From: a virus
Taxonomy: Duplodnaviria > Heunggongvirae > Uroviricota > Caudoviricetes
DNA length: 14,535 nucleotides
Reading direction: 5' to 3' (one strand)
IMG/VR virus record: IMGVR_UViG_2534681705_000018
Span: 1-14,535 of that record
A program made the position numbers and the translations under genes. The notes under the pieces were generated by a model, which made no database searches, was not told where the DNA came from, and worked only from the letters and a program-made list of their open reading frames with translations. Positions within the stretch are counted from its first letter, which is position 1, and each line of letters starts with the position of its first letter. This document shows, piece by piece, positions 1 to 14,535 of this stretch.

Positions 1-318
1 ATAAATCTCACTCTCGTTTTTTTTGATATCAAAATCATCTGTTTCAAAATCTTCCTCGTACTCAAAATGATCAGCCATTTTTAACTCCTCTGGATAAATT
101 AAATCACAAATTTTTGTATTATAAATAACCGCATAAGCCAAATTATTTGAGATTAATAAAACATCACCAACTTCAATATCAACAAGACTTCTGTAACATG
201 TTTTACTAAATCCAATTACAAAATGAATGGACCAATATAATGATTTTTTGTCTAACACTGGAGCGTTTCCGTATTGGCAGACTGTGACTTTATCTAACCA
301 AAGATTCAATTCCCCTGT
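1..318 (-). pseudogene. Open frame continuing in the same frame directly after the TGA that ends ORF 319..684, running off the window start. Either the 3' part of a nonsense-interrupted gene or a separate gene using the ATG at 78.
   Basis: Hand translation after the stop at 319-321 gives TGELNLWLDKVTVCQYGNAPVLDKKSLYWSIHFVIGFSKTCYRSLVDIEVGDVLLISNNLAYAVIYNTKICDLIYPEELKMADHFEYEEDFETDDFDIKKNESEIY. That is 106 sense codons with no stop in very AT-rich DNA. The only ATG is at 78, preceded by GAGGAG (85-90). Confidence 0.4.
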
Positions 319-684
319 TCATATTCTTATTAGTGGTTGAGCAGGGCTCAATACTCCATCAAATACTTTACCTACGTGCAAACGATTATATTTTAGTTCA
401 GGATGCTTTAGATTTAACGGGGAACTGGATAAACTGAGCCATTCCCCTATTAACCTTTCCGTTTCTGGCATTAAAGCCATCCCAGCGAGCTCAGATGAAA
501 TTAAGGGAAATATTTCTCCAAGCAATACCCATCCAGACCAGCTGCCACTCTCTTCTGCTATCGGTAACCATTTAGCACTAAATTCGGGCATTAATAATGC
601 AACATCTTCGCCATTTTCTTTCCAATTTTGAAAAGTGGTTTCAAACGTATGAGTGTTTCGATTTACTTTCCTCAGACCGAACAT
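319..684 (-). CDS. Hypothetical protein (121 aa), possibly the N-terminal part of a gene disrupted by an in-frame TGA.
   Basis: ORF track. ATG start. Low-GC flank outside the island. No family recognised. Confidence 0.45.
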   Translation of the reverse strand: MFGLRKVNRNTHTFETTFQNWKENGEDVALLMPEFSAKWLPIAEESGSWSGWVLLGEIFPLISSELAGMALMPETERLIGEWLSLSSSPLNLKHPELKYNRLHVGKVFDGVLSPAQPLIRI

Positions 685-815
685 TAACTTTCATCCTTCT
701 GATCGTTTTCGAATTTGCTTTCATTTTCTTGCTCCTCATAAGGCTGATGTCGTTGTCCTTGTCGTTCATCTTGCTCAGTCAATACCCAACGTTGTGCTGT
801 AACTCATTATGAAAA

Positions 816-2426
816 CTATTTAATTCCCTCATCATTGATAAGGTTGGACATCTCTTTCAACATGAGAGTCATTGAAGCTTTCGACCAATTTAGCGGAATG
901 ATAGGGCTTGGCGCTTCATGCAAAGTTCCCGACTTGTGGATATAGTTATAGCTTTCGGGAAGTGCCATTTCAGGTACACTCCTGCCATTTGCACCAATCA
1001 TATTCTCGCCTGTTATTTGGGCCAATGATCTATTCATAAATTGCACTGAGTCATTCAAATACTCTTCCTTTCTTGATTCTTTATAAACAATTGCTGCTGA
1101 TTTTGCATACCATGAGTCAAAAAACCATTCTGCTTCTGTTGATGGAATGAAGCTCTTTTCTCTTTTCGCATGTGAATTTTGATCGGTATCGGTTTTAATA
1201 TCATTGAACCAAAAATTTGCCGACTGATAATTATCCTTCTCGTATCTTTTTATACCATACGGACCTGCTAGTTTTTTAACTATTTTTAGAACCTGCTCTT
1301 TTCTTCTGGTGTTTATCTTTGCAAGATTTGCAGGATAAATAACATTAAGTAAAGCCGCATCGGCTTCTCTGTAATGTTTATCTTTTTCCAGATAACCTGG
1401 GGATTCTCCCCCTAAATCAAGCTGTAACGTTATTCTTTCATAACCTTTATCTATGAGGTGGTTCAACCTCGTTGTTGAAAGAGGTTCATCCAGTTCATTG
1501 GCTTTAGCTTCGCGTAGTAAATCAGAGACAAAAACAGAGTCTTTCTTCGAGAGTAAGTTCGACAAACGTTCCAGTCCAGAGGTCACCAGTGCAACGGAAG
1601 ATGTGTTTAATCGGGCATCTTCTTCCCATGCTCCGGAATCTTCCATAACATAGAAATTGGCTTTATCCAGATAAGCAATCAGCAGCGCAACCGATTTTAA
1701 TCGGTCACCTTTTTGCCAATCTTCAGCGTTAATTGTATCAGTGTCGATTGCTTGTATAAGGAGATCAAGATAAAGACCTAACGCATCATTTTGTTTATGG
1801 TTCCACAGCTGCGGCTTGCCTTCTTCCTGCACATCTGCCATCACGGGGGAGTTGCTGTCAAATCGGATATGCACAACATTCATTTGCCCGGGAACTCCAT
1901 CCAGTCGTTTGGGGTTGCTAATGACGTCCTGCATTCGCTTAATCTGGTCGGGCGTAGACATATAATCCCACAGGGTGAGCAGAACCTTTTTTGCGGCTAC
2001 ACTATTTCCCTGATCTGATACTAATGCCATATAGCCCCATAAACTATCCCTCAGCCAGACAGCATCATAGTGGGTTTCTGCCGCTGTTTTGTCATCTTCG
2101 AAAGTAGAAGCAAGAATAAACGTTCCCCAGGGTTTCTCCGTCAACGTTAACTTTCGTGTGTTTTCTGTTAATGTTAGCAATCCTTGAATTTCGTCTTTGG
2201 TATAGTGGCTCTTTATTTCATTTTGTAATTTGGCTGAGTGAATCAAAAGACGATAATTAGGATACTTATCTGGATTTAACGATAAATAACTTTTATCTGT
2301 TGCTGCCCCCGTGGAATTAAGAATGTTAAATACAGATTCACTCGTCACTTCTGCCCCTGTCGCCTGGCATGTGCCGCACGAAAATATACCAGCGAGCAGA
2401 AGAGTTAATGCAGATTTCCCTTTCAT
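816..2426 (-). CDS. Secreted glycoside hydrolase family 15 (glucoamylase-like) protein.
   Basis: The ORF as drawn (816..2468) starts at a GTG. An internal start, MKGKSALTLLLAGIFSCGTCQA|TG (ATG at 2426), gives a classic signal peptide. GH15-like motifs are present: YDAVWLRDSLWGY and the catalytic-type GAWEED. From memory, a GH15-like gene or pseudogene (ygeQ) lies next to glyU in the E. coli ETT2 remnant. The gene was not recognised from its sequence, so no symbol is assigned. Confidence 0.7.
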   Translation of the reverse strand: MKGKSALTLLLAGIFSCGTCQATGAEVTSESVFNILNSTGAATDKSYLSLNPDKYPNYRLLIHSAKLQNEIKSHYTKDEIQGLLTLTENTRKLTLTEKPWGTFILASTFEDDKTAAETHYDAVWLRDSLWGYMALVSDQGNSVAAKKVLLTLWDYMSTPDQIKRMQDVISNPKRLDGVPGQMNVVHIRFDSNSPVMADVQEEGKPQLWNHKQNDALGLYLDLLIQAIDTDTINAEDWQKGDRLKSVALLIAYLDKANFYVMEDSGAWEEDARLNTSSVALVTSGLERLSNLLSKKDSVFVSDLLREAKANELDEPLSTTRLNHLIDKGYERITLQLDLGGESPGYLEKDKHYREADAALLNVIYPANLAKINTRRKEQVLKIVKKLAGPYGIKRYEKDNYQSANFWFNDIKTDTDQNSHAKREKSFIPSTEAEWFFDSWYAKSAAIVYKESRKEEYLNDSVQFMNRSLAQITGENMIGANGRSVPEMALPESYNYIHKSGTLHEAPSPIIPLNWSKASMTLMLKEMSNLINDEGIK

Positions 2427-2659
2427 AAAATATTCCATCAATCGTTTGTTAAAAGCGTAGATAACCACTTATTTAACAACTTGAAAATAAGGTGTTTTAC
2501 CTGGGTTGTTACAAAAGGATTGCATTGCGTAAACGCTTTTTATTTACAACAAAATGGGGAAGTATTACGGCGATTGCGAAAAGTCTGAAGCGATTGAATT
2601 AAGATAATATAGAAAATCAGATACAGCAAAAATGGCAGATTGATCAGGTGAAGATAAAT

Positions 2660-2676
2660 TGGAGCGGCGAAGGGAA
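2660..2676 (-). repeat. Putative attR core: a degenerate copy of a tRNA-Gly(CCC) 3' end.
   Basis: The plus strand reads TGGAGCGGCGAAGGGAA. Its reverse complement, TTCCCTTCGCCGCTCCA, matches the glyU 3' end as I recall it (TTCCCTTCGCCCGCTCCA) except for one missing C. The orientation fits a minus-strand tRNA lying just beyond the integrase start. Confidence 0.55.
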
Positions 2677-2826
2677 CAACACAACAAGCCACAAGACCAG
2701 TAATAAAGGCGCATTCGCGAGTTCTAAAATAAATTCTATACACATTTCTATACACATTTATCACTCGCTTGGGGATTACACATCCCCTGTTAACCGTGAT
2801 CAAGCTGGTGGATGATCACGGATAAA

Positions 2827-2850
2827 CCGATATGGGAATCCCCATATCGG
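2827..2850. repeat. Perfect 10-bp inverted repeat with a 4-nt spacer.
   Basis: CCGATATGGG aatc CCCATATCGG. Confidence 0.7.
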
Positions 2851-2855
2851 CATCG

Positions 2856-2894
2856 CGTAGTTAATCGTAGTGGCTACCGTAGTAGCCTCCGTAG
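2856..2894 (+). repeat. Four phased CGTAG(T) direct repeats; candidate recombinase or RDF arm-type sites.
   Basis: CGTAG starts at 2856, 2866, 2878 and 2890 (spacing 10, 12 and 12 bp), 180-235 bp from the putative att core. Confidence 0.5.
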
Positions 2895-2932
2895 TTGAGT
2901 AGCAGGATGTAACCTGCCAGGAAGGAAATGAT

Positions 2933-2968
2933 CGTGACTCGCCGTGACATGGCGTGATTAATCGTGAC
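2933..2968 (+). repeat. Four CGTGA(C/T) direct repeats spaced exactly 10 bp apart; candidate arm-type or bending-protein sites.
   Basis: atCGTGACtcgcCGTGACatggCGTGATtaatCGTGACacc. Copies start at 2933, 2943, 2953 and 2963. Confidence 0.55.
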
Positions 2969-2970
2969 AC

Positions 2971-3006
2971 CAAACAAAAATCCTTACCCGTAGGCTTAAT
3001 GTAAGG
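2971..3006 (-). terminator. Possible weak intrinsic terminator closing the last island transcription unit.
   Basis: The minus strand reads CCTTAC-13 nt-GTAAGG followed by ATTTTTGTTTG. The stem is only 6 bp. An alternative 7-bp hairpin (GTAAGGC/GCCTTAC, 3001-3023) overlaps it. Confidence 0.3.
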
Positions 3007-3035
3007 CTTGGCTGTAGCCTTACCGAACGCGCCGC

Positions 3036-3215
3036 TCACCGTCGCGGCCTGTCCGGTTTCCGCCACTGATACGGCCTCACATCATCATGCTGGTGGCGCT
3101 CCTGTTGCAGCACAACGGAAACAGGCGCTGAACACCTGTTAATTTTGCTTGCTGGTTGTTTGATTCCGGCAATGCTGCGGATCATCTCCAGCAAATCGGC
3201 TTCGGTGATGGTCAT
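3036..3215 (-). CDS. Small hypothetical protein (59 aa), below the ORF-track cutoff.
   Basis: Hand translation gives MTITEADLLEMIRSIAGIKQPASKINRCSAPVSVVLQQERHQHDDVRPYQWRKPDRPRR. AAGGTG lies 6 nt upstream of the ATG at 3215. The possible terminator follows. Confidence 0.35.
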   Translation of the reverse strand: MTITEADLLEMIRSIAGIKQPASKINRCSAPVSVVLQQERHQHDDVRPYQWRKPDRPRR

Positions 3216-3222
3216 GATTTAC

Positions 3223-3510
3223 ACCTTAGGAAATCTTAGGGGGCTGGTTGACACTTTCCGGCTTAAGACCTTAATAAATCTTAATATCGTAGGTTGACAC
3301 ACTTGACACTTTTTCGGGAAAAACCTTAACAAAACTTAACCATCCCTGGCATTTCTAAGCATGGCAACTTGACACTTTTCGCTATTTTTTCGGCTTTTTG
3401 ACGTGGTAAATCTGGCGAAAGGCCAGTAATGGCGTGGCTTACAGCGAGGTTGACACTTTTTCGCGTTCAGAGTGTAAAGTGTCAACCTGGCAAGCTGCTC
3501 AACTTGACAC
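3223..3510 (+). repeat. Composite repeat array; putative packaging-recognition (cosB/pac-like) region.
   Basis: Six direct TTGACAC copies start at 3248, 3294, 3303, 3369, 3450 and 3504 (extended form TTGACACTTTTTCG). There is one inverted copy (GTGTCAACC, 3479-3487) and one degenerate copy (TTGACGT, 3397). These interleave with three 18-mers of form ACCTTAnnAAAnCTTAnn at 3223, 3268 and 3323. The array starts 10 nt after the stop of the TerS-like gene. Confidence 0.6.
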
Positions 3511-3519
3511 TTTTTGAGG

Positions 3520-4047
3520 TCATTGATGGCCTGATTTTTCCCACTCAGCCAGGGCGTTTAGTCCGGCTTCACTCCAGTTATCCAGCTCATCGGGACAATC
3601 ACCTGCAACATAGCAGAGCTCACAACGCAGCATACGAATTGCCAGCCTGGCATTTTCCCGAAAATCATACTGCTCAAAGTAATATTGCCCAGCATAATCC
3701 TCAAGGCAGATAGCACCATCATCAAGAAATTGCACTTCACAGCATAATTCCCCGGCTGCATCCTGCACACGCTGCTGTATGTCATCGTCCGTTACTGGTG
3801 CAGGGATTTTACCGTCTCTGGCCTTAACTGCTTTCCAGAACTCGCCCCACGTCATTTCCAGCGTTCTCTCTGGCCACATTTCAGAAACGGGGTTTTTTCC
3901 CTGTGCTGGTGGGCTGTTCCGCTGCTCTGTCGCTTCCACATCAATTTTTTTGCCAGACATGATCACTTCGCCTTTCTCGATCCAGTCGTAAACTGTCTGG
4001 CGGCTTACGCCTTTGTGTTTGGCATATTCTGCCTTGCTCATCAGCAT
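3520..4047 (-). CDS. HTH protein resembling a small terminase subunit N-terminus; candidate TerS-like or Rpp-like packaging redirection factor.
   Basis: The N-terminus MSKAEYAKHKGVSRQTVYDWIEKGEV is a Nu1/TerS-style HTH. GGTGAG lies about 7 nt upstream of the ATG. The gene is 6 nt downstream of the preceding gene and directly abuts the repeat array. Confidence 0.55.
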   Translation of the reverse strand: MLMSKAEYAKHKGVSRQTVYDWIEKGEVIMSGKKIDVEATEQRNSPPAQGKNPVSEMWPERTLEMTWGEFWKAVKARDGKIPAPVTDDDIQQRVQDAAGELCCEVQFLDDGAICLEDYAGQYYFEQYDFRENARLAIRMLRCELCYVAGDCPDELDNWSEAGLNALAEWEKSGHQ

Positions 4048-4053
4048 TATGAC

Positions 4054-4725
4054 TCACCCTTCTTTTTCCAGTTGAGCCAGCCGCCCGGATATTTCTTCCA
4101 GTTTTTCCAGGGCTGGCTTGCAGGCCGCATCAATAACATCCCGGACCATTCCGGCAAGCTGCTCTTCTGCTGTCGGCGTTGTTACTTCCACACCCGATGG
4201 TTTCCCTCCCTTATCCCATACACCCAGCGGTACGAGGGCAACGTGATCGATAAGAAATGGCGTACCCTCAATGACAAAATTGTCCTCGCCCATTACATCA
4301 GGAACTTCTGCCCCACCGGACGCACCACAAAACACAACCGACGGGCTGGTGGATACCTCCCCCCGGGCTTTCTGGATGTAATCGATGATTTCCTGCCCGT
4401 AAATCCGGCATACGCCCCACACCTCGTCATCGCGAATATACGGCAACATAACGGTGCCAATAATGCGCGACCGTTCGCCCACGTCTTCAATGGTTTTGCC
4501 TTCGGGATGGTCGATAATGACGGGTACTCCGGCGCAACGTTCCAGGAACTGCGGATTGAGATAAGTTTGCGGTGAACGCCAGACAAATTCTTTTTCTTCG
4601 GCGCGGTAGGCCATTCCGGTTCCTGTGATACGCAGGTTAACCAGCCACATGTTGGAGAACTGATAAGGCGACGGTAGCTGACCGTCCCGAATCTGCTTCG
4701 CCGCCTCAATTTCTGTTAAAAGCAT
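4054..4725 (-). CDS. Phage prohead protease/scaffold-like protein (DUF2213/XkdF-like pattern).
   Basis: GVPVIIDHPEGKTIEDVGERSRIIGTVMLPYIRDDEVWGVCRIYGQEIIDYIQKARGEVSTSPSV resembles the His...Gly...Ser core pattern of HK97-type prohead proteases. The C-terminus is coiled-coil-like (LEKLEEISGRLAQLEKEG). Assignment is by eye only. Confidence 0.45.
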   Translation of the reverse strand: MLLTEIEAAKQIRDGQLPSPYQFSNMWLVNLRITGTGMAYRAEEKEFVWRSPQTYLNPQFLERCAGVPVIIDHPEGKTIEDVGERSRIIGTVMLPYIRDDEVWGVCRIYGQEIIDYIQKARGEVSTSPSVVFCGASGGAEVPDVMGEDNFVIEGTPFLIDHVALVPLGVWDKGGKPSGVEVTTPTAEEQLAGMVRDVIDAACKPALEKLEEISGRLAQLEKEG

Positions 4726-4749
4726 AATGTTATCCGGTTATAAGCAATA

Positions 4750-4773
4750 AGCCCCGCCAAATCCGGCAGGGCT
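4750..4773 (-). other. Intergenic GC-rich hairpin between the two morphogenesis-like genes.
   Basis: The minus strand reads AGCCCTGCC ggattt GGCGGGGCT: a 9-bp stem with one U-G pair, followed only by a weak U-tract (TATTGCTT). It could be a partial terminator or an mRNA stabiliser. Confidence 0.35.
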
Positions 4774-4789
4774 GAACTCAGCACGTTTT

Positions 4790-5368
4790 TCATGCCCCCG
4801 CGAGGCTTGCAGTGTTAATTTTGACCAGGCGACGGGGAGGGATTTTGAAGGCGTTCAGCCAGACGTTCGGATCGCCCTGATATTCAGTAATACGACGACC
4901 AGCTTCATCCATTCTTACGGTTTTACCCAAATGGCCCGGCGTGTTTTCCACGGCCCACTGAGCACTTTCCTGAGCAGCCTTGTAAATCTGATCTTCCAGC
5001 ACCGCCAGCGTTGCAGAATCTGAAACGGAACGAATATCCACATCACTGAATTTTTTAGCCAGCTTCTGTGCGCCAATTAATGCACGCTTGCGGTAATCCA
5101 TCGACTTTTCACCAGCAAACGGGGCCGGAGCTCGACGGCCCATATTGCTGTATGCGGAATCCGCTTTAGCCTGGGCTTCTGCCAGTGAGGATTCATCTTC
5201 GACTGACGCGACGATGTTTTGATTAGCGTTATCCTCTTTTATGAAATCCTGTGCGGGGATCGCATTCAGAATTTCGATAATCTCCTGCGGAGTGCTGCCC
5301 TGCGACTCTGACAGAGCGTTAACCACCTCCATCAGTTTTAATCGCAAATCTTCTTTGCTTGCTGGCAT
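4790..5368 (-). CDS. Hypothetical structural or scaffold-like protein (192 aa).
   Basis: The ORF-track start at 5377 is a GTG that sits inside the SD GAGGTGG. The likelier start is the ATG at 5368 (MPASKEDLRL...). The N-terminal half is acidic and helical. No family recognised. Confidence 0.6.
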   Translation of the reverse strand: MPASKEDLRLKLMEVVNALSESQGSTPQEIIEILNAIPAQDFIKEDNANQNIVASVEDESSLAEAQAKADSAYSNMGRRAPAPFAGEKSMDYRKRALIGAQKLAKKFSDVDIRSVSDSATLAVLEDQIYKAAQESAQWAVENTPGHLGKTVRMDEAGRRITEYQGDPNVWLNAFKIPPRRLVKINTASLAGA

Positions 5369-5407
5369 TTTTACCACCTCTCTTTTTTCACCAAAAAATC
5401 ACGACCA

Positions 5408-5581
5408 TCAGGCCGGACGTTCTACGGGATAAAGCGCCCGCTGCATTAAACGCCGGGCGACCTCATGAATGCTCGGAGCAATCCCCAGCGGAGAATTGCG
5501 GCGTTCCTCGTCCTGGATGCGCTGTAATGCTTCAATCTGATCACGAGCGAGTAAAACGGGTTTCACGCTGGCTTTTCTCAT
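5408..5581 (-). CDS. Ribbon-helix-helix (Arc/CopG-like) DNA-binding protein.
   Basis: MRKASVKPVLLARDQIEALQRIQDEE...SIHEVARRLMQRAL fits a beta-alpha-alpha RHH pattern. AGGAG lies 8 nt upstream of the ATG at 5581. Alternative starts are at 5587 and 5605. It is the first gene after the double terminator. Confidence 0.5.
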   Translation of the reverse strand: MRKASVKPVLLARDQIEALQRIQDEERRNSPLGIAPSIHEVARRLMQRALYPVERPA

Positions 5582-5705
5582 AGTCATATCTCCTGAACAA
5601 AACAATGATTATGATTGCACAAACTGAAATGACGATCTACATCGTTGCAATTTATGAAACGATAACGCATGATGATCGCGTTCTTCCCATTGACTTCAAT
5701 CACCT

Positions 5706-5745
5706 GAAAAACAAAGCCCGCAACACTTCTGGCTGCGGGCTTTTT
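5706..5745. terminator. Bidirectional intrinsic terminator.
   Basis: Stem GCCCGCA (5716-5722) / TGCGGGC (5734-5740) with an 11-nt loop. The tail is TTTTT on the plus strand and TTTGTTTTT on the minus strand. Confidence 0.65.
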
Positions 5746-5751
5746 ACTGGC

Positions 5752-5777
5752 ACAAAAAAGCCGGGAAAAATCCCGGC
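5752..5777 (-). terminator. Intrinsic terminator 5 nt after the PerC-like gene.
   Basis: The minus strand reads GCCGGGA tttt TCCCGGC followed by TTTTTTG. Confidence 0.75.
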
Positions 5778-5782
5778 CTCCG

Positions 5783-6070
5783 TCACTGACTGCAATTTTT
5801 CGATCCAGGGTATTTCCTGAATGCCTTACCATTGGGCTGATGTAATCCCATCCCGGCATGTGCCCGGCTGATGGTTTCGCGCATCTCCCCGAAATTATCC
5901 TGCCGTGCTGGTGGGCGTGCTGCCTTGCGGATACATTCCGCGCGACGTTTTGCCGCCTGTTCCCGTGCCTTGTCATCATTCGCCAGCATGATGACCTCAG
6001 CCCACCGCGCCGCCGCTCTCCGGTACAGACCACGCGCTTCCAGTGCTTCCGCTTTGCTGTCGTGAATCAT
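5783..6070 (-). CDS. PerC-family transcriptional regulator-like protein.
   Basis: AEALEARGLYRRAAARWAEVIMLANDDKAREQAAKRRAECIRKA matches the PerC/Pch core (LE..G.YRRAA.RW...RR..C). The start overlaps the upstream stop (ATGA). Confidence 0.7.
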   Translation of the reverse strand: MIHDSKAEALEARGLYRRAAARWAEVIMLANDDKAREQAAKRRAECIRKAARPPARQDNFGEMRETISRAHAGMGLHQPNGKAFRKYPGSKNCSQ

Positions 6071-6597
6071 GCGCCTGTTTTCTCCCTGGCTGCCCGGCGC
6101 TGACGTTTGCGCTTCTCATTCAGCGCTACCAGCCGCGTTTCTGCGTCCTGTTGTTCCTGTGGTGTCACCTCGCCGCACGGCTGGCCTTTCAGGTCGTAGC
6201 GTACCCCACCAGCCATTAAGGCGCGGTAATAGCGCGGACACTGCGCATAAGATGCCAGCGTCGCACGTAATGCCCCTGGCCCGAATGCCAGCCCCCTGAC
6301 GGCGAGATCCTGCATCAGGTCGTCGAATATCCCCACCTTAAGCGGCTTCGGTGCTTCCCGGCTGAATAATTCAGGCCACAACTCAGTGAGGCGGTTAACG
6401 CGCCTGCGGTTTTTGCGCTGGCGCTTGGTCATATGCCGCCACGGTGTCGCCCCTGTGGGCTTCTGCTGCGCTTTCTGGTTACCGGGCATCACTTTATGCG
6501 CCGACGTGGTTTTATCCTGCTCCTGTGCCGCCTGCGTCGTTTTCTGCGGCGTGCCATAAATGCCTTTCGGTTTTCTGTTAATGGTCAGCTTAGTCAT
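6067..6597 (-). CDS. FinO/ProQ-domain RNA-binding protein with a basic, Q/K-rich N-terminal extension.
   Basis: LTELWPELFSREAPKPLKVGIFDDLMQDL...LRATLASYAQCPRYYRALMAGGVRYDLKGQPCGEVTPQE parallels the ProQ N-terminal (FinO) domain (FP.CF....PLKIGIFQDL...LR.AL..Y....YL......R.DL.G.PCGE). The start is chosen at 6597 because of the ATGACTAA overlap; an alternative ATG is at 6609. Confidence 0.8.
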   Translation of the reverse strand: MTKLTINRKPKGIYGTPQKTTQAAQEQDKTTSAHKVMPGNQKAQQKPTGATPWRHMTKRQRKNRRRVNRLTELWPELFSREAPKPLKVGIFDDLMQDLAVRGLAFGPGALRATLASYAQCPRYYRALMAGGVRYDLKGQPCGEVTPQEQQDAETRLVALNEKRKRQRRAAREKTGA

Positions 6598-6937
6598 GCT
6601 TTGCCCCATCGTTTTTACTGATTATTTCATGCCCGGAACTTTCATCTACCGGATACCACGCAAATGATCCAGGTTCATCAGAAAGAATGAATTTTGTGTT
6701 TGGCAAATACATGCATTCGTAAAAACCATCTTCCTGATGATACGGTGCCATTCCATACTCACCAGTAAGAATCGGTAATATTTCAGAATAAATTTCTGAA
6801 TCACCAGAATAAAACACATCACAAATCGCCCATGCTGCAATCGGACTATACCAGTCGTTGCCATTATCATTCCTGAATTTTGCCCACCAACCCTGAACCG
6901 CTGGCGAAATATTTTTGGGTATAGCTTCAAGAAACAT
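6590..6937 (-). CDS. Orphan hypothetical protein (115 aa, acidic, Trp/Tyr-rich) in an AT-rich segment immediately after the origin.
   Basis: AAGGGGG lies 4 nt upstream of the ATG. Hand-counted GC for 6661-6720 is 21/60, against 39/60 for 6121-6180 in the next gene. No family recognised. Confidence 0.6.
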   Translation of the reverse strand: MFLEAIPKNISPAVQGWWAKFRNDNGNDWYSPIAAWAICDVFYSGDSEIYSEILPILTGEYGMAPYHQEDGFYECMYLPNTKFILSDEPGSFAWYPVDESSGHEIISKNDGAKHD

Positions 6938-7010
6938 ACAACCCCCTTTGCAACTCTATTTCTATAATTTCGTGATAAAAATTCCAATTATTCACACTAT
7001 TCCATTTTGA

Positions 7011-7290
7011 TTGTGAACAGTCGTGAATAGTTAGTGAACAGTTTTTTAATAACTGTTCACTATGTTTTTTAGTTTAAAATCATATGGTTATTTTGTTTCA
7101 GTGAACAGTTGAACAGTTACCCCCTATAGAATTTAATTTGCAGTGAAAATGATTCACTGTTACAAGTTACAATGCGTTTTAAAAGTTTTAGCCGAAACTG
7201 TTCACGGCGTTCATTTCGTCGATGAATCCAGTAATGACGCAGCTTTTAGAGGTGAACACTACTGTTCACCACTGTTCACCACTGTTCACT
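7011..7290. repeat. Iteron-type origin of replication.
   Basis: GTGAACAG is at 7013, 7034 and 7101. Its complement CTGTTCAC is at 7053, 7198, 7262, 7272 and 7282; the last three form the tandem (ACTGTTCACC)x3. One-mismatch variants are at 7023, 7109 and 7252. The copies flank AT-rich stretches and sit directly downstream of the primase-helicase gene, overlapping its stop. Confidence 0.75.
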
Positions 7291-9058
7291 TTTCATGGAT
7301 TTTTGGCACAGCGGGTAACCATTCATTAGCACTGTCAGCCAGCTCCATGTTGTAGCGCATTCCGACATTGGTCTTTGCCTTCTTATACTCAGCCCCATAT
7401 TCTTTCATCACTTTTGGGAAATCTTTGCCAAAATTAGTTAGATTTAATGGCTTATCGAAACCATAAGCATCCATATATGCAAGATATGCATGGTAAAGAT
7501 AAATTCGAGGGGCTCTTGGATATATATTCAGGTTTCCCATGAACATTCCTACAGCTTCACCAAGTTCGACAATATGGTTACAAAAAGCATATAGCGGATC
7601 AGTATGGCGTTTTACTTCCATTGCTTCTTCACCATCACGTTGCTCGAGCAGTAATGTTCTTGCTTTTTCGGGATCTGAAAAATTTACCAACAGCCTACGG
7701 ACTATTACCGGAATTTCCGCTGCAATTTTTTTGGGTAAACATGTGTCCTTGTTTTCTTCCGCTATCGGATTATTGAACTGAAAAATAACCCTACGGCGTG
7801 AAATACCTCCCGCTCTTTCTGTAAAAACCATCGGTTTATTATTTGTTATCAAAACAACTGAGCGTAAGACAGTGGTGTATCTTTTTTCATATTTCGGGTT
7901 AATTTGCAGAGGATCCCCACCTGTTATAGCTTTAATACCATTACCTTCACCAAAATATTTAGGTTGGTCCGGTAAAATAATCAGACTTTTACCAACTAGT
8001 TGCTCACGTCCACCAGCATCATCTAACGCTTTCATATCACTGCCTGCGGTGTTCTGCTCACCCGCCAACATTCTGGCAATTTGAGTAAACATACTTTTAC
8101 CACTTCCACCTTCGCCAGTTGCTTCAATGAATAATTGCCAGTCGTAGCGATTAGCCAAAACCATAAACAGAGCAGCACATATCCGCTTCATCTTTGATGA
8201 ATCGTATCCTGCTGCATGTGACAGCCAACGATGAAAATGGGGCGCATGGTCATGAATATTTTCACCAGGCGCAGGTGGCGTATAATAAATTCCATTATGC
8301 GAAGTGATCCAGTGCTCTGGTGAATGAGGTAAAAATCTACCACTTGTTATGTCATAAACTCCATTTTCAAAAGGTATTATGGTGTCACTCTGTTCTCTCA
8401 TTACGGGTACAGATATTTTTAAAGCATCAACCGCATTACTAATTGCCCGCTTACTGAAATTTGTCTTGTTTTTTTCGTAAATTGATACCATTTTACGACT
8501 CAACTCCATATCAGATATTTTTTCCCACACTCCAGAACAGTATGCATAAGCAAAATTGTTACCAGGGTGAACAGCTATTTCCTCAAAGCATTCAGCCAAA
8601 AGTGAAGCTCGCTCGTTATCCGCCATTCTGGAAAGAGAGATTTTGTGTTTTTTCTCAGTCCTTCCTGACAGAATATCCCCGCGCTCTGCCTGTTCGCGGA
8701 TCCGTTGCAGGTAATCGCGCCAGTTCTCCGGTTCCCGGTCGGTGATGCCTTTGTATAATTTCGCCTCCTGTACGCCAGCCAGCGCCAGCTTTTCAGCGAT
8801 AGCATTGATCTGGATTGGTTCGATCTCCCCCGCGAGATAGACACGCGCAAAGCGGCGTTTCTCGTCAATAATGCGGATATTCGCCAGGTCTGCCAGTTGC
8901 TTTGGCCCCAGGTAAACAGGTGGTACGTTATCGCCGTGTTTTCGTCCTTCGCTTTCAATCCAGTGTTGAGCATGGGAGTAAGCGTCCGTCCCGGCAAAAA
9001 TGATTACCTCGGTGAATTTATCCTTCGGCTGATATTTTAAATTCGGTGCGTTTTTCAC
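7286..9058 (-). CDS. P4/D5-family primase-helicase (replication initiator, SF3 helicase).
   Basis: Walker A is GEGGSGKS and Walker B-like is SLIILPD. A D5_N-like region precedes them (IPFENGVYDITSGRFLPHSPEHW). The start is a GTG overlapping the upstream TGA (GTGA), with GGAGGT 5 nt upstream. The first internal Met is only at about codon 154. Confidence 0.85.
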   Translation of the reverse strand: MKNAPNLKYQPKDKFTEVIIFAGTDAYSHAQHWIESEGRKHGDNVPPVYLGPKQLADLANIRIIDEKRRFARVYLAGEIEPIQINAIAEKLALAGVQEAKLYKGITDREPENWRDYLQRIREQAERGDILSGRTEKKHKISLSRMADNERASLLAECFEEIAVHPGNNFAYAYCSGVWEKISDMELSRKMVSIYEKNKTNFSKRAISNAVDALKISVPVMREQSDTIIPFENGVYDITSGRFLPHSPEHWITSHNGIYYTPPAPGENIHDHAPHFHRWLSHAAGYDSSKMKRICAALFMVLANRYDWQLFIEATGEGGSGKSMFTQIARMLAGEQNTAGSDMKALDDAGGREQLVGKSLIILPDQPKYFGEGNGIKAITGGDPLQINPKYEKRYTTVLRSVVLITNNKPMVFTERAGGISRRRVIFQFNNPIAEENKDTCLPKKIAAEIPVIVRRLLVNFSDPEKARTLLLEQRDGEEAMEVKRHTDPLYAFCNHIVELGEAVGMFMGNLNIYPRAPRIYLYHAYLAYMDAYGFDKPLNLTNFGKDFPKVMKEYGAEYKKAKTNVGMRYNMELADSANEWLPAVPKIHEK

Positions 9059-9345
9059 TTCTTACCTCCCGCAACCAACATTGCCCGGATTTTTTTAATA
9101 TTCGTGGCTGCACGTCTCGCCACCGCCTGTTGTTTGTTTTCCACCAGAATAAAATCACGCTCAAACTGACGGCGCGGCATTACGCAGTCATATTCGTAAG
9201 CCTCACGGCGGTAGGTGATATTGCCTGGCGTAACGTGACGAATAACCACTCGTCCCCCACGTCTGGTGTCGCGGTAAATATCTCCGTGTCTGATTTCAGG
9301 CCGAGCGGGGCCGCTGGCAGTAAAGCCAGAATTTTTCTTTTTCAT
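9055..9345 (-). CDS. Small basic hypothetical protein (96 aa); possibly a DUF4222-type prophage protein.
   Basis: ORF track. Tightly packed in the operon, with its stop overlapping the primase start. The family assignment is from memory only. Confidence 0.55.
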   Translation of the reverse strand: MKKKNSGFTASGPARPEIRHGDIYRDTRRGGRVVIRHVTPGNITYRREAYEYDCVMPRRQFERDFILVENKQQAVARRAATNIKKIRAMLVAGGKK

Positions 9346-9349
9346 GGTT

Positions 9350-9550
9350 TTATTTTCCTGTCAGCAGTTCCGGTTTTATTTCCGCACGAATACAGAGTTC
9401 AGAAAAAAATTCAGGAGAACCAACAATCTCATTACTTTTCAGTCGGCATTGTGATTTCACTTTTCCTTTATCCAGGTAAACCAGTATGCGTCCGGTGAAA
9501 TCATCTGGCGCACTCAGGGTAATTGTCATTGTTGCTTGCTGATTATCCAT
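9350..9550 (-). CDS. Small hypothetical protein (66 aa) carrying one copy of the FTG repeat domain.
   Basis: The start overlaps the upstream stop (ATGGATAA). It contains DDFTGRILVYLDKGKVKSQCRLKSNEIVGSPEFFSELCIRAEI. Confidence 0.6.
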   Translation of the reverse strand: MDNQQATMTITLSAPDDFTGRILVYLDKGKVKSQCRLKSNEIVGSPEFFSELCIRAEIKPELLTGK

Positions 9551-9908
9551 GATTCACCCCCTGAATAACCTGATAACCGCAACTGGTCAGCAATTCGATA
9601 AATTCCGGCAATGTGCCGAAACAGTAATCATCACGCAGACGTTCGCGGGATACTTCAACGCCGTTTTCGTAGTGACTCACCATGCGTCCGGTAAAATGCA
9701 GATCATCATCGTGATGGCACGTTAACGGCTTAATCAGTCGCGCACGTTCTGCCAGTTCCAGCAATGCTTCAACGCTTCCGGCAATTGCACCATCCGGCAG
9801 GTTGTAATTACGCACTATGCGCCCGTTCTCCACATGGACCAGTAGCTGCCCGGTAAATTTCTCGTCAAACTGAATGCGGTTAAGGTCGGTAAGTGACAGG
9901 TTAATCAT
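9543..9908 (-). CDS. Hypothetical protein (121 aa) with two copies of the FTG repeat domain.
   Basis: The start overlaps the Icd-like stop (ATGATTAA). The two internal copies are EKFTGQLLVHVENGRIVRNYNLPDGAIAGSVEALLELAERA and LHFTGRMVSHYENGVEVSRERLRDDYCFGTLPEFIELLTSC. Confidence 0.65.
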   Translation of the reverse strand: MINLSLTDLNRIQFDEKFTGQLLVHVENGRIVRNYNLPDGAIAGSVEALLELAERARLIKPLTCHHDDDLHFTGRMVSHYENGVEVSRERLRDDYCFGTLPEFIELLTSCGYQVIQGVNHG

Positions 9909-10104
9909 GGCGTACCTCCTGACGAATACGGGCGGCGAATACCATCACGCAGCCATCAGGAGATTGCTGGCGTGCTTCCTGTTCGCTGGTGGCCTCGATG
10001 TGAATCACGCGCGGTTGTGCCGTGCTCAGAGCGATAAAACGCCAGATGTATTTATTCAGGTTGTGCGAGTCCCGCCCTTGCGGGTGTGTGGTATGATTTC
10101 TCAT
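9901..10104 (-). CDS. Host cell division inhibitor Icd-like protein (67 aa).
   Basis: MRNHTTHPQGRDSHNLNKYIWRFIALSTAQPRVIHIEATSEQEARQQSPDGCVMVFAARIRQEVRHD. The pattern IEATSE.EAR....FAARI recalls Icd-like proteins of P4-type elements. It has its own SD (GAGG, 5 nt upstream of the ATG at 10104). It lies in frame at the 3' end of the 402-codon ORF. Confidence 0.6.
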   Translation of the reverse strand: MRNHTTHPQGRDSHNLNKYIWRFIALSTAQPRVIHIEATSEQEARQQSPDGCVMVFAARIRQEVRHD

Positions 10105-11109
10105 AGCTACCTCGATAATCTTGCTATCGTTGGTGGTTAGAAGCTCTGCGAGTGGTAACGACACTTGCGGGGCTTTGCCTTTAAGGTGCAAGTCACCTTT
10201 GAGGGTTATGCTACTTTTAGGTGACTTGCACTTCAAGCCTTTTTTTATTTTTTTTTCTACGTATACTGAACGCCACCTAACAGTAAGGAGGCCAGTAATG
10301 CCAACGGGTACAACCAACAACAAATCACAACAAAAAACGGCTAGAATCCCTCTAGAAGTTTTAAGCGAAATGAATTTGGTCAAAGAGGAAAACGAAACAG
10401 ACGCGCAGTTTATCGTTACAGCCATGCGTGGCGAGATCAAACGCCGCCAGCGCCGCAAGGCCAAAGAACAGGAGTAACCATCACCAGCGCCGTGGTGTGA
10501 GGAACTACGGTGCATCGTTTTACAGGGCAGCGCCATGACCAACAAAGAATCAACCAAAACACCATCACCAACTCGTAAGAGACGACGCAAAAATATAGCG
10601 CATGAACATGAATCAGAAAGATTCGCACCTTGTTCGTTTGCTCTTGAGAAATTCCTTAAAGAGCACAGGAAAAAGCTCTCGTTGCAAACCTTGGAACGAA
10701 CCAAATCTGACTGATCACATTGCCCACCAGCCGCAAATGTGGCATTGTTGGTGATGCGTTCAAGTATGTAGCTTTTCCACTGGCGGCTCTCTGCGGTCGC
10801 CTTTGTTTTATCCAGAACGAAATCAGACATCAGATTGATCAGCACCTGGCGACCTGACAAAATCGCATCAGTCGCGCCACCAGCAAAATTTTTTGCTTTC
10901 CGGACAGCGTGGCCAACGATATTTTGCAGCAAAATATTCTGCATTTCTGGCGTGCTGTGGCGACGGTGATCAGCGCCTTCACATTGAACGAACTTGTCGC
11001 TAAAATTCACCCACATAGCAAACATCGCGGTGCTGTAGGTAATTCGTTCACAAAGGCGCTCCGGCAACGGGGCGCTTTCTCTTTTTGTAACGGTCAGAGC
11101 GTTACACAT
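9901..11109 (-). CDS. 402-codon ORF as drawn, probably composite. Only the first ~140 codons (about 10690-11109) look like a genuine protein.
   Basis: The ATG at 11109 overlaps the antirepressor stop (ATGTGTAA), which suggests translational coupling. The N-terminal part looks protein-like. The middle ~200 codons are Cys/Ser/Leu/Arg-rich and cross the operator hairpin, a T-run and the antisense of the SD-bearing RHH gene. The last 67 codons are the Icd-like gene. Confidence 0.35.
   Translation of the reverse strand: MCNALTVTKRESAPLPERLCERITYSTAMFAMWVNFSDKFVQCEGADHRRHSTPEMQNILLQNIVGHAVRKAKNFAGGATDAILSGRQVLINLMSDFVLDKTKATAESRQWKSYILERITNNATFAAGGQCDQSDLVRSKVCNESFFLCSLRNFSRANEQGANLSDSCSCAIFLRRLLRVGDGVLVDSLLVMALPCKTMHRSSSHHGAGDGYSCSLALRRWRRLISPRMAVTINCASVSFSSLTKFISLKTSRGILAVFCCDLLLVVPVGITGLLTVRWRSVYVEKKIKKGLKCKSPKSSITLKGDLHLKGKAPQVSLPLAELLTTNDSKIIEVAMRNHTTHPQGRDSHNLNKYIWRFIALSTAQPRVIHIEATSEQEARQQSPDGCVMVFAARIRQEVRHD
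10185..10232. promoter_or_regulatory. Paired palindromic operators forming a 13-bp perfect inverted repeat in the divergent control region.
   Basis: GTGCAAGTCACCT (10186-10198) and AGGTGACTTGCAC (10219-10231). Each arm is itself GGTG-N5-CAC(C). The centres are about 34 bp apart. The repeat lies between the Icd-like start (10104, minus) and the RHH start (10298, plus). Confidence 0.55.
10298..10477 (+). CDS. Ribbon-helix-helix protein (59 aa), transcribed divergently from the replication operon.
   Basis: A consensus SD, TAAGGAGG, lies 7 nt upstream of the ATG at 10298. KTARIPLEVLSEMNLVKEENETDAQFIVTAMRGEI fits the RHH pattern and is followed by a basic tail. TATACT lies about 30 nt upstream. 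Confidence 0.55.
   Translation: MPTGTTNNKSQQKTARIPLEVLSEMNLVKEENETDAQFIVTAMRGEIKRRQRRKAKEQE
10535..10714 (+). CDS. Possible small basic protein (59 aa), below the ORF-track cutoff.
   Basis: Hand translation gives MTNKESTKTPSPTRKRRRKNIAHEHESERFAPCSFALEKFLKEHRKKLSLQTLERTKSD. It is in the same plus frame as the RHH gene, separated by a single TAA. The SD is weak. It is antisense to the long minus ORF. Confidence 0.3.
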   Translation: MTNKESTKTPSPTRKRRRKNIAHEHESERFAPCSFALEKFLKEHRKKLSLQTLERTKSD

Positions 11110-11950
11110 GGCTGTTTTCCTCCATGCGACGGGCTAACCAACGCTGCGAAAGACGAATTAATTCAGCCTTCCGCTGGTGGTAGTCCTGGCCTAACTCAAT
11201 CAGCGTGATATTGCTCTGCTCAAGGTAAGAAAGGTGCTCAAGCTGCAACGTGCTCATGTGGTCGCGTGGTTCGCCTGTAATGCCGTTCGCCAGTGCCCAC
11301 TGTTTTGCAGTCATGCCACCCAGCACGATACGCGCCAGCATGTTCGCTTCCGTGGTGTAGTGGTGCTGGAGTGTGTTTTTACCCAGTTCAGCCCGGTACG
11401 CCTCCAGCGCGGCACACATTGGCTTAAAGTAGCTGGCAACTGTGATACGGGCTTTCAGTTCCCGGCGTAACGCTGCGGAACGCACTGGCGCTACCTTGTG
11501 TAGCTCCTCCTCGCATTTGATAAAGTACTGGCGAACGGCGCGGCCCTGTTCGGTACGTTCGACCATCGCCAGTTCTTTCGCCATGTTCGTGGAGATCAAA
11601 TAGTCTTCACTGCGACGATCACCGCCGCGCTTTGTTGTCCAATCAAAATCAAACTGTTCAATATTTACACTTTGGTTCCCCCGTTTCGGGGAATCAAAGT
11701 ACAAATTTTCTACAACTTCAAAATCCACGCCATTTTTAAATCCGTACTCATCAATACGTCCTTTAATCCAGGTAGTGAAATCACGGCCTACCCCGAGCGC
11801 CTTATGCAACGCTCTGGCGCTAACAATATTGGTTTCACGCCCGCCAATAACGCCGGAAATAACCGGGATAATTTCGCCAAAATTTTGCAGATTCTGGTTT
11901 TCAGGCCGAACGAAGCCCTGCCCCTGTACGGGCGTTTTTCGCAGTTTCAT
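11102..11950 (-). CDS. Phage antirepressor, AntA/AntB N-terminal domain family.
   Basis: NIVSARALHKALGVGRDFTTWIKGRIDEYGFKNGVDFEVV and DYLISTNMAKELAMVERTEQGRAVRQYFIKCEE are typical AntA-domain signatures. AGGAG lies 5 nt upstream of the ATG. Confidence 0.75.
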   Translation of the reverse strand: MKLRKTPVQGQGFVRPENQNLQNFGEIIPVISGVIGGRETNIVSARALHKALGVGRDFTTWIKGRIDEYGFKNGVDFEVVENLYFDSPKRGNQSVNIEQFDFDWTTKRGGDRRSEDYLISTNMAKELAMVERTEQGRAVRQYFIKCEEELHKVAPVRSAALRRELKARITVASYFKPMCAALEAYRAELGKNTLQHHYTTEANMLARIVLGGMTAKQWALANGITGEPRDHMSTLQLEHLSYLEQSNITLIELGQDYHQRKAELIRLSQRWLARRMEENSHV

Positions 11951-12028
11951 AAAAACTCCTGCTATCGAATTAAGTTACTTTTATTTGCTGGTGGATAGCT
12001 GGGGGCTTCTGGCCCCGTAGCCATTTAA

Positions 12029-12226
12029 TCAGGTAGCTGTTCCGCGTGATTCAGCAATACGCTGATTAATCCACTCGTCAATTTCACTCTCAACGAAAGC
12101 AATCGCTCGCGAGCCAATTTTAACTGATGCAGGAAATTTACCTTGCCCCATAAGGCGATAAATCCATGCCTTGCTATATCCAGTTCTACGCTGAACTTCC
12201 GTTAAACGAATAAGCGTATTTGACAT
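12029..12226 (-). CDS. alpA: AlpA-family (CP4-57 regulatory protein-type) HTH regulator or excisionase.
   Basis: LIRLTEVQRRTGYSKAWIYRLMGQGKFPASVKIGSRAIAFVESEIDEWI is the canonical Phage_AlpA pattern. GAGG lies 8 nt upstream of the ATG. Confidence 0.9.
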   Translation of the reverse strand: MSNTLIRLTEVQRRTGYSKAWIYRLMGQGKFPASVKIGSRAIAFVESEIDEWINQRIAESRGTAT

Positions 12227-12328
12227 ATATTTACCTCATAACGTCTACTCAATTTGACGAGGTAATCATGGCACAGAAATAACGAATATTTTCATACCCT
12301 CAGGCCTAATGGTAATCGGGAATATTTT

Positions 12329-12441
12329 TACCCTAAGGGTAATAGTAAAATTGATGGGAAAGCATACAAAAATACCCTAAGGGTGAGGTCTGATTACCCT
12401 TAGGGTGAGACGCGAACAAAACATGAGATACCACTAGGGTA
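12329..12441. promoter_or_regulatory. Array of four 13-bp palindromes upstream of alpA: operators and/or an RNA terminator hairpin.
   Basis: TACCCTAAGGGTA (12329-12341), TACCCTAAGGGTG (12373-12385), TACCCTTAGGGTG (12395-12407) and TACCACTAGGGTA (12429-12441). A half-site, TACCCT, is at 12295. On the minus-strand transcript, copies 3 and 2 can pair (11-bp stem, 11-nt loop) and are followed by ATTTTTGT. Confidence 0.6.
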
Positions 12442-12446
12442 AGGCT

Positions 12447-13193
12447 TCATCGTTTGATAGGACAGGCGACAAGCTCAATAGATGCGGCCTGTCGGGAGGT
12501 AAAACCTCGTTTTTCAAGCTCAGTAGTAATCGCGCCCTGGTTTCCCCTGGTGGCGCGCTCATTTTCCGGATCGTAATTGGCCCACTCTCTGTTTCTAATC
12601 TCGATAGCCAGATACAATGGGTCATCATCTCTGTATTTATTTAATAGAATTGGACGTTCGCTTTCGAGTTTGCGGATTTGCTCTTTAAGTGAAGAAATTT
12701 CCGCAAGTAACACTTCAATATTCTGTTCATCATCCAGAAACTCATTATCAACCACATCAGAAGTTGGTAGAGTTATTTCACTTAATGGTAAAAATAAATC
12801 AATGCCTATTTTCTCTGCAAATTCTTTAAGTTCTGCACGACGAAACCCATGCTTATCAAAAAGGCTTGCCGACCATCTTACATCACAATTTTGAAAAGGT
12901 GCGAATAATGCTATAGGCACACTATTTCTTTCACGAATAACTTCCAGGAGGTCTGTTAAAGTAGGGGCACTATTATATTGATTGGAAAGATCGACATATG
13001 TTGATTCAATAGTACCGGCAATACCTTGCTTAACCCATTCAGGAAGTTCAATCGCACATTCTTTCAAGTAAAGAAAATCTGCAATCTGTGAATAACTAAC
13101 ATGCGGTTGATGTAATTGAATACGAGTTATCAACTCCCTCAGGCTAATAAACTCCCACTCCCTTGCTTTAAGCACTTCGGCAATATCAATCAT
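12447..13193 (-). CDS. Mosaic orphan protein (248 aa): unknown N-terminal domain, coiled coil, and an HTH-like C-terminal tail.
   Basis: The ORF-track start at 13274 is a GTG. The ATG at 13193 has GAGGTG 5 nt upstream (MIDIAEVLKAREW...). The coiled coil is VLLAEISSLKEQIRKLESE. The C-terminus RGNQGAITTELEKRGFTSRQAASIELVA looks like a helix-turn-helix. Hand-counted GC is 21/60 at 12721-12780 and 33/60 at 12481-12540. Confidence 0.6.
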   Translation of the reverse strand: MIDIAEVLKAREWEFISLRELITRIQLHQPHVSYSQIADFLYLKECAIELPEWVKQGIAGTIESTYVDLSNQYNSAPTLTDLLEVIRERNSVPIALFAPFQNCDVRWSASLFDKHGFRRAELKEFAEKIGIDLFLPLSEITLPTSDVVDNEFLDDEQNIEVLLAEISSLKEQIRKLESERPILLNKYRDDDPLYLAIEIRNREWANYDPENERATRGNQGAITTELEKRGFTSRQAASIELVACPIKR

Positions 13194-13320
13194 ACGCACA
13201 CCTCGGCGTCCTCTGTAGTGGTGGCTGTGCCAGCCCGCAGAGGTGTACGGGTTTTCAGGAGCGACCCTAGACACAGCCTTTTCTTAATCGCTCAAAGTCT
13301 ACTACTGTATACTCAACCAG

Positions 13321-14535
13321 TCACCCGCATTTTCCGAACTCACCATGCACCACATTTCCGCCATGCTCGAGCGAATCCATATAGTCGGCATACCACTGGA
13401 GCATCTCCCGGCGACCATCCAGATATTGCGCATGGTTGTATGTGCCACGAATTGAGTTTTTATCGACGTGTGCGAGCTGTGTCTCTATCCACGCGGTGTT
13501 ATAGCCCTGCTCATGCAAAATGGTGCTCATGGTGTGCCGGAATCCATGACCAGTAACGCGCCCGGCATAGCCGATACGACGAATGAGCACATTCATCGCC
13601 ATTTCACTCATTGGCTTACTGTGGTGAATACGACCGGGGAAAATAAACTGATACTGGCCTGTCATGTTTTTTAACTGCTCCAGTATTTTTATCGCCTGTT
13701 CTGGTAATGGCACACAATGCGGACGGCGCATCTTCATTCGTTCTTTAGGCACTTCCCACAAACGATTATCAAAATCGATCTCCAGCCATTCTGCCTGCCG
13801 TAATTCCCCGGGTCTGACACCTGTCAGAATTAATAGCCGCATTGCCAGTTTGACGATCTGGCTTCCGGTGTACGTATTAAAAACGCGGAAAAATTCCGGC
13901 AGTTCGTCGGCTTTCAAATAGGCGTAATGCTCTTTTTTATGTGGAGCAAATGCGCTCACCAGGTCAGGGGCTGGATTATATTCGGCGCGTCCGGTGATGA
14001 TTGCGTACCGGAACACCTCGCCGCATCGCTGGCGAACCTTACGCAATTTTTCAGTCGCACCACGGTCATTAAGACGGGAAAGAACCGCCAGCAATTCCAT
14101 CGGCTTAATTTCTGCGATCGGCCTACCGCCAATGTACGGAAAAACATCTTTTTCAAACGTCTCGATCATTTCCTCGGCGTATGACGATGACCACCTGTCG
14201 ATCCGCTTTTCGTACCATTCGCGAGCAATACCCTCAAAAGTATTGCCAAATTTGCTCGCCTGTTCTCGCTTTTGGGCTTTTCTGGCCTCACTTGGATTTA
14301 TACCACCAGCAAGAAGCCTTTTAGCCTCATCCCTTGCCGCCCTGGCATCAGACAGAGACACATCAGGGTATACCCCCAACGACAACATTTTGGGCTTTCC
14401 TGCAAACCTGTAGCGCAGTCGCCACCCTTTCGAACCGTTCGGCTCAATGAGCAACGAAAGCCCGTTACCGTCATTGAGTGTATAAGCCTTTTCTTTCGGC
14501 TTCGCGCGCCTGATGGCAAGGTCTGAAAGCAGCAT
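13321..14535 (-). CDS. int: P4/CP4-57-type tyrosine integrase (tRNA-targeting family).
   Basis: The N-terminal arm-binding-type region is LSDLAIRRAKPKEKAYTLNDGNGLSLLIEPNGSKGWRLRYRF. Catalytic-region motifs are TGVRPGELRQAEW, HGFRHT and IRGTYNHAQY. This is the full 404-aa ORF, and the window ends on its ATG. Confidence 0.95.
   Translation of the reverse strand: MLLSDLAIRRAKPKEKAYTLNDGNGLSLLIEPNGSKGWRLRYRFAGKPKMLSLGVYPDVSLSDARAARDEAKRLLAGGINPSEARKAQKREQASKFGNTFEGIAREWYEKRIDRWSSSYAEEMIETFEKDVFPYIGGRPIAEIKPMELLAVLSRLNDRGATEKLRKVRQRCGEVFRYAIITGRAEYNPAPDLVSAFAPHKKEHYAYLKADELPEFFRVFNTYTGSQIVKLAMRLLILTGVRPGELRQAEWLEIDFDNRLWEVPKERMKMRRPHCVPLPEQAIKILEQLKNMTGQYQFIFPGRIHHSKPMSEMAMNVLIRRIGYAGRVTGHGFRHTMSTILHEQGYNTAWIETQLAHVDKNSIRGTYNHAQYLDGRREMLQWYADYMDSLEHGGNVVHGEFGKCG

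Follow-up and report, generated by a model that had tools for sequence, protein, structure and literature searches.

A phage satellite island of Escherichia coli carries two separate genes, for a 192-aa and a 223-aa protein, that correspond to a single head protease-scaffold gene of tailed phages cut in two and put in reverse order. The island lies in a stretch of 14,535 nt (hereafter the window), for which a preliminary description had proposed that a protease/scaffold-like pair may act on the procapsid of a helper phage. This idea is now better grounded, because the two proteins are homologous to a virion-protein family, a relative (Pa193 gp24) is known to bind the capsid, and a likely type of helper could be named. 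We put the probability at about one half that the cassette is a helper-exploitation module that acts on helper procapsid assembly and is derived from the helper's own head protease-scaffold gene.

The cassette is part of the late zone of a satellite island

The host of the island is E. coli. The island covers positions ∼2824–14535 of the window (boundary at ∼2823, length ∼11.7 kb) and encodes the features expected of PICI/HES-type satellites, namely int, AlpA, an int-alpA RNA, Ant, a D5-type primase, ProQ and PerC. It is a Gram-negative PICI/HES-type phage satellite of the ∼10–15 kb class that lacks a full set of virion genes: Pfam and PHROG scans of its plausible ORFs detected no capsid, portal, TerL or tail gene, which bears out the earlier statement that major capsid, portal, large terminase and tail genes are missing. 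Its zones are arranged in the order integration, Bro/Ant, replication and late, as in the HES and Gram-negative PICIs covered in the available text of Tommasini, Mageeney and Williams (bioRxiv 2022). Within this order, the cassette belongs to the late/packaging zone, in close linkage with packaging genes, and the variable accessory zone is found elsewhere, at the end of the island. The island in the window is not embedded in a helper and adjoins the core ETT2 region; one of its relatives sits at tRNA-Thr.

All cassette genes are on the minus strand. Reading from 5581 to 4054, the order is a gene for a 57-aa protein (5408–5581), the 192-aa gene (4790–5368), a GC-rich hairpin (4750–4773) and the 223-aa gene (4054–4725), in full agreement with the gene positions and order given previously. 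A gene for a 175-aa protein with a helix-turn-helix (HTH) (4047–3520, minus strand) starts 6 nt past the stop codon of the 223-aa gene. On the other side, perC (6070–5783, minus strand) is directly upstream of two terminator-like hairpins with T-runs (5713–5780, minus strand), which split the ProQ/PerC unit from the cassette. The first of these, read from the sequence directly (∼5777–5754), pairs GCCGGG with CCCGGC and ends in T6; the second, found in a hairpin scan (5743–5713), has 12 bp followed by GTTTTT. A weak sigma-70-like promoter at 5635–5608 on the minus strand (TCGTCA, 16 nt, CATAAT; 9 of 12 consensus positions) is a candidate only, as shuffled sequence is expected to contain no fewer sites of this kind. 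Given the two terminators after perC and this weak promoter candidate, the cassette looks like a separate transcription unit, which fits the separately terminated operon suggested earlier.

The hairpin that had been noted between the 192-aa and 223-aa genes proved to be real. Its stem has 10 bp, seven of which are G-C, and its loop 4 nt; the intergenic region folded with −26.7 kcal/mol (z = −3.2), and none of 200 shuffled sequences folded as well. Moreover, a GC-rich hairpin directly followed the stop codon of the ∼190-aa gene in all seven satellite loci examined (7/7), with stems that differed in sequence at a constant position. One of them has a U7 tail, but the U-tract is poor in most loci, which makes a function as terminator uncertain. 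The hairpin is likely a leaky terminator or an RNA-stability element through which the relative amounts of the 192-aa and 223-aa proteins are set.

The two proteins match successive parts of one phage head protein

Rac-SA53-, Chronis- and PB1-type phages have a protein of 430–540 aa, consecutive stretches of which are homologous to the 223-aa and the 192-aa protein. In tblastn searches, each of the two matched 14 phage records, in different parts of a single protein, and a single PHROG (phrog_6216) spans both. The phage gene is located between the TerL, portal and MuF (minor head) genes and the major capsid gene, whose product in Rac-SA53 has 342 aa, and the PB1 homologue at the same gene position is annotated as a head maturation protease. 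The phage homologues are thus members of a head module; the protease gene of the satellite is not, the island having neither a portal nor a capsid gene. The helper-type protein, that of Rac-SA53-like phages and, more distantly, of Chronis- and PB1-like head modules, starts with a prohead protease of the assemblin fold, continues with a coiled helix and a spacer of ∼70 residues rich in K, E and A, and ends in a C-terminal domain. In the satellite version, the C-terminal part is encoded by the first gene and the N-terminal part by the second, the ∼70-aa K/E/A linker is gone, and the NUDIX N-terminal domain present in some of the phage homologues is missing.

The 223-aa protein aligned with residues 1–226 of the Rac-SA53 protein at 53% identity (BLASTP). 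Over residues 39–168 it matched PF09979 (DUF2213/Pa193_gp24) with 27.8 bits (cutoff 22), a threshold that the Rac-SA53 and Chronis homologues also passed. Residues ∼1–175 are predicted to adopt the prohead-protease/assemblin fold, that is, the class of T4 gp21, HK97 gp4 and herpesvirus assemblin, and are followed by one long C-terminal helix (186–222). The structure search thereby bears out the prohead-protease-like core that had been described, and the view of PF09979 as a prohead protease domain is supported. In 35 sequences, including all satellite forms, H73 and S127 were invariant and S125, D160 and H161 nearly invariant. With a spacing of His, 54 residues, Ser, 34 residues and His, which we take to resemble that of assemblins, H73, S127 and H161 are candidate catalytic residues of the predicted protease; the conservation of a catalytic His and Ser, raised in the preliminary description as a point to check, is therefore seen at these candidate positions.

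The 192-aa protein (195 aa in the ORF list, which used an upstream GTG start) consists of a satellite-specific acidic N-terminus (residues 1–60) and a helper-like C-terminal part (residues 61–189). The latter was 65% identical to residues 295–423 of the 430-aa Rac-SA53 protein (BLASTP), and the protein matched positions 409–545 of phrog_6216. Its homology is thus to the region of a head protease-scaffold protein that lies outside the protease, as expected of an internal scaffold or a part of such a fusion. Identity was particularly high over the C-terminal 38 aligned residues, 32 of which were the same in the Rac-SA53 protein (counted manually in the BLASTP alignment). Indeed, the corresponding end of the gene is the only region in which satellite and helper are conserved at the DNA level (104 nt, 86% identity). 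Since this is the best-conserved stretch between satellite and helper, and since it parallels the C-terminal motif shared by CpmB and the 80alpha scaffold, we infer that the C-terminal end is a candidate docking region for the capsid that the satellite shares with its helper. The protein is predicted to be mostly helical (AF2 pLDDT 79), and its model had no fold match in structure searches. Its charge is split, with residues 1–70 being acidic (pI 4.1) and residues 71–192 basic (pI 9.8), so that of the earlier label 'acidic helical' the second word holds for most of the protein and the first for residues 1–70 only. The dN/dS of the gene was 0.18.

Overall, the structure and profile searches placed both proteins in a virion-morphogenesis family and not in non-virion families. 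The widespread database labels 'NUDIX hydrolase' for the 192-aa protein and 'TolA' for the 223-aa protein do not fit. When the PDB was searched by sequence and profile with both proteins, the profile search gave NUDIX matches only, because the N-terminal domain of the phage homologues was in the alignment.

To place the stand-alone protease among its relatives, we considered 795 clusters (50% identity) related to the 223-aa protein. Among the best 150 of these 795, almost all were 300–1000 aa long, and the intact stand-alone form of ∼225 aa made up a single cluster, which indicates that the split arose secondarily and is confined to satellites. The data did not support the idea that the reordered pair arose through tandem duplication with a helix in the overlap: when residues 1–62 of the 192-aa protein were compared with the post-protease helix, the local alignments fell on the same spot, 97 of 500 and 54 of 500 shuffles reached the score, and the hhalign probability was 0.7%. 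PF09979 is currently named after gp24 of Pseudomonas phage Pa193, a virion component described as a putative scaffolding protein; residues 286–326 of gp24, a helix-turn-helix, were seen bound inside the five-fold vertices of the capsid (PMC11456595). This capsid-bound segment could not be placed on either satellite protein by way of PB1 gp22, which aligned with them over the protease domain only, at 21–25% identity.

The cassette is conserved in six genera and co-occurs with Rac-SA53-type phages

Loci were gathered from contigs encoding homologues and from an E. coli genome collection; a survey of related loci with a single-protein query returned only one unrelated locus, from a Nitrospira MAG. 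The intact cassette (57-aa gene, ∼190-aa gene, hairpin, ∼225-aa gene) was present in eight loci from six genera (Escherichia, Salmonella, Citrobacter, Enterobacter, Klebsiella and Pantoea). Three types of replicase and several distinct sets of downstream genes are represented among these loci. Both ORFs were intact in all eight, at 45–98% amino-acid identity, and the dN/dS of 0.14–0.18 (unsaturated pair) points to purifying selection. Together with the constant position of the hairpin, this conservation indicates that the cassette is a functional unit. A capsid or portal gene was not found beside the cassette in any of the eight loci. Regarding other genes of such satellites, the 205-aa gene of sister satellites had no homology to Rac-SA53 rac44, and the 185-aa and 222-aa genes of a Klebsiella locus (L010) had none to the cassette.

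In Pantoea agglomerans, the satellite is inserted in the terL gene of a Rac-SA53-like prophage. Past the satellite, the prophage resumes with the final 111 codons of terL (80% identity), then the portal gene, a gene for a DUF2213 protein of 438 aa and the capsid gene. With identities of only 55% and 63% to the helper protein encoded there (63% for the 192-aa-type copy), the two satellite proteins appear to be old derivatives and not fresh captures. We also searched 5426 complete E. coli genomes and detected the cassette in 34 and a Rac-SA53-type head module in 90. Both were present in at least 16 genomes, compared to 0.56 expected, a figure that ignores kinship and to which many porcine ETEC genomes from one project contribute. 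About half of the cassette genomes had no Rac-SA53-type module among 60 of the 90 module records listed. Based on the physical embedding in the Pantoea terL gene and the co-occurrence in E. coli, Rac-SA53-like phages are likely the helpers. In E. coli A17 and in STEC719, a close relative of the island shares the genome with a Rac-SA53-type prophage. The Rac-SA53 record and the prophage of this type in STEC719 carry LT-IIa and subtilase-type toxin genes.

Genes and repeats next to the protease-scaffold pair

The 57-aa protein is basic (pI 10.7), and the ATG assigned to its gene agrees with the start chosen by PGAP in a 99%-identical relative. It is encoded by the first cassette gene in other satellites as well, with 65–67% identity in Klebsiella and Pantoea and 32% in another satellite locus (L008). 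The preliminary description had called it a ribbon-helix-helix regulator. Its strand-helix-helix sequence pattern and high pI are compatible with that fold (Arc/MetJ/CopG), but no family match was found in Pfam (E up to 0.1), PHROG or NCBIfam; it is possibly a ribbon-helix-helix DNA binder.

The 175-aa protein encoded downstream of the cassette (3520–4047, minus strand) is acidic and had been labelled TerS-like. Of this label, a match of the N-terminal HTH (residues 1–42) to phrog_57 (E = 4e-7) stands, and this is the only part of the protein that matched. There was no Pfam terminase domain, no phage match in tblastn, none among its 104 homologues, and no PDB match. At the same position, sister satellites encode a true Sf6-type TerS (PF20901) and a phrog_370 TerS, to both of which the 175-aa protein is unrelated. 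We therefore rejected it as a true TerS and regard it as a positional analogue only, and as a candidate packaging-specificity or DNA-recognition factor. Klebsiella relatives of the gene are part of satellites embedded beside E217-type late genes. Packaging redirection of the Rpp type was also rejected, as a PDB search did not match the 175-aa protein to RppC and no credible ORF in the Rpp size range of 144–153 aa is present in the island.

Directly downstream of the 175-aa gene, at 3248–3513, we found six exact TTGACACTTT decamers, five in one orientation and one inverted. Allowing up to one mismatch, there were seven matches compared to 1.34 expected, a number that none of 200 shuffles reached. 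The same array follows the 175-aa homologue in three other loci (L006, L011 and L015) and is missing from satellites with the Sf6-type TerS. The repeats are candidates for a pac-like binding array of the 175-aa protein or, alternatively, for integrase arm sites.

Proposed role and alternative explanations

If the cassette does act on helper procapsids, the 192-aa protein would be made in excess during late growth of the helper, a proposal that is based on the promoter-proximal position of its gene ahead of the putatively leaky hairpin. Its C-terminal region, which includes a hairpin/helix at residues 148–175, would compete with the helper protease-scaffold for a docking site on the capsid protein or in the procapsid interior, and the protein would stand in as an internal scaffold of reduced length. 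The 223-aa protein, made in smaller amounts, may supply the maturation protease to the altered procapsids, or may cleave and titrate the helper scaffold via the shared helix. The outcome would be procapsids that fit the ∼12-kb island or that are useless to the 45–52-kb helper, and the adjacent HTH gene and repeat array would direct packaging. In a more specific form, which we put forward tentatively and hold to be less probable than not, the N-terminal helices of the 192-aa protein and the C-terminal helix of the 223-aa protein would re-associate, the resulting spacer-less protease-scaffold would yield small Rac-SA53-type shells for the ∼12-kb island, and the conserved hairpin, together with the location of the scaffold-like gene next to the promoter, would ensure much scaffold and little protease. 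Counting against an action on procapsids, the 223-aa protease stands alone, without the C-terminal domain expected to target procapsids. Homologues of morphogenesis proteins also need not mean size redirection, an example being the E. coli PICI EcCICFT073: it carries capsid-like genes, yet its particles have capsids of full size, and no phenotype was seen for its capsid homologues (PMC6092414).

The same homology evidence could be explained by interference only, with dominant-negative fragments that poison helper procapsid assembly or maturation and no small functional capsids being formed. Here, the protease would be uncoupled from the scaffold or cleave prematurely, the helper yield would fall to the gain of the satellite or the host, and the satellite would be packaged as multimers in full-size heads. 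Parting a protease from its targeting domain is a classic poison-subunit route, and E. coli PICIs of the EcCICFT073 type interfere with the capsid size unchanged (PMC6739421; PMC6092414). However, a poison needs only one fragment, whereas two genes, their order, the hairpin and the candidate catalytic residues have been kept over six genera, which suggests a constructive role. Strong poisoning would also harm the satellite, which needs working helper capsids, and we consider this explanation possible but doubtful. Alternatively, protease and scaffold functions of its own might make the satellite less dependent on the helper, as a step towards capsid-forming PICIs, by widening the helper range or by ensuring assembly when an embedded satellite delays the late genes of the helper. 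Satellites of this group have indeed captured other helper late genes, including those for TerS, for a tail fibre and its assembly protein, and for a protein that contains an SLT domain and in part matches tape-measure proteins in PHROG. The available text of Tommasini et al. (bioRxiv 10.1101/2022.07.18.500453) presents late-gene capture as a general trait, and the Pantoea copy interrupts the helper terL. Yet the helper already has the full-length protein encoded beside its capsid gene, which leaves nothing to complement, and the satellite copies are rearranged and spacer-less instead of faithful, with no capsid or portal gene at the eight loci, which makes such complementation unlikely.

Helper-like fragments could also be decoys or sensors, and the pair, perhaps with the 57-aa protein, might be a regulator or a sensor/effector against competing phages of the same head type. 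With no match of the cassette or flanking proteins to PADLOC defence-system models, and with a location 6 nt from the next gene in the late/packaging zone and outside the accessory zone, we give this non-virion role a slim chance. Finally, given that such satellites do capture helper late genes, rearrangement damage might have split one of them into two ORFs that are functionless now. For a decaying remnant, however, one would not expect ORFs intact in eight loci from six genera, a dN/dS of 0.14–0.18, invariant candidate catalytic residues, a conserved hairpin and small upstream gene, or the same derived architecture everywhere; these conservation data effectively refute decay.

Comparison with other satellites and phages

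Among the known systems, the proposed action on helper procapsids is most easily compared with SaPI1 and SaPIbov1, where CpmB, together with CpmA, acts as an alternative internal scaffold that changes 80alpha capsids from T=7 to T=4; CpmB shares its C-terminal end with the 80alpha scaffold and competes for the same site on the capsid protein (PMC6893505). Like CpmB, the 192-aa protein is largely helical and shares a C-terminal domain with the helper-type protease-scaffold (65% identity; 32/38 at the end), and like cpmA and cpmB, the two cassette genes always travel together. No sequence or fold relationship to CpmB was found. The preliminary description had stated that the folds differ from those of Sid/Psu and the Cpm proteins, which is true for the protease, but the logic of the 192-aa protein, retention of the C-terminus of the helper scaffold, is close to that of CpmB.

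P4 Sid/Psu and PLE TcaP have the same proposed aim, a small shell made of helper capsid protein. TcaP is an external scaffold unrelated to any helper protein, and Sid/Psu are external cages that are likewise unrelated to helper proteins, whereas the cassette pair would be of the internal type and helper-derived. Pfam and PHROG scans revealed no similarity to Sid or Psu for any cassette protein.

Phages encode protease-scaffold fusions such as P2 gpO, Pa193 gp24, PB1 gp22 and the 430-aa Rac-SA53 protein, a protease-linked arrangement known from P2 (PMC6893505), and the cassette proteins correspond to halves of these. Unlike the fusions, the satellite form is made up of two genes in reversed order, with no K/E/A spacer or NUDIX domain, a new N-terminus of 60 residues and no capsid gene. 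SaPIbov5 Ccm, which alters the capsid of the helper (PMC6092414; PMC6893505), EcCICFT073 c1499/c1500 and PmCI172 are further examples of satellites with a diverged homologue of a helper head protein, but these are homologues of major capsid or decoration proteins, whereas the cassette is a protease-scaffold homologue. Furthermore, EcCICFT073 uses Rpp with cos packaging, and no Rpp relative was detected in the island of the window. Satellites that encode a prohead protease are known in the form of cf-PICIs (bioRxiv 10.1101/2022.09.08.507074); in contrast to the island, which has protease- and scaffold-derived genes only, they encode the whole head set of capsid, portal, connectors and terminases. 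The embedding in terL of the presumed helper, seen for one member of the cassette family (Pantoea), is HES-like. In its available text, the report by Tommasini et al. (bioRxiv 2022) covers the capture of late-gene clusters in general and not a split protease-scaffold cassette, and none of the papers in the library searched connects PICIs or other satellites with DUF2213 or with a pair of prohead protease and scaffold.

Implications for satellite biology

Satellites are known to remodel capsids by means of an external cage (P4 Sid, PLE TcaP), a small protein that mimics the scaffold (SaPI CpmB) or a capsid homologue (Ccm). Little is established about capsid remodelling by Gram-negative PICIs of pac-type helpers, the Pasteurella case (PMC6092414) included, and the cassette offers a concrete candidate that is widespread in Enterobacterales and has a named putative helper type. 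If the two proteins re-associate and yield small shells as proposed, this would be the first time that the protease-scaffold of a helper, copied in split and reordered form, redirects capsid size, and that an active prohead protease encoded by a satellite matures capsids made of helper protein. More generally, a head protease/scaffold gene cut into two reordered genes probably lets the satellite tamper with the capsid assembly of its helper, which, if true, would represent a new evolutionary route in which a helper gene is split and reordered such that its domains oppose or re-tune the helper.

A candidate capsid-assembly cassette in the satellite island

Downstream of perC, two hairpin and T-run terminators and then a weak promoter-like site precede a compact cassette, all on the minus strand. 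It comprises a gene for a 57-aa basic protein (5581–5408), a 192-aa gene (5368–4790), a 64-nt spacer with a hairpin (4773–4750) and a 223-aa gene (4725–4054); a 175-aa gene (4047–3520) begins 6 nt further on. A relative with 99% identity carries PGAP calls for these four genes as well, and the coordinates and gene sizes of the preliminary description were correct. Its hairpin was also borne out, as the fold lies far beyond shuffled controls (z = −3.2; 0 of 200 shuffles). Three of its labels call for qualification: Pfam, PHROG and NCBIfam profile scans gave no support for the RHH assignment of the 57-aa protein, the acidity of the 192-aa protein is confined to residues 1–70, and the 175-aa protein is TerS-like in its N-terminal HTH only.

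All relevant genes of the window lie on the minus strand. From the right end of the island, these are a tyrosine integrase (14535–13321), an int-alpA RNA (13277–13210; Rfam RF02996, 47 bits against a gathering score of 35.8) located between the integrase gene and the next ORF, an AlpA regulator (12226–12029), an AntA/Bro-type protein, small Icd-like and DUF4222 genes, a D5/primase-type replicase (9058–7286), ProQ/FinO (6609–6067) and PerC (6070–5783). This zone order is that of Gram-negative PICIs and helper-embedded satellites, as outlined in a preprint (bioRxiv 10.1101/2022.07.18.500453). A 402-aa ORF at 9901–11109 is unlikely to be genuine over its full length: a family match (phrog_6196, 'transcriptional repressor') covers no more than the final ∼82 codons, a 121-aa Icd-like protein is annotated there in a relative, and the opposite strand carries a YlcI/YnfO-like gene (10121–10477). 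Positions 1 to ∼2823 belong to the core chromosome of E. coli, shared by 5278 of 5426 complete genomes, and include the ETT2 remnants ygeQ, a GH15-family gene (816–2468), and a truncated YscQ/EpaO-type type III secretion gene (319–684). The island is therefore ∼11.7 kb long, with short inverted repeats at 2790–2825 and 2827–2850 by its boundary. As previously claimed, family profile scans matched no island ORF to major capsid, portal, large terminase or tail families.

The satellite pair corresponds to one phage head protein

Searching 50,697 phage records by tblastn with either the 223-aa or the 192-aa protein returned the same 14 records and, in each, the same gene. The Escherichia phage Rac-SA53 product of this gene is 430 aa long. 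Its residues 1–226 match the whole length of the 223-aa protein (53% identity), and its residues 295–423 match residues 61–189 of the 192-aa protein (65% identity); the ∼70-residue Lys/Glu/Ala-rich stretch between both parts is absent in the satellite. The phage gene lies in the order TerS, TerL, portal, minor head gene, protease-scaffold gene, 205-aa gene and major capsid gene, which is shared by Klebsiella phage Chronis and Pseudomonas phage PB1, whose homologue RefSeq names head maturation protease. In the PB1-like phage Pa193, gp24 was found in virions by cryo-EM and mass spectrometry, its residues 286–326 sit as a helix-turn-helix pentamer on the inside of the five-fold vertices, and that study put gp24 forward as the scaffolding protein (PMC11456595). 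The satellite pair is thus derived from a head protease-scaffold protein that has been split, put into a new order with the C-terminal part in front, and stripped of its spacer. An exhaustive HMMER search with the 223-aa protein gave 795 related clusters at 50% identity; nearly all of the best 150 listed were 300–1000 aa long and a single one was the intact ∼225-aa stand-alone form. The split form is rare and derived.

In many phage versions, among them Chronis gp4 (3599–5212 of the Chronis locus) and many metagenomic homologues, a genuine NUDIX domain forms the N-terminal part, so a NUDIX enzyme probably enters the phage head. The 192-aa satellite protein lacks this domain and owes its database name 'NUDIX hydrolase' to the phage homologues that carry it in front. 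'TolA', the wrong database name of the 223-aa protein, is likewise explained by NUDIX-bearing phage versions.

The 223-aa protein scores above the Pfam cutoff for PF09979, formerly DUF2213 and shown as Pa193_gp24 in precomputed Pfam hits. Its AlphaFold2 model is confident (pLDDT 86.6), with a beta-rich core followed by one 37-residue helix. For the catalytic His and Ser of the suspected protease, the candidates are His73 and Ser127, both invariant in the alignment of 35 sequences on which model and comparison were built and which included all stand-alone satellite forms; Ser125, Asp160 and His161 are nearly so. The protein therefore has a prohead-protease fold and retains plausible catalytic residues.

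The cassette is conserved across satellites

A 57–66-aa gene, a ∼190-aa gene, the hairpin and a ∼225-aa gene were found as an intact set in satellites of Klebsiella aerogenes, Pantoea agglomerans, Salmonella enterica, Citrobacter, Enterobacter kobei and further E. coli strains, as well as in a metagenomic contig. The small first gene is conserved as well. The replicase varies among these islands (D5 primase, DUF927 or AAA_25), as do the genes 3′ of the cassette: the 175-aa HTH gene; an Sf6-type TerS with a second TerS (phrog_370); a 205-aa gene with a 687-aa (∼680-aa) SLT-domain protein partially matching tape-measure PHROGs; or a tail fibre (gp37/Gp53-like) with a Caudo_TAP assembly protein. 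Helper-like late genes of the last two kinds occupy 8455–10216, 9680–12425 and 39589–42310 in three sister satellite loci (L008, L011 and L015, the last being STEC719). Between the window and Salmonella, the only pair with unsaturated synonymous sites, dN/dS was 0.18 for the 192-aa and 0.14 for the 223-aa gene. By these comparisons, the cassette is a functional unit that has been conserved.

At every locus examined, a GC-rich hairpin directly follows the stop codon of the ∼190-aa gene, with differing stem sequences; in Klebsiella it is followed by U7. Conservation in position with variation in sequence is expected of a leaky terminator or an RNA 3′-end stabiliser, either of which would raise the amount of the upstream scaffold-like product above that of the protease. 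Scaffold is usually in excess of protease in phage heads, which the inferred excess of 192-aa over 223-aa protein would fit.

Rac-SA53-type phages as presumed helpers

In a Pantoea agglomerans locus (L004, 1–12460), the last 111 TerL codons directly follow the satellite. They are 80% identical to residues 332–442 of Rac-SA53 TerL and are followed by portal, minor head, 438-aa DUF2213 protein, 208-aa and 342-aa capsid genes. This satellite therefore sits in terL of a Rac-SA53-like prophage, the helper-embedded configuration described by Tommasini et al. (bioRxiv 10.1101/2022.07.18.500453). Identity to the resident phage protein is 55% for its ∼225-aa protein and 63% for its ∼190-aa protein, which marks both as derivatives that diverged long ago.

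Among 5426 complete E. coli genomes, 34 contained the full cassette and 90 the Rac-SA53-type portal-to-capsid segment; at least 16 had both against 0.56 expected (hypergeometric P ∼1e-20, uncorrected for clonality). Rac-SA53-type phages measure 45–52 kb, ∼4 times the island, and the helper-to-satellite size ratios of P2/P4 and 80alpha/SaPI1 are of the same order. Rac-SA53 and the STEC719 prophage carry LT-IIa enterotoxin and subtilase-type AB5 toxin genes beside their lysis and terminase genes, and livestock ETEC/STEC strains are enriched among cassette-bearing genomes. The STEC719 satellite is ∼6 kb away from the rac-site prophage but occupies a separate site. PGAP names the DUF1073/Phage_portal_3 portal gene of the E. 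coli prophages found with this portal-to-capsid segment 'anti-CBASS protein Acb1 family protein', which looks like a naming artefact.

The 175-aa gene adjoins a decamer array

The resemblance of the 175-aa protein to TerS extends over its N-terminal HTH but is limited to that part. Its family consists of ∼170-aa hypothetical proteins across Enterobacterales, none with a terminase domain. Just downstream of the gene, six exact TTGACACTTT decamers, five in one orientation and one inverted, fall within 266 bp (3248–3513); allowing ≤1 mismatch, 7 matches were found against 1.3 expected, and 0 of 200 shuffles reached 7. The same array lies 3′ of 175-aa homologues in three other loci (L006, L011 and STEC719) and is absent from satellites with an Sf6-type TerS. 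This distribution suggests a DNA-recognition protein with a candidate, pac-like site array. Alternatively, the decamers may be integrase arm sites, and an operator array is a further candidate. In two Klebsiella pneumoniae loci (L009 and L010), 175-aa homologues end satellites embedded in E217/PB1-type prophage late regions; in L010 the homologue is followed by a truncated Major_capside gene, suggesting insertion in the capsid gene.

A proposed action on helper capsid assembly

Conservation between satellite and helper peaks where the 192-aa protein ends, with 32 of 38 C-terminal residues shared; this is also the only part that is still similar to the helper at the DNA level. SaPI CpmB has its C-terminal motif in common with the 80alpha scaffold, docks at the same capsid-protein site and alters shell curvature so that T=7 becomes T=4 (PMC6893505). 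Like CpmB, the 192-aa protein keeps the C-terminal region of a helper-type scaffold, and we propose on these grounds that it would serve as a shorter, alternative internal scaffold docking at the site of the helper protease-scaffold protein. The 223-aa protein would either supply the altered procapsids with protease activity or target the helper scaffold by way of the shared helix, and the two may re-associate into a mimic of a spacer-less helper protein. By analogy, we infer that the cassette acts on helper capsid assembly in this manner; either small capsids or a mere block of helper assembly could result. EcCICFT073 is a cautionary precedent, since its capsid and decoration homologues had no detected phenotype and full-size capsids were used (PMC6092414; PMC6739421).

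That satellites tamper with helper capsids, and that PICI/HES islands capture helper late genes, is already known. In the library searched, we found no paper tying DUF2213/PF09979 or a protease-scaffold pair to any satellite, and the split-and-reordered architecture with its conserved hairpin appears to be undescribed so far. The hypothesis that this cassette would redirect or block helper capsid assembly is readily testable.

Follow-up and report, generated by a model that had tools for sequence, protein, structure and literature searches.

Sequence comparison identifies the overlapping genes for a FinO/ProQ-domain protein and a PerC-family protein as a conserved core pair of a phage satellite, and places orf115, the gene in front of them, among several alternatives that occupy a recombination-prone slot between the replication origin and the FinO gene. 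The pair occurs in 321 of 5426 complete E. coli genomes (about 6%), always on the chromosome, and it keeps its position beside five different replicases and several packaging modules. Phage-inducible chromosomal islands (PICIs), the satellites in question, carry virulence and defence genes between enterobacteria, and, AlpA apart, little is understood of how they are regulated in Gram-negative hosts. The parts themselves are ordinary, the pair and its domains being already annotated in RefSeq and PerC in PICIs already published (PMC6092414, PMC11773190).

The island and its post-origin trio

The window, by which we mean the whole analysed stretch of 14,535 nucleotides, is a predicted E. coli-type PICI. 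Its gene content, domains and origin iterons bear out the original prediction of a phage satellite. One strand carries, in order, the genes for an integrase, AlpA, an AntA/B antirepressor, an Icd-like protein, a DUF4222 protein and a D5-type primase, followed by an iteron origin, the trio of orf115, FinO and PerC genes, and a capsid/packaging-interference module that encodes a 57-aa protein, a 195-aa protein, a DUF2213 protein and an HTH protein. As in Gram-negative PICIs, an integrase, alpA, a primase-replicase with an adjoining iteron origin and a single gene orientation are combined with a packaging-redirection module and a size of about 10-15 kb, and no lysis or tail genes are present. A near-identical island in ETEC1748 adjoins tRNA-Gly. 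The Rfam scan of the window matched the int-alpA RNA motif (13210-13277) and, besides it, just sub-threshold terminator look-alikes. Upstream of the first packaging gene, which encodes the 57-aa protein from an ATG at 5581, lies a promoter-like region (Table 1).

The same plan is found in EcCICFT073 and in E. coli PICIs related to it (Fillol-Salom 2018, 2019): int, alpA, the Icd-like gene, DUF4222, the primase and the iteron origin are followed by small post-origin genes, a PerC-family gene and then the packaging module. The differences lie in content. EcCICFT073 encodes an 85-aa protein, an SSB and PerC, without a FinO-domain gene or orf115, and its packaging module holds capsid, decoration and RppA genes in place of the four listed for the window.

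The description of three overlapping minus-strand genes proved correct in its coordinates and in both overlaps, the orf115 stop and the FinO start sharing ATGACTAA and the FinO stop and the PerC start sharing ATGA. For FinO, the ATG at 6597 was preferred to an upstream in-frame ATG at 6609 on the basis of RefSeq and of the Shine-Dalgarno position. These start/stop overlaps suggest that translation of the trio may be coupled. Since the 11 iterons lie between the primase gene and orf115, the term post-origin is apt. A GC contrast of ~35% against ~65% is real but had been overstated: whole-gene values are 39.9% for orf115 (GC3 33%) against 59.1% for FinO and 57.6% for PerC, and 38% and 64% are reached only in local windows of 200 nt.

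The trio had also been called a self-contained unit closed by two terminators. In the window, T1 and T2 are predicted intrinsic terminators, each a GC-rich hairpin with a U-run behind it in the transcribed strand; the 91-nt region containing them folds at -41.4 kcal/mol, against -25.7 +/- 3.3 kcal/mol for shuffles (z = -4.8; 0 of 200 as stable), and T2 also bears a T-run on the plus strand. T1 moves with the FinO-PerC module, whose homology boundary is at 5752, and T2 moves with the downstream packaging module. The tandem is restricted to islands with one type of packaging module and is degenerate (T1) or absent in others, which means that closure is not a general property of the unit. On the minus strand, the stretch from the origin to orf115 gave no sigma-70-like promoter, and self-containment is therefore supported for the 3' end only.

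Table 1 Coordinates of the trio and of associated features in the window.
Feature	Position	Strand	Description
orf115	6590-6937	-	115 aa; optional first gene after the origin
FinO/ProQ-domain gene	6067-6597	-	176 aa
PerC-family gene	5783-6070	-	95 aa
Predicted terminator T1	5752-5781	-	hairpin 5756-5781 followed by U6; directly 3' of the PerC stop
Predicted terminator T2	5704-5743	-	12-bp hairpin 5713-5743 followed by a U-run
Replication origin	7013-7289	both orientations	11 GTGAACAGT iterons in AT-rich DNA (29-34% GC)
Packaging operon promoter-like region	5582-5665	-	TCGTCA-16-CATAAT with TTGCAA/GTGCAA repeats
Candidate cis-antisense small RNA	10978-11088	+	promoter-like site 10978-11006; predicted RNA 11013-11088; terminator hairpin 11053-11078 with T-run

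The FinO-domain and PerC-family proteins

Both domain calls passed profile searches. The FinO/ProQ domain (Pfam PF04352) scored 84.1 bits against a curated cut-off of 27 (8e-24), and PerC (Pfam PF06069) scored 111.6 bits against a threshold of 22.6 (2e-32), full-length over profile positions 1-89 of 90, with a further match to phrog_994 (8e-36).

The FinO-domain protein, whose exact sequence is WP_001421985.1, begins with a basic tail of ~60 residues, followed by the FinO domain at about residues 62-167 (Pfam match at residues 68-172) and a short basic C-terminus, with a pI of 10.7. Its PDB sequence matches were the ProQ N-terminal domain 5nb9 (5e-12), FinO 1dvo (2e-10), NMB1681 and RocC. In the alignment to 5nb9, the equivalents of ProQ K35, R58, R69, Y70 and R80 are conserved; studies of ProQ and RocC have given these residues RNA-binding roles on the surface that binds RNA 3' ends. 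With FinO of F-like plasmids, FopA of pCol1B9 and ProQ the protein shares the FinO/ProQ RNA-binding domain with the Y70 and R80 equivalents, and with FinO also a basic N-terminal extension and a place on a mobile element. Unlike ProQ, it has no linker and no Tudor-like C-terminal domain, and unlike all three it is encoded by a satellite beside a PerC gene. It is not FinO or ProQ proper, as it stays below the NCBIfam cut-offs (PRK13754, 64.3 against 136 bits; PRK04950, 57.5 against 127 bits), and we class it as a separate, satellite-borne subfamily. The gene evolves at a dN/dS of 0.05-0.18. Relatives on plasmids are distant, with at most 41% identity over the domain when chromosome-like records are left aside, and those in phages are distant only. 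A spread sample of the plasmid matches (40 of 956) contained no EAF-type plasmid; the idea of EPEC PerB as a FinO-domain protein, which would tie perB-perC to this pair, was dropped. We found no experimental work on a satellite FinO-domain gene in the literature, where a passing mention in a 2026 genomics paper was the sole reference to such a gene.

The exact PerC sequence of the window is present on at least 1000 contigs, and in some islands the gene is a frameshifted pseudogene; among sequenced phages just two weak matches were obtained. The protein resembles PerC of the EPEC EAF plasmid, Pch of EHEC prophages and EcCIMP1_025 in its full-length Pfam match and in being small and basic. Unlike PerC and Pch, it is encoded by a satellite, in a gene whose start codon overlaps the end of a FinO-domain gene. 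A role as activator of the packaging operon, whose weak promoter lies just downstream, was set aside because the TTGCA-repeat promoter region is also kept in Morganella and Xenorhabdus islands that carry neither PerC nor FinO.

orf115 and the mosaic slot

The slot was surveyed in 70 independent IMG/VR loci in which FinO has 71-99% identity. These islands had nothing between the origin and FinO, or orf115 or three other small unrelated genes (at least four types), with or without SSB, which agrees with the view of the site behind rep/ori as variable. The narrower expectation that only the first gene varies did not hold: SSB is optional, both flanking modules vary between islands, and the gene after FinO is PerC in 51 loci and p82 in 18. 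The latter encodes an 82-aa protein that replaces PerC in capsid-forming islands and has no Pfam match and no BLASTP similarity to the CFT073 PerC, with which it was compared. Related islands of Morganella and Xenorhabdus have retained orf115 and the promoter motif of the packaging operon but have neither FinO nor PerC, so neither gene is essential to the satellite plan. For experimenters, this map of the mosaic slot separates core genes from optional ones.

The orf115 protein, which had been taken for an orphan, is part of a small family of 22 clusters among 1.84 billion representatives, which on present comparisons is satellite-restricted, rare and optional. Wherever the context was examined (Escherichia, Xenorhabdus, Photorhabdus, Morganella and Providencia), the family member came first behind the satellite primase and origin; one Salmonella record also has it, and tblastn gave no match in phages. 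As anticipated, the protein is acidic and aromatic-rich (pI 4.3; 18 D+E against 6 K+R; 16.5% aromatic), and the reading frame is kept as a coding sequence, with a dN/dS of 0.22-0.40 that indicates purifying selection. Its alleles are far more diverged than the adjoining FinO gene, with a dS of 0.7-1.3 against 0.09-0.35. AlphaFold2 modelled an all-beta core (residues 1-100) and a disordered tail (residues 101-115), reaching a pLDDT of 87.7 with an 18-sequence alignment and 53 with 7 close sequences; the all-beta model matched none of the solved and viral folds. Profile searches with Pfam, NCBIfam and PADLOC returned nothing for orf115, and PHROGs just a family of unknown function. The 85-aa slot gene of EcCICFT073 was ruled out as a diverged orf115 (hhalign probability 0.1).

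Possible roles of the trio and candidate RNA partners

We tentatively favour, at a likelihood somewhat short of even, a satellite core pair in which FinO would tune satellite transcripts and PerC would act in the satellite or helper cycle, with orf115 as a binding protein. The trio would form the 3' end of an early, replication-side transcription unit, reached by transcription that starts in the alpA/primase operon and is assumed to run on through an active origin; we infer this read-through because no promoter was detected upstream. By analogy with its relatives, the FinO-domain protein may bind the hairpin and U-tail 3' ends of satellite transcripts and thereby adjust life-cycle genes post-transcriptionally, following the logic of FinO-FinP-traJ and FopA-Inc-repZ. 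PerC would serve as a small transcription factor of that cycle, not as a LEE activator, and orf115 would bind at the replication or interference stage.

The pair could instead be host-directed 'moron' cargo that reprograms the uninduced host, with PerC acting on virulence or other regulons and FinO as an extra ProQ-like chaperone, but we consider this unlikely. PerC and Pch activate LEE1 in EPEC and EHEC, and the EcCIMP1 homologue EcCIMP1_025 represses it, silencing LEE1-lux in Citrobacter rodentium (PMC11773190); some PICI-coded PerC homologues are said to activate LEE (Fillol-Salom 2018, PMC6092414), foreign RNAs are readily adopted by ProQ-type proteins (PMC9977716), and the FinO and PerC genes have 57-59% GC against ~43% in the primase gene. 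However, according to the passage of PMC11773190 that cites Porter 2005, LEE1 fusions were unaffected by the PerC-like genes of EcCIEDL933 and EcCICFT073, the latter encoding a protein 53% identical to the window PerC, and together with repression by the EcCIMP1 homologue this leaves the proposed rewiring of host virulence weak. Carriers of the pair also include ETEC, animal and environmental isolates. Such isolates are not expected to carry LEE. Given the fixed internal position of FinO-PerC, its overlapping start and stop codons and the lack of a detected upstream promoter, life-cycle genes fit better than cargo, which in such islands sits at the far end.

Quite unlikely, in our view, is an interference, immunity or anti-defence cassette, in which orf115, perhaps with the whole trio, blocks helper or competing phages or counters host defence. 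The slot does hold variable, mutually exclusive small genes, orf115 alleles are strongly diverged beside a near-identical FinO gene, and the protein is small, acidic and aromatic-rich with an unmatched fold, as many phage inhibitors are. In staphylococcal islands, variable post-origin genes block helper or competing phages, and a passage of PMC6739421 places the interference genes of Gram-positive PICIs in this region. The same source speaks the other way for E. coli: in its passage on EcCICFT073, an island without orf115, post-origin genes cloned singly did not reduce lambda plaques, with the exception of rppA. PADLOC-DB likewise gave no match for the trio (E <= 1) or for the alternative slot proteins tested (E <= 0.01), these results lend no support to the suggested immunity role, and selection on orf115 is overall purifying, not diversifying. 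In the RefSeq annotation, the 85-aa slot gene, SSB and PerC would count among the post-origin genes of EcCICFT073, which are not enumerated in the PMC6739421 passage. There is also a slim chance that orf115 is a satellite replication accessory, perhaps working together with the primase/helicase or with SSB, and that the slot is part of the replication module, not cargo.

Characterised mobile-element FinO-domain proteins pair with a cis-antisense RNA from the same element (PMC9977716). Under the favoured core pair reading, the best candidate ligand would be a predicted antisense RNA of ~72-77 nt, with T1 and T2 as second candidates. The candidate opposes the 5' part of an early-strand ORF; this ORF comes next after the antirepressor gene, and its C-terminal part is Icd-like (RefSeq). 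Three diverged classes keep a -10 box (TAAAAT, TATAAT or TGnTATAAT) 72-77 nt from a near-invariant 11-bp terminator, and the opposite-strand protein is variable at the position of this box. Of 5426 E. coli genomes, 393 have sequence similar to the candidate, for the most part without annotation, and the exact core is present in 6 of the 8 IMG/VR FinO loci having alpA in range. Strains cq9 and 83972 have the element at 99-100% identity. Since the candidate lies inside a conserved reading frame, coding may explain part of its conservation; compensatory changes were seen in 0 of the 11 hairpin pairs. It is also found in EcCICFT073, an island without a FinO gene, so its presence is independent of FinO. 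In having its own predicted promoter and intrinsic terminator, a length of ~75 nt and an antisense position to the 5' part of an early ORF, it resembles FinP/traJ and P1 c4/icd-ant. Unlike these, the region matches no Rfam family, C4 included, and because the RNA would end at its 3' side ~20 nt before reaching the start codon of its target, the ribosome-binding site would be left uncovered, unlike in FinP.

A bolder reading, which we hold to be improbable, joins the FinO chaperone and the ~75-nt cis-antisense RNA into a FinOP-like satellite switch that gates the early operon, with orf115 as a new-fold family binding a helper-phage or host factor. If true, the switch would gate the Icd-like gene, the primase and later genes, and so control induction or copy number. 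Should FinO pair with the predicted antisense RNA, post-transcriptional control would be added to satellite biology, and the FinO paradigm would extend beyond plasmids to phage satellites. Among possible FinO ligands, the antisense candidate appears more widely conserved than the RNA partners proposed originally: the 10186-10231 hairpin was present in 8 of 89 loci examined, and the terminator hairpins are confined to a subset of islands.

Island layout and architecture of the trio

As judged from its sequence, the window is laid out like a Gram-negative phage-inducible chromosomal island (PICI), and in E. coli ETEC1748 an island copy 98.4% identical to the window adjoins tRNA-Gly.

Features of the island and their coordinates in the window
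Feature	Position	Strand	Remark
Integrase gene	13321-14535	minus	
alpA	12029-12226	minus	
AntA/B antirepressor gene	11102-11950	minus	
Predicted ~75-nt cis-antisense RNA	10978-11088	plus	promoter-like site at conserved distance from nearly invariant terminator
DUF4222 gene	9055-9345	minus	
D5-type primase gene	7286-9058	minus	
Eleven GTGAACAGT iterons	7013-7289		AT-rich region
orf115	6590-6937	minus	first gene of trio
FinO-domain gene	6067-6597	minus	second gene of trio
PerC gene	5783-6070	minus	third gene of trio
Terminators T1, T2	5752-5781, 5704-5743	minus	
Module 3' of trio		minus	57-aa protein, 195-aa protein, DUF2213 protease-like protein, HTH/TerS-like protein

All three ORFs of the trio are real, and so are the ATGACTAA and ATGA overlaps between them and the tandem pair of terminators 3' of the PerC stop; the terminator region folds much more strongly than shuffled sequence (z = -4.8). 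The original prediction regarded the trio as a self-contained unit. Its 3' end is indeed closed, but no promoter-like site was detected on the minus strand from the origin to orf115, so a start of its own is not demonstrated. The predicted GC contrast also exists, although its size was overstated, whole genes having 40% versus 58-59% rather than 35% versus 65%.

Elsewhere in the window, positions 13210-13277 on the minus strand match the Rfam int-alpA RNA motif RF02996 with 47 bits (gathering score 35.8). The motif follows closely on the integrase stop and overlaps the start of a 275-aa ORF. The 195-aa and 223-aa (DUF2213) proteins (4054-5377, minus strand) match separate parts of one 545-residue PHROG family, phrog_6216, at positions 409-545 and 115-328, respectively, and may be a split form of a single phage head-protease/scaffold-like protein. 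Beyond the packaging module, a 550-aa ORF (816-2468, minus strand) with a hydrophobic signal-like N-terminus lies in DNA of 34-45% GC; it looks like accessory cargo, at the island's far end or just outside.

The FinO-PerC cassette and the mosaic slot

The FinO/ProQ-domain call for the middle protein passed Pfam (8e-24), as did that of the third protein as a full-length PerC-family member (2e-32). The FinO-domain protein has sequence matches to the solved structures of the ProQ N-terminal domain, FinO, NMB1681 and RocC, and retains the positions aligned to ProQ K35, R58, Y70 and R80. Because it falls below the NCBIfam cut-offs for both FinO proper and ProQ proper, with at most ~41% identity to plasmid FinO proteins, we assign it to a subfamily apart from both.

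The exact sequences of all three proteins are already public, two under FinO/PerC family names and orf115 as a 'hypothetical protein'; the FinO-PerC pair was thus annotated before, and PerC in PICIs has been published. What is new is that one large group of E. coli satellites has the FinO-domain gene in its conserved core; we found no experimental work on it in the literature. In a megablast of 5600-7300, 321 of 5426 complete E. coli genomes matched the FinO-PerC segment, always on the chromosome, and just 6 of them also covered orf115. Since the homology shared with other islands begins at 5752 or ~6073 and stops 9-53 nt before the FinO start codon, FinO-PerC is a sharp-bordered cassette, T1 moving with the cassette and T2 with the downstream module. 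In IMG/VR, 70 independent contigs encode this FinO protein at 71-99% identity. Their gene order is constant (replicase, optional small gene, optional SSB, FinO, PerC or an 82-aa protein, packaging module), the replicases are of five types, and the gene after FinO is PerC in 51 contigs and the unrelated 82-aa protein in 18. Sequenced phages and true plasmids yielded only distant relatives. The E. coli PICI studied most, EcCICFT073, lacks a FinO gene here; the region holds an 85-aa gene, SSB and PerC instead.

A variable accessory slot after the origin had been predicted, and a tally of the origin-to-FinO interval in the 65 IMG/VR loci whose replicase is in range bears it out. The slot is empty in 30 loci and holds SSB alone in 9; with or without SSB, it contains the 85-aa gene in 10, orf115 in 7, an 83-aa gene in 5 and a 257-aa gene in 3. 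One complete genome has an SDH-type serine protease cluster there, next to a transposase fragment. In the comparison locus L005 (E. coli L7_E1373_ETEC), a 53-nt orf115-type 3'-end remnant (5845-5900) is still joined to the FinO leader, while a cluster of two small genes and a Clp-fold serine protease of the SDH type now fills the slot, with a transposase fragment alongside; the remnant is a trace of cargo replacement. The slot upstream of FinO is mosaic, also a new observation. The idea that only the first gene varies did not hold, SSB being optional and FinO being followed by PerC or the 82-aa protein. Nor did an immunity role gain support: neither orf115 (PADLOC) nor any alternative slot gene tested matched known defence models.

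Although orf115 has no match in Pfam, NCBIfam or PADLOC, it is not the orphan it was taken for, as an exhaustive profile search found 22 family clusters among 1.84 billion representatives. By a distant DNA search, 21 of the 5426 E. coli genomes carry it, and its alleles there fall into three classes. In every readable context it is the first gene after a satellite primase and origin; these contexts span D5-type, DUF927-type and CFT073-type primases, with or without SSB and FinO, in Escherichia, Xenorhabdus, Photorhabdus, Morganella and Providencia, and the protein also occurs in one Salmonella record. Compared with other alleles, orf115 has a dN/dS of 0.22-0.40 at dS 0.7-1.3, versus a FinO dS of 0.09-0.35 in the same island pairs; it is therefore a coding gene under constraint, with alleles far older than the adjacent cassette. 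AlphaFold2 on an 18-sequence alignment confidently modelled residues 1-100 as all-beta (pLDDT 87.7) with a disordered tail, which is encoded within the conserved FinO leader. The model resembled nothing among solved structures or viral predicted structures. Also new is that orf115 belongs to a tiny satellite-specific family with a predicted fold matching nothing known. Separately, the 152-aa family representative P0019 seems to be the C-terminal tail of one orf115-type gene running into a distant paralogue resembling another representative, P0017, which suggests tandem pairs of family members in some islands.

PerC, its alternative and the packaging operon

Some PICI PerC homologues are said to activate LEE (PMC6092414), and that of EcCIMP1 is reported as a LEE1 repressor (PMC11773190); where the latter source cites Porter 2005, LEE1 fusions are described as unaffected by the PerC-like genes of EcCIEDL933 and EcCICFT073. 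Just 3' of PerC lies the packaging operon, whose promoter-like site is weak and carries TTGCAA/GTGCAA repeats. Two to three TTGCA(A/T) repeats (5582-5665, minus strand) precede the first packaging gene (57 aa, ATG at 5581), and they are kept upstream of its homologues from E. coli to Xenorhabdus, Photorhabdus and Morganella islands (L003, L012, L013, L014). We considered PerC as activator of this operon and rejected it: the repeat region is also conserved in Morganella and Xenorhabdus islands without PerC and FinO, so a regulator other than PerC must read the repeats. The region looks like the operator of another, conserved regulator.

The 82-aa protein, which lacks a Pfam match and BLASTP similarity to CFT073 PerC, is phrog_1957 and takes PerC's place after FinO in capsid-forming PICIs (L006 4740-4988 and 18 IMG/VR loci). 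In this sample it adjoins the capsid module in every locus with a capsid gene in range, a position in which PerC is never seen.

Candidate RNA partners of the FinO-domain protein

Anything said here on how the trio genes work is inferred. FinO-domain proteins bind hairpins that resemble terminators and carry a 3' tail, and those encoded on mobile elements act together with a cis-antisense RNA from the same element (PMC9977716). Among the partners originally proposed, T1/T2 are present in 29 of 89 loci but degenerate or absent beside other packaging modules, and the 10186-10231 hairpin occurs in 8 of 89. Scanning the whole window, we found a plus-strand promoter-like site (10978-11006, 10/12 matches) and, after it, a GC-rich terminator hairpin of 11 bp (11053-11078) leading into a T-run. 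The predicted RNA would be antisense to codons ~7-32 of the early-strand ORF starting at 11109. Three diverged sequence classes share this arrangement, each with a -10 box (TAAAAT, TATAAT or TGnTATAAT) 72-77 nt from the terminator end; the opposite-strand amino acids at the -10 box vary between classes. The exact antisense core is found in 6 of 8 IMG/VR FinO loci with alpA in range, and similar sequence in 393 of 5426 E. coli genomes, mostly without an annotated feature; neither a matching Rfam family nor a paper on this RNA was found. Serious caveats apply: the hairpin shows no compensatory substitutions, the region doubles as an early-strand open reading frame, and the element also occurs in EcCICFT073, which is without FinO. 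We offer the predicted antisense RNA as the best available candidate FinO ligand, rather than as a finding.

The uninterrupted early-strand ORF itself (402 aa, 9901-11109, minus strand), which has no Pfam match, overlaps the antirepressor stop with its start (ATGTGTAA), and RefSeq annotates its C-terminal part alone, as Icd-like. Antisense to the middle of the ORF, on the plus strand, lie two small genes (10298-10477 and 10535-10714), one of them corresponding to the YlcI/YnfO-family gene annotated by RefSeq in the sister island. The N-terminal peptide ...SAPLPERLCE... of the ORF is conserved between islands.

Follow-up and report, generated by a model that had tools for sequence, protein, structure and literature searches.

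A candidate repressor, operator and antisense RNA module embedded in an Icd-like reading frame of a PICI-like island of Escherichia coli

Gene content of the island and the divergent RHH gene

The window, the whole 14,535-nt stretch of the IMG/VR record IMGVR_UViG_2534681705_000018 that was analysed, carries an island that, judged by its gene content, appears to be a PICI-like element, that is, a Gram-negative PICI/P4-type satellite of E. coli. Its gene order follows the zones described for Gram-negative PICIs (co-oriented, about 10–16 kb; PMC10111431), with int, alpA, a Bro/Ant zone, a primase replication zone and a late zone. Besides the genes listed here, the window contains genes for a DUF2213 protein and a terminase-small-like HTH protein, and an int–alpA RNA motif is also present. 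Among the ORFs compared with Pfam and PHROGs, none was recognised as a homologue of sid, delta or psu.

13321–14535, int
12029–12226, AlpA-like gene
11102–11950, AntA gene
9901–11109, minus strand, eta-like bridging ORF of 402 codons, ending in frame as Icd
10535–10714, plus strand, ORF2, 59 aa, basic, of uncertain status, an accessory of the E. coli lineage
10298–10477, plus strand, YlcI/YnfO-family gene, 59 aa, product MPTGTTNNKSQQKTARIPLEVLSEMNLVKEENETDAQFIVTAMRGEIKRRQRRKAKEQE, predicted ribbon-helix-helix (RHH) repressor
10284–10291, plus strand, Shine-Dalgarno sequence TAAGGAGG of the RHH gene, read from the sequence, 6 nt before the ATG
9901–10104, minus strand, Icd-like gene, 67 aa, first gene of the replication operon
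7286–9058, D5/DUF5906 primase gene
6067–6609, minus strand, ProQ/FinO-family gene (Pfam PF04352, 84.1 bits)

All other large ORFs of the window lie on the minus strand, as an earlier sequence-only reading of this DNA had stated for the rest of the island. That reading had also described a 59-aa plus-strand ORF with a consensus Shine-Dalgarno sequence, divergent from the Icd-like/primase operon and separated from it by 193 nt between the start codons. The ORF is present and its Shine-Dalgarno sequence is strong; the interval is confirmed by the minus-strand Icd-like start at 10104 and the RHH ATG at 10298. GGAG-type motifs occur at the equivalent place before the RHH gene in related loci. Across 62 loci of numerous Enterobacterales genera, the RHH gene lies between int/alpA(/antA) and the Icd-to-primase genes and is divergent from the latter. 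A DNA match was found in 1499 of 5426 complete E. coli genomes.

The 59-aa protein is, by its profile score, clearly a member of the YlcI/YnfO family (NCBIfam NF041551; DUF3950). It scores 62.9 bits against a cut-off of 30, with residues 9–50 covered, and the cq9 homologue reaches 71.1 bits. The AF2 model of the window protein has a pLDDT of 82.6 and resembles RHH proteins. The N-terminal β-strand is missing from the AF2 monomer, in which this stretch is drawn as a low-confidence helix (pLDDT 57–72), as can be expected if the protein is an obligate dimer. Alignment with hhalign matched the protein to Arc with an E-value of 7e-4 in the strand–helix A region; the alignment with Mnt was not significant. 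A Pfam scan of the window protein by itself gave no match at E up to 0.1. The scan of 46 homologues gave sub-threshold matches exclusively to RHH-type families (PF07704 in 13 members, best E 0.0094; PF18064 in 12 members, best E 0.011), and neither the window protein nor these homologues matched a curated RHH family of Pfam significantly. A sequence-profile search of the PDB returned chance matches with no RHH protein among them, Foldseek of the model against the PDB gave nothing useful, and tblastn of the protein against the phage collection found no match. A literature search on YlcI, YnfO and DUF3950 yielded gene lists that give the family no function, and a further search found, among the papers covered, none naming PICIs together with ribbon-helix-helix. 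The RHH assignment, the operators and the satellite context suggested here for the family are new.

Operator boxes, promoters and their variation with the RHH protein

The sequence-only reading had proposed a perfect 13-bp inverted repeat made of two paired palindromes, overlapping a leftward promoter of the form TTGAAG-17 nt-TAGCAT, between the two start codons. The elements assigned to this region are as follows.

10186–10196, candidate operator box O1 GTGCAAGTCAC, at roughly +6 to +16 of the P_L transcript and inverted in the window with respect to O2
10208–10236, minus strand, predicted leftward promoter P_L, with the −35 hexamer TTGAAG at 10236–10231, a 17-nt spacer and the −10 hexamer TAGCAT at 10213–10208
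10221–10231, candidate operator box O2 GTGACTTGCAC, within the spacer of the leftward promoter
10262–10267, plus strand, predicted −10 hexamer (TATACT) of P_R, the rightward promoter from which the RHH gene would be transcribed
10266–10277, candidate operator box O3 CTGAACGCCACC, across the last bases of the P_R −10 hexamer and the start site

The inverted repeat is real, consisting of GTGCAAGTCACCT (10186–10198) and AGGTGACTTGCAC (10219–10231). Shuffling the 193-nt interval 2000 times gave a longest perfect repeat of 11 bp, and none of the 2000 shuffles reached 13 bp. Comparison of about 100 related loci showed that the repeat resolves into three GTG-N5-CAC boxes. O1 and O2 stand on either side of the P_L −10 hexamer, and O3 is present at a fixed position in most loci. 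O1 has the direct orientation in 31 loci and the inverted one in 18. As judged from these alignments, the inverted O1/O2 layout is lineage-specific and the predicted functional unit is a single 11-bp GTG-N5-CAC box in three copies.

The hexamers of P_L are present and their arrangement is conserved. The −35 hexamer reads TTGA(C/A/G)G in 56 of 65 loci and the −10 hexamer TAnnnT in 55 of 65, with a spacer of 17–18 nt in all 65. The −10 hexamer of P_R is identical (TATACT) in 49 of 66 loci, reads TAnnnT in 61 of 66 and stands 36 nt before the RHH ATG in 60 of 66; P_R has no recognisable −35 hexamer. A generic promoter scan missed P_L, P_R and the promoter P_as of the antisense RNA described below. 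The boxes and promoters are positionally conserved across Enterobacterales, with fixed distances to the promoter hexamers in about 60 loci.

The sequences of the boxes vary in concert. The O2 and O3 cores within a locus agree at 3.9 of 5 positions, compared with 1.64 of 5 between motif groups, a difference reached by 0 of 20000 permutations. The O3 of the window is the most degenerate copy, with the core AACGC versus ACTTG in O2. The box cores covary with RHH residues 11–15, which directly precede the invariant R16-x-P18. The β-strand motif KSQMTTVRIP pairs with the box GTGAAATACAC, KSQQLNARFP with GTGAATCGCAC and KSKKLEARVP with GTGTCAGCCAC. The association of motif and box across loci could partly reflect co-inheritance of one cassette, the protein and its boxes being tightly linked. 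A natural swap is seen between the window and E. coli 08-00022, in which the int, AlpA, AntA, Icd and primase proteins are 95–100% identical, whereas the RHH proteins are 54% identical and all three boxes differ. Similarly, the flanks of the window and cq9 are about 99% identical, and the operator-plus-RHH cassette about 60%. The earlier claim of a repressor/operator switch architecture is supported by these comparisons, in which the boxes and promoters keep their positions and the boxes vary with the predicted β-strand residues.

The boxes might instead be bound by another factor, such as the primase or a replication initiator using them as iterons, AlpA or a helper-phage factor, or the RHH protein might be an activator or a cofactor of excision or packaging. 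The listed features of P4 include the binding of short repeats at the P4 origin by the α protein. Further, YlcI and YnfO are encoded in other contexts by DLP12 and Qin, cryptic prophages of E. coli K-12, so that not every member of the family has to be a repressor. However, the window and locus L003 have primases that are 98% identical and AlpA proteins that are 97% identical, yet their boxes differ, and strong divergence is confined to the RHH protein (54%) and ORF2 (76%). Replication iterons were rejected on this comparison. In addition, the boxes occupy −35/−10/+1 positions typical of repression. Recognition by a factor other than the RHH protein, or a different role of this protein, is unlikely, and repression of P_L and P_R by the RHH protein is the preferred reading.

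ORF2 follows the RHH gene in the same frame after one stop codon, as had been noted, and two terminator-like hairpins flank it.

10487–10513, plus strand, terminator-like hairpin between the RHH gene and ORF2
10782–10801, plus strand, terminator-like hairpin after ORF2, found by the terminator scan

The order of the two plus-strand ORFs had led to the suggestion of a toxin-antitoxin-like module. As a type II pair, the RHH protein would be the antitoxin and ORF2 the small basic toxin, with the inverted repeat as their autoregulatory operator. However, ORF2 is found among 66 loci in the E. coli loci L001–L004 only and is missing from the other 61, which retain the RHH gene, the boxes and the promoters. 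Many loci without ORF2 have alpA within about 300 nt, leaving no space for a partner gene. ORF2 matches phrog_21027 (E 3e-15) and is annotated as hypothetical by PGAP; it has no Pfam, NCBIfam or PADLOC match and belongs to no toxin-antitoxin or defence family in these searches. A first genome scan queried with ORF2 confirmed no locus. The hairpin at 10487–10513 separates the two ORFs, and two of the three boxes lie on the divergent promoter rather than on the promoter of the ORF pair. A toxin-antitoxin pair is, with these results, extremely improbable.

The antisense RNA and the bridging reading frame

Two further elements, a conserved antisense RNA and an eta-like bridging ORF, are absent from the sequence-only reading. 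The first covers the start of the Icd-like gene.

10104–10182, plus strand, candidate structured cis-antisense RNA of two hairpins, with predicted ends
10106–10137, plus strand, hairpin 1
10140–10175, plus strand, hairpin 2
10174–10182, plus strand, U-rich tail
10092–10097, plus strand, predicted −10 hexamer TATGAT of the antisense RNA promoter P_as, with a preceding TGG as an extended −10, inside Icd codons 3–5

The RNA is complementary to the leader, the Shine-Dalgarno sequence (10113–10110) and the ATG of the Icd-like gene. The region folds with −37.4 kcal/mol (z −6.4) on the plus strand and −16 kcal/mol (z −0.7) on the minus strand. The alignment of 54 loci showed that 98.6% of the cells pair and that 14 of 21 pairs carry compensatory changes. 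One G·U pair is invariant in 53 of the 54 loci. A covariance model found one copy per locus in 38 held-out loci, each antisense to Icd. The hairpins match no Rfam family; a weak match to MIR399 was rejected since it corresponds to the operator inverted repeat. The −10 hexamer of P_as reads TAnnnT in 62 of 66 loci, and in its alignment (A4) the T, the A and the final T are invariant and the three middle bases vary. In the Icd-like gene, the codon position opposite the conserved A is a synonymous one.

The hairpins might alternatively act in the leader of the leftward mRNA or as DNA, or be the 5′ leader or an attenuator of the RHH mRNA. Either strand allows hairpin 1 to form. The U-tract that follows hairpin 2 has interruptions, with a mean T fraction of 0.45, and because of this imperfection the RNA might read through into the RHH gene and serve as its mRNA leader. 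However, pairing is strand-specific: the plus strand has 151 G·U pairs versus 5 on the minus strand (equal to 5 A·C on the plus strand), and its fold is the more stable one in 54 of 54 loci, by 4.8–21.6 kcal/mol. This asymmetry excludes DNA and the minus-strand leader, and the variant with an RHH mRNA leader or attenuator fits most of the main model. Taken together, these alternatives are unlikely, and an antisense RNA over the Icd ribosome site remains the preferred reading.

The Icd-like gene has a pN/pS of 0.25. Its protein scores 71.7 bits on the NCBIfam model NF033153, on which P4 Kil scores 76.1 bits, and these family-model scores show it to be a homologue of P4 kil. The direct BLASTP match to P4 Kil is weak (E 0.007). 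A tblastn search of the phage collection with the Icd protein found one induced-prophage record and missed P4, so that the link to P4 comes through the NCBIfam model alone.

The Icd-like gene is the 3′ end of the bridging ORF. The ATG of this frame (11109–11107), preceded by GGAGG, overlaps and couples to the antA stop (11104–11102), and the frame runs antisense to ORF2, the RHH gene and the promoter/operator region. Thus, the interval between the two starts holds the operators and the promoter as proposed, but it is not simply intergenic, since it lies in a 402-codon minus-strand frame. The frame is open in 39 of 39 distinct E. coli-type loci, with 258–598 codons. It contains 0 stops in these loci, compared with means of 12.6–24 in the other five frames. 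The start-to-start distance varies in 3-nt steps from 184 to 205 (38 loci). Among the loci of other genera, roughly one in four has a stop in the intergenic part of the frame. Outside Icd, the pN/pS of the frame is about 1 (0.74–0.99 in 10715–11109 and 0.95 in 10105–10297), and conservation shows no 3-base periodicity. The AF2 model of the ORF is uniformly below 50 pLDDT, with a mean of 28.8. The bridging ORF is kept open without protein-level constraint outside its Icd part. The N-terminal 131 codons (10715–11109) were rejected as a real domain, being unstructured in the AF2 model and without a coding signature. A hidden plus-strand gene in the same segment was likewise rejected, as a coding signature was found in no frame.

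Many public records annotate the bridging ORF as an 'Icd-like protein' of 402–497 aa, and the long ORF could be the sole real gene, with the plus-strand ORFs as its shadow ORFs. In addition to its length in the window and in every E. coli-type relative, its good Shine-Dalgarno sequence and its coupling to antA, such a reading can draw on the wobble positions common to both frames, by which each frame keeps the other open, and on the pN/pS of ORF2, which is equal in both overlapping frames (0.47). However, the long frame lacks constraint and periodicity outside Icd, and its mean pLDDT contrasts with that of the RHH protein. Over the RHH gene the plus frame has the lowest pN/pS (0.415 versus 0.524 in the overlapping minus frame), a measure that tells the frames apart only modestly because third codon positions are common to both, and codon position 2 is most conserved in the plus frame, as expected. 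The RHH gene also has its own conserved Shine-Dalgarno sequence and −10 hexamer, and its variable residues track the boxes. It is very unlikely that the long ORF is the sole gene. Both strands are probably translated, the small plus-strand product alone looking like a functional protein, and the open minus frame is explained by the eta-like bridging ORF.

The terminator scan found four terminator-like sites in 9800–11300, all on the plus strand, and no minus-strand intrinsic terminator in this segment. Maintenance of the ORF without amino-acid constraint, together with this lack of minus-strand terminators, suggests a Rho-dependent terminator that would be suppressed by translation of the bridging ORF.

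Comparison with known control regions and the proposed switch

In the immI region of P22 (mnt/Pant-Omnt/arc-ant and sar RNA), a small RHH repressor gene diverges from its target operon, the operators lie inside divergent promoters that overlap, and a ribosome site is covered by a short cis-antisense RNA. The module of the window resembles it in the divergent small protein, here a predicted RHH protein, in the operators within divergent promoters, in the antisense RNA and in an antirepressor-family gene nearby, and the protein shows a weak alignment to Arc in the strand–helix A part. However, the window protein has no detectable membership of the Arc/Mnt family, there is one repressor rather than two, the boxes are three 11-bp GTG-N5-CAC elements, the operon serves replication rather than an antirepressor, and a long ORF encloses the entire module in antisense orientation. 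FinP, an antisense RNA of F-like plasmids whose partner is FinO, is ~80 nt long and consists of two stem-loops followed by a 3′ tail. The candidate RNA of the window is likewise a two-hairpin RNA of ~80 nt over the 5′ UTR and ribosome site of an operon's first gene, and the same element encodes a ProQ/FinO-family protein (6067–6609). The same gene occurs in related islands, as seen in the few loci with long enough flanks. The two RNAs have no sequence or Rfam relation, and the link between the ProQ/FinO protein and the RNA is drawn here by analogy; that the protein is the chaperone of the antisense RNA is possible, as a lead.

The comparison with P4 concerns the layout of the whole region. In both elements, the first gene of the replication operon is Icd-like (Kil in P4), a long ORF begun at the end of an upstream regulator gene has the short gene as its 3′ part, in the same frame, an internal promoter lies inside the long ORF, and the module lies between an alpA-type gene and the primase gene. 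P4 Kil (65 aa) is nested in a 214-aa ORF (8168–8812) that overlaps ORF88/vis. According to the summary of the eta, kil and CI mechanism in PMC10111431, which refers to Forti et al. 1999, termination in P4 is prevented when eta is translated from upstream transcripts, and this logic fits the maintenance of the ORF in the window. P_L would be the analogue of P4 PLE. The two regions differ in the immunity factor, which in P4 is a processed RNA of the same strand, whereas the window has a divergent protein gene with three operator boxes and a candidate cis-antisense RNA of full complementarity. Rfam models match P4 at 8420–8507 (C4, 74.9 bits) and at 8615–8692 (isrK-like seqA, 60.8 bits), inside the eta/kil-type nested ORF; the earlier remark that the module occupies the position of the P4 RNA immunity region agrees with this placement. 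Neither C4 nor isrK matched the window, even at E up to 10 on a 371-nt interval, and the antisense RNA of the window is absent from P4. The bridging ORF has 402 codons in the window versus 214 in P4, with an unconstrained non-Icd part in the window, and the complete island resembles a PICI (int, alpA, antA, D5-type primase, ProQ and DUF2213). The module would be a protein-plus-antisense-RNA replacement of the P4 CI RNA immunity region.

In Gram-positive PICIs (SaPIs), which are kept silent by a master repressor, the Stl/Rpr repressor gene is divergent from the replication/packaging operon (PMC6092414). The window has the same arrangement of a divergent repressor gene with operators between it and the operon, but Stl is a large HTH protein and the window product is a 59-aa predicted RHH protein, the folds being unrelated. 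Induction of the Gram-negative element is thought to go through AlpA (PMC6092414). The repressor of the window, for which there is no known helper-phage derepressor, may be bypassed rather than inactivated.

Taken together, the region is probably an immunity and early-control hub that combines a repressor with three operators, an antisense RNA and a bridging ORF. In this model, the 59-aa RHH protein would bind the three 11-bp boxes as a small dimer. Occupation of O1 and O2 would switch off P_L and shut the Icd-like/primase replication operon, and O3 at the P_R start would provide autoregulation. Specificity would depend on the N5 core and on the residues directly preceding Arg16-x-Pro18, so that different islands would carry different repressor–operator pairs, that is, immunity types. 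A constitutive plus-strand promoter in the first Icd codons would produce the two-hairpin RNA of about 80 nt, which would pair with the leader, the Shine-Dalgarno sequence and the start codon and block Icd translation on P_L transcripts. By analogy with P1 c4/icd and P4 CI/kil, the blocked transcripts would be exposed to premature termination. Transcripts from the AlpA-activated alpA–antA operon would be translated straight through the bridging ORF into Icd. Since such read-through transcripts need neither P_L nor the Icd ribosome site, they would escape both controls on induction.

A broader generalisation is tentative and may well not hold: a three-layer switch of this kind, undescribed so far, could be common to many Gram-negative PICI/P4-type satellites. 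Its layers would be a YlcI/YnfO RHH master repressor with cassette-specific operators that define immunity types; a FinP-like antisense RNA on the Kil/Icd ribosome site, maybe served by ProQ/FinO; and a repressor cassette placed antisense inside an eta-like ORF that is selected only for translatability and lets AlpA-driven transcripts bypass both controls. The RHH protein is a candidate for a repressor so far not known from Gram-negative islands of this type, and its proposed role offers the uncharacterised YlcI/YnfO (DUF3950) family a functional hypothesis for the first time. The antisense RNA adds a well-supported motif that is missing from Rfam. The layout explains the annotation conflict, widespread in public genomes, between a 400–500-aa 'Icd-like protein' and an opposite-strand YlcI/YnfO gene with a hypothetical one. 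Cassette-specific repressor–operator pairs would predict immunity groups among co-resident satellites and could serve as orthogonal parts for engineered PICIs. The eta/kil design of P4 would be general and modular, with an immunity device made of RNA in P4 and of a protein and an antisense RNA here. If the model is true, selection acts on translation itself, rather than on its product, over a gene on the opposite strand.

Gene content of the island

The window is an E. coli island: the exact 402-aa translation of its long minus-strand ORF is present in NCBI E. coli records, and 1499 of 5426 complete E. coli genomes have DNA matches to the window. It has the genes of a Gram-negative PICI, in agreement with the zones given for such islands in PMC10111431:

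Integrase gene
13210-13277, minus: int-alpA RNA motif RF02996 (Rfam, 47 bits; gathering score 35.8)
AlpA-like gene
AntA/AntB gene
Start at 10104, minus: Icd-like gene
DUF4222 gene
D5/DUF5906 primase gene
6067-6609, minus: ProQ/FinO-family RNA-chaperone gene (PF04352, 84 bits)
DUF2213 gene
Gene of a terminase-small-like HTH protein

The RF02996 motif follows the integrase and overlaps the 5' end that is annotated for the ORF after it. This 275-aa ORF (12447-13274, minus), located between int and alpA, has low GC (about 0.36-0.39) and no match in Pfam, PHROG, NCBIfam or PADLOC. Because another hypothetical gene takes its place in related E. coli islands, the site may be a hotspot for cargo or defence genes. 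A 550-aa ORF in a low-GC segment (816-2468, minus), with a borderline Glyco_hydro_15 match (22.4 bits, cut-off 22) and no PHROG match, probably represents accessory cargo at the island's distal end. The ProQ/FinO gene also occurs in the related islands of cq9 and ETEC1747.

The divergent putative RHH gene and its candidate operator boxes

The 59-codon plus-strand ORF (10298-10477) that the sequence-only reading proposed as a divergent ribbon-helix-helix (RHH) gene was read in the sequence, with TAAGGAGG 6 nt 5' of its ATG and 193 nt between this ATG and the minus-strand Icd-like start. The protein belongs to the YlcI/YnfO family (NCBIfam NF041551, 62.9 bits with a cut-off of 30) and also matches phrog_949, whose function is unassigned. 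No functional study of this family came up in the literature search; a 2026 survey gives it only as 'prophage-associated protein' in PICIs and cf-PICIs. The 114 homologues of the protein extend across Enterobacterales, and their invariant residues include N7, K9, S10, A15, R16, P18, E33, F38-I39-V40, E46-I47 and R49-R50-Q51. Profile comparison with Arc matched residues 8-32 to Arc 5-29 (E 7e-4, probability 27%), aligning R16/P18 on Arc R13/P15. Because membership of the RHH superfamily was not established at the sequence level and the predicted monomer model is without the RHH strand, the ribbon-helix-helix fold is likely rather than proven. Among 63 distinct homologous genes, the plus frame has the lowest pN/pS (0.415) and codon position 2 is the most conserved. 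Judged from sequence, the plus-strand gene is real.

Some cassettes carry a 101-aa version with a 42-aa C-terminal insertion (phrog_6522), as in E. coli cq9 (12396-12701), where the insertion leaves the overlapping ORF on the minus strand uninterrupted (445 codons). The Xenorhabdus littoralis locus (about 2760-3160) holds the sole YlcI/YnfO homologue found without boxes, promoters or antisense RNA upstream; therefore, the family also occurs outside the module.

The possible second ORF (10535-10714, plus) does follow in the same frame. It matches phrog_21027, is annotated as hypothetical in some genomes, and was not told apart from the overlapping frame by pN/pS. The suggestion that the two genes form a toxin-antitoxin pair found no support, since this ORF is limited to the E. 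coli lineage, has no informative family match and is separated from the RHH gene by a terminator-like hairpin; such a module is unlikely.

The perfect 13-bp inverted repeat, GTGCAAGTCACCT (10186-10198) and AGGTGACTTGCAC (10219-10231), and the proposed minus-strand promoter (TTGAAG, 17 nt, TAGCAT; 10236-10208) are both present; the longest perfect repeat in 2000 shuffles of the interval was 11 bp, none reaching 13 bp. Comparison of 62 fetched loci with homologues, from many genera, showed that the gene lies in almost all of them between int/alpA(/antA) and the divergent Icd...primase operon. The layout between both start codons is fixed and includes three 11-bp GTG-N5-CAC boxes, the candidate operators:

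O1: immediately 3' of the -10 of the leftward promoter
O2: filling the spacer of the conserved leftward promoter
O3: adjoining the -10 of the rightward promoter

The rightward -10 is TATACT in 49/66 loci and lies 36 nt 5' of the ATG in 60/66. The leftward promoter has TTGA(C/A/G)G as its -35 in 56/65 loci, a spacer of 17-18 nt and TAnnnT as its -10 in 55/65. O1 has the direct orientation in 31 loci and the inverted one in 18; therefore, the inverted repeat holds for the window, not as the general form, and is one arrangement of a three-box operator. The box core differs with the variant of the residues before R16, one core per variant. The cores of O2 and O3 from one locus share 3.9 of 5 positions, compared with 1.64 of 5 between motif groups, and none of 20000 permutations reached the observed agreement. 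Linkage alone cannot account for this concerted change of three copies within a locus. A natural swap is seen in E. coli 08-00022, whose int, AlpA, AntA, Icd and primase are 95-100% identical to those of the window, whereas identity falls to 54% for the RHH protein and none of the three boxes is the same; by this comparison, the swap ties the candidate boxes to the predicted repressor. Strain cq9 has flanks about 99% identical to those of the window and an operator-plus-gene cassette about 60% identical. The positions of the boxes at -35/-10/+1 argue for probable repression of the leftward promoter and probable autoregulation of the rightward one.

A conserved predicted antisense RNA opposite Icd

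Between Icd and O1 there is another inverted repeat, rich in GC, in which every mismatch is a G·T on the plus strand. The plus-strand RNA of 10100-10185 folds at -37.4 kcal/mol (z = -6.4), compared with -16 kcal/mol (z = -0.7) for the minus strand. Across a covariation alignment of 54 loci, the two-hairpin structure is paired in 98.6% of cells, above all 500 shuffles and each slid control, with compensatory changes in 14/21 pairs. The plus strand has 151 G·U pairs whose minus-strand counterparts would be A·C, against 5 of the converse, and the plus strand is the more stable in 54/54 loci. A candidate promoter element lies inside Icd codons 3-5:

10092-10097, plus: -10 TATGAT of the putative antisense promoter, preceded by TGG (TAnnnT in 62/66 loci)

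Its T, A and T are invariant and the middle three bases variable, and the conserved A faces a position that is synonymous in Icd. Transcription beginning about 7 nt 3' of TAnnnT would place the RNA 5' end at hairpin 1. The predicted RNA, missed by the sequence-only reading, is complementary to the Icd SD (GAGG, 10113-10110), the ATG and nearly the entire leader of a transcript from the leftward promoter. In 38 loci outside the training set, the covariance model found exactly one copy per locus, always antisense to Icd; it found no copy in P4, and Rfam holds no family for this RNA. The ProQ/FinO-family protein is a possible partner of the RNA; a system like FinP/FinO is thus no more than a lead here. 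Just 5' of the promoter, the Icd coding sequence contains a small GC hairpin (CCCGC-CCTT-GCGGG, 10071-10084, both strands), conserved in loci whose Icd starts MxNHT (class A).

The bridging frame and the comparison with P4

The minus frame is open from 11109 to 9901, and the region called 'intergenic' falls inside this bridging ORF, whose C-terminal part is Icd. Its ATG overlaps the antA stop and is preceded by GGAGG. The 39 distinct E. coli-type loci all keep this ORF open from the homologous ATG as far as the stop codon of Icd (258 to 598 codons), with 0 stops compared with means of 12.6-24 in the other five frames; across genera, the median open length is 269 codons vs. 31.5 in the other minus frames. 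The spacing of the RHH and Icd start codons is 184, 187, 190 and up to 205 in 38 loci. The pN/pS is 0.74-0.99 for 10715-11109, 0.95 for 10105-10297 and 0.25 for Icd, no codon periodicity of conservation was seen in the frame outside Icd, and the AlphaFold model has pLDDT < 50 throughout (mean 28.8). With no amino-acid constraint outside Icd and such a model, selection seems to act on openness rather than on the product.

The segment between the second ORF and antA (10715-11101) is conserved among E. coli islands with no coding signature in any of six frames; it has a plus-strand promoter-like site (10978-11006) and plus-strand terminator-like hairpins (10782-10801 and 11053-11078). Over 9800-11300, four terminator-like sites were predicted, each of them on the plus strand. 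Public annotations conflict at 9901-11109: the Icd-like protein called has 67 aa in some genomes and 158 aa or 402-497 aa in others, and further genomes have YlcI/YnfO and a hypothetical protein on the opposite strand.

On sequence comparison, the bridging ORF with Icd is the design of P4 eta/kil. In P4, a 214-aa ORF (8168-8812, minus) overlaps ORF88/vis, and its last 65 codons are the 65-aa Kil, which is itself in the 'host cell division inhibitor Icd-like' family (NF033153, 76 bits). In the 1990 P4 record (X51522), a part of this ORF is still given as a 137-aa 'cI gene product'. P4 carries the Rfam C4 (CI RNA) and isrK (seqA region) elements inside the ORF on the operon strand, and the defining CI/seqA pair was not found in the window module. 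A passage of PMC10111431 (section 20) citing Forti et al. 1999 describes P4 internal-promoter transcripts as terminated under immunity. By analogy with P4, AlpA-driven transcripts would be translated across the cassette and would then evade the repressor at the leftward promoter as well as antisense blocking at the ribosome site of Icd. The module would act in the manner of the P4 immunity region, and its eta/kil scaffold is homologous to that of P4. In this variant, the predicted immunity device is a divergent putative RHH repressor with cassette-specific operators and a cis-antisense RNA. In logic, it is also like P22 immI (Mnt/Arc/sar) and FinP/FinO. In the literature searched, no paper links PICIs with RHH proteins, and PMC6092414 describes a global repressor in Gram-negative PICIs as unclear. 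The module is of real interest to satellite biology.

What the first reader, a model, noticed from the sequence alone, without database searches (positions are those of the whole stretch)
12294..12441. Four copies of a 13-bp palindrome upstream of alpA that can also fold as a terminator
TACCCTNAGGGTR occurs four times in the 220-bp alpA upstream region, plus one half-site. That density is far above chance and is typical of cooperative dimer operators. Because each copy is self-complementary, copies 3 and 2 can pair in the minus-strand transcript. The resulting 11-bp stem is followed by ATTTTTGT, an intrinsic-terminator shape that would insulate alpA from int-side readthrough. In Gram-negative PICIs alpA is the induction gate, so this is probably where the helper-phage signal is read. 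I saw no strong sigma-70 promoter by eye, which fits dependence on an activator.
Basis: seen in the sequence. Interest (0 to 1): 0.6.

Follow-up and report, generated by a model that had tools for sequence, protein, structure and literature searches.

The report
Operator array gating a satellite's alpA switch
A cluster of short palindromes in front of the master switch gene (alpA) of a phage-parasitic island is real and conserved across many bacterial genera. It always travels with one uncharacterised neighbouring protein, so it is most likely that protein's docking sites, giving a testable handle on how such islands stay silent until a helper phage arrives.

Summary
The palindromes are real. 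There are three exact TACCCTNAGGGTR copies (12329, 12373, 12395), one two-mismatch copy (12429) and a promoter-proximal wide site (12295-12314), far above chance. In 77 related loci (53 distinct intergenic regions, Escherichia to Orbaceae) the same ACCCT-N-AGGGT motif sits at nearly fixed distances from the alpA start (about -206, -174, -152, -108, -76), while the spacers diverge.

AlpA is not the binder. Islands whose AlpA is 97% identical lack the motif. In a 97%-identical sister island, exactly 12248-13273 is replaced: the 248-aa gene, the Rfam int-alpA RNA motif, the palindromes and the promoter. Every locus carrying the conserved C-terminal domain of the 248-aa protein has the motif. A homologous but divergent protein family (hhalign 93.6%) has different palindromes.

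Best reading: the palindromes are a phased operator array for the cassette-encoded, coiled-coil (probably dimeric) protein that controls a weak, conserved extended -10 alpA promoter. Repression is the more likely sign. Binding itself is inferred, and the protein fold matches no known DNA-binding domain.

The hairpin plus ATTTTTGT folds as claimed (-17 to -19 kcal/mol). Its T-run exists only in the Escherichia lineage, so termination is at most a secondary, lineage-specific function.

The parts
12429..12441 (.). O4, the degenerate palindrome TACCACTAGGGTA (2 mismatches). It lies 6 bp downstream of the stop codon of the 248-aa gene; centre is -209 from the alpA ATG.
   Evidence: A site at -206/-209 is conserved in Raoultella, Pantoea, Symbiopectobacterium and Klebsiella.
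12395..12407 (.). O3, an exact palindrome TACCCTTAGGGTG (centre -175). It is the upstream member of the close pair and forms the 5' arm of the minus-strand hairpin.
   Evidence: The position is conserved at -173 to -175 across genera.
12373..12385 (.). O2, an exact palindrome TACCCTAAGGGTG (centre -153), 22 bp from O3. It forms the 3' arm of the hairpin.
   Evidence: The 22-23 bp pair spacing is conserved.
12364..12373 (-). T-run (AUUUUUGUAU in the minus-strand RNA) directly after the O3/O2 hairpin. This is the possible terminator tail.
   Evidence: It is present only in Escherichia-lineage islands.
12329..12341 (.). O1, an exact palindrome TACCCTAAGGGTA (centre -109).
   Evidence: A site at -107 to -109 is conserved in most loci of the long-intergenic architecture and carries an extra upstream ACCCT half-site in many genera.
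12295..12314 (.). Promoter-proximal wide site TACCCTCAGGCCTAATGGTA, with half-sites 8 nt apart instead of 1. The centre is about -76 from the ATG, about -45 from the predicted transcription start. Its promoter-side half-site lies over the -35 position.
   Evidence: I4. The wide site ACC(C/A)T-N8-A(G/T)GGT is conserved at -76/-77 in most loci.
12265..12273 (-). Candidate extended -10 promoter element TGCCATGAT (hexamer CATGAT, 12270 to 12265). The predicted start is about 30 nt upstream of the ATG.
   Evidence: TGn + (C/A)AnnAT occurs at -46/-47 from the ATG in 45 of 50 distinct loci. It is weak by PWM and no consensus promoter was found. The start site is predicted, not mapped.
12234..12262 (-). 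alpA leader. An inverted repeat (CCTCGT ... ATGAGG) can sequester the Shine-Dalgarno sequence, with a strongly conserved loop (AATAGAC).
   Evidence: 83% of cells paired against about 40% when slid; covariation is not above shuffles.
12029..12226 (-). alpA, 65 aa (Phage_AlpA / HTH_17), the regulated gene.
   Evidence: PF05930, E = 2.4e-19. Role in PICI induction: PMC6092414, PMC11773190.
12447..13193 (-). Cassette gene, 248 aa. It has a variable N-terminal part, a conserved W..F..YGFRR.E motif, a coiled coil, and a conserved about 70-aa C-terminal helical domain (…DDPL.LAIEIRN.EW..YDP.ND.TRGNQ…IELVACPIKR). This is the proposed operator-binding protein.
   Evidence: No Pfam or PHROG family. It always lies directly upstream of the palindromes.
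13210..13277 (-). Rfam RF02996 'int-alpA RNA' motif, immediately upstream of the cassette gene's ribosome-binding site.
   Evidence: 47 bits; gathering score 35.8. It was found in the same place in all 11 other family-A loci scanned and was absent from L004 and EcCIMP1.
12248..13273 (-). The exchangeable cassette: int-alpA RNA motif, 248-aa gene, operator array and alpA promoter. The whole segment is replaced in an otherwise 95-99% identical island (L005).
   Evidence: homology to L005 ends at 12247 and resumes at 13274.
13321..14535 (-). Tyrosine integrase, 404 aa, at the island's end.
   Evidence: Arm-DNA-bind_3, Phage_int_M, Phage_integrase.

Best explanation
The palindromes are a phased array of operators for the protein encoded just upstream (the 248-aa ORF, 12447-13193, minus strand). 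The array has four 13-bp sites plus one promoter-proximal wide site. Protein and sites form one exchangeable regulatory cassette (12248-13273), inserted between int and alpA in a subfamily of Gram-negative phage-inducible chromosomal islands.

Proposed mechanism (inferred). The protein dimerises through its coiled coil. It binds ACCCT-N-AGGGT sites that lie on one face of the helix (spacings of 22, 33 and 44 bp) and fills the whole intergenic region from its own stop codon to the -35 position of a weak extended -10 alpA promoter. Most likely it keeps alpA off in the quiescent island, about 60% repressor against 30% activator given that it binds. Its variable N-terminal part, a separate small ORF in some genera, would be the module through which a helper-phage product changes its activity. 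That would let AlpA autoactivation start the island's cycle.

In the Escherichia lineage the O3/O2 pair followed by a T-run may additionally terminate read-through from int and the cassette gene.

Shown: the sites, their phasing and conservation, the cassette exchange, and the exclusive association with this protein family. Inferred: binding, the sign of regulation, helper sensing and termination.
For: 1. Enrichment and phasing.
2. Across 77 loci (53 distinct intergenic regions) that encode the C-terminal domain, ACCCT-N-AGGGT is the top 5-N-5 palindrome in 45 of 53. The rest carry one- or two-mismatch or ACTAT/ATAGT variants. All are followed by alpA where the contig allows.
3. Site centres are fixed at about -206, -174, -152, -108 and -76 from the ATG in Escherichia, Raoultella, Pantoea, Symbiopectobacterium and Klebsiella, while the spacers diverge.
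4. Copy number varies only in 33-bp steps, giving intergenic regions of 194, 227 and 260 bp.
5. AlpA is dissociated from the sites: AlpA 63/65 identical without the motif. The sister island is 95-99% identical outside 12248-13273.
6. The N-terminal half of the protein is swapped or split off while the C-terminal domain stays attached to the sites.
7. A homologous C-terminal domain family (hhalign 93.6%, E = 2e-7) sits in the same position with the same AlpA type. It carries other palindromes and never ACCCTNAGGGT.
8. There is a coiled coil before the C-terminal domain.
9. The proximal half-site lies over the predicted -35. In short-intergenic relatives a full site is centred about -30 from the predicted start.
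10. Canonical terminators occur between the cassette gene and alpA in L090 and L099. This suggests the upstream gene is transcribed while alpA must stay silent.
11. Literature: alpA promoters are helper-inducible and AlpA-autoactivated, and no repressor is known for Gram-negative PICIs (PMC6092414, PMC11773190).
Against: No binding data exist; everything rests on comparative genomics, and gene and sites are physically linked.

The DNA motif stays almost constant while the protein diverges to about 20-25% identity. That would also fit a conserved external binder.

Covariation between the TRGNQ segment and half-site variants is only suggestive.

The promoter and transcription start are predicted only. 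Most sites lie upstream of the core promoter, a geometry also compatible with activation.

EcCIMP1, whose alpA promoter is helper-inducible, has no such cassette. The cassette is therefore not a universal requirement.
Confidence: 0.6

Rival explanations
1. Same binder, opposite sign. The cassette protein is an activator. It sits at the wide site abutting -35 and switches on a promoter that lacks a -35 element, perhaps only after it binds a helper-phage product.
For: The promoter is weak and has no -35 match. The proximal half-site abuts -35 and most sites lie upstream of the core promoter. Cassette-less PICIs are off by default and are activated by the helper (PMC6092414, PMC11773190).
Against: Four to six phased sites spanning about 150 bp are more typical of repressor assemblies (established knowledge of lambda CI and 186 CI, from my own knowledge). 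In short-intergenic relatives the proximal full site is centred near -30, an occluding position. Terminators between the gene and alpA suggest the gene is expressed in the silent state.
Confidence: 0.2
2. The palindromes are bound by an external factor, either a helper-phage transcription factor or a conserved host protein. The neighbouring 248-aa gene is merely linked cargo.
For: The motif is nearly invariant across very divergent hosts and cassette proteins. The protein's fold is not recognisably DNA-binding. The helper signal for alpA is unknown (PMC6092414).
Against: Co-occurrence of motif and protein family is complete in both directions in the data gathered. All 20 phage-collection contigs that had both the 22-bp pair and alpA carried the protein wherever the contig reached that far. 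Family-B and EcCIMP1 islands lack the motif. Recombination has repeatedly replaced the N-terminal half of the gene but never separated the C-terminal domain from the sites. No phage record has the operator DNA or the protein. The only other phage-collection contigs with a close pair are unrelated sequences of 33-69% GC with other spacings.
Confidence: 0.15
3. The palindromes are AlpA's own autoregulatory sites, as P4 Vis binds its own late promoter region.
For: AlpA activates its own promoter in EcCICFT073 and EcCIMP1 (PMC6092414, PMC11773190). AlpA is a DNA-binding winged-helix protein.
Against: Islands with AlpA 63/65 identical (differences only at residues 2 and 4) have no ACCCTNAGGGT site upstream of alpA. 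Family-B loci with the same AlpA recognition-helix region also lack it. No further copy of the motif occurs elsewhere in the window.
Confidence: 0.05
4. The main function is at the RNA level. The O3/O2 pair forms an intrinsic terminator, or the array forms a structured 3' UTR, that insulates alpA from int-side transcription.
For: A hairpin of -17 to -19 kcal/mol is followed by AUUUUUGU, on the sense strand only. L002-type islands have a tighter version: a 15-16 bp stem, a 5-nt loop and a U7 run at -23 to -27 kcal/mol. Canonical terminators occupy the same interval in L090 and L099.
Against: Any two copies of a palindrome will pair. The T-run is absent outside the Escherichia lineage and lies in a DNA segment shared by the Escherichia types, so it counts as one evolutionary event. 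What is conserved is the sequence of every half-site and the helical phasing, not just complementarity. The central bases mismatch (G/G) in most L002-type islands. The loop here is 11 nt, outside the 3-8 nt range of the scan.
Confidence: 0.1

Closest known systems
SaPI Stl master repressor and its stl-str operators (Gram-positive PICIs)
   Same: Both are island-encoded regulators sitting next to int and gating the island's lytic-type operon. Both have a modular, highly variable part attached to a conserved part, and several sites in the control region. In SaPIs, induction occurs when a helper-phage protein binds the repressor (from my own knowledge and the summary in PMC6092414).
   Different: Here the gene is co-directional with its target rather than divergent. 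The conserved, presumed DNA-binding part is C-terminal and has no recognisable HTH. The target is the activator gene alpA. Binding and helper sensing are untested.
Lambdoid immunity regions (CI/Cro with OR and OL)
   Same: Both have multiple palindromic operators with a free central base and cooperative spacing. Both have repressor plus operators exchanged as one cassette between otherwise near-identical elements. Homologous proteins carry different operator sequences.
   Different: There is no divergent promoter pair and no Cro-like partner was seen. The protein fold is unknown. The operator sequence is unusually constant across genera.
alpA promoter of EcCICFT073 and EcCIMP1 (Gram-negative PICIs)
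   Same: Gene order is the same (int ... alpA ... antA/bro ... primase) and alpA is the induction gate. That promoter is helper-inducible and AlpA-autoactivated (PMC6092414, PMC11773190).
   Different: EcCIMP1 has no 248-aa-type gene and no ACCCTNAGGGT sites between int and alpA. No operator or repressor has been described for those islands.
Satellite phage P4 Vis (an AlpA-family protein) regulating its own late promoter PLL
   Same: An AlpA-family gene is preceded by repeated protein-binding sites (from my own knowledge; Vis is noted as an AlpA homologue in PMC6092414).
   Different: Here the sites do not follow AlpA. They are 13-bp palindromes rather than Vis boxes.
Rfam RF02996 int-alpA RNA motif
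   Same: It is present in the window at 13210-13277 (47 bits) and in every family-A cassette scanned.
   Different: It lies upstream of the cassette gene, not next to alpA or the palindromes. Its function is unknown. This work places it as part of the same exchangeable cassette.

Membership tests
Gram-negative phage-inducible chromosomal island (PICI) | Co-oriented int and alpA at one end, followed by a Bro/Ant zone and a primase-replication gene | tested here: met
   (integrase domains, Phage_AlpA, AntA, D5_N/Pox_D5/DUF5906 primase). Gene order.
Gram-negative phage-inducible chromosomal island (PICI) | Induction, excision and packaging depend on a helper phage | not testable with these tools
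   Known only for relatives (PMC6092414, PMC11773190).
Repressor-operator (immunity-type) module | Several copies of a dyad-symmetric site clustered in the control region, more than chance | tested here: met
   three exact copies, one degenerate copy and one wide site in 220 bp; 0 of 200 shuffles reach the count.
Repressor-operator (immunity-type) module | Sites conserved in sequence and position in relatives while flanks diverge | tested here: met
Repressor-operator (immunity-type) module | Cognate protein encoded alongside; protein and sites change together between related elements | tested here: met
   Cassette swap 12248-13273. Family A goes with ACCCT-N-AGGGT; the homologous family B goes with other palindromes. 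Finer residue-to-base covariation is only suggestive.
Repressor-operator (immunity-type) module | The protein has a recognisable DNA-binding domain | tested here: not met
Repressor-operator (immunity-type) module | The protein binds the sites and an operator overlaps the promoter | not testable with these tools
   Overlap with the -35 is predicted only from a conserved extended -10. Needs EMSA or footprinting and start-site mapping.
Intrinsic (rho-independent) terminator | Stable G+C-rich stem directly followed by a U-run on the transcribed strand | tested here: met
   An 11-bp stem (6 G-C pairs), -17.2 kcal/mol, with tail AUUUUUGU.
Intrinsic (rho-independent) terminator | Short loop (3-8 nt) | tested here: not met
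   The loop is 11 nt in this window, so the scan does not list it. L002-type relatives have a 5-nt loop.
Intrinsic (rho-independent) terminator | Hairpin plus U-run conserved in relatives | tested here: inconclusive
   The U-run occurs only in the Escherichia lineage, inside a shared segment. Unrelated canonical terminators occupy the same interval in L090 and L099.
AlpA/Vis autoregulatory binding sites | Sites follow the AlpA allele | tested here: not met
   AlpA 97% identical without the sites.
SaPI Stl-type master repressor | HTH repressor transcribed divergently from the operon it represses | tested here: not met
   The gene is co-directional with alpA and no HTH was detected.
Rfam RF02996 int-alpA RNA | Covariance-model score above the gathering threshold | tested here: met
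   47 bits against 35.8 at 13210-13277, minus strand.

The most novel reading that the evidence does not exclude
The 248-aa protein family is the missing master regulator and helper sensor of a large subfamily of Gram-negative PICIs. It would be a dimeric DNA-binding protein of a previously unseen fold. Its interchangeable N-terminal modules would each recognise a different helper-phage product, working like Stl of staphylococcal islands but evolved independently. The operator array, the int-alpA RNA motif and the protein would together form a portable 'immunity cassette' that determines which helpers can induce an island.
Probability: 0.3. Interest if true: 0.8.

Novelty: new variant of a known kind. 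Interest (0 to 1): 0.66.

Why it matters
How Gram-negative PICIs stay silent and how they sense a helper phage is an open question. [quoted passage not shown] This locus offers defined DNA sites, a defined candidate protein with a swappable sensor-like half, and natural controls. Those controls are a sister island with the cassette exchanged and a homologous family with different sites. Together they turn the question into simple binding and reporter experiments. It also gives a genomic context to the orphan Rfam motif int-alpA. The cassette occurs in E. coli pathotypes (O104:H4, STEC, ETEC, APEC) and in many other Enterobacterales, so it may influence which phages mobilise these islands.

Tried and rejected
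- AlpA as the binder: rejected, because near-identical AlpA occurs without the sites.
- Helper-phage copies of the operators: a scan of IMG/VR for close pairs gave 30 contigs. Twenty were islands of this type and 10 were unrelated. BLAST of the operator DNA and the protein against 50,697 phage records found nothing.
- EcCIMP1 as a direct experimental proxy: rejected, because it lacks the cassette.
- A consensus sigma-70 promoter: none found.
- RNAalifold on the alpA leader predicted no structure. A hand-specified hairpin is 83% paired but without significant covariation.
- P0119 as the L004-type protein: it is not. Homology of the two families was shown instead by profile-profile comparison.
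- Known host transcription-factor sites (NarL 7-2-7, MqsA) were considered from memory only. The half-site spacing differs, and this was not tested.

Full report
OBSERVATION.
The 220-bp interval between the stop codon of a 248-aa ORF (12447-13193, minus strand) and the alpA start (12226, minus strand) holds five related elements.
- Three are exact matches to TACCCTNAGGGTR: 12329, 12373 and 12395.
- One copy has two mismatches: 12429, TACCACTAGGGTA.
At up to two mismatches the window has 10 strand-hits against 0.94 expected, and no shuffle of 200 reached that number. Start-to-start spacings are 44, 22 and 34 bp. The MFE is -19.1 kcal/mol with z = -3.2. No consensus sigma-70 promoter is present.

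CONTEXT.
The window is a Gram-negative PICI-type island. Its genes are an integrase (13321-14535), the 248-aa ORF, alpA (12029-12226), an AntA antirepressor-family gene (11102-11950), small ORFs, a D5-type primase (7286-9058) and accessory genes, all on the minus strand. The literature establishes three points.
- AlpA is required for induction of such islands and activates its own promoter.
- A helper phage switches the promoter on by an unknown route.
- Whether Gram-negative PICIs have a repressor is unclear (PMC6092414; for EcCIMP1, PMC11773190).
Neither paper, nor any other I could find, describes operators upstream of alpA.

THE SITES ARE CONSERVED AS SITES.
I gathered 77 loci that encode a relative of the 248-aa protein's C-terminal domain. 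They came from E. coli genomes, species-representative genomes, IMG/VR, metagenomes and exact-protein look-ups, and give 53 distinct intergenic sequences.
- ACCCT-N-AGGGT is the most frequent 5-N-5 palindrome downstream of the gene in 45 of the 53.
- The others carry one- or two-mismatch versions or an ACTAT/ATAGT variant.
- alpA follows wherever the contig allows.
Site centres sit at about -206, -174, -152, -108 and -76 from the alpA ATG, to within one to three bases, in Escherichia, Raoultella, Pantoea, Symbiopectobacterium and Klebsiella. The DNA between the sites is not conserved. The close pair is always 22-23 bp apart. Escherichia islands differ in copy number only by 33-bp units, giving intergenic lengths of 194, 227 and 260 bp with 3, 4 and 5 exact sites. 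The central base varies freely. This is the signature of dimer-binding sites held on one face of the DNA helix.

WHO BINDS?
AlpA is excluded as far as comparison can exclude it. Islands L004 and L005 encode an AlpA that is 63/65 identical, differing at residues 2 and 4 only, yet have no such site. L005 is 95-99% identical to the window everywhere except 12248-13273, which is replaced as a block. That block holds the 248-aa gene, the palindromes, the promoter region down to 21 bp before the ATG, and an Rfam 'int-alpA RNA' motif.

Within the islands that have the palindromes, the N-terminal half of the protein is unrelated (34% overall, essentially none in the first 130 residues). In some cases it is a separate small ORF. 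The C-terminal 70-90 residues stay conserved. Recombination has therefore repeatedly cut inside the gene without separating the C-terminal domain from the sites.

The replacing cassette (family B) encodes a protein whose C-terminal domain is homologous (hhalign 93.6%, E = 2e-7, 25% identity). Its intergenic region has its own four-copy palindrome, AATGG-N6-CCATT, at spacings of 45, 97 and 23 bp. Three further family-B loci from Dickeya, Pseudomonas and Enterobacter have other GGTG/CCAC-type dyads, none has ACCCTNAGGGT, and all are followed by alpA.

No phage record carries the protein or the operator DNA. The only other IMG/VR contigs with a close pair of the palindrome are unrelated sequences.

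THE PROTEIN.
It belongs to a small family: 75 clusters at 50% identity among 1.84 billion proteins. The conserved domain is always C-terminal, and no member has a Pfam domain. The conserved core has four parts.
- A W..F..YGFRR.E motif.
- A variable linker.
- A coiled coil, with weak bZIP/GCN4-like matches (helix 155-179).
- A four-to-five-helix domain ending in IELVACPIKR (pLDDT 78).

PROMOTER GEOMETRY (PREDICTED).
A TGn + (C/A)AnnAT element, an extended -10, lies at -46/-47 from the ATG in 45 of 50 distinct loci. In the window it is TGCCATGAT, 12273 to 12265. It scores weakly and has no -35 partner.

With a start about 30 nt before the ATG, the wide site is centred near -45 and its right half-site covers the -35 position. 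In relatives with short intergenic regions, a full 13-bp site is centred near -30. The remaining sites extend upstream to the stop codon of the cassette gene.

This fits occlusion or a wrapped repressor complex somewhat better than activation, but activation cannot be excluded.

TERMINATOR.
The hairpin is real, and in L002-type islands it is tighter: a 15-16 bp stem, a 5-nt loop and a U7 run, at -23 to -27 kcal/mol. Several points limit the inference.
- Two copies of a palindrome must pair.
- The T-run is missing in all other genera.
- In Escherichia the T-run lies within a segment shared by both island types, so it is a single evolutionary event.
- Most L002-type islands have a G/G central mismatch.
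On the other side, canonical terminators occur in the same interval in L090 and L099. Stopping read-through before the alpA promoter does therefore seem to matter in this group. I treat termination here as a plausible secondary role.

VERDICT.
The operator interpretation is well supported. The terminator is possible but not a conserved feature.

Nothing comparable is described in the literature available to me. The closest analogues are Stl of staphylococcal islands and lambdoid immunity cassettes, from which this differs in gene orientation, protein fold and target.

Confidence that the cassette protein binds the palindromes is about 0.6. Given binding, repression is favoured over activation roughly 60:30.

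Noticed in passing
window 13210-13277 (-): An Rfam RF02996 'int-alpA RNA' motif (47 bits) lies directly upstream of the 248-aa ORF's ribosome-binding site. It overlaps the GTG-extended 275-aa reading of that ORF, which favours the ATG at 13193. The motif was found in the same position in all 11 other family-A loci scanned and in neither L004 (family B) nor EcCIMP1. It therefore belongs to the cassette rather than to int or alpA as such.
   Followed up: partly
window 12234-12262 (-): The alpA leader can form a hairpin that pairs the Shine-Dalgarno sequence (ATGAGG) with CCTCGT. The loop (AATAGAC) is more conserved than the stem and is shared even with the family-B cassette. 83% of cells are paired against about 40% in slid controls, but covariation is not above shuffles. 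It could be a translational lock or AlpA's own target.
   Followed up: partly
window 12248 and 13273 (cassette borders); L005 18410 and 19416: These are clean recombination borders of the regulatory cassette between two islands that are otherwise 95-99% identical. The left border is 21 bp upstream of the alpA ATG.
   Followed up: yes
L003 3278-3504; L034 5318-5449; L077: The operator array expands by tandem 33-bp units, each one palindrome plus spacer. This gives intergenic regions of 194, 227 and 260 bp with 3, 4 and 5 exact sites, always three helical turns per step.
   Followed up: partly
L004 3346-3537; L097-L099: A second cassette family in the same position encodes a 230-245-aa protein with a homologous C-terminal domain. 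It has its own palindrome arrays (AATGG-N6-CCATT in E. coli, GGTGnCCACC-like in Dickeya and Pseudomonas) and occurs from Escherichia to Pseudomonas and Azotobacter.
   Followed up: partly
L013, L015, L017 (genes at about 2130-2500): In Proteus, Yersinia and Klebsiella the protein is only 143-153 aa and is preceded by a separate 99-117-aa ORF. In the E. coli island L001 the gene is likewise split in two. The variable N-terminal part can therefore be a separate polypeptide.
   Followed up: no
O1 position in L006, L008, L056, L058, L059, L067 and others: Many genera have an extra direct half-site just upstream of the -108 palindrome (ACCCTnACCCTnAGGGT). This window lacks it.
   Followed up: no
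window 9901-11109 (-): The 402-aa ORF has an odd composition and no family. Relatives annotate this stretch as Icd-like or ash-family pseudogenes and small plus-strand ORFs. Relatives (L091, L006, L008, L012, L013) carry C4/isrK immunity-type RNAs in the corresponding zone, but none reaches the Rfam threshold in this window.
   Followed up: no
L092-L094: Distant family members (348-349 aa) sit between terminase-type genes and alpA rather than next to int. Their sites are of the ACTAT-N-ATAGT type.
   Followed up: no

What the first reader, a model, noticed from the sequence alone, without database searches (positions are those of the whole stretch)
12447..13193. Mosaic orphan gene in the integrase-proximal cargo slot
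The only gene between int and alpA has no family I can recognise. It is compositionally split. About 200 N-terminal codons are AT-rich (21/60 GC at 12721-12780). The last ~50 codons, an HTH-like tail, together with the downstream palindrome array, have host-like GC (33/60 at 12481-12540). In P4-like satellites the integrase-proximal locus is a known hotspot for variable anti-phage cargo. In SaPI-type satellites the master repressor (Stl) pairs a DNA-binding module with a variable helper-sensing module. The gene could therefore be a single-gene defence or abortive-infection module. It could instead be a helper-sensing regulator whose conserved tail binds the adjacent palindromes. Neither type is described for this sequence family as far as I can tell.
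Basis: partly seen in the sequence, partly recalled or inferred. Interest (0 to 1): 0.75.

Follow-up and report, generated by a model that had tools for sequence, protein, structure and literature searches.

The report
Modular regulator candidate upstream of satellite alpA
The unknown gene between the integrase and alpA of this E. coli phage satellite is a fusion of two small genes; its conserved tail always travels with a set of DNA palindromes in front of the satellite's master switch alpA, so it is probably the missing regulator of that switch, not an immunity gene.

Summary
A 248-aa ORF (12447-13193, minus strand) has no Pfam, NCBIfam, PADLOC, PHROG or PDB relative. It is AT-rich for about 195 codons, then host-like. 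Five palindromes (ACCCTnAGGGT) follow it, upstream of alpA. The "HTH" label is not confirmed: the tail is a small three-helix bundle with no convincing structural match.

The element is a Gram-negative PICI-type satellite, not P4-like. The gene is not an orphan. Across Enterobacterales and Orbaceae the int-alpA slot holds two genes, A (~100-123 aa) and B (~150 aa); here they are fused.

The tail, palindromes and alpA form a near-identical block in E. coli. The first ~195 codons are swapped between islands.

In 80 loci with AlpA at least 77% identical, all 39 with the tail have the palindromes and all 41 without it have none. This includes loci with 97%-identical AlpA. A distantly homologous tail sits beside different palindromes.

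Best reading (about 0.55): a dimeric, operator-binding regulator of the alpA promoter with an exchangeable input module. It is functionally analogous to SaPI Stl but unrelated in sequence. A single-gene defence role is not excluded (about 0.12).

All evidence is comparative. DNA binding has not been shown.

The parts
13321..14535 (-). Tyrosine integrase (404 aa), the first gene of the co-directional int - slot - alpA unit
   Evidence: Pfam Arm-DNA-bind_3, Phage_int_M and Phage_integrase. Related E. coli islands sit next to tRNA-Gly.
13210..13277 (-). Rfam RF02996 'int-alpA RNA' motif. It forms the 5' leader of the slot gene, and its last model positions are the gene's Shine-Dalgarno sequence.
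   Evidence: 47 bits against a gathering score of 35.8, E 3e-8. The same motif ends about 15 nt before the first slot gene in 15 of 18 related loci, whatever gene type follows.
12888..13193 (-). Residues 1-102: the 'A-like' variable N-terminal module. It is a separate ORF in most other genera.
   Evidence: Alignments; separate A ORFs. It is 26-68% identical in DNA to other E. coli islands, whereas the flanks are 94-100% identical. AlphaFold confidence is low.
12780..12872 (-). Residues 108-138: conserved N-terminal motif of the 'B' part (FDxYGFRRxEL..A..G.DL)
   Evidence: Conserved in all short forms. A weakly similar motif opens the B' proteins of another slot type (E 0.0045, 27 columns; suggestive only).
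12654..12731 (-). Residues 155-180: leucine-zipper-like coiled coil (L159, I163, L166, I170, L173), presumed to mediate dimerisation
   Evidence: AlphaFold helix 155-179, pLDDT up to 92. Only coiled-coil matches in the PDB and Pfam. One homologue is annotated 'bZIP transcription factor' by RefSeq.
12450..12653 (-). Residues 181-248: the conserved tail domain (three-helix bundle), the proposed operator-recognition domain
   Evidence: It contains most invariant and near-invariant columns of the family. It is 100% identical in DNA to other E. coli islands over 12450-12550. It co-occurs with the palindromes in 39 of 39 loci.
12295..12441 (.). Operator-like array: four 13-bp palindromes (12429-41, 12395-407, 12373-85, 12329-41; start-to-start spacing in the direction of transcription 34, 22 and 44 nt) and a wide palindrome TACCCTCAGGCCTAATGGTA (12295-12314, plus strand as written) next to the putative alpA promoter
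   Evidence: In a phylogenetic footprint across 8 genera or lineages the invariant columns fall on the half-sites while the spacers diverge.
12265..12273 (-). Putative extended -10 element of the alpA promoter (TGcCATGAT). Inferred only.
   Evidence: The block TGTGC(A/C)ATGAT is conserved in the alignment. The generic sigma-70 scan found no consensus promoter on this strand.
12232..12264 (-). alpA leader hairpin that pairs the alpA Shine-Dalgarno sequence (UACCUCGU...AUGAGGUA)
   Evidence: An SD-sequestering stem is predicted in 18 of 20 alpA leaders of different sequence.
12029..12226 (-). alpA (65 aa), the satellite's master activator and the presumed target of regulation
   Evidence: Pfam Phage_AlpA 2.4e-19. 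Its role as master activator of Gram-negative PICIs is taken from PMC6092414 and PMC11773190.

Best explanation
The ORF is an in-frame fusion of the two small genes (A and B) that occupy the integrase-alpA slot in one lineage of Gram-negative phage-inducible chromosomal islands.

Proposed mechanism:
1. The B part dimerises through a short leucine zipper.
2. Its conserved C-terminal three-helix tail recognises the ACCCTnAGGGT palindromes, which begin 5 nt after its own stop codon and run up to the alpA promoter.
3. It thereby sets the expression of AlpA, the activator that launches the satellite cycle. A repressor or roadblock role is more likely; activation is possible.
4. The AT-rich N-terminal ~195 codons are an exchangeable input module. 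Recombination between the conserved int-alpA RNA leader and the conserved tail swaps this module between islands. It presumably determines which helper-phage signal releases alpA.

Shown here:
- the fusion
- the mosaic boundaries
- the conserved synteny
- selection on the palindromes
- the strict tail-palindrome association, independent of AlpA

Inferred:
- DNA binding by the tail
- the sign of regulation
- helper sensing
For: 1. Synteny. int -> (A,B or a fusion) -> palindromes -> alpA is found in E. coli, Raoultella, Pantoea, Symbiopectobacterium, Photorhabdus, Xenorhabdus, Orbaceae, Proteus, Yersinia and Salmonella.
2. Mosaic structure. Against other E. coli islands, 12000-12600 is 94-100% identical, 12650-13200 is 26-68% identical, and 13250 onward is 94-100% identical. 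The tail plus palindromes occurs in 148 of 5426 complete E. coli genomes. The variable part occurs in 1, at 74% identity.
3. Association. Among 80 viral-contig loci with AlpA at least 77% identical, all 39 with the tail have 2-5 motif copies upstream of alpA. All 41 without the tail have none, including five loci with 97%-identical AlpA. EcCIMP1 has an AlpA with the same HTH sequence as a palindrome-bearing Yersinia locus. It has neither the gene nor the array.
4. Specificity of the array. The paired-palindrome pattern hits 25 places in 2.9 million viral contigs, and 20 of these are this locus.
5. Footprint. The half-sites are invariant across genera while the spacers diverge. The 22- and 44-nt spacing (same helical face) is kept.
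6. Covariation of tail and sites. A divergent but homologous tail (hhalign E 7e-5, 62 columns) sits beside different inverted repeats (GGTGGG...CCCACC) at the equivalent positions. The Orbaceae tail (RGNQ changed to RPTQ) sits beside ACTATnATAGT-type sites.
7. The A-like module also occurs with another B type that lacks these palindromes. The sites therefore follow the tail, not A.
8. Architecture. A zipper plus a small helical domain, with no enzymatic domain.
9. Literature. The cis region upstream of alpA carries helper responsiveness. No repressor is known for Gram-negative PICIs (PMC6092414, PMC11773190).
Against: - No experiment and no recognisable DNA-binding fold. Structure searches return only generic bundles.
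- The tail is not basic (pI 6.8; whole protein 4.8).
- The tail and the palindromes are physically contiguous, with the first site 5 nt after the stop codon. Perfect co-occurrence could therefore be plain linkage.
- Several other slot-gene types show no obvious palindromes, so the 'regulator plus operator' logic is not general for the slot.
- Most sites lie far upstream (about -78 to -178 from the guessed start site). That position is unusual for a simple repressor.
- The window's fused allele is rare and lacks the acidic C-terminal tail that separate A proteins carry. Its input function may differ or be lost.
Confidence: 0.55

Rival explanations
1. The palindromes are operators for another protein: AlpA autoregulation, a helper-phage activator or a host factor. 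On this view the tail is conserved only because it lies inside the conserved recombination block. The protein itself does something else, for example it engages replication or recombination proteins, as the SSB-tail look-alike of the separate A proteins suggests.
For: - AlpA activates its own promoter in EcCICFT073 and EcCIMP1.
- The tail and the sites are contiguous, so linkage alone could produce the association.
- The tail has no recognisable DNA-binding fold and is not basic.
- The separate A proteins end in DFDDDIPF-like tails.
Against: - AlpA 97% identical, and AlpAs with an identical HTH, occur with completely different upstream regions that lack the motif.
- The tail is the most conserved protein segment of the whole cassette across genera, more conserved than neutral linkage would explain.
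- A divergent tail goes with different repeats at the same positions.
- No homologue of the protein occurs in 50,697 phage genomes.
Confidence: 0.2
2. The gene is stand-alone anti-phage cargo, a single-gene defence or abortive-infection module in a variable integrase-proximal hotspot.
For: - The int-alpA slot is hypervariable. At least nine C-terminally unrelated gene types of about 225-385 aa occur among islands whose AlpA is at least 77% identical.
- The variable part has an AT-rich, foreign composition.
- Satellites are known to carry defence hotspots (PMC9122126, listed).
- In SaPI2 the regulator Stl2 itself confers immunity (PMC11846896, abstract). Regulator and defence roles are therefore not mutually exclusive.
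Against: - No PADLOC, Pfam or NCBIfam match.
- No enzymatic, NTPase, nuclease or membrane features. The protein is all-helical with a zipper.
- It is a conserved syntenic component across many genera, with a conserved cis array, unlike swappable cargo.
Confidence: 0.12
3. The window's allele is a decaying fusion or pseudogene with no function. A deletion joined A to B and removed A's functional C-terminus.
For: - Relative to the two-gene form (E. coli RMDEC465), about 50 nt are missing. These cover A's DDSDDIPY tail, the stop codon and the B start codon.
- The allele is rare: 1 distant match in 5426 genomes.
Against: - The ORF is intact, in frame and has a good Shine-Dalgarno sequence.
- A 99% identical protein occurs in other E. 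coli (cluster of 21 sequences), and there is an 82% identical fused variant.
- Other fused forms are common in E. coli. The P0053 cluster has 336 sequences and includes O104:H4 and strain 55989.
Confidence: 0.08

Closest known systems
Stl / Rpr master repressors of SaPIs and other Gram-positive PICIs
   Same: - A satellite-encoded regulator located next to the integrase.
- A conserved DNA-recognition part joined to a highly variable part.
- The variable part couples satellite induction to a helper phage (Stl facts from PMC6092414 and PMC6695447).
- The mosaic pattern seen here (constant tail and operator, swapped remainder) matches that logic.
   Different: - No sequence or fold relationship.
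- Stl has an N-terminal HTH and is transcribed divergently from the operon it represses. Here the candidate DNA-binding part is C-terminal, has an unknown fold, and the gene is co-directional with int and alpA.
- The target is the promoter of an activator (AlpA), not the whole operon.
- Repression and helper binding have not been tested.
Gram-negative PICIs (EcCICFT073, EcCIMP1): int-alpA 'integration zone'
   Same: - The same element type: int, alpA, AntA/Bro-type gene, Icd/Ash-like gene, D5-type primase, ProQ/FinO, TerS-like gene, all co-directional.
- AlpA is 81% identical to that of EcCIMP1.
- alpA is the helper-induced master activator.
   Different: - In EcCIMP1 the slot holds only a 67-aa ORF of unknown role and no ACCCTnAGGGT array.
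- The published descriptions do not assign a regulator to the slot. They state that a repressor is not known.
Rfam RF02996 int-alpA RNA motif
   Same: It is present at 13210-13277 above the gathering score.
   Different: Rfam lists it as an sRNA, a candidate of unknown function. Here and in 15 of 18 related loci it ends about 15 nt before the start codon of the slot gene and includes that gene's Shine-Dalgarno sequence. It therefore looks like a cis-acting leader of the slot gene(s).
Anti-phage hotspot of P4-like satellites (between psu and int)
   Same: An integrase-proximal locus with high turnover, flanked by conserved sequence.
   Different: - The element shows no Psu, Delta or Sid match in Pfam or PHROG scans of its ORFs.
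- The gene has no defence-family match.
- It is tied to a conserved cis array at the alpA promoter.
bZIP / leucine-zipper DNA-binding proteins
   Same: A short heptad-repeat zipper lies next to a putative DNA-recognition element, and the targets are palindromic. One homologue is annotated 'bZIP transcription factor'.
   Different: There is no basic region N-terminal to the zipper. The candidate recognition domain is a globular three-helix bundle C-terminal to it.

Membership tests
SaPI Stl / Gram-positive PICI Rpr repressors | N-terminal HTH (XRE/Cro-type) DNA-binding domain | tested here: not met
   No HTH family in Pfam or NCBIfam; the only PHROG hit is an 'HTH' family at E=0.42 over 20 residues. 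The conserved candidate DNA-recognition domain is C-terminal.
SaPI Stl / Gram-positive PICI Rpr repressors | Transcribed divergently from the operon it represses, with the operator in the divergent intergenic region | tested here: not met
   int, the ORF and alpA are all on the minus strand. The palindromes lie between the ORF's stop codon and the alpA start codon.
SaPI Stl / Gram-positive PICI Rpr repressors | Repression relieved by direct binding of a helper-phage protein | not testable with these tools
   This needs pull-down or two-hybrid assays and reporter assays.
Gram-negative PICI (element level) | Co-directional int, alpA and primase/replication genes, tRNA-type att site, no phage tail or lysis genes, size about 10-20 kb | tested here: met
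   - int, alpA and a D5-type primase are all on the minus strand.
- A TerS-like gene and a protease/scaffold-like gene are present, but no tail or lysis genes appear in the 14.5-kb window.
- Sister islands abut tRNA-Gly.
- The far end of the island is not in the window.
P4-like satellite | [quoted passage not shown] | tested here: not met
   Pfam and PHROG scans of all large ORFs returned no Psu, Delta or Sid family. Bases 1-800 of the window and anything beyond it were not examined.
Known anti-phage defence systems (PADLOC-DB) | Match to any defence-protein model | tested here: not met
   0 families at E<=10.
Rfam RF02996 int-alpA RNA (for the leader, not the protein) | Covariance-model score above the gathering threshold | tested here: met
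   47.0 bits against 35.8, with the full model 1-71 matched.

The most novel reading that the evidence does not exclude
The int-alpA slot may encode the long-sought helper-sensing switch of Gram-negative PICIs. It would be a two-part system. A is a bait protein that, in its free form, ends in a mimic of the SSB C-terminal tail (DFDDDIPF). B is a zipper dimer whose tail occupies palindromic operators at the alpA promoter. A helper-phage protein that normally docks on the host SSB tail, for example a single-strand annealing recombinase, would bind A, release B from the operators, and let AlpA fire. The window would carry a fused, bait-less variant with a different input specificity. The Rfam int-alpA RNA would be the leader that sets the level of this regulator.
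Probability: 0.15. Interest if true: 0.85.

Novelty: new variant of a known kind. Interest (0 to 1): 0.62.

Why it matters
It is an open question how Gram-negative PICIs sense their helper phage. The literature read here says that alpA is switched on by an unidentified helper signal and that no island repressor is known (PMC6092414, PMC11773190).

This locus supplies a concrete, testable candidate:
- an uncharacterised protein family with its own conserved operator array at the alpA promoter
- an exchangeable input module
- a known but unexplained RNA motif as its leader

If confirmed, it would:
- give Gram-negative satellites a counterpart of Stl
- explain helper specificity by module swapping
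- assign a role to RF02996

It would also supply parts (operator plus binder) for engineering PICI-based delivery vehicles.

Tried and rejected
- Family assignment. Pfam, NCBIfam, PADLOC and PHROGs on the protein gave nothing usable. A profile search against PDB sequences returned only coiled-coil noise.
- Pfam on 70 family representatives and on 10 alternative slot proteins gave only coiled-coil families and one DUF6387.
- Structure. Two AlphaFold runs (pLDDT 62.6 for the full length, 73.1 for residues 103-248) and three PDB fold searches found no convincing analogue. The afdb50 library was unavailable.
- YfjH of prophage CP4-57, which also lies between intA and alpA, was considered as a counterpart. 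It was rejected because it is on the opposite strand and was not among the homologues.
- EcCIMP1_002 was considered as a homologue. The EcCIMP1 slot has no related ORF or array.
- The GTG-extended ORF (12447-13274) was rejected as the true start. The extension is the translation of the int-alpA RNA motif and is closed by stop codons in several related loci.
- The idea that every slot type has its own palindromes holds only for some types (X type, L066 type, L073 type). It is not general.
- Phage genomes hold no homologue.
- Literature searches found no paper that describes this gene family or a Gram-negative PICI repressor.
- Clustering the N-terminal parts by BLAST was uninformative, because the shared mid-motif links most of them.

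Full report
**The observation**

The window is one co-directional (minus-strand) block. It contains:
- int, 13321-14535
- a 248-aa ORF, 12447-13193
- alpA, 12029-12226
- an AntA-family gene
- a 402-aa Icd/repressor-like gene
- DUF4222
- a D5-type primase
- ProQ/FinO
- a DUF2213 protease-like gene
- a TerS-like gene

This is the gene set of a Gram-negative phage-inducible chromosomal island (PICI), as described in PMC6092414, PMC10111431 and PMC13612085. No Psu, Delta or Sid was found, so 'P4-like' is the wrong frame.

The ORF has a GAGG Shine-Dalgarno sequence 6 nt before its ATG. It has no match in Pfam, NCBIfam or PADLOC, and only an E=0.42 PHROG hit.

- Codons 1-175: GC3 0.25.
- Codons 176-248: GC3 0.43.

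The 220-nt gap before alpA holds four 13-bp palindromes of the form YACCCTnAGGGTR, at 12429, 12395, 12373 and 12329. It also holds a wide palindrome at 12295-12314. No such sites occur elsewhere in the window, and none of 200 shuffles reaches the observed count.

**The gene is not an orphan: it is a fusion**

A search of 5.8 billion proteins found 56 relatives. A profile search of 1.84 billion representatives found 89 clusters. This is a small but real family.

Most relatives outside E. coli are about 150 aa long and match only residues ~103-248. Genomic context shows why.
- Proteus, Yersinia, Salmonella, Raoultella, Pantoea, Symbiopectobacterium, Orbaceae and one E. coli strain carry two ORFs in the slot.
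- A (~100-123 aa) is homologous to residues 1-~100 of the window protein. B (~145-153 aa) corresponds to the rest.
- In Proteus the two ORFs overlap by 4 nt.

A DNA alignment with the two-gene E. coli form shows that the window lacks about 50 nt. The missing stretch covers A's C-terminus, its stop codon and the B start codon, which gives a clean in-frame fusion. Other fused forms are common in E. coli. One cluster has 336 sequences, and O104:H4 and strain 55989 carry fused forms.

**Anatomy of the protein**

AlphaFold (pLDDT 62.6 for the full length, 73.1 for residues 103-248) gives the following parts.
- A poorly defined N-terminal module.
- A short conserved motif, FDxYGFRRxEL..A..G.DL.
- A disordered acidic linker.
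- A confident long helix at 155-179 with a, d-position L/I residues (a leucine zipper).
- A three-helix bundle at 192-243.

Nearly all invariant residues of the family lie in the three-helix bundle.

**Mosaic structure**

Identity of the window to three E. coli sister islands:

| Window coordinates | Content | DNA identity |
|---|---|---|
| 12000 to ~12600 | alpA, palindromes, tail | 94-100% (two of the three islands) |
| 12650-13200 | variable part of the ORF | 26-68% |
| 13250 onward | leader and int | 90-100% |

The third island (O104:H4) also has a diverged allele of the tail and the palindromes.

The tail-plus-palindrome segment occurs in 148 of 5426 complete E. coli genomes. The variable segment occurs in one, at 74% identity. 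The compositional step is a recombination boundary.

**What the palindromes go with**

Three proteins are encoded beside the array: Int, the ORF and AlpA. I collected 80 viral-contig loci whose AlpA is 77-100% identical to the window's. I scored each for the tail and for ACCCTnAGGGT (up to 1 mismatch) in the 320 nt upstream of alpA.

| Loci | Number | Motif copies upstream of alpA |
|---|---|---|
| With the tail | 39 | 2-5 in every locus |
| Without the tail | 41 | 0 in every locus |

Further points:
- The tail-less group includes five loci with 97%-identical AlpA.
- EcCIMP1's AlpA has the same HTH sequence as that of a palindrome-bearing Yersinia island. EcCIMP1 has neither the gene nor the array.
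- The A-like module also occurs with a different B type (L111, L116) that lacks these sites. The sites therefore track the tail, not AlpA and not A.
- Searching 2.9 million viral contigs for two palindromes 9-14 nt apart gave 25 hits. Twenty were this locus.
- In an alignment of eight lineages, the invariant columns fall on the half-sites while the spacers diverge. The 22- and 44-nt spacing is retained.
- A divergent tail type (L066 group) is homologous by profile comparison (E 7e-5, 62 columns). It is followed by different inverted repeats (GGTGGG...CCCACC) at the equivalent promoter-proximal and stop-proximal positions.
- The Orbaceae tail sits beside ACTATnATAGT-like sites.

The main caveat is physical linkage. 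The first site starts 5 nt after the stop codon, so co-inheritance alone would give a perfect association.

**Mechanism proposed**

The protein dimerises through the zipper and binds the palindromic array by its tail. It thereby controls the weak alpA promoter.

A conserved TGcCATGAT could be an extended -10 element. In that case the wide palindrome would cover about -57 to -38, and the other sites would centre near -78, -122, -144 and -178. These promoter positions are inferred.

int, the ORF and alpA are co-directional. A bound array would therefore also block read-through into alpA.

AlpA is the helper-induced, self-activating master switch of these satellites. No repressor or inducer is known. 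The swappable N-terminal ~195 residues are the natural candidate for the input that couples the switch to a helper.

I rate an operator-binding regulator of alpA at about 0.55. Within that reading, a repressor is more likely than an activator. Helper sensing is inference.

**Rivals**

- Another protein binds the sites and the tail is merely linked: 0.2.
- Stand-alone defence cargo: 0.12. The slot is indeed hypervariable, with at least nine unrelated gene types. This gene, however, has no defence signature, and it is conserved in synteny across genera.
- A dead fusion: 0.08.

No homologue exists in 50,697 phage genomes.

**Comparison with known systems**

Functionally the closest analogue is Stl/Rpr of Gram-positive PICIs, which also combines a constant DNA-recognition part with a variable helper-binding part. 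The defining Stl features are not met: there is no N-terminal HTH and no divergent transcription. This gene therefore works like Stl at most; it is not a member of that family.

The leader is a bona fide member of Rfam RF02996.

None of the papers I could search describes this gene family.

**Verdict**

The feature is real. It belongs to an uncharacterised family and has a plausible, testable role at the centre of an open question. All evidence is comparative.

Noticed in passing
window 13210-13277 (-); also L002, L003, L005-L008, L011, L012, L014, L016, L073, L078, L111, L116, L121: The Rfam 'int-alpA RNA' motif (RF02996, function unknown) lies directly upstream of the slot gene. Its 3' end includes that gene's Shine-Dalgarno sequence. 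In 15 of 18 related loci it ends about 15 nt before the first slot gene, whichever gene type follows. It therefore looks like a cis-acting leader rather than a free sRNA. The reading frame through it (…PENPYTSAGWHS…) is open and in frame in several loci, but closed by stop codons in others.
   Followed up: partly
L005 3920-4369, L006 4001-4321, L007 4001-4306, L011 3108-3428, L012 2705-3004, L014 2659-2985, L016 2608-2979, L001 14909-15229 (-), L111 760-1206, L116 1220-1597: All ten free-standing 'A' proteins examined end in an acidic stretch plus (I/V)P(F/Y). Examples are MDFDDDIPF, DFDDDIPF, DDDDVPF, DFDFDIPF, GEIPF and DDSDDIPY. This looks like the C-terminal protein-docking tail of bacterial SSB (E. 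coli SSB ends MDFDDDIPF; own knowledge). The window's fused protein has lost this tail. It could be a bait or decoy for proteins that dock on SSB.
   Followed up: partly
window 12232-12264 (-); alpA leaders of L005-L008, L011, L014, L016, L066, L073, L075, L078, L084, L092, L095, L111, L116, L121: A hairpin that pairs the alpA Shine-Dalgarno sequence with an upstream anti-SD is predicted in 18 of 20 alpA leaders of quite different sequence. The stems covary, for example CUCCUGUAG/CUACAGGAG and UCUCCCGU/ACGGGAGA. This suggests translational silencing of alpA on read-through transcripts. The window's leader alone is not significant against shuffles (z = -0.76). The same inverted repeat could instead be a DNA site for AlpA.
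   Followed up: partly
L044-L123 (viral contigs), region between int and alpA: Among islands whose AlpA is at least 77% identical, the int-alpA slot holds at least nine C-terminally unrelated gene types (225-385 aa). None has a Pfam family apart from one DUF6387. One type (L073, L095) is followed by two perfect ACCGCAATTGCGGT palindromes. Others show no obvious repeats.
   Followed up: partly
window 9901-11109 (-): In the window this is one 402-aa ORF whose C-terminal 80 residues match PHROG 'transcriptional repressor' families (Icd-like). In sister islands the region is split into Icd-like and Ash-like genes and carries the isrK and C4 antisense RNAs (P1/P7-type immunity RNAs). Rfam finds neither RNA in the window.
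   Followed up: no
L004 18858-19284 (E. coli MP1, EcCIMP1): The experimentally studied PICI EcCIMP1 has a nearly empty int-alpA slot (427 nt). It holds only the 67-aa 'EcCIMP1_002' once mis-annotated as UvrB, with a single GGGTAGAGCTACCC inverted repeat and no int-alpA RNA hit above the gathering score. Even so, its -449 to +50 alpA reporter responds to the helper phage (PMC11773190).
   Followed up: partly
H32, NZ_CM142775.1 1041408-1041756: One E. coli homologue of the gene is annotated 'bZIP transcription factor' in RefSeq, presumably because of the leucine-zipper segment. All others are annotated 'hypothetical protein'.
   Followed up: no
L001 (E. coli RMDEC465) 3716-4138 (-): This sister island encodes its own small SSB, which ends in DDPYGDNIPF. 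It also has two IS insertions (IS110 in the primase gene, and IS66). The window has no SSB gene among the ORFs scanned.
   Followed up: no
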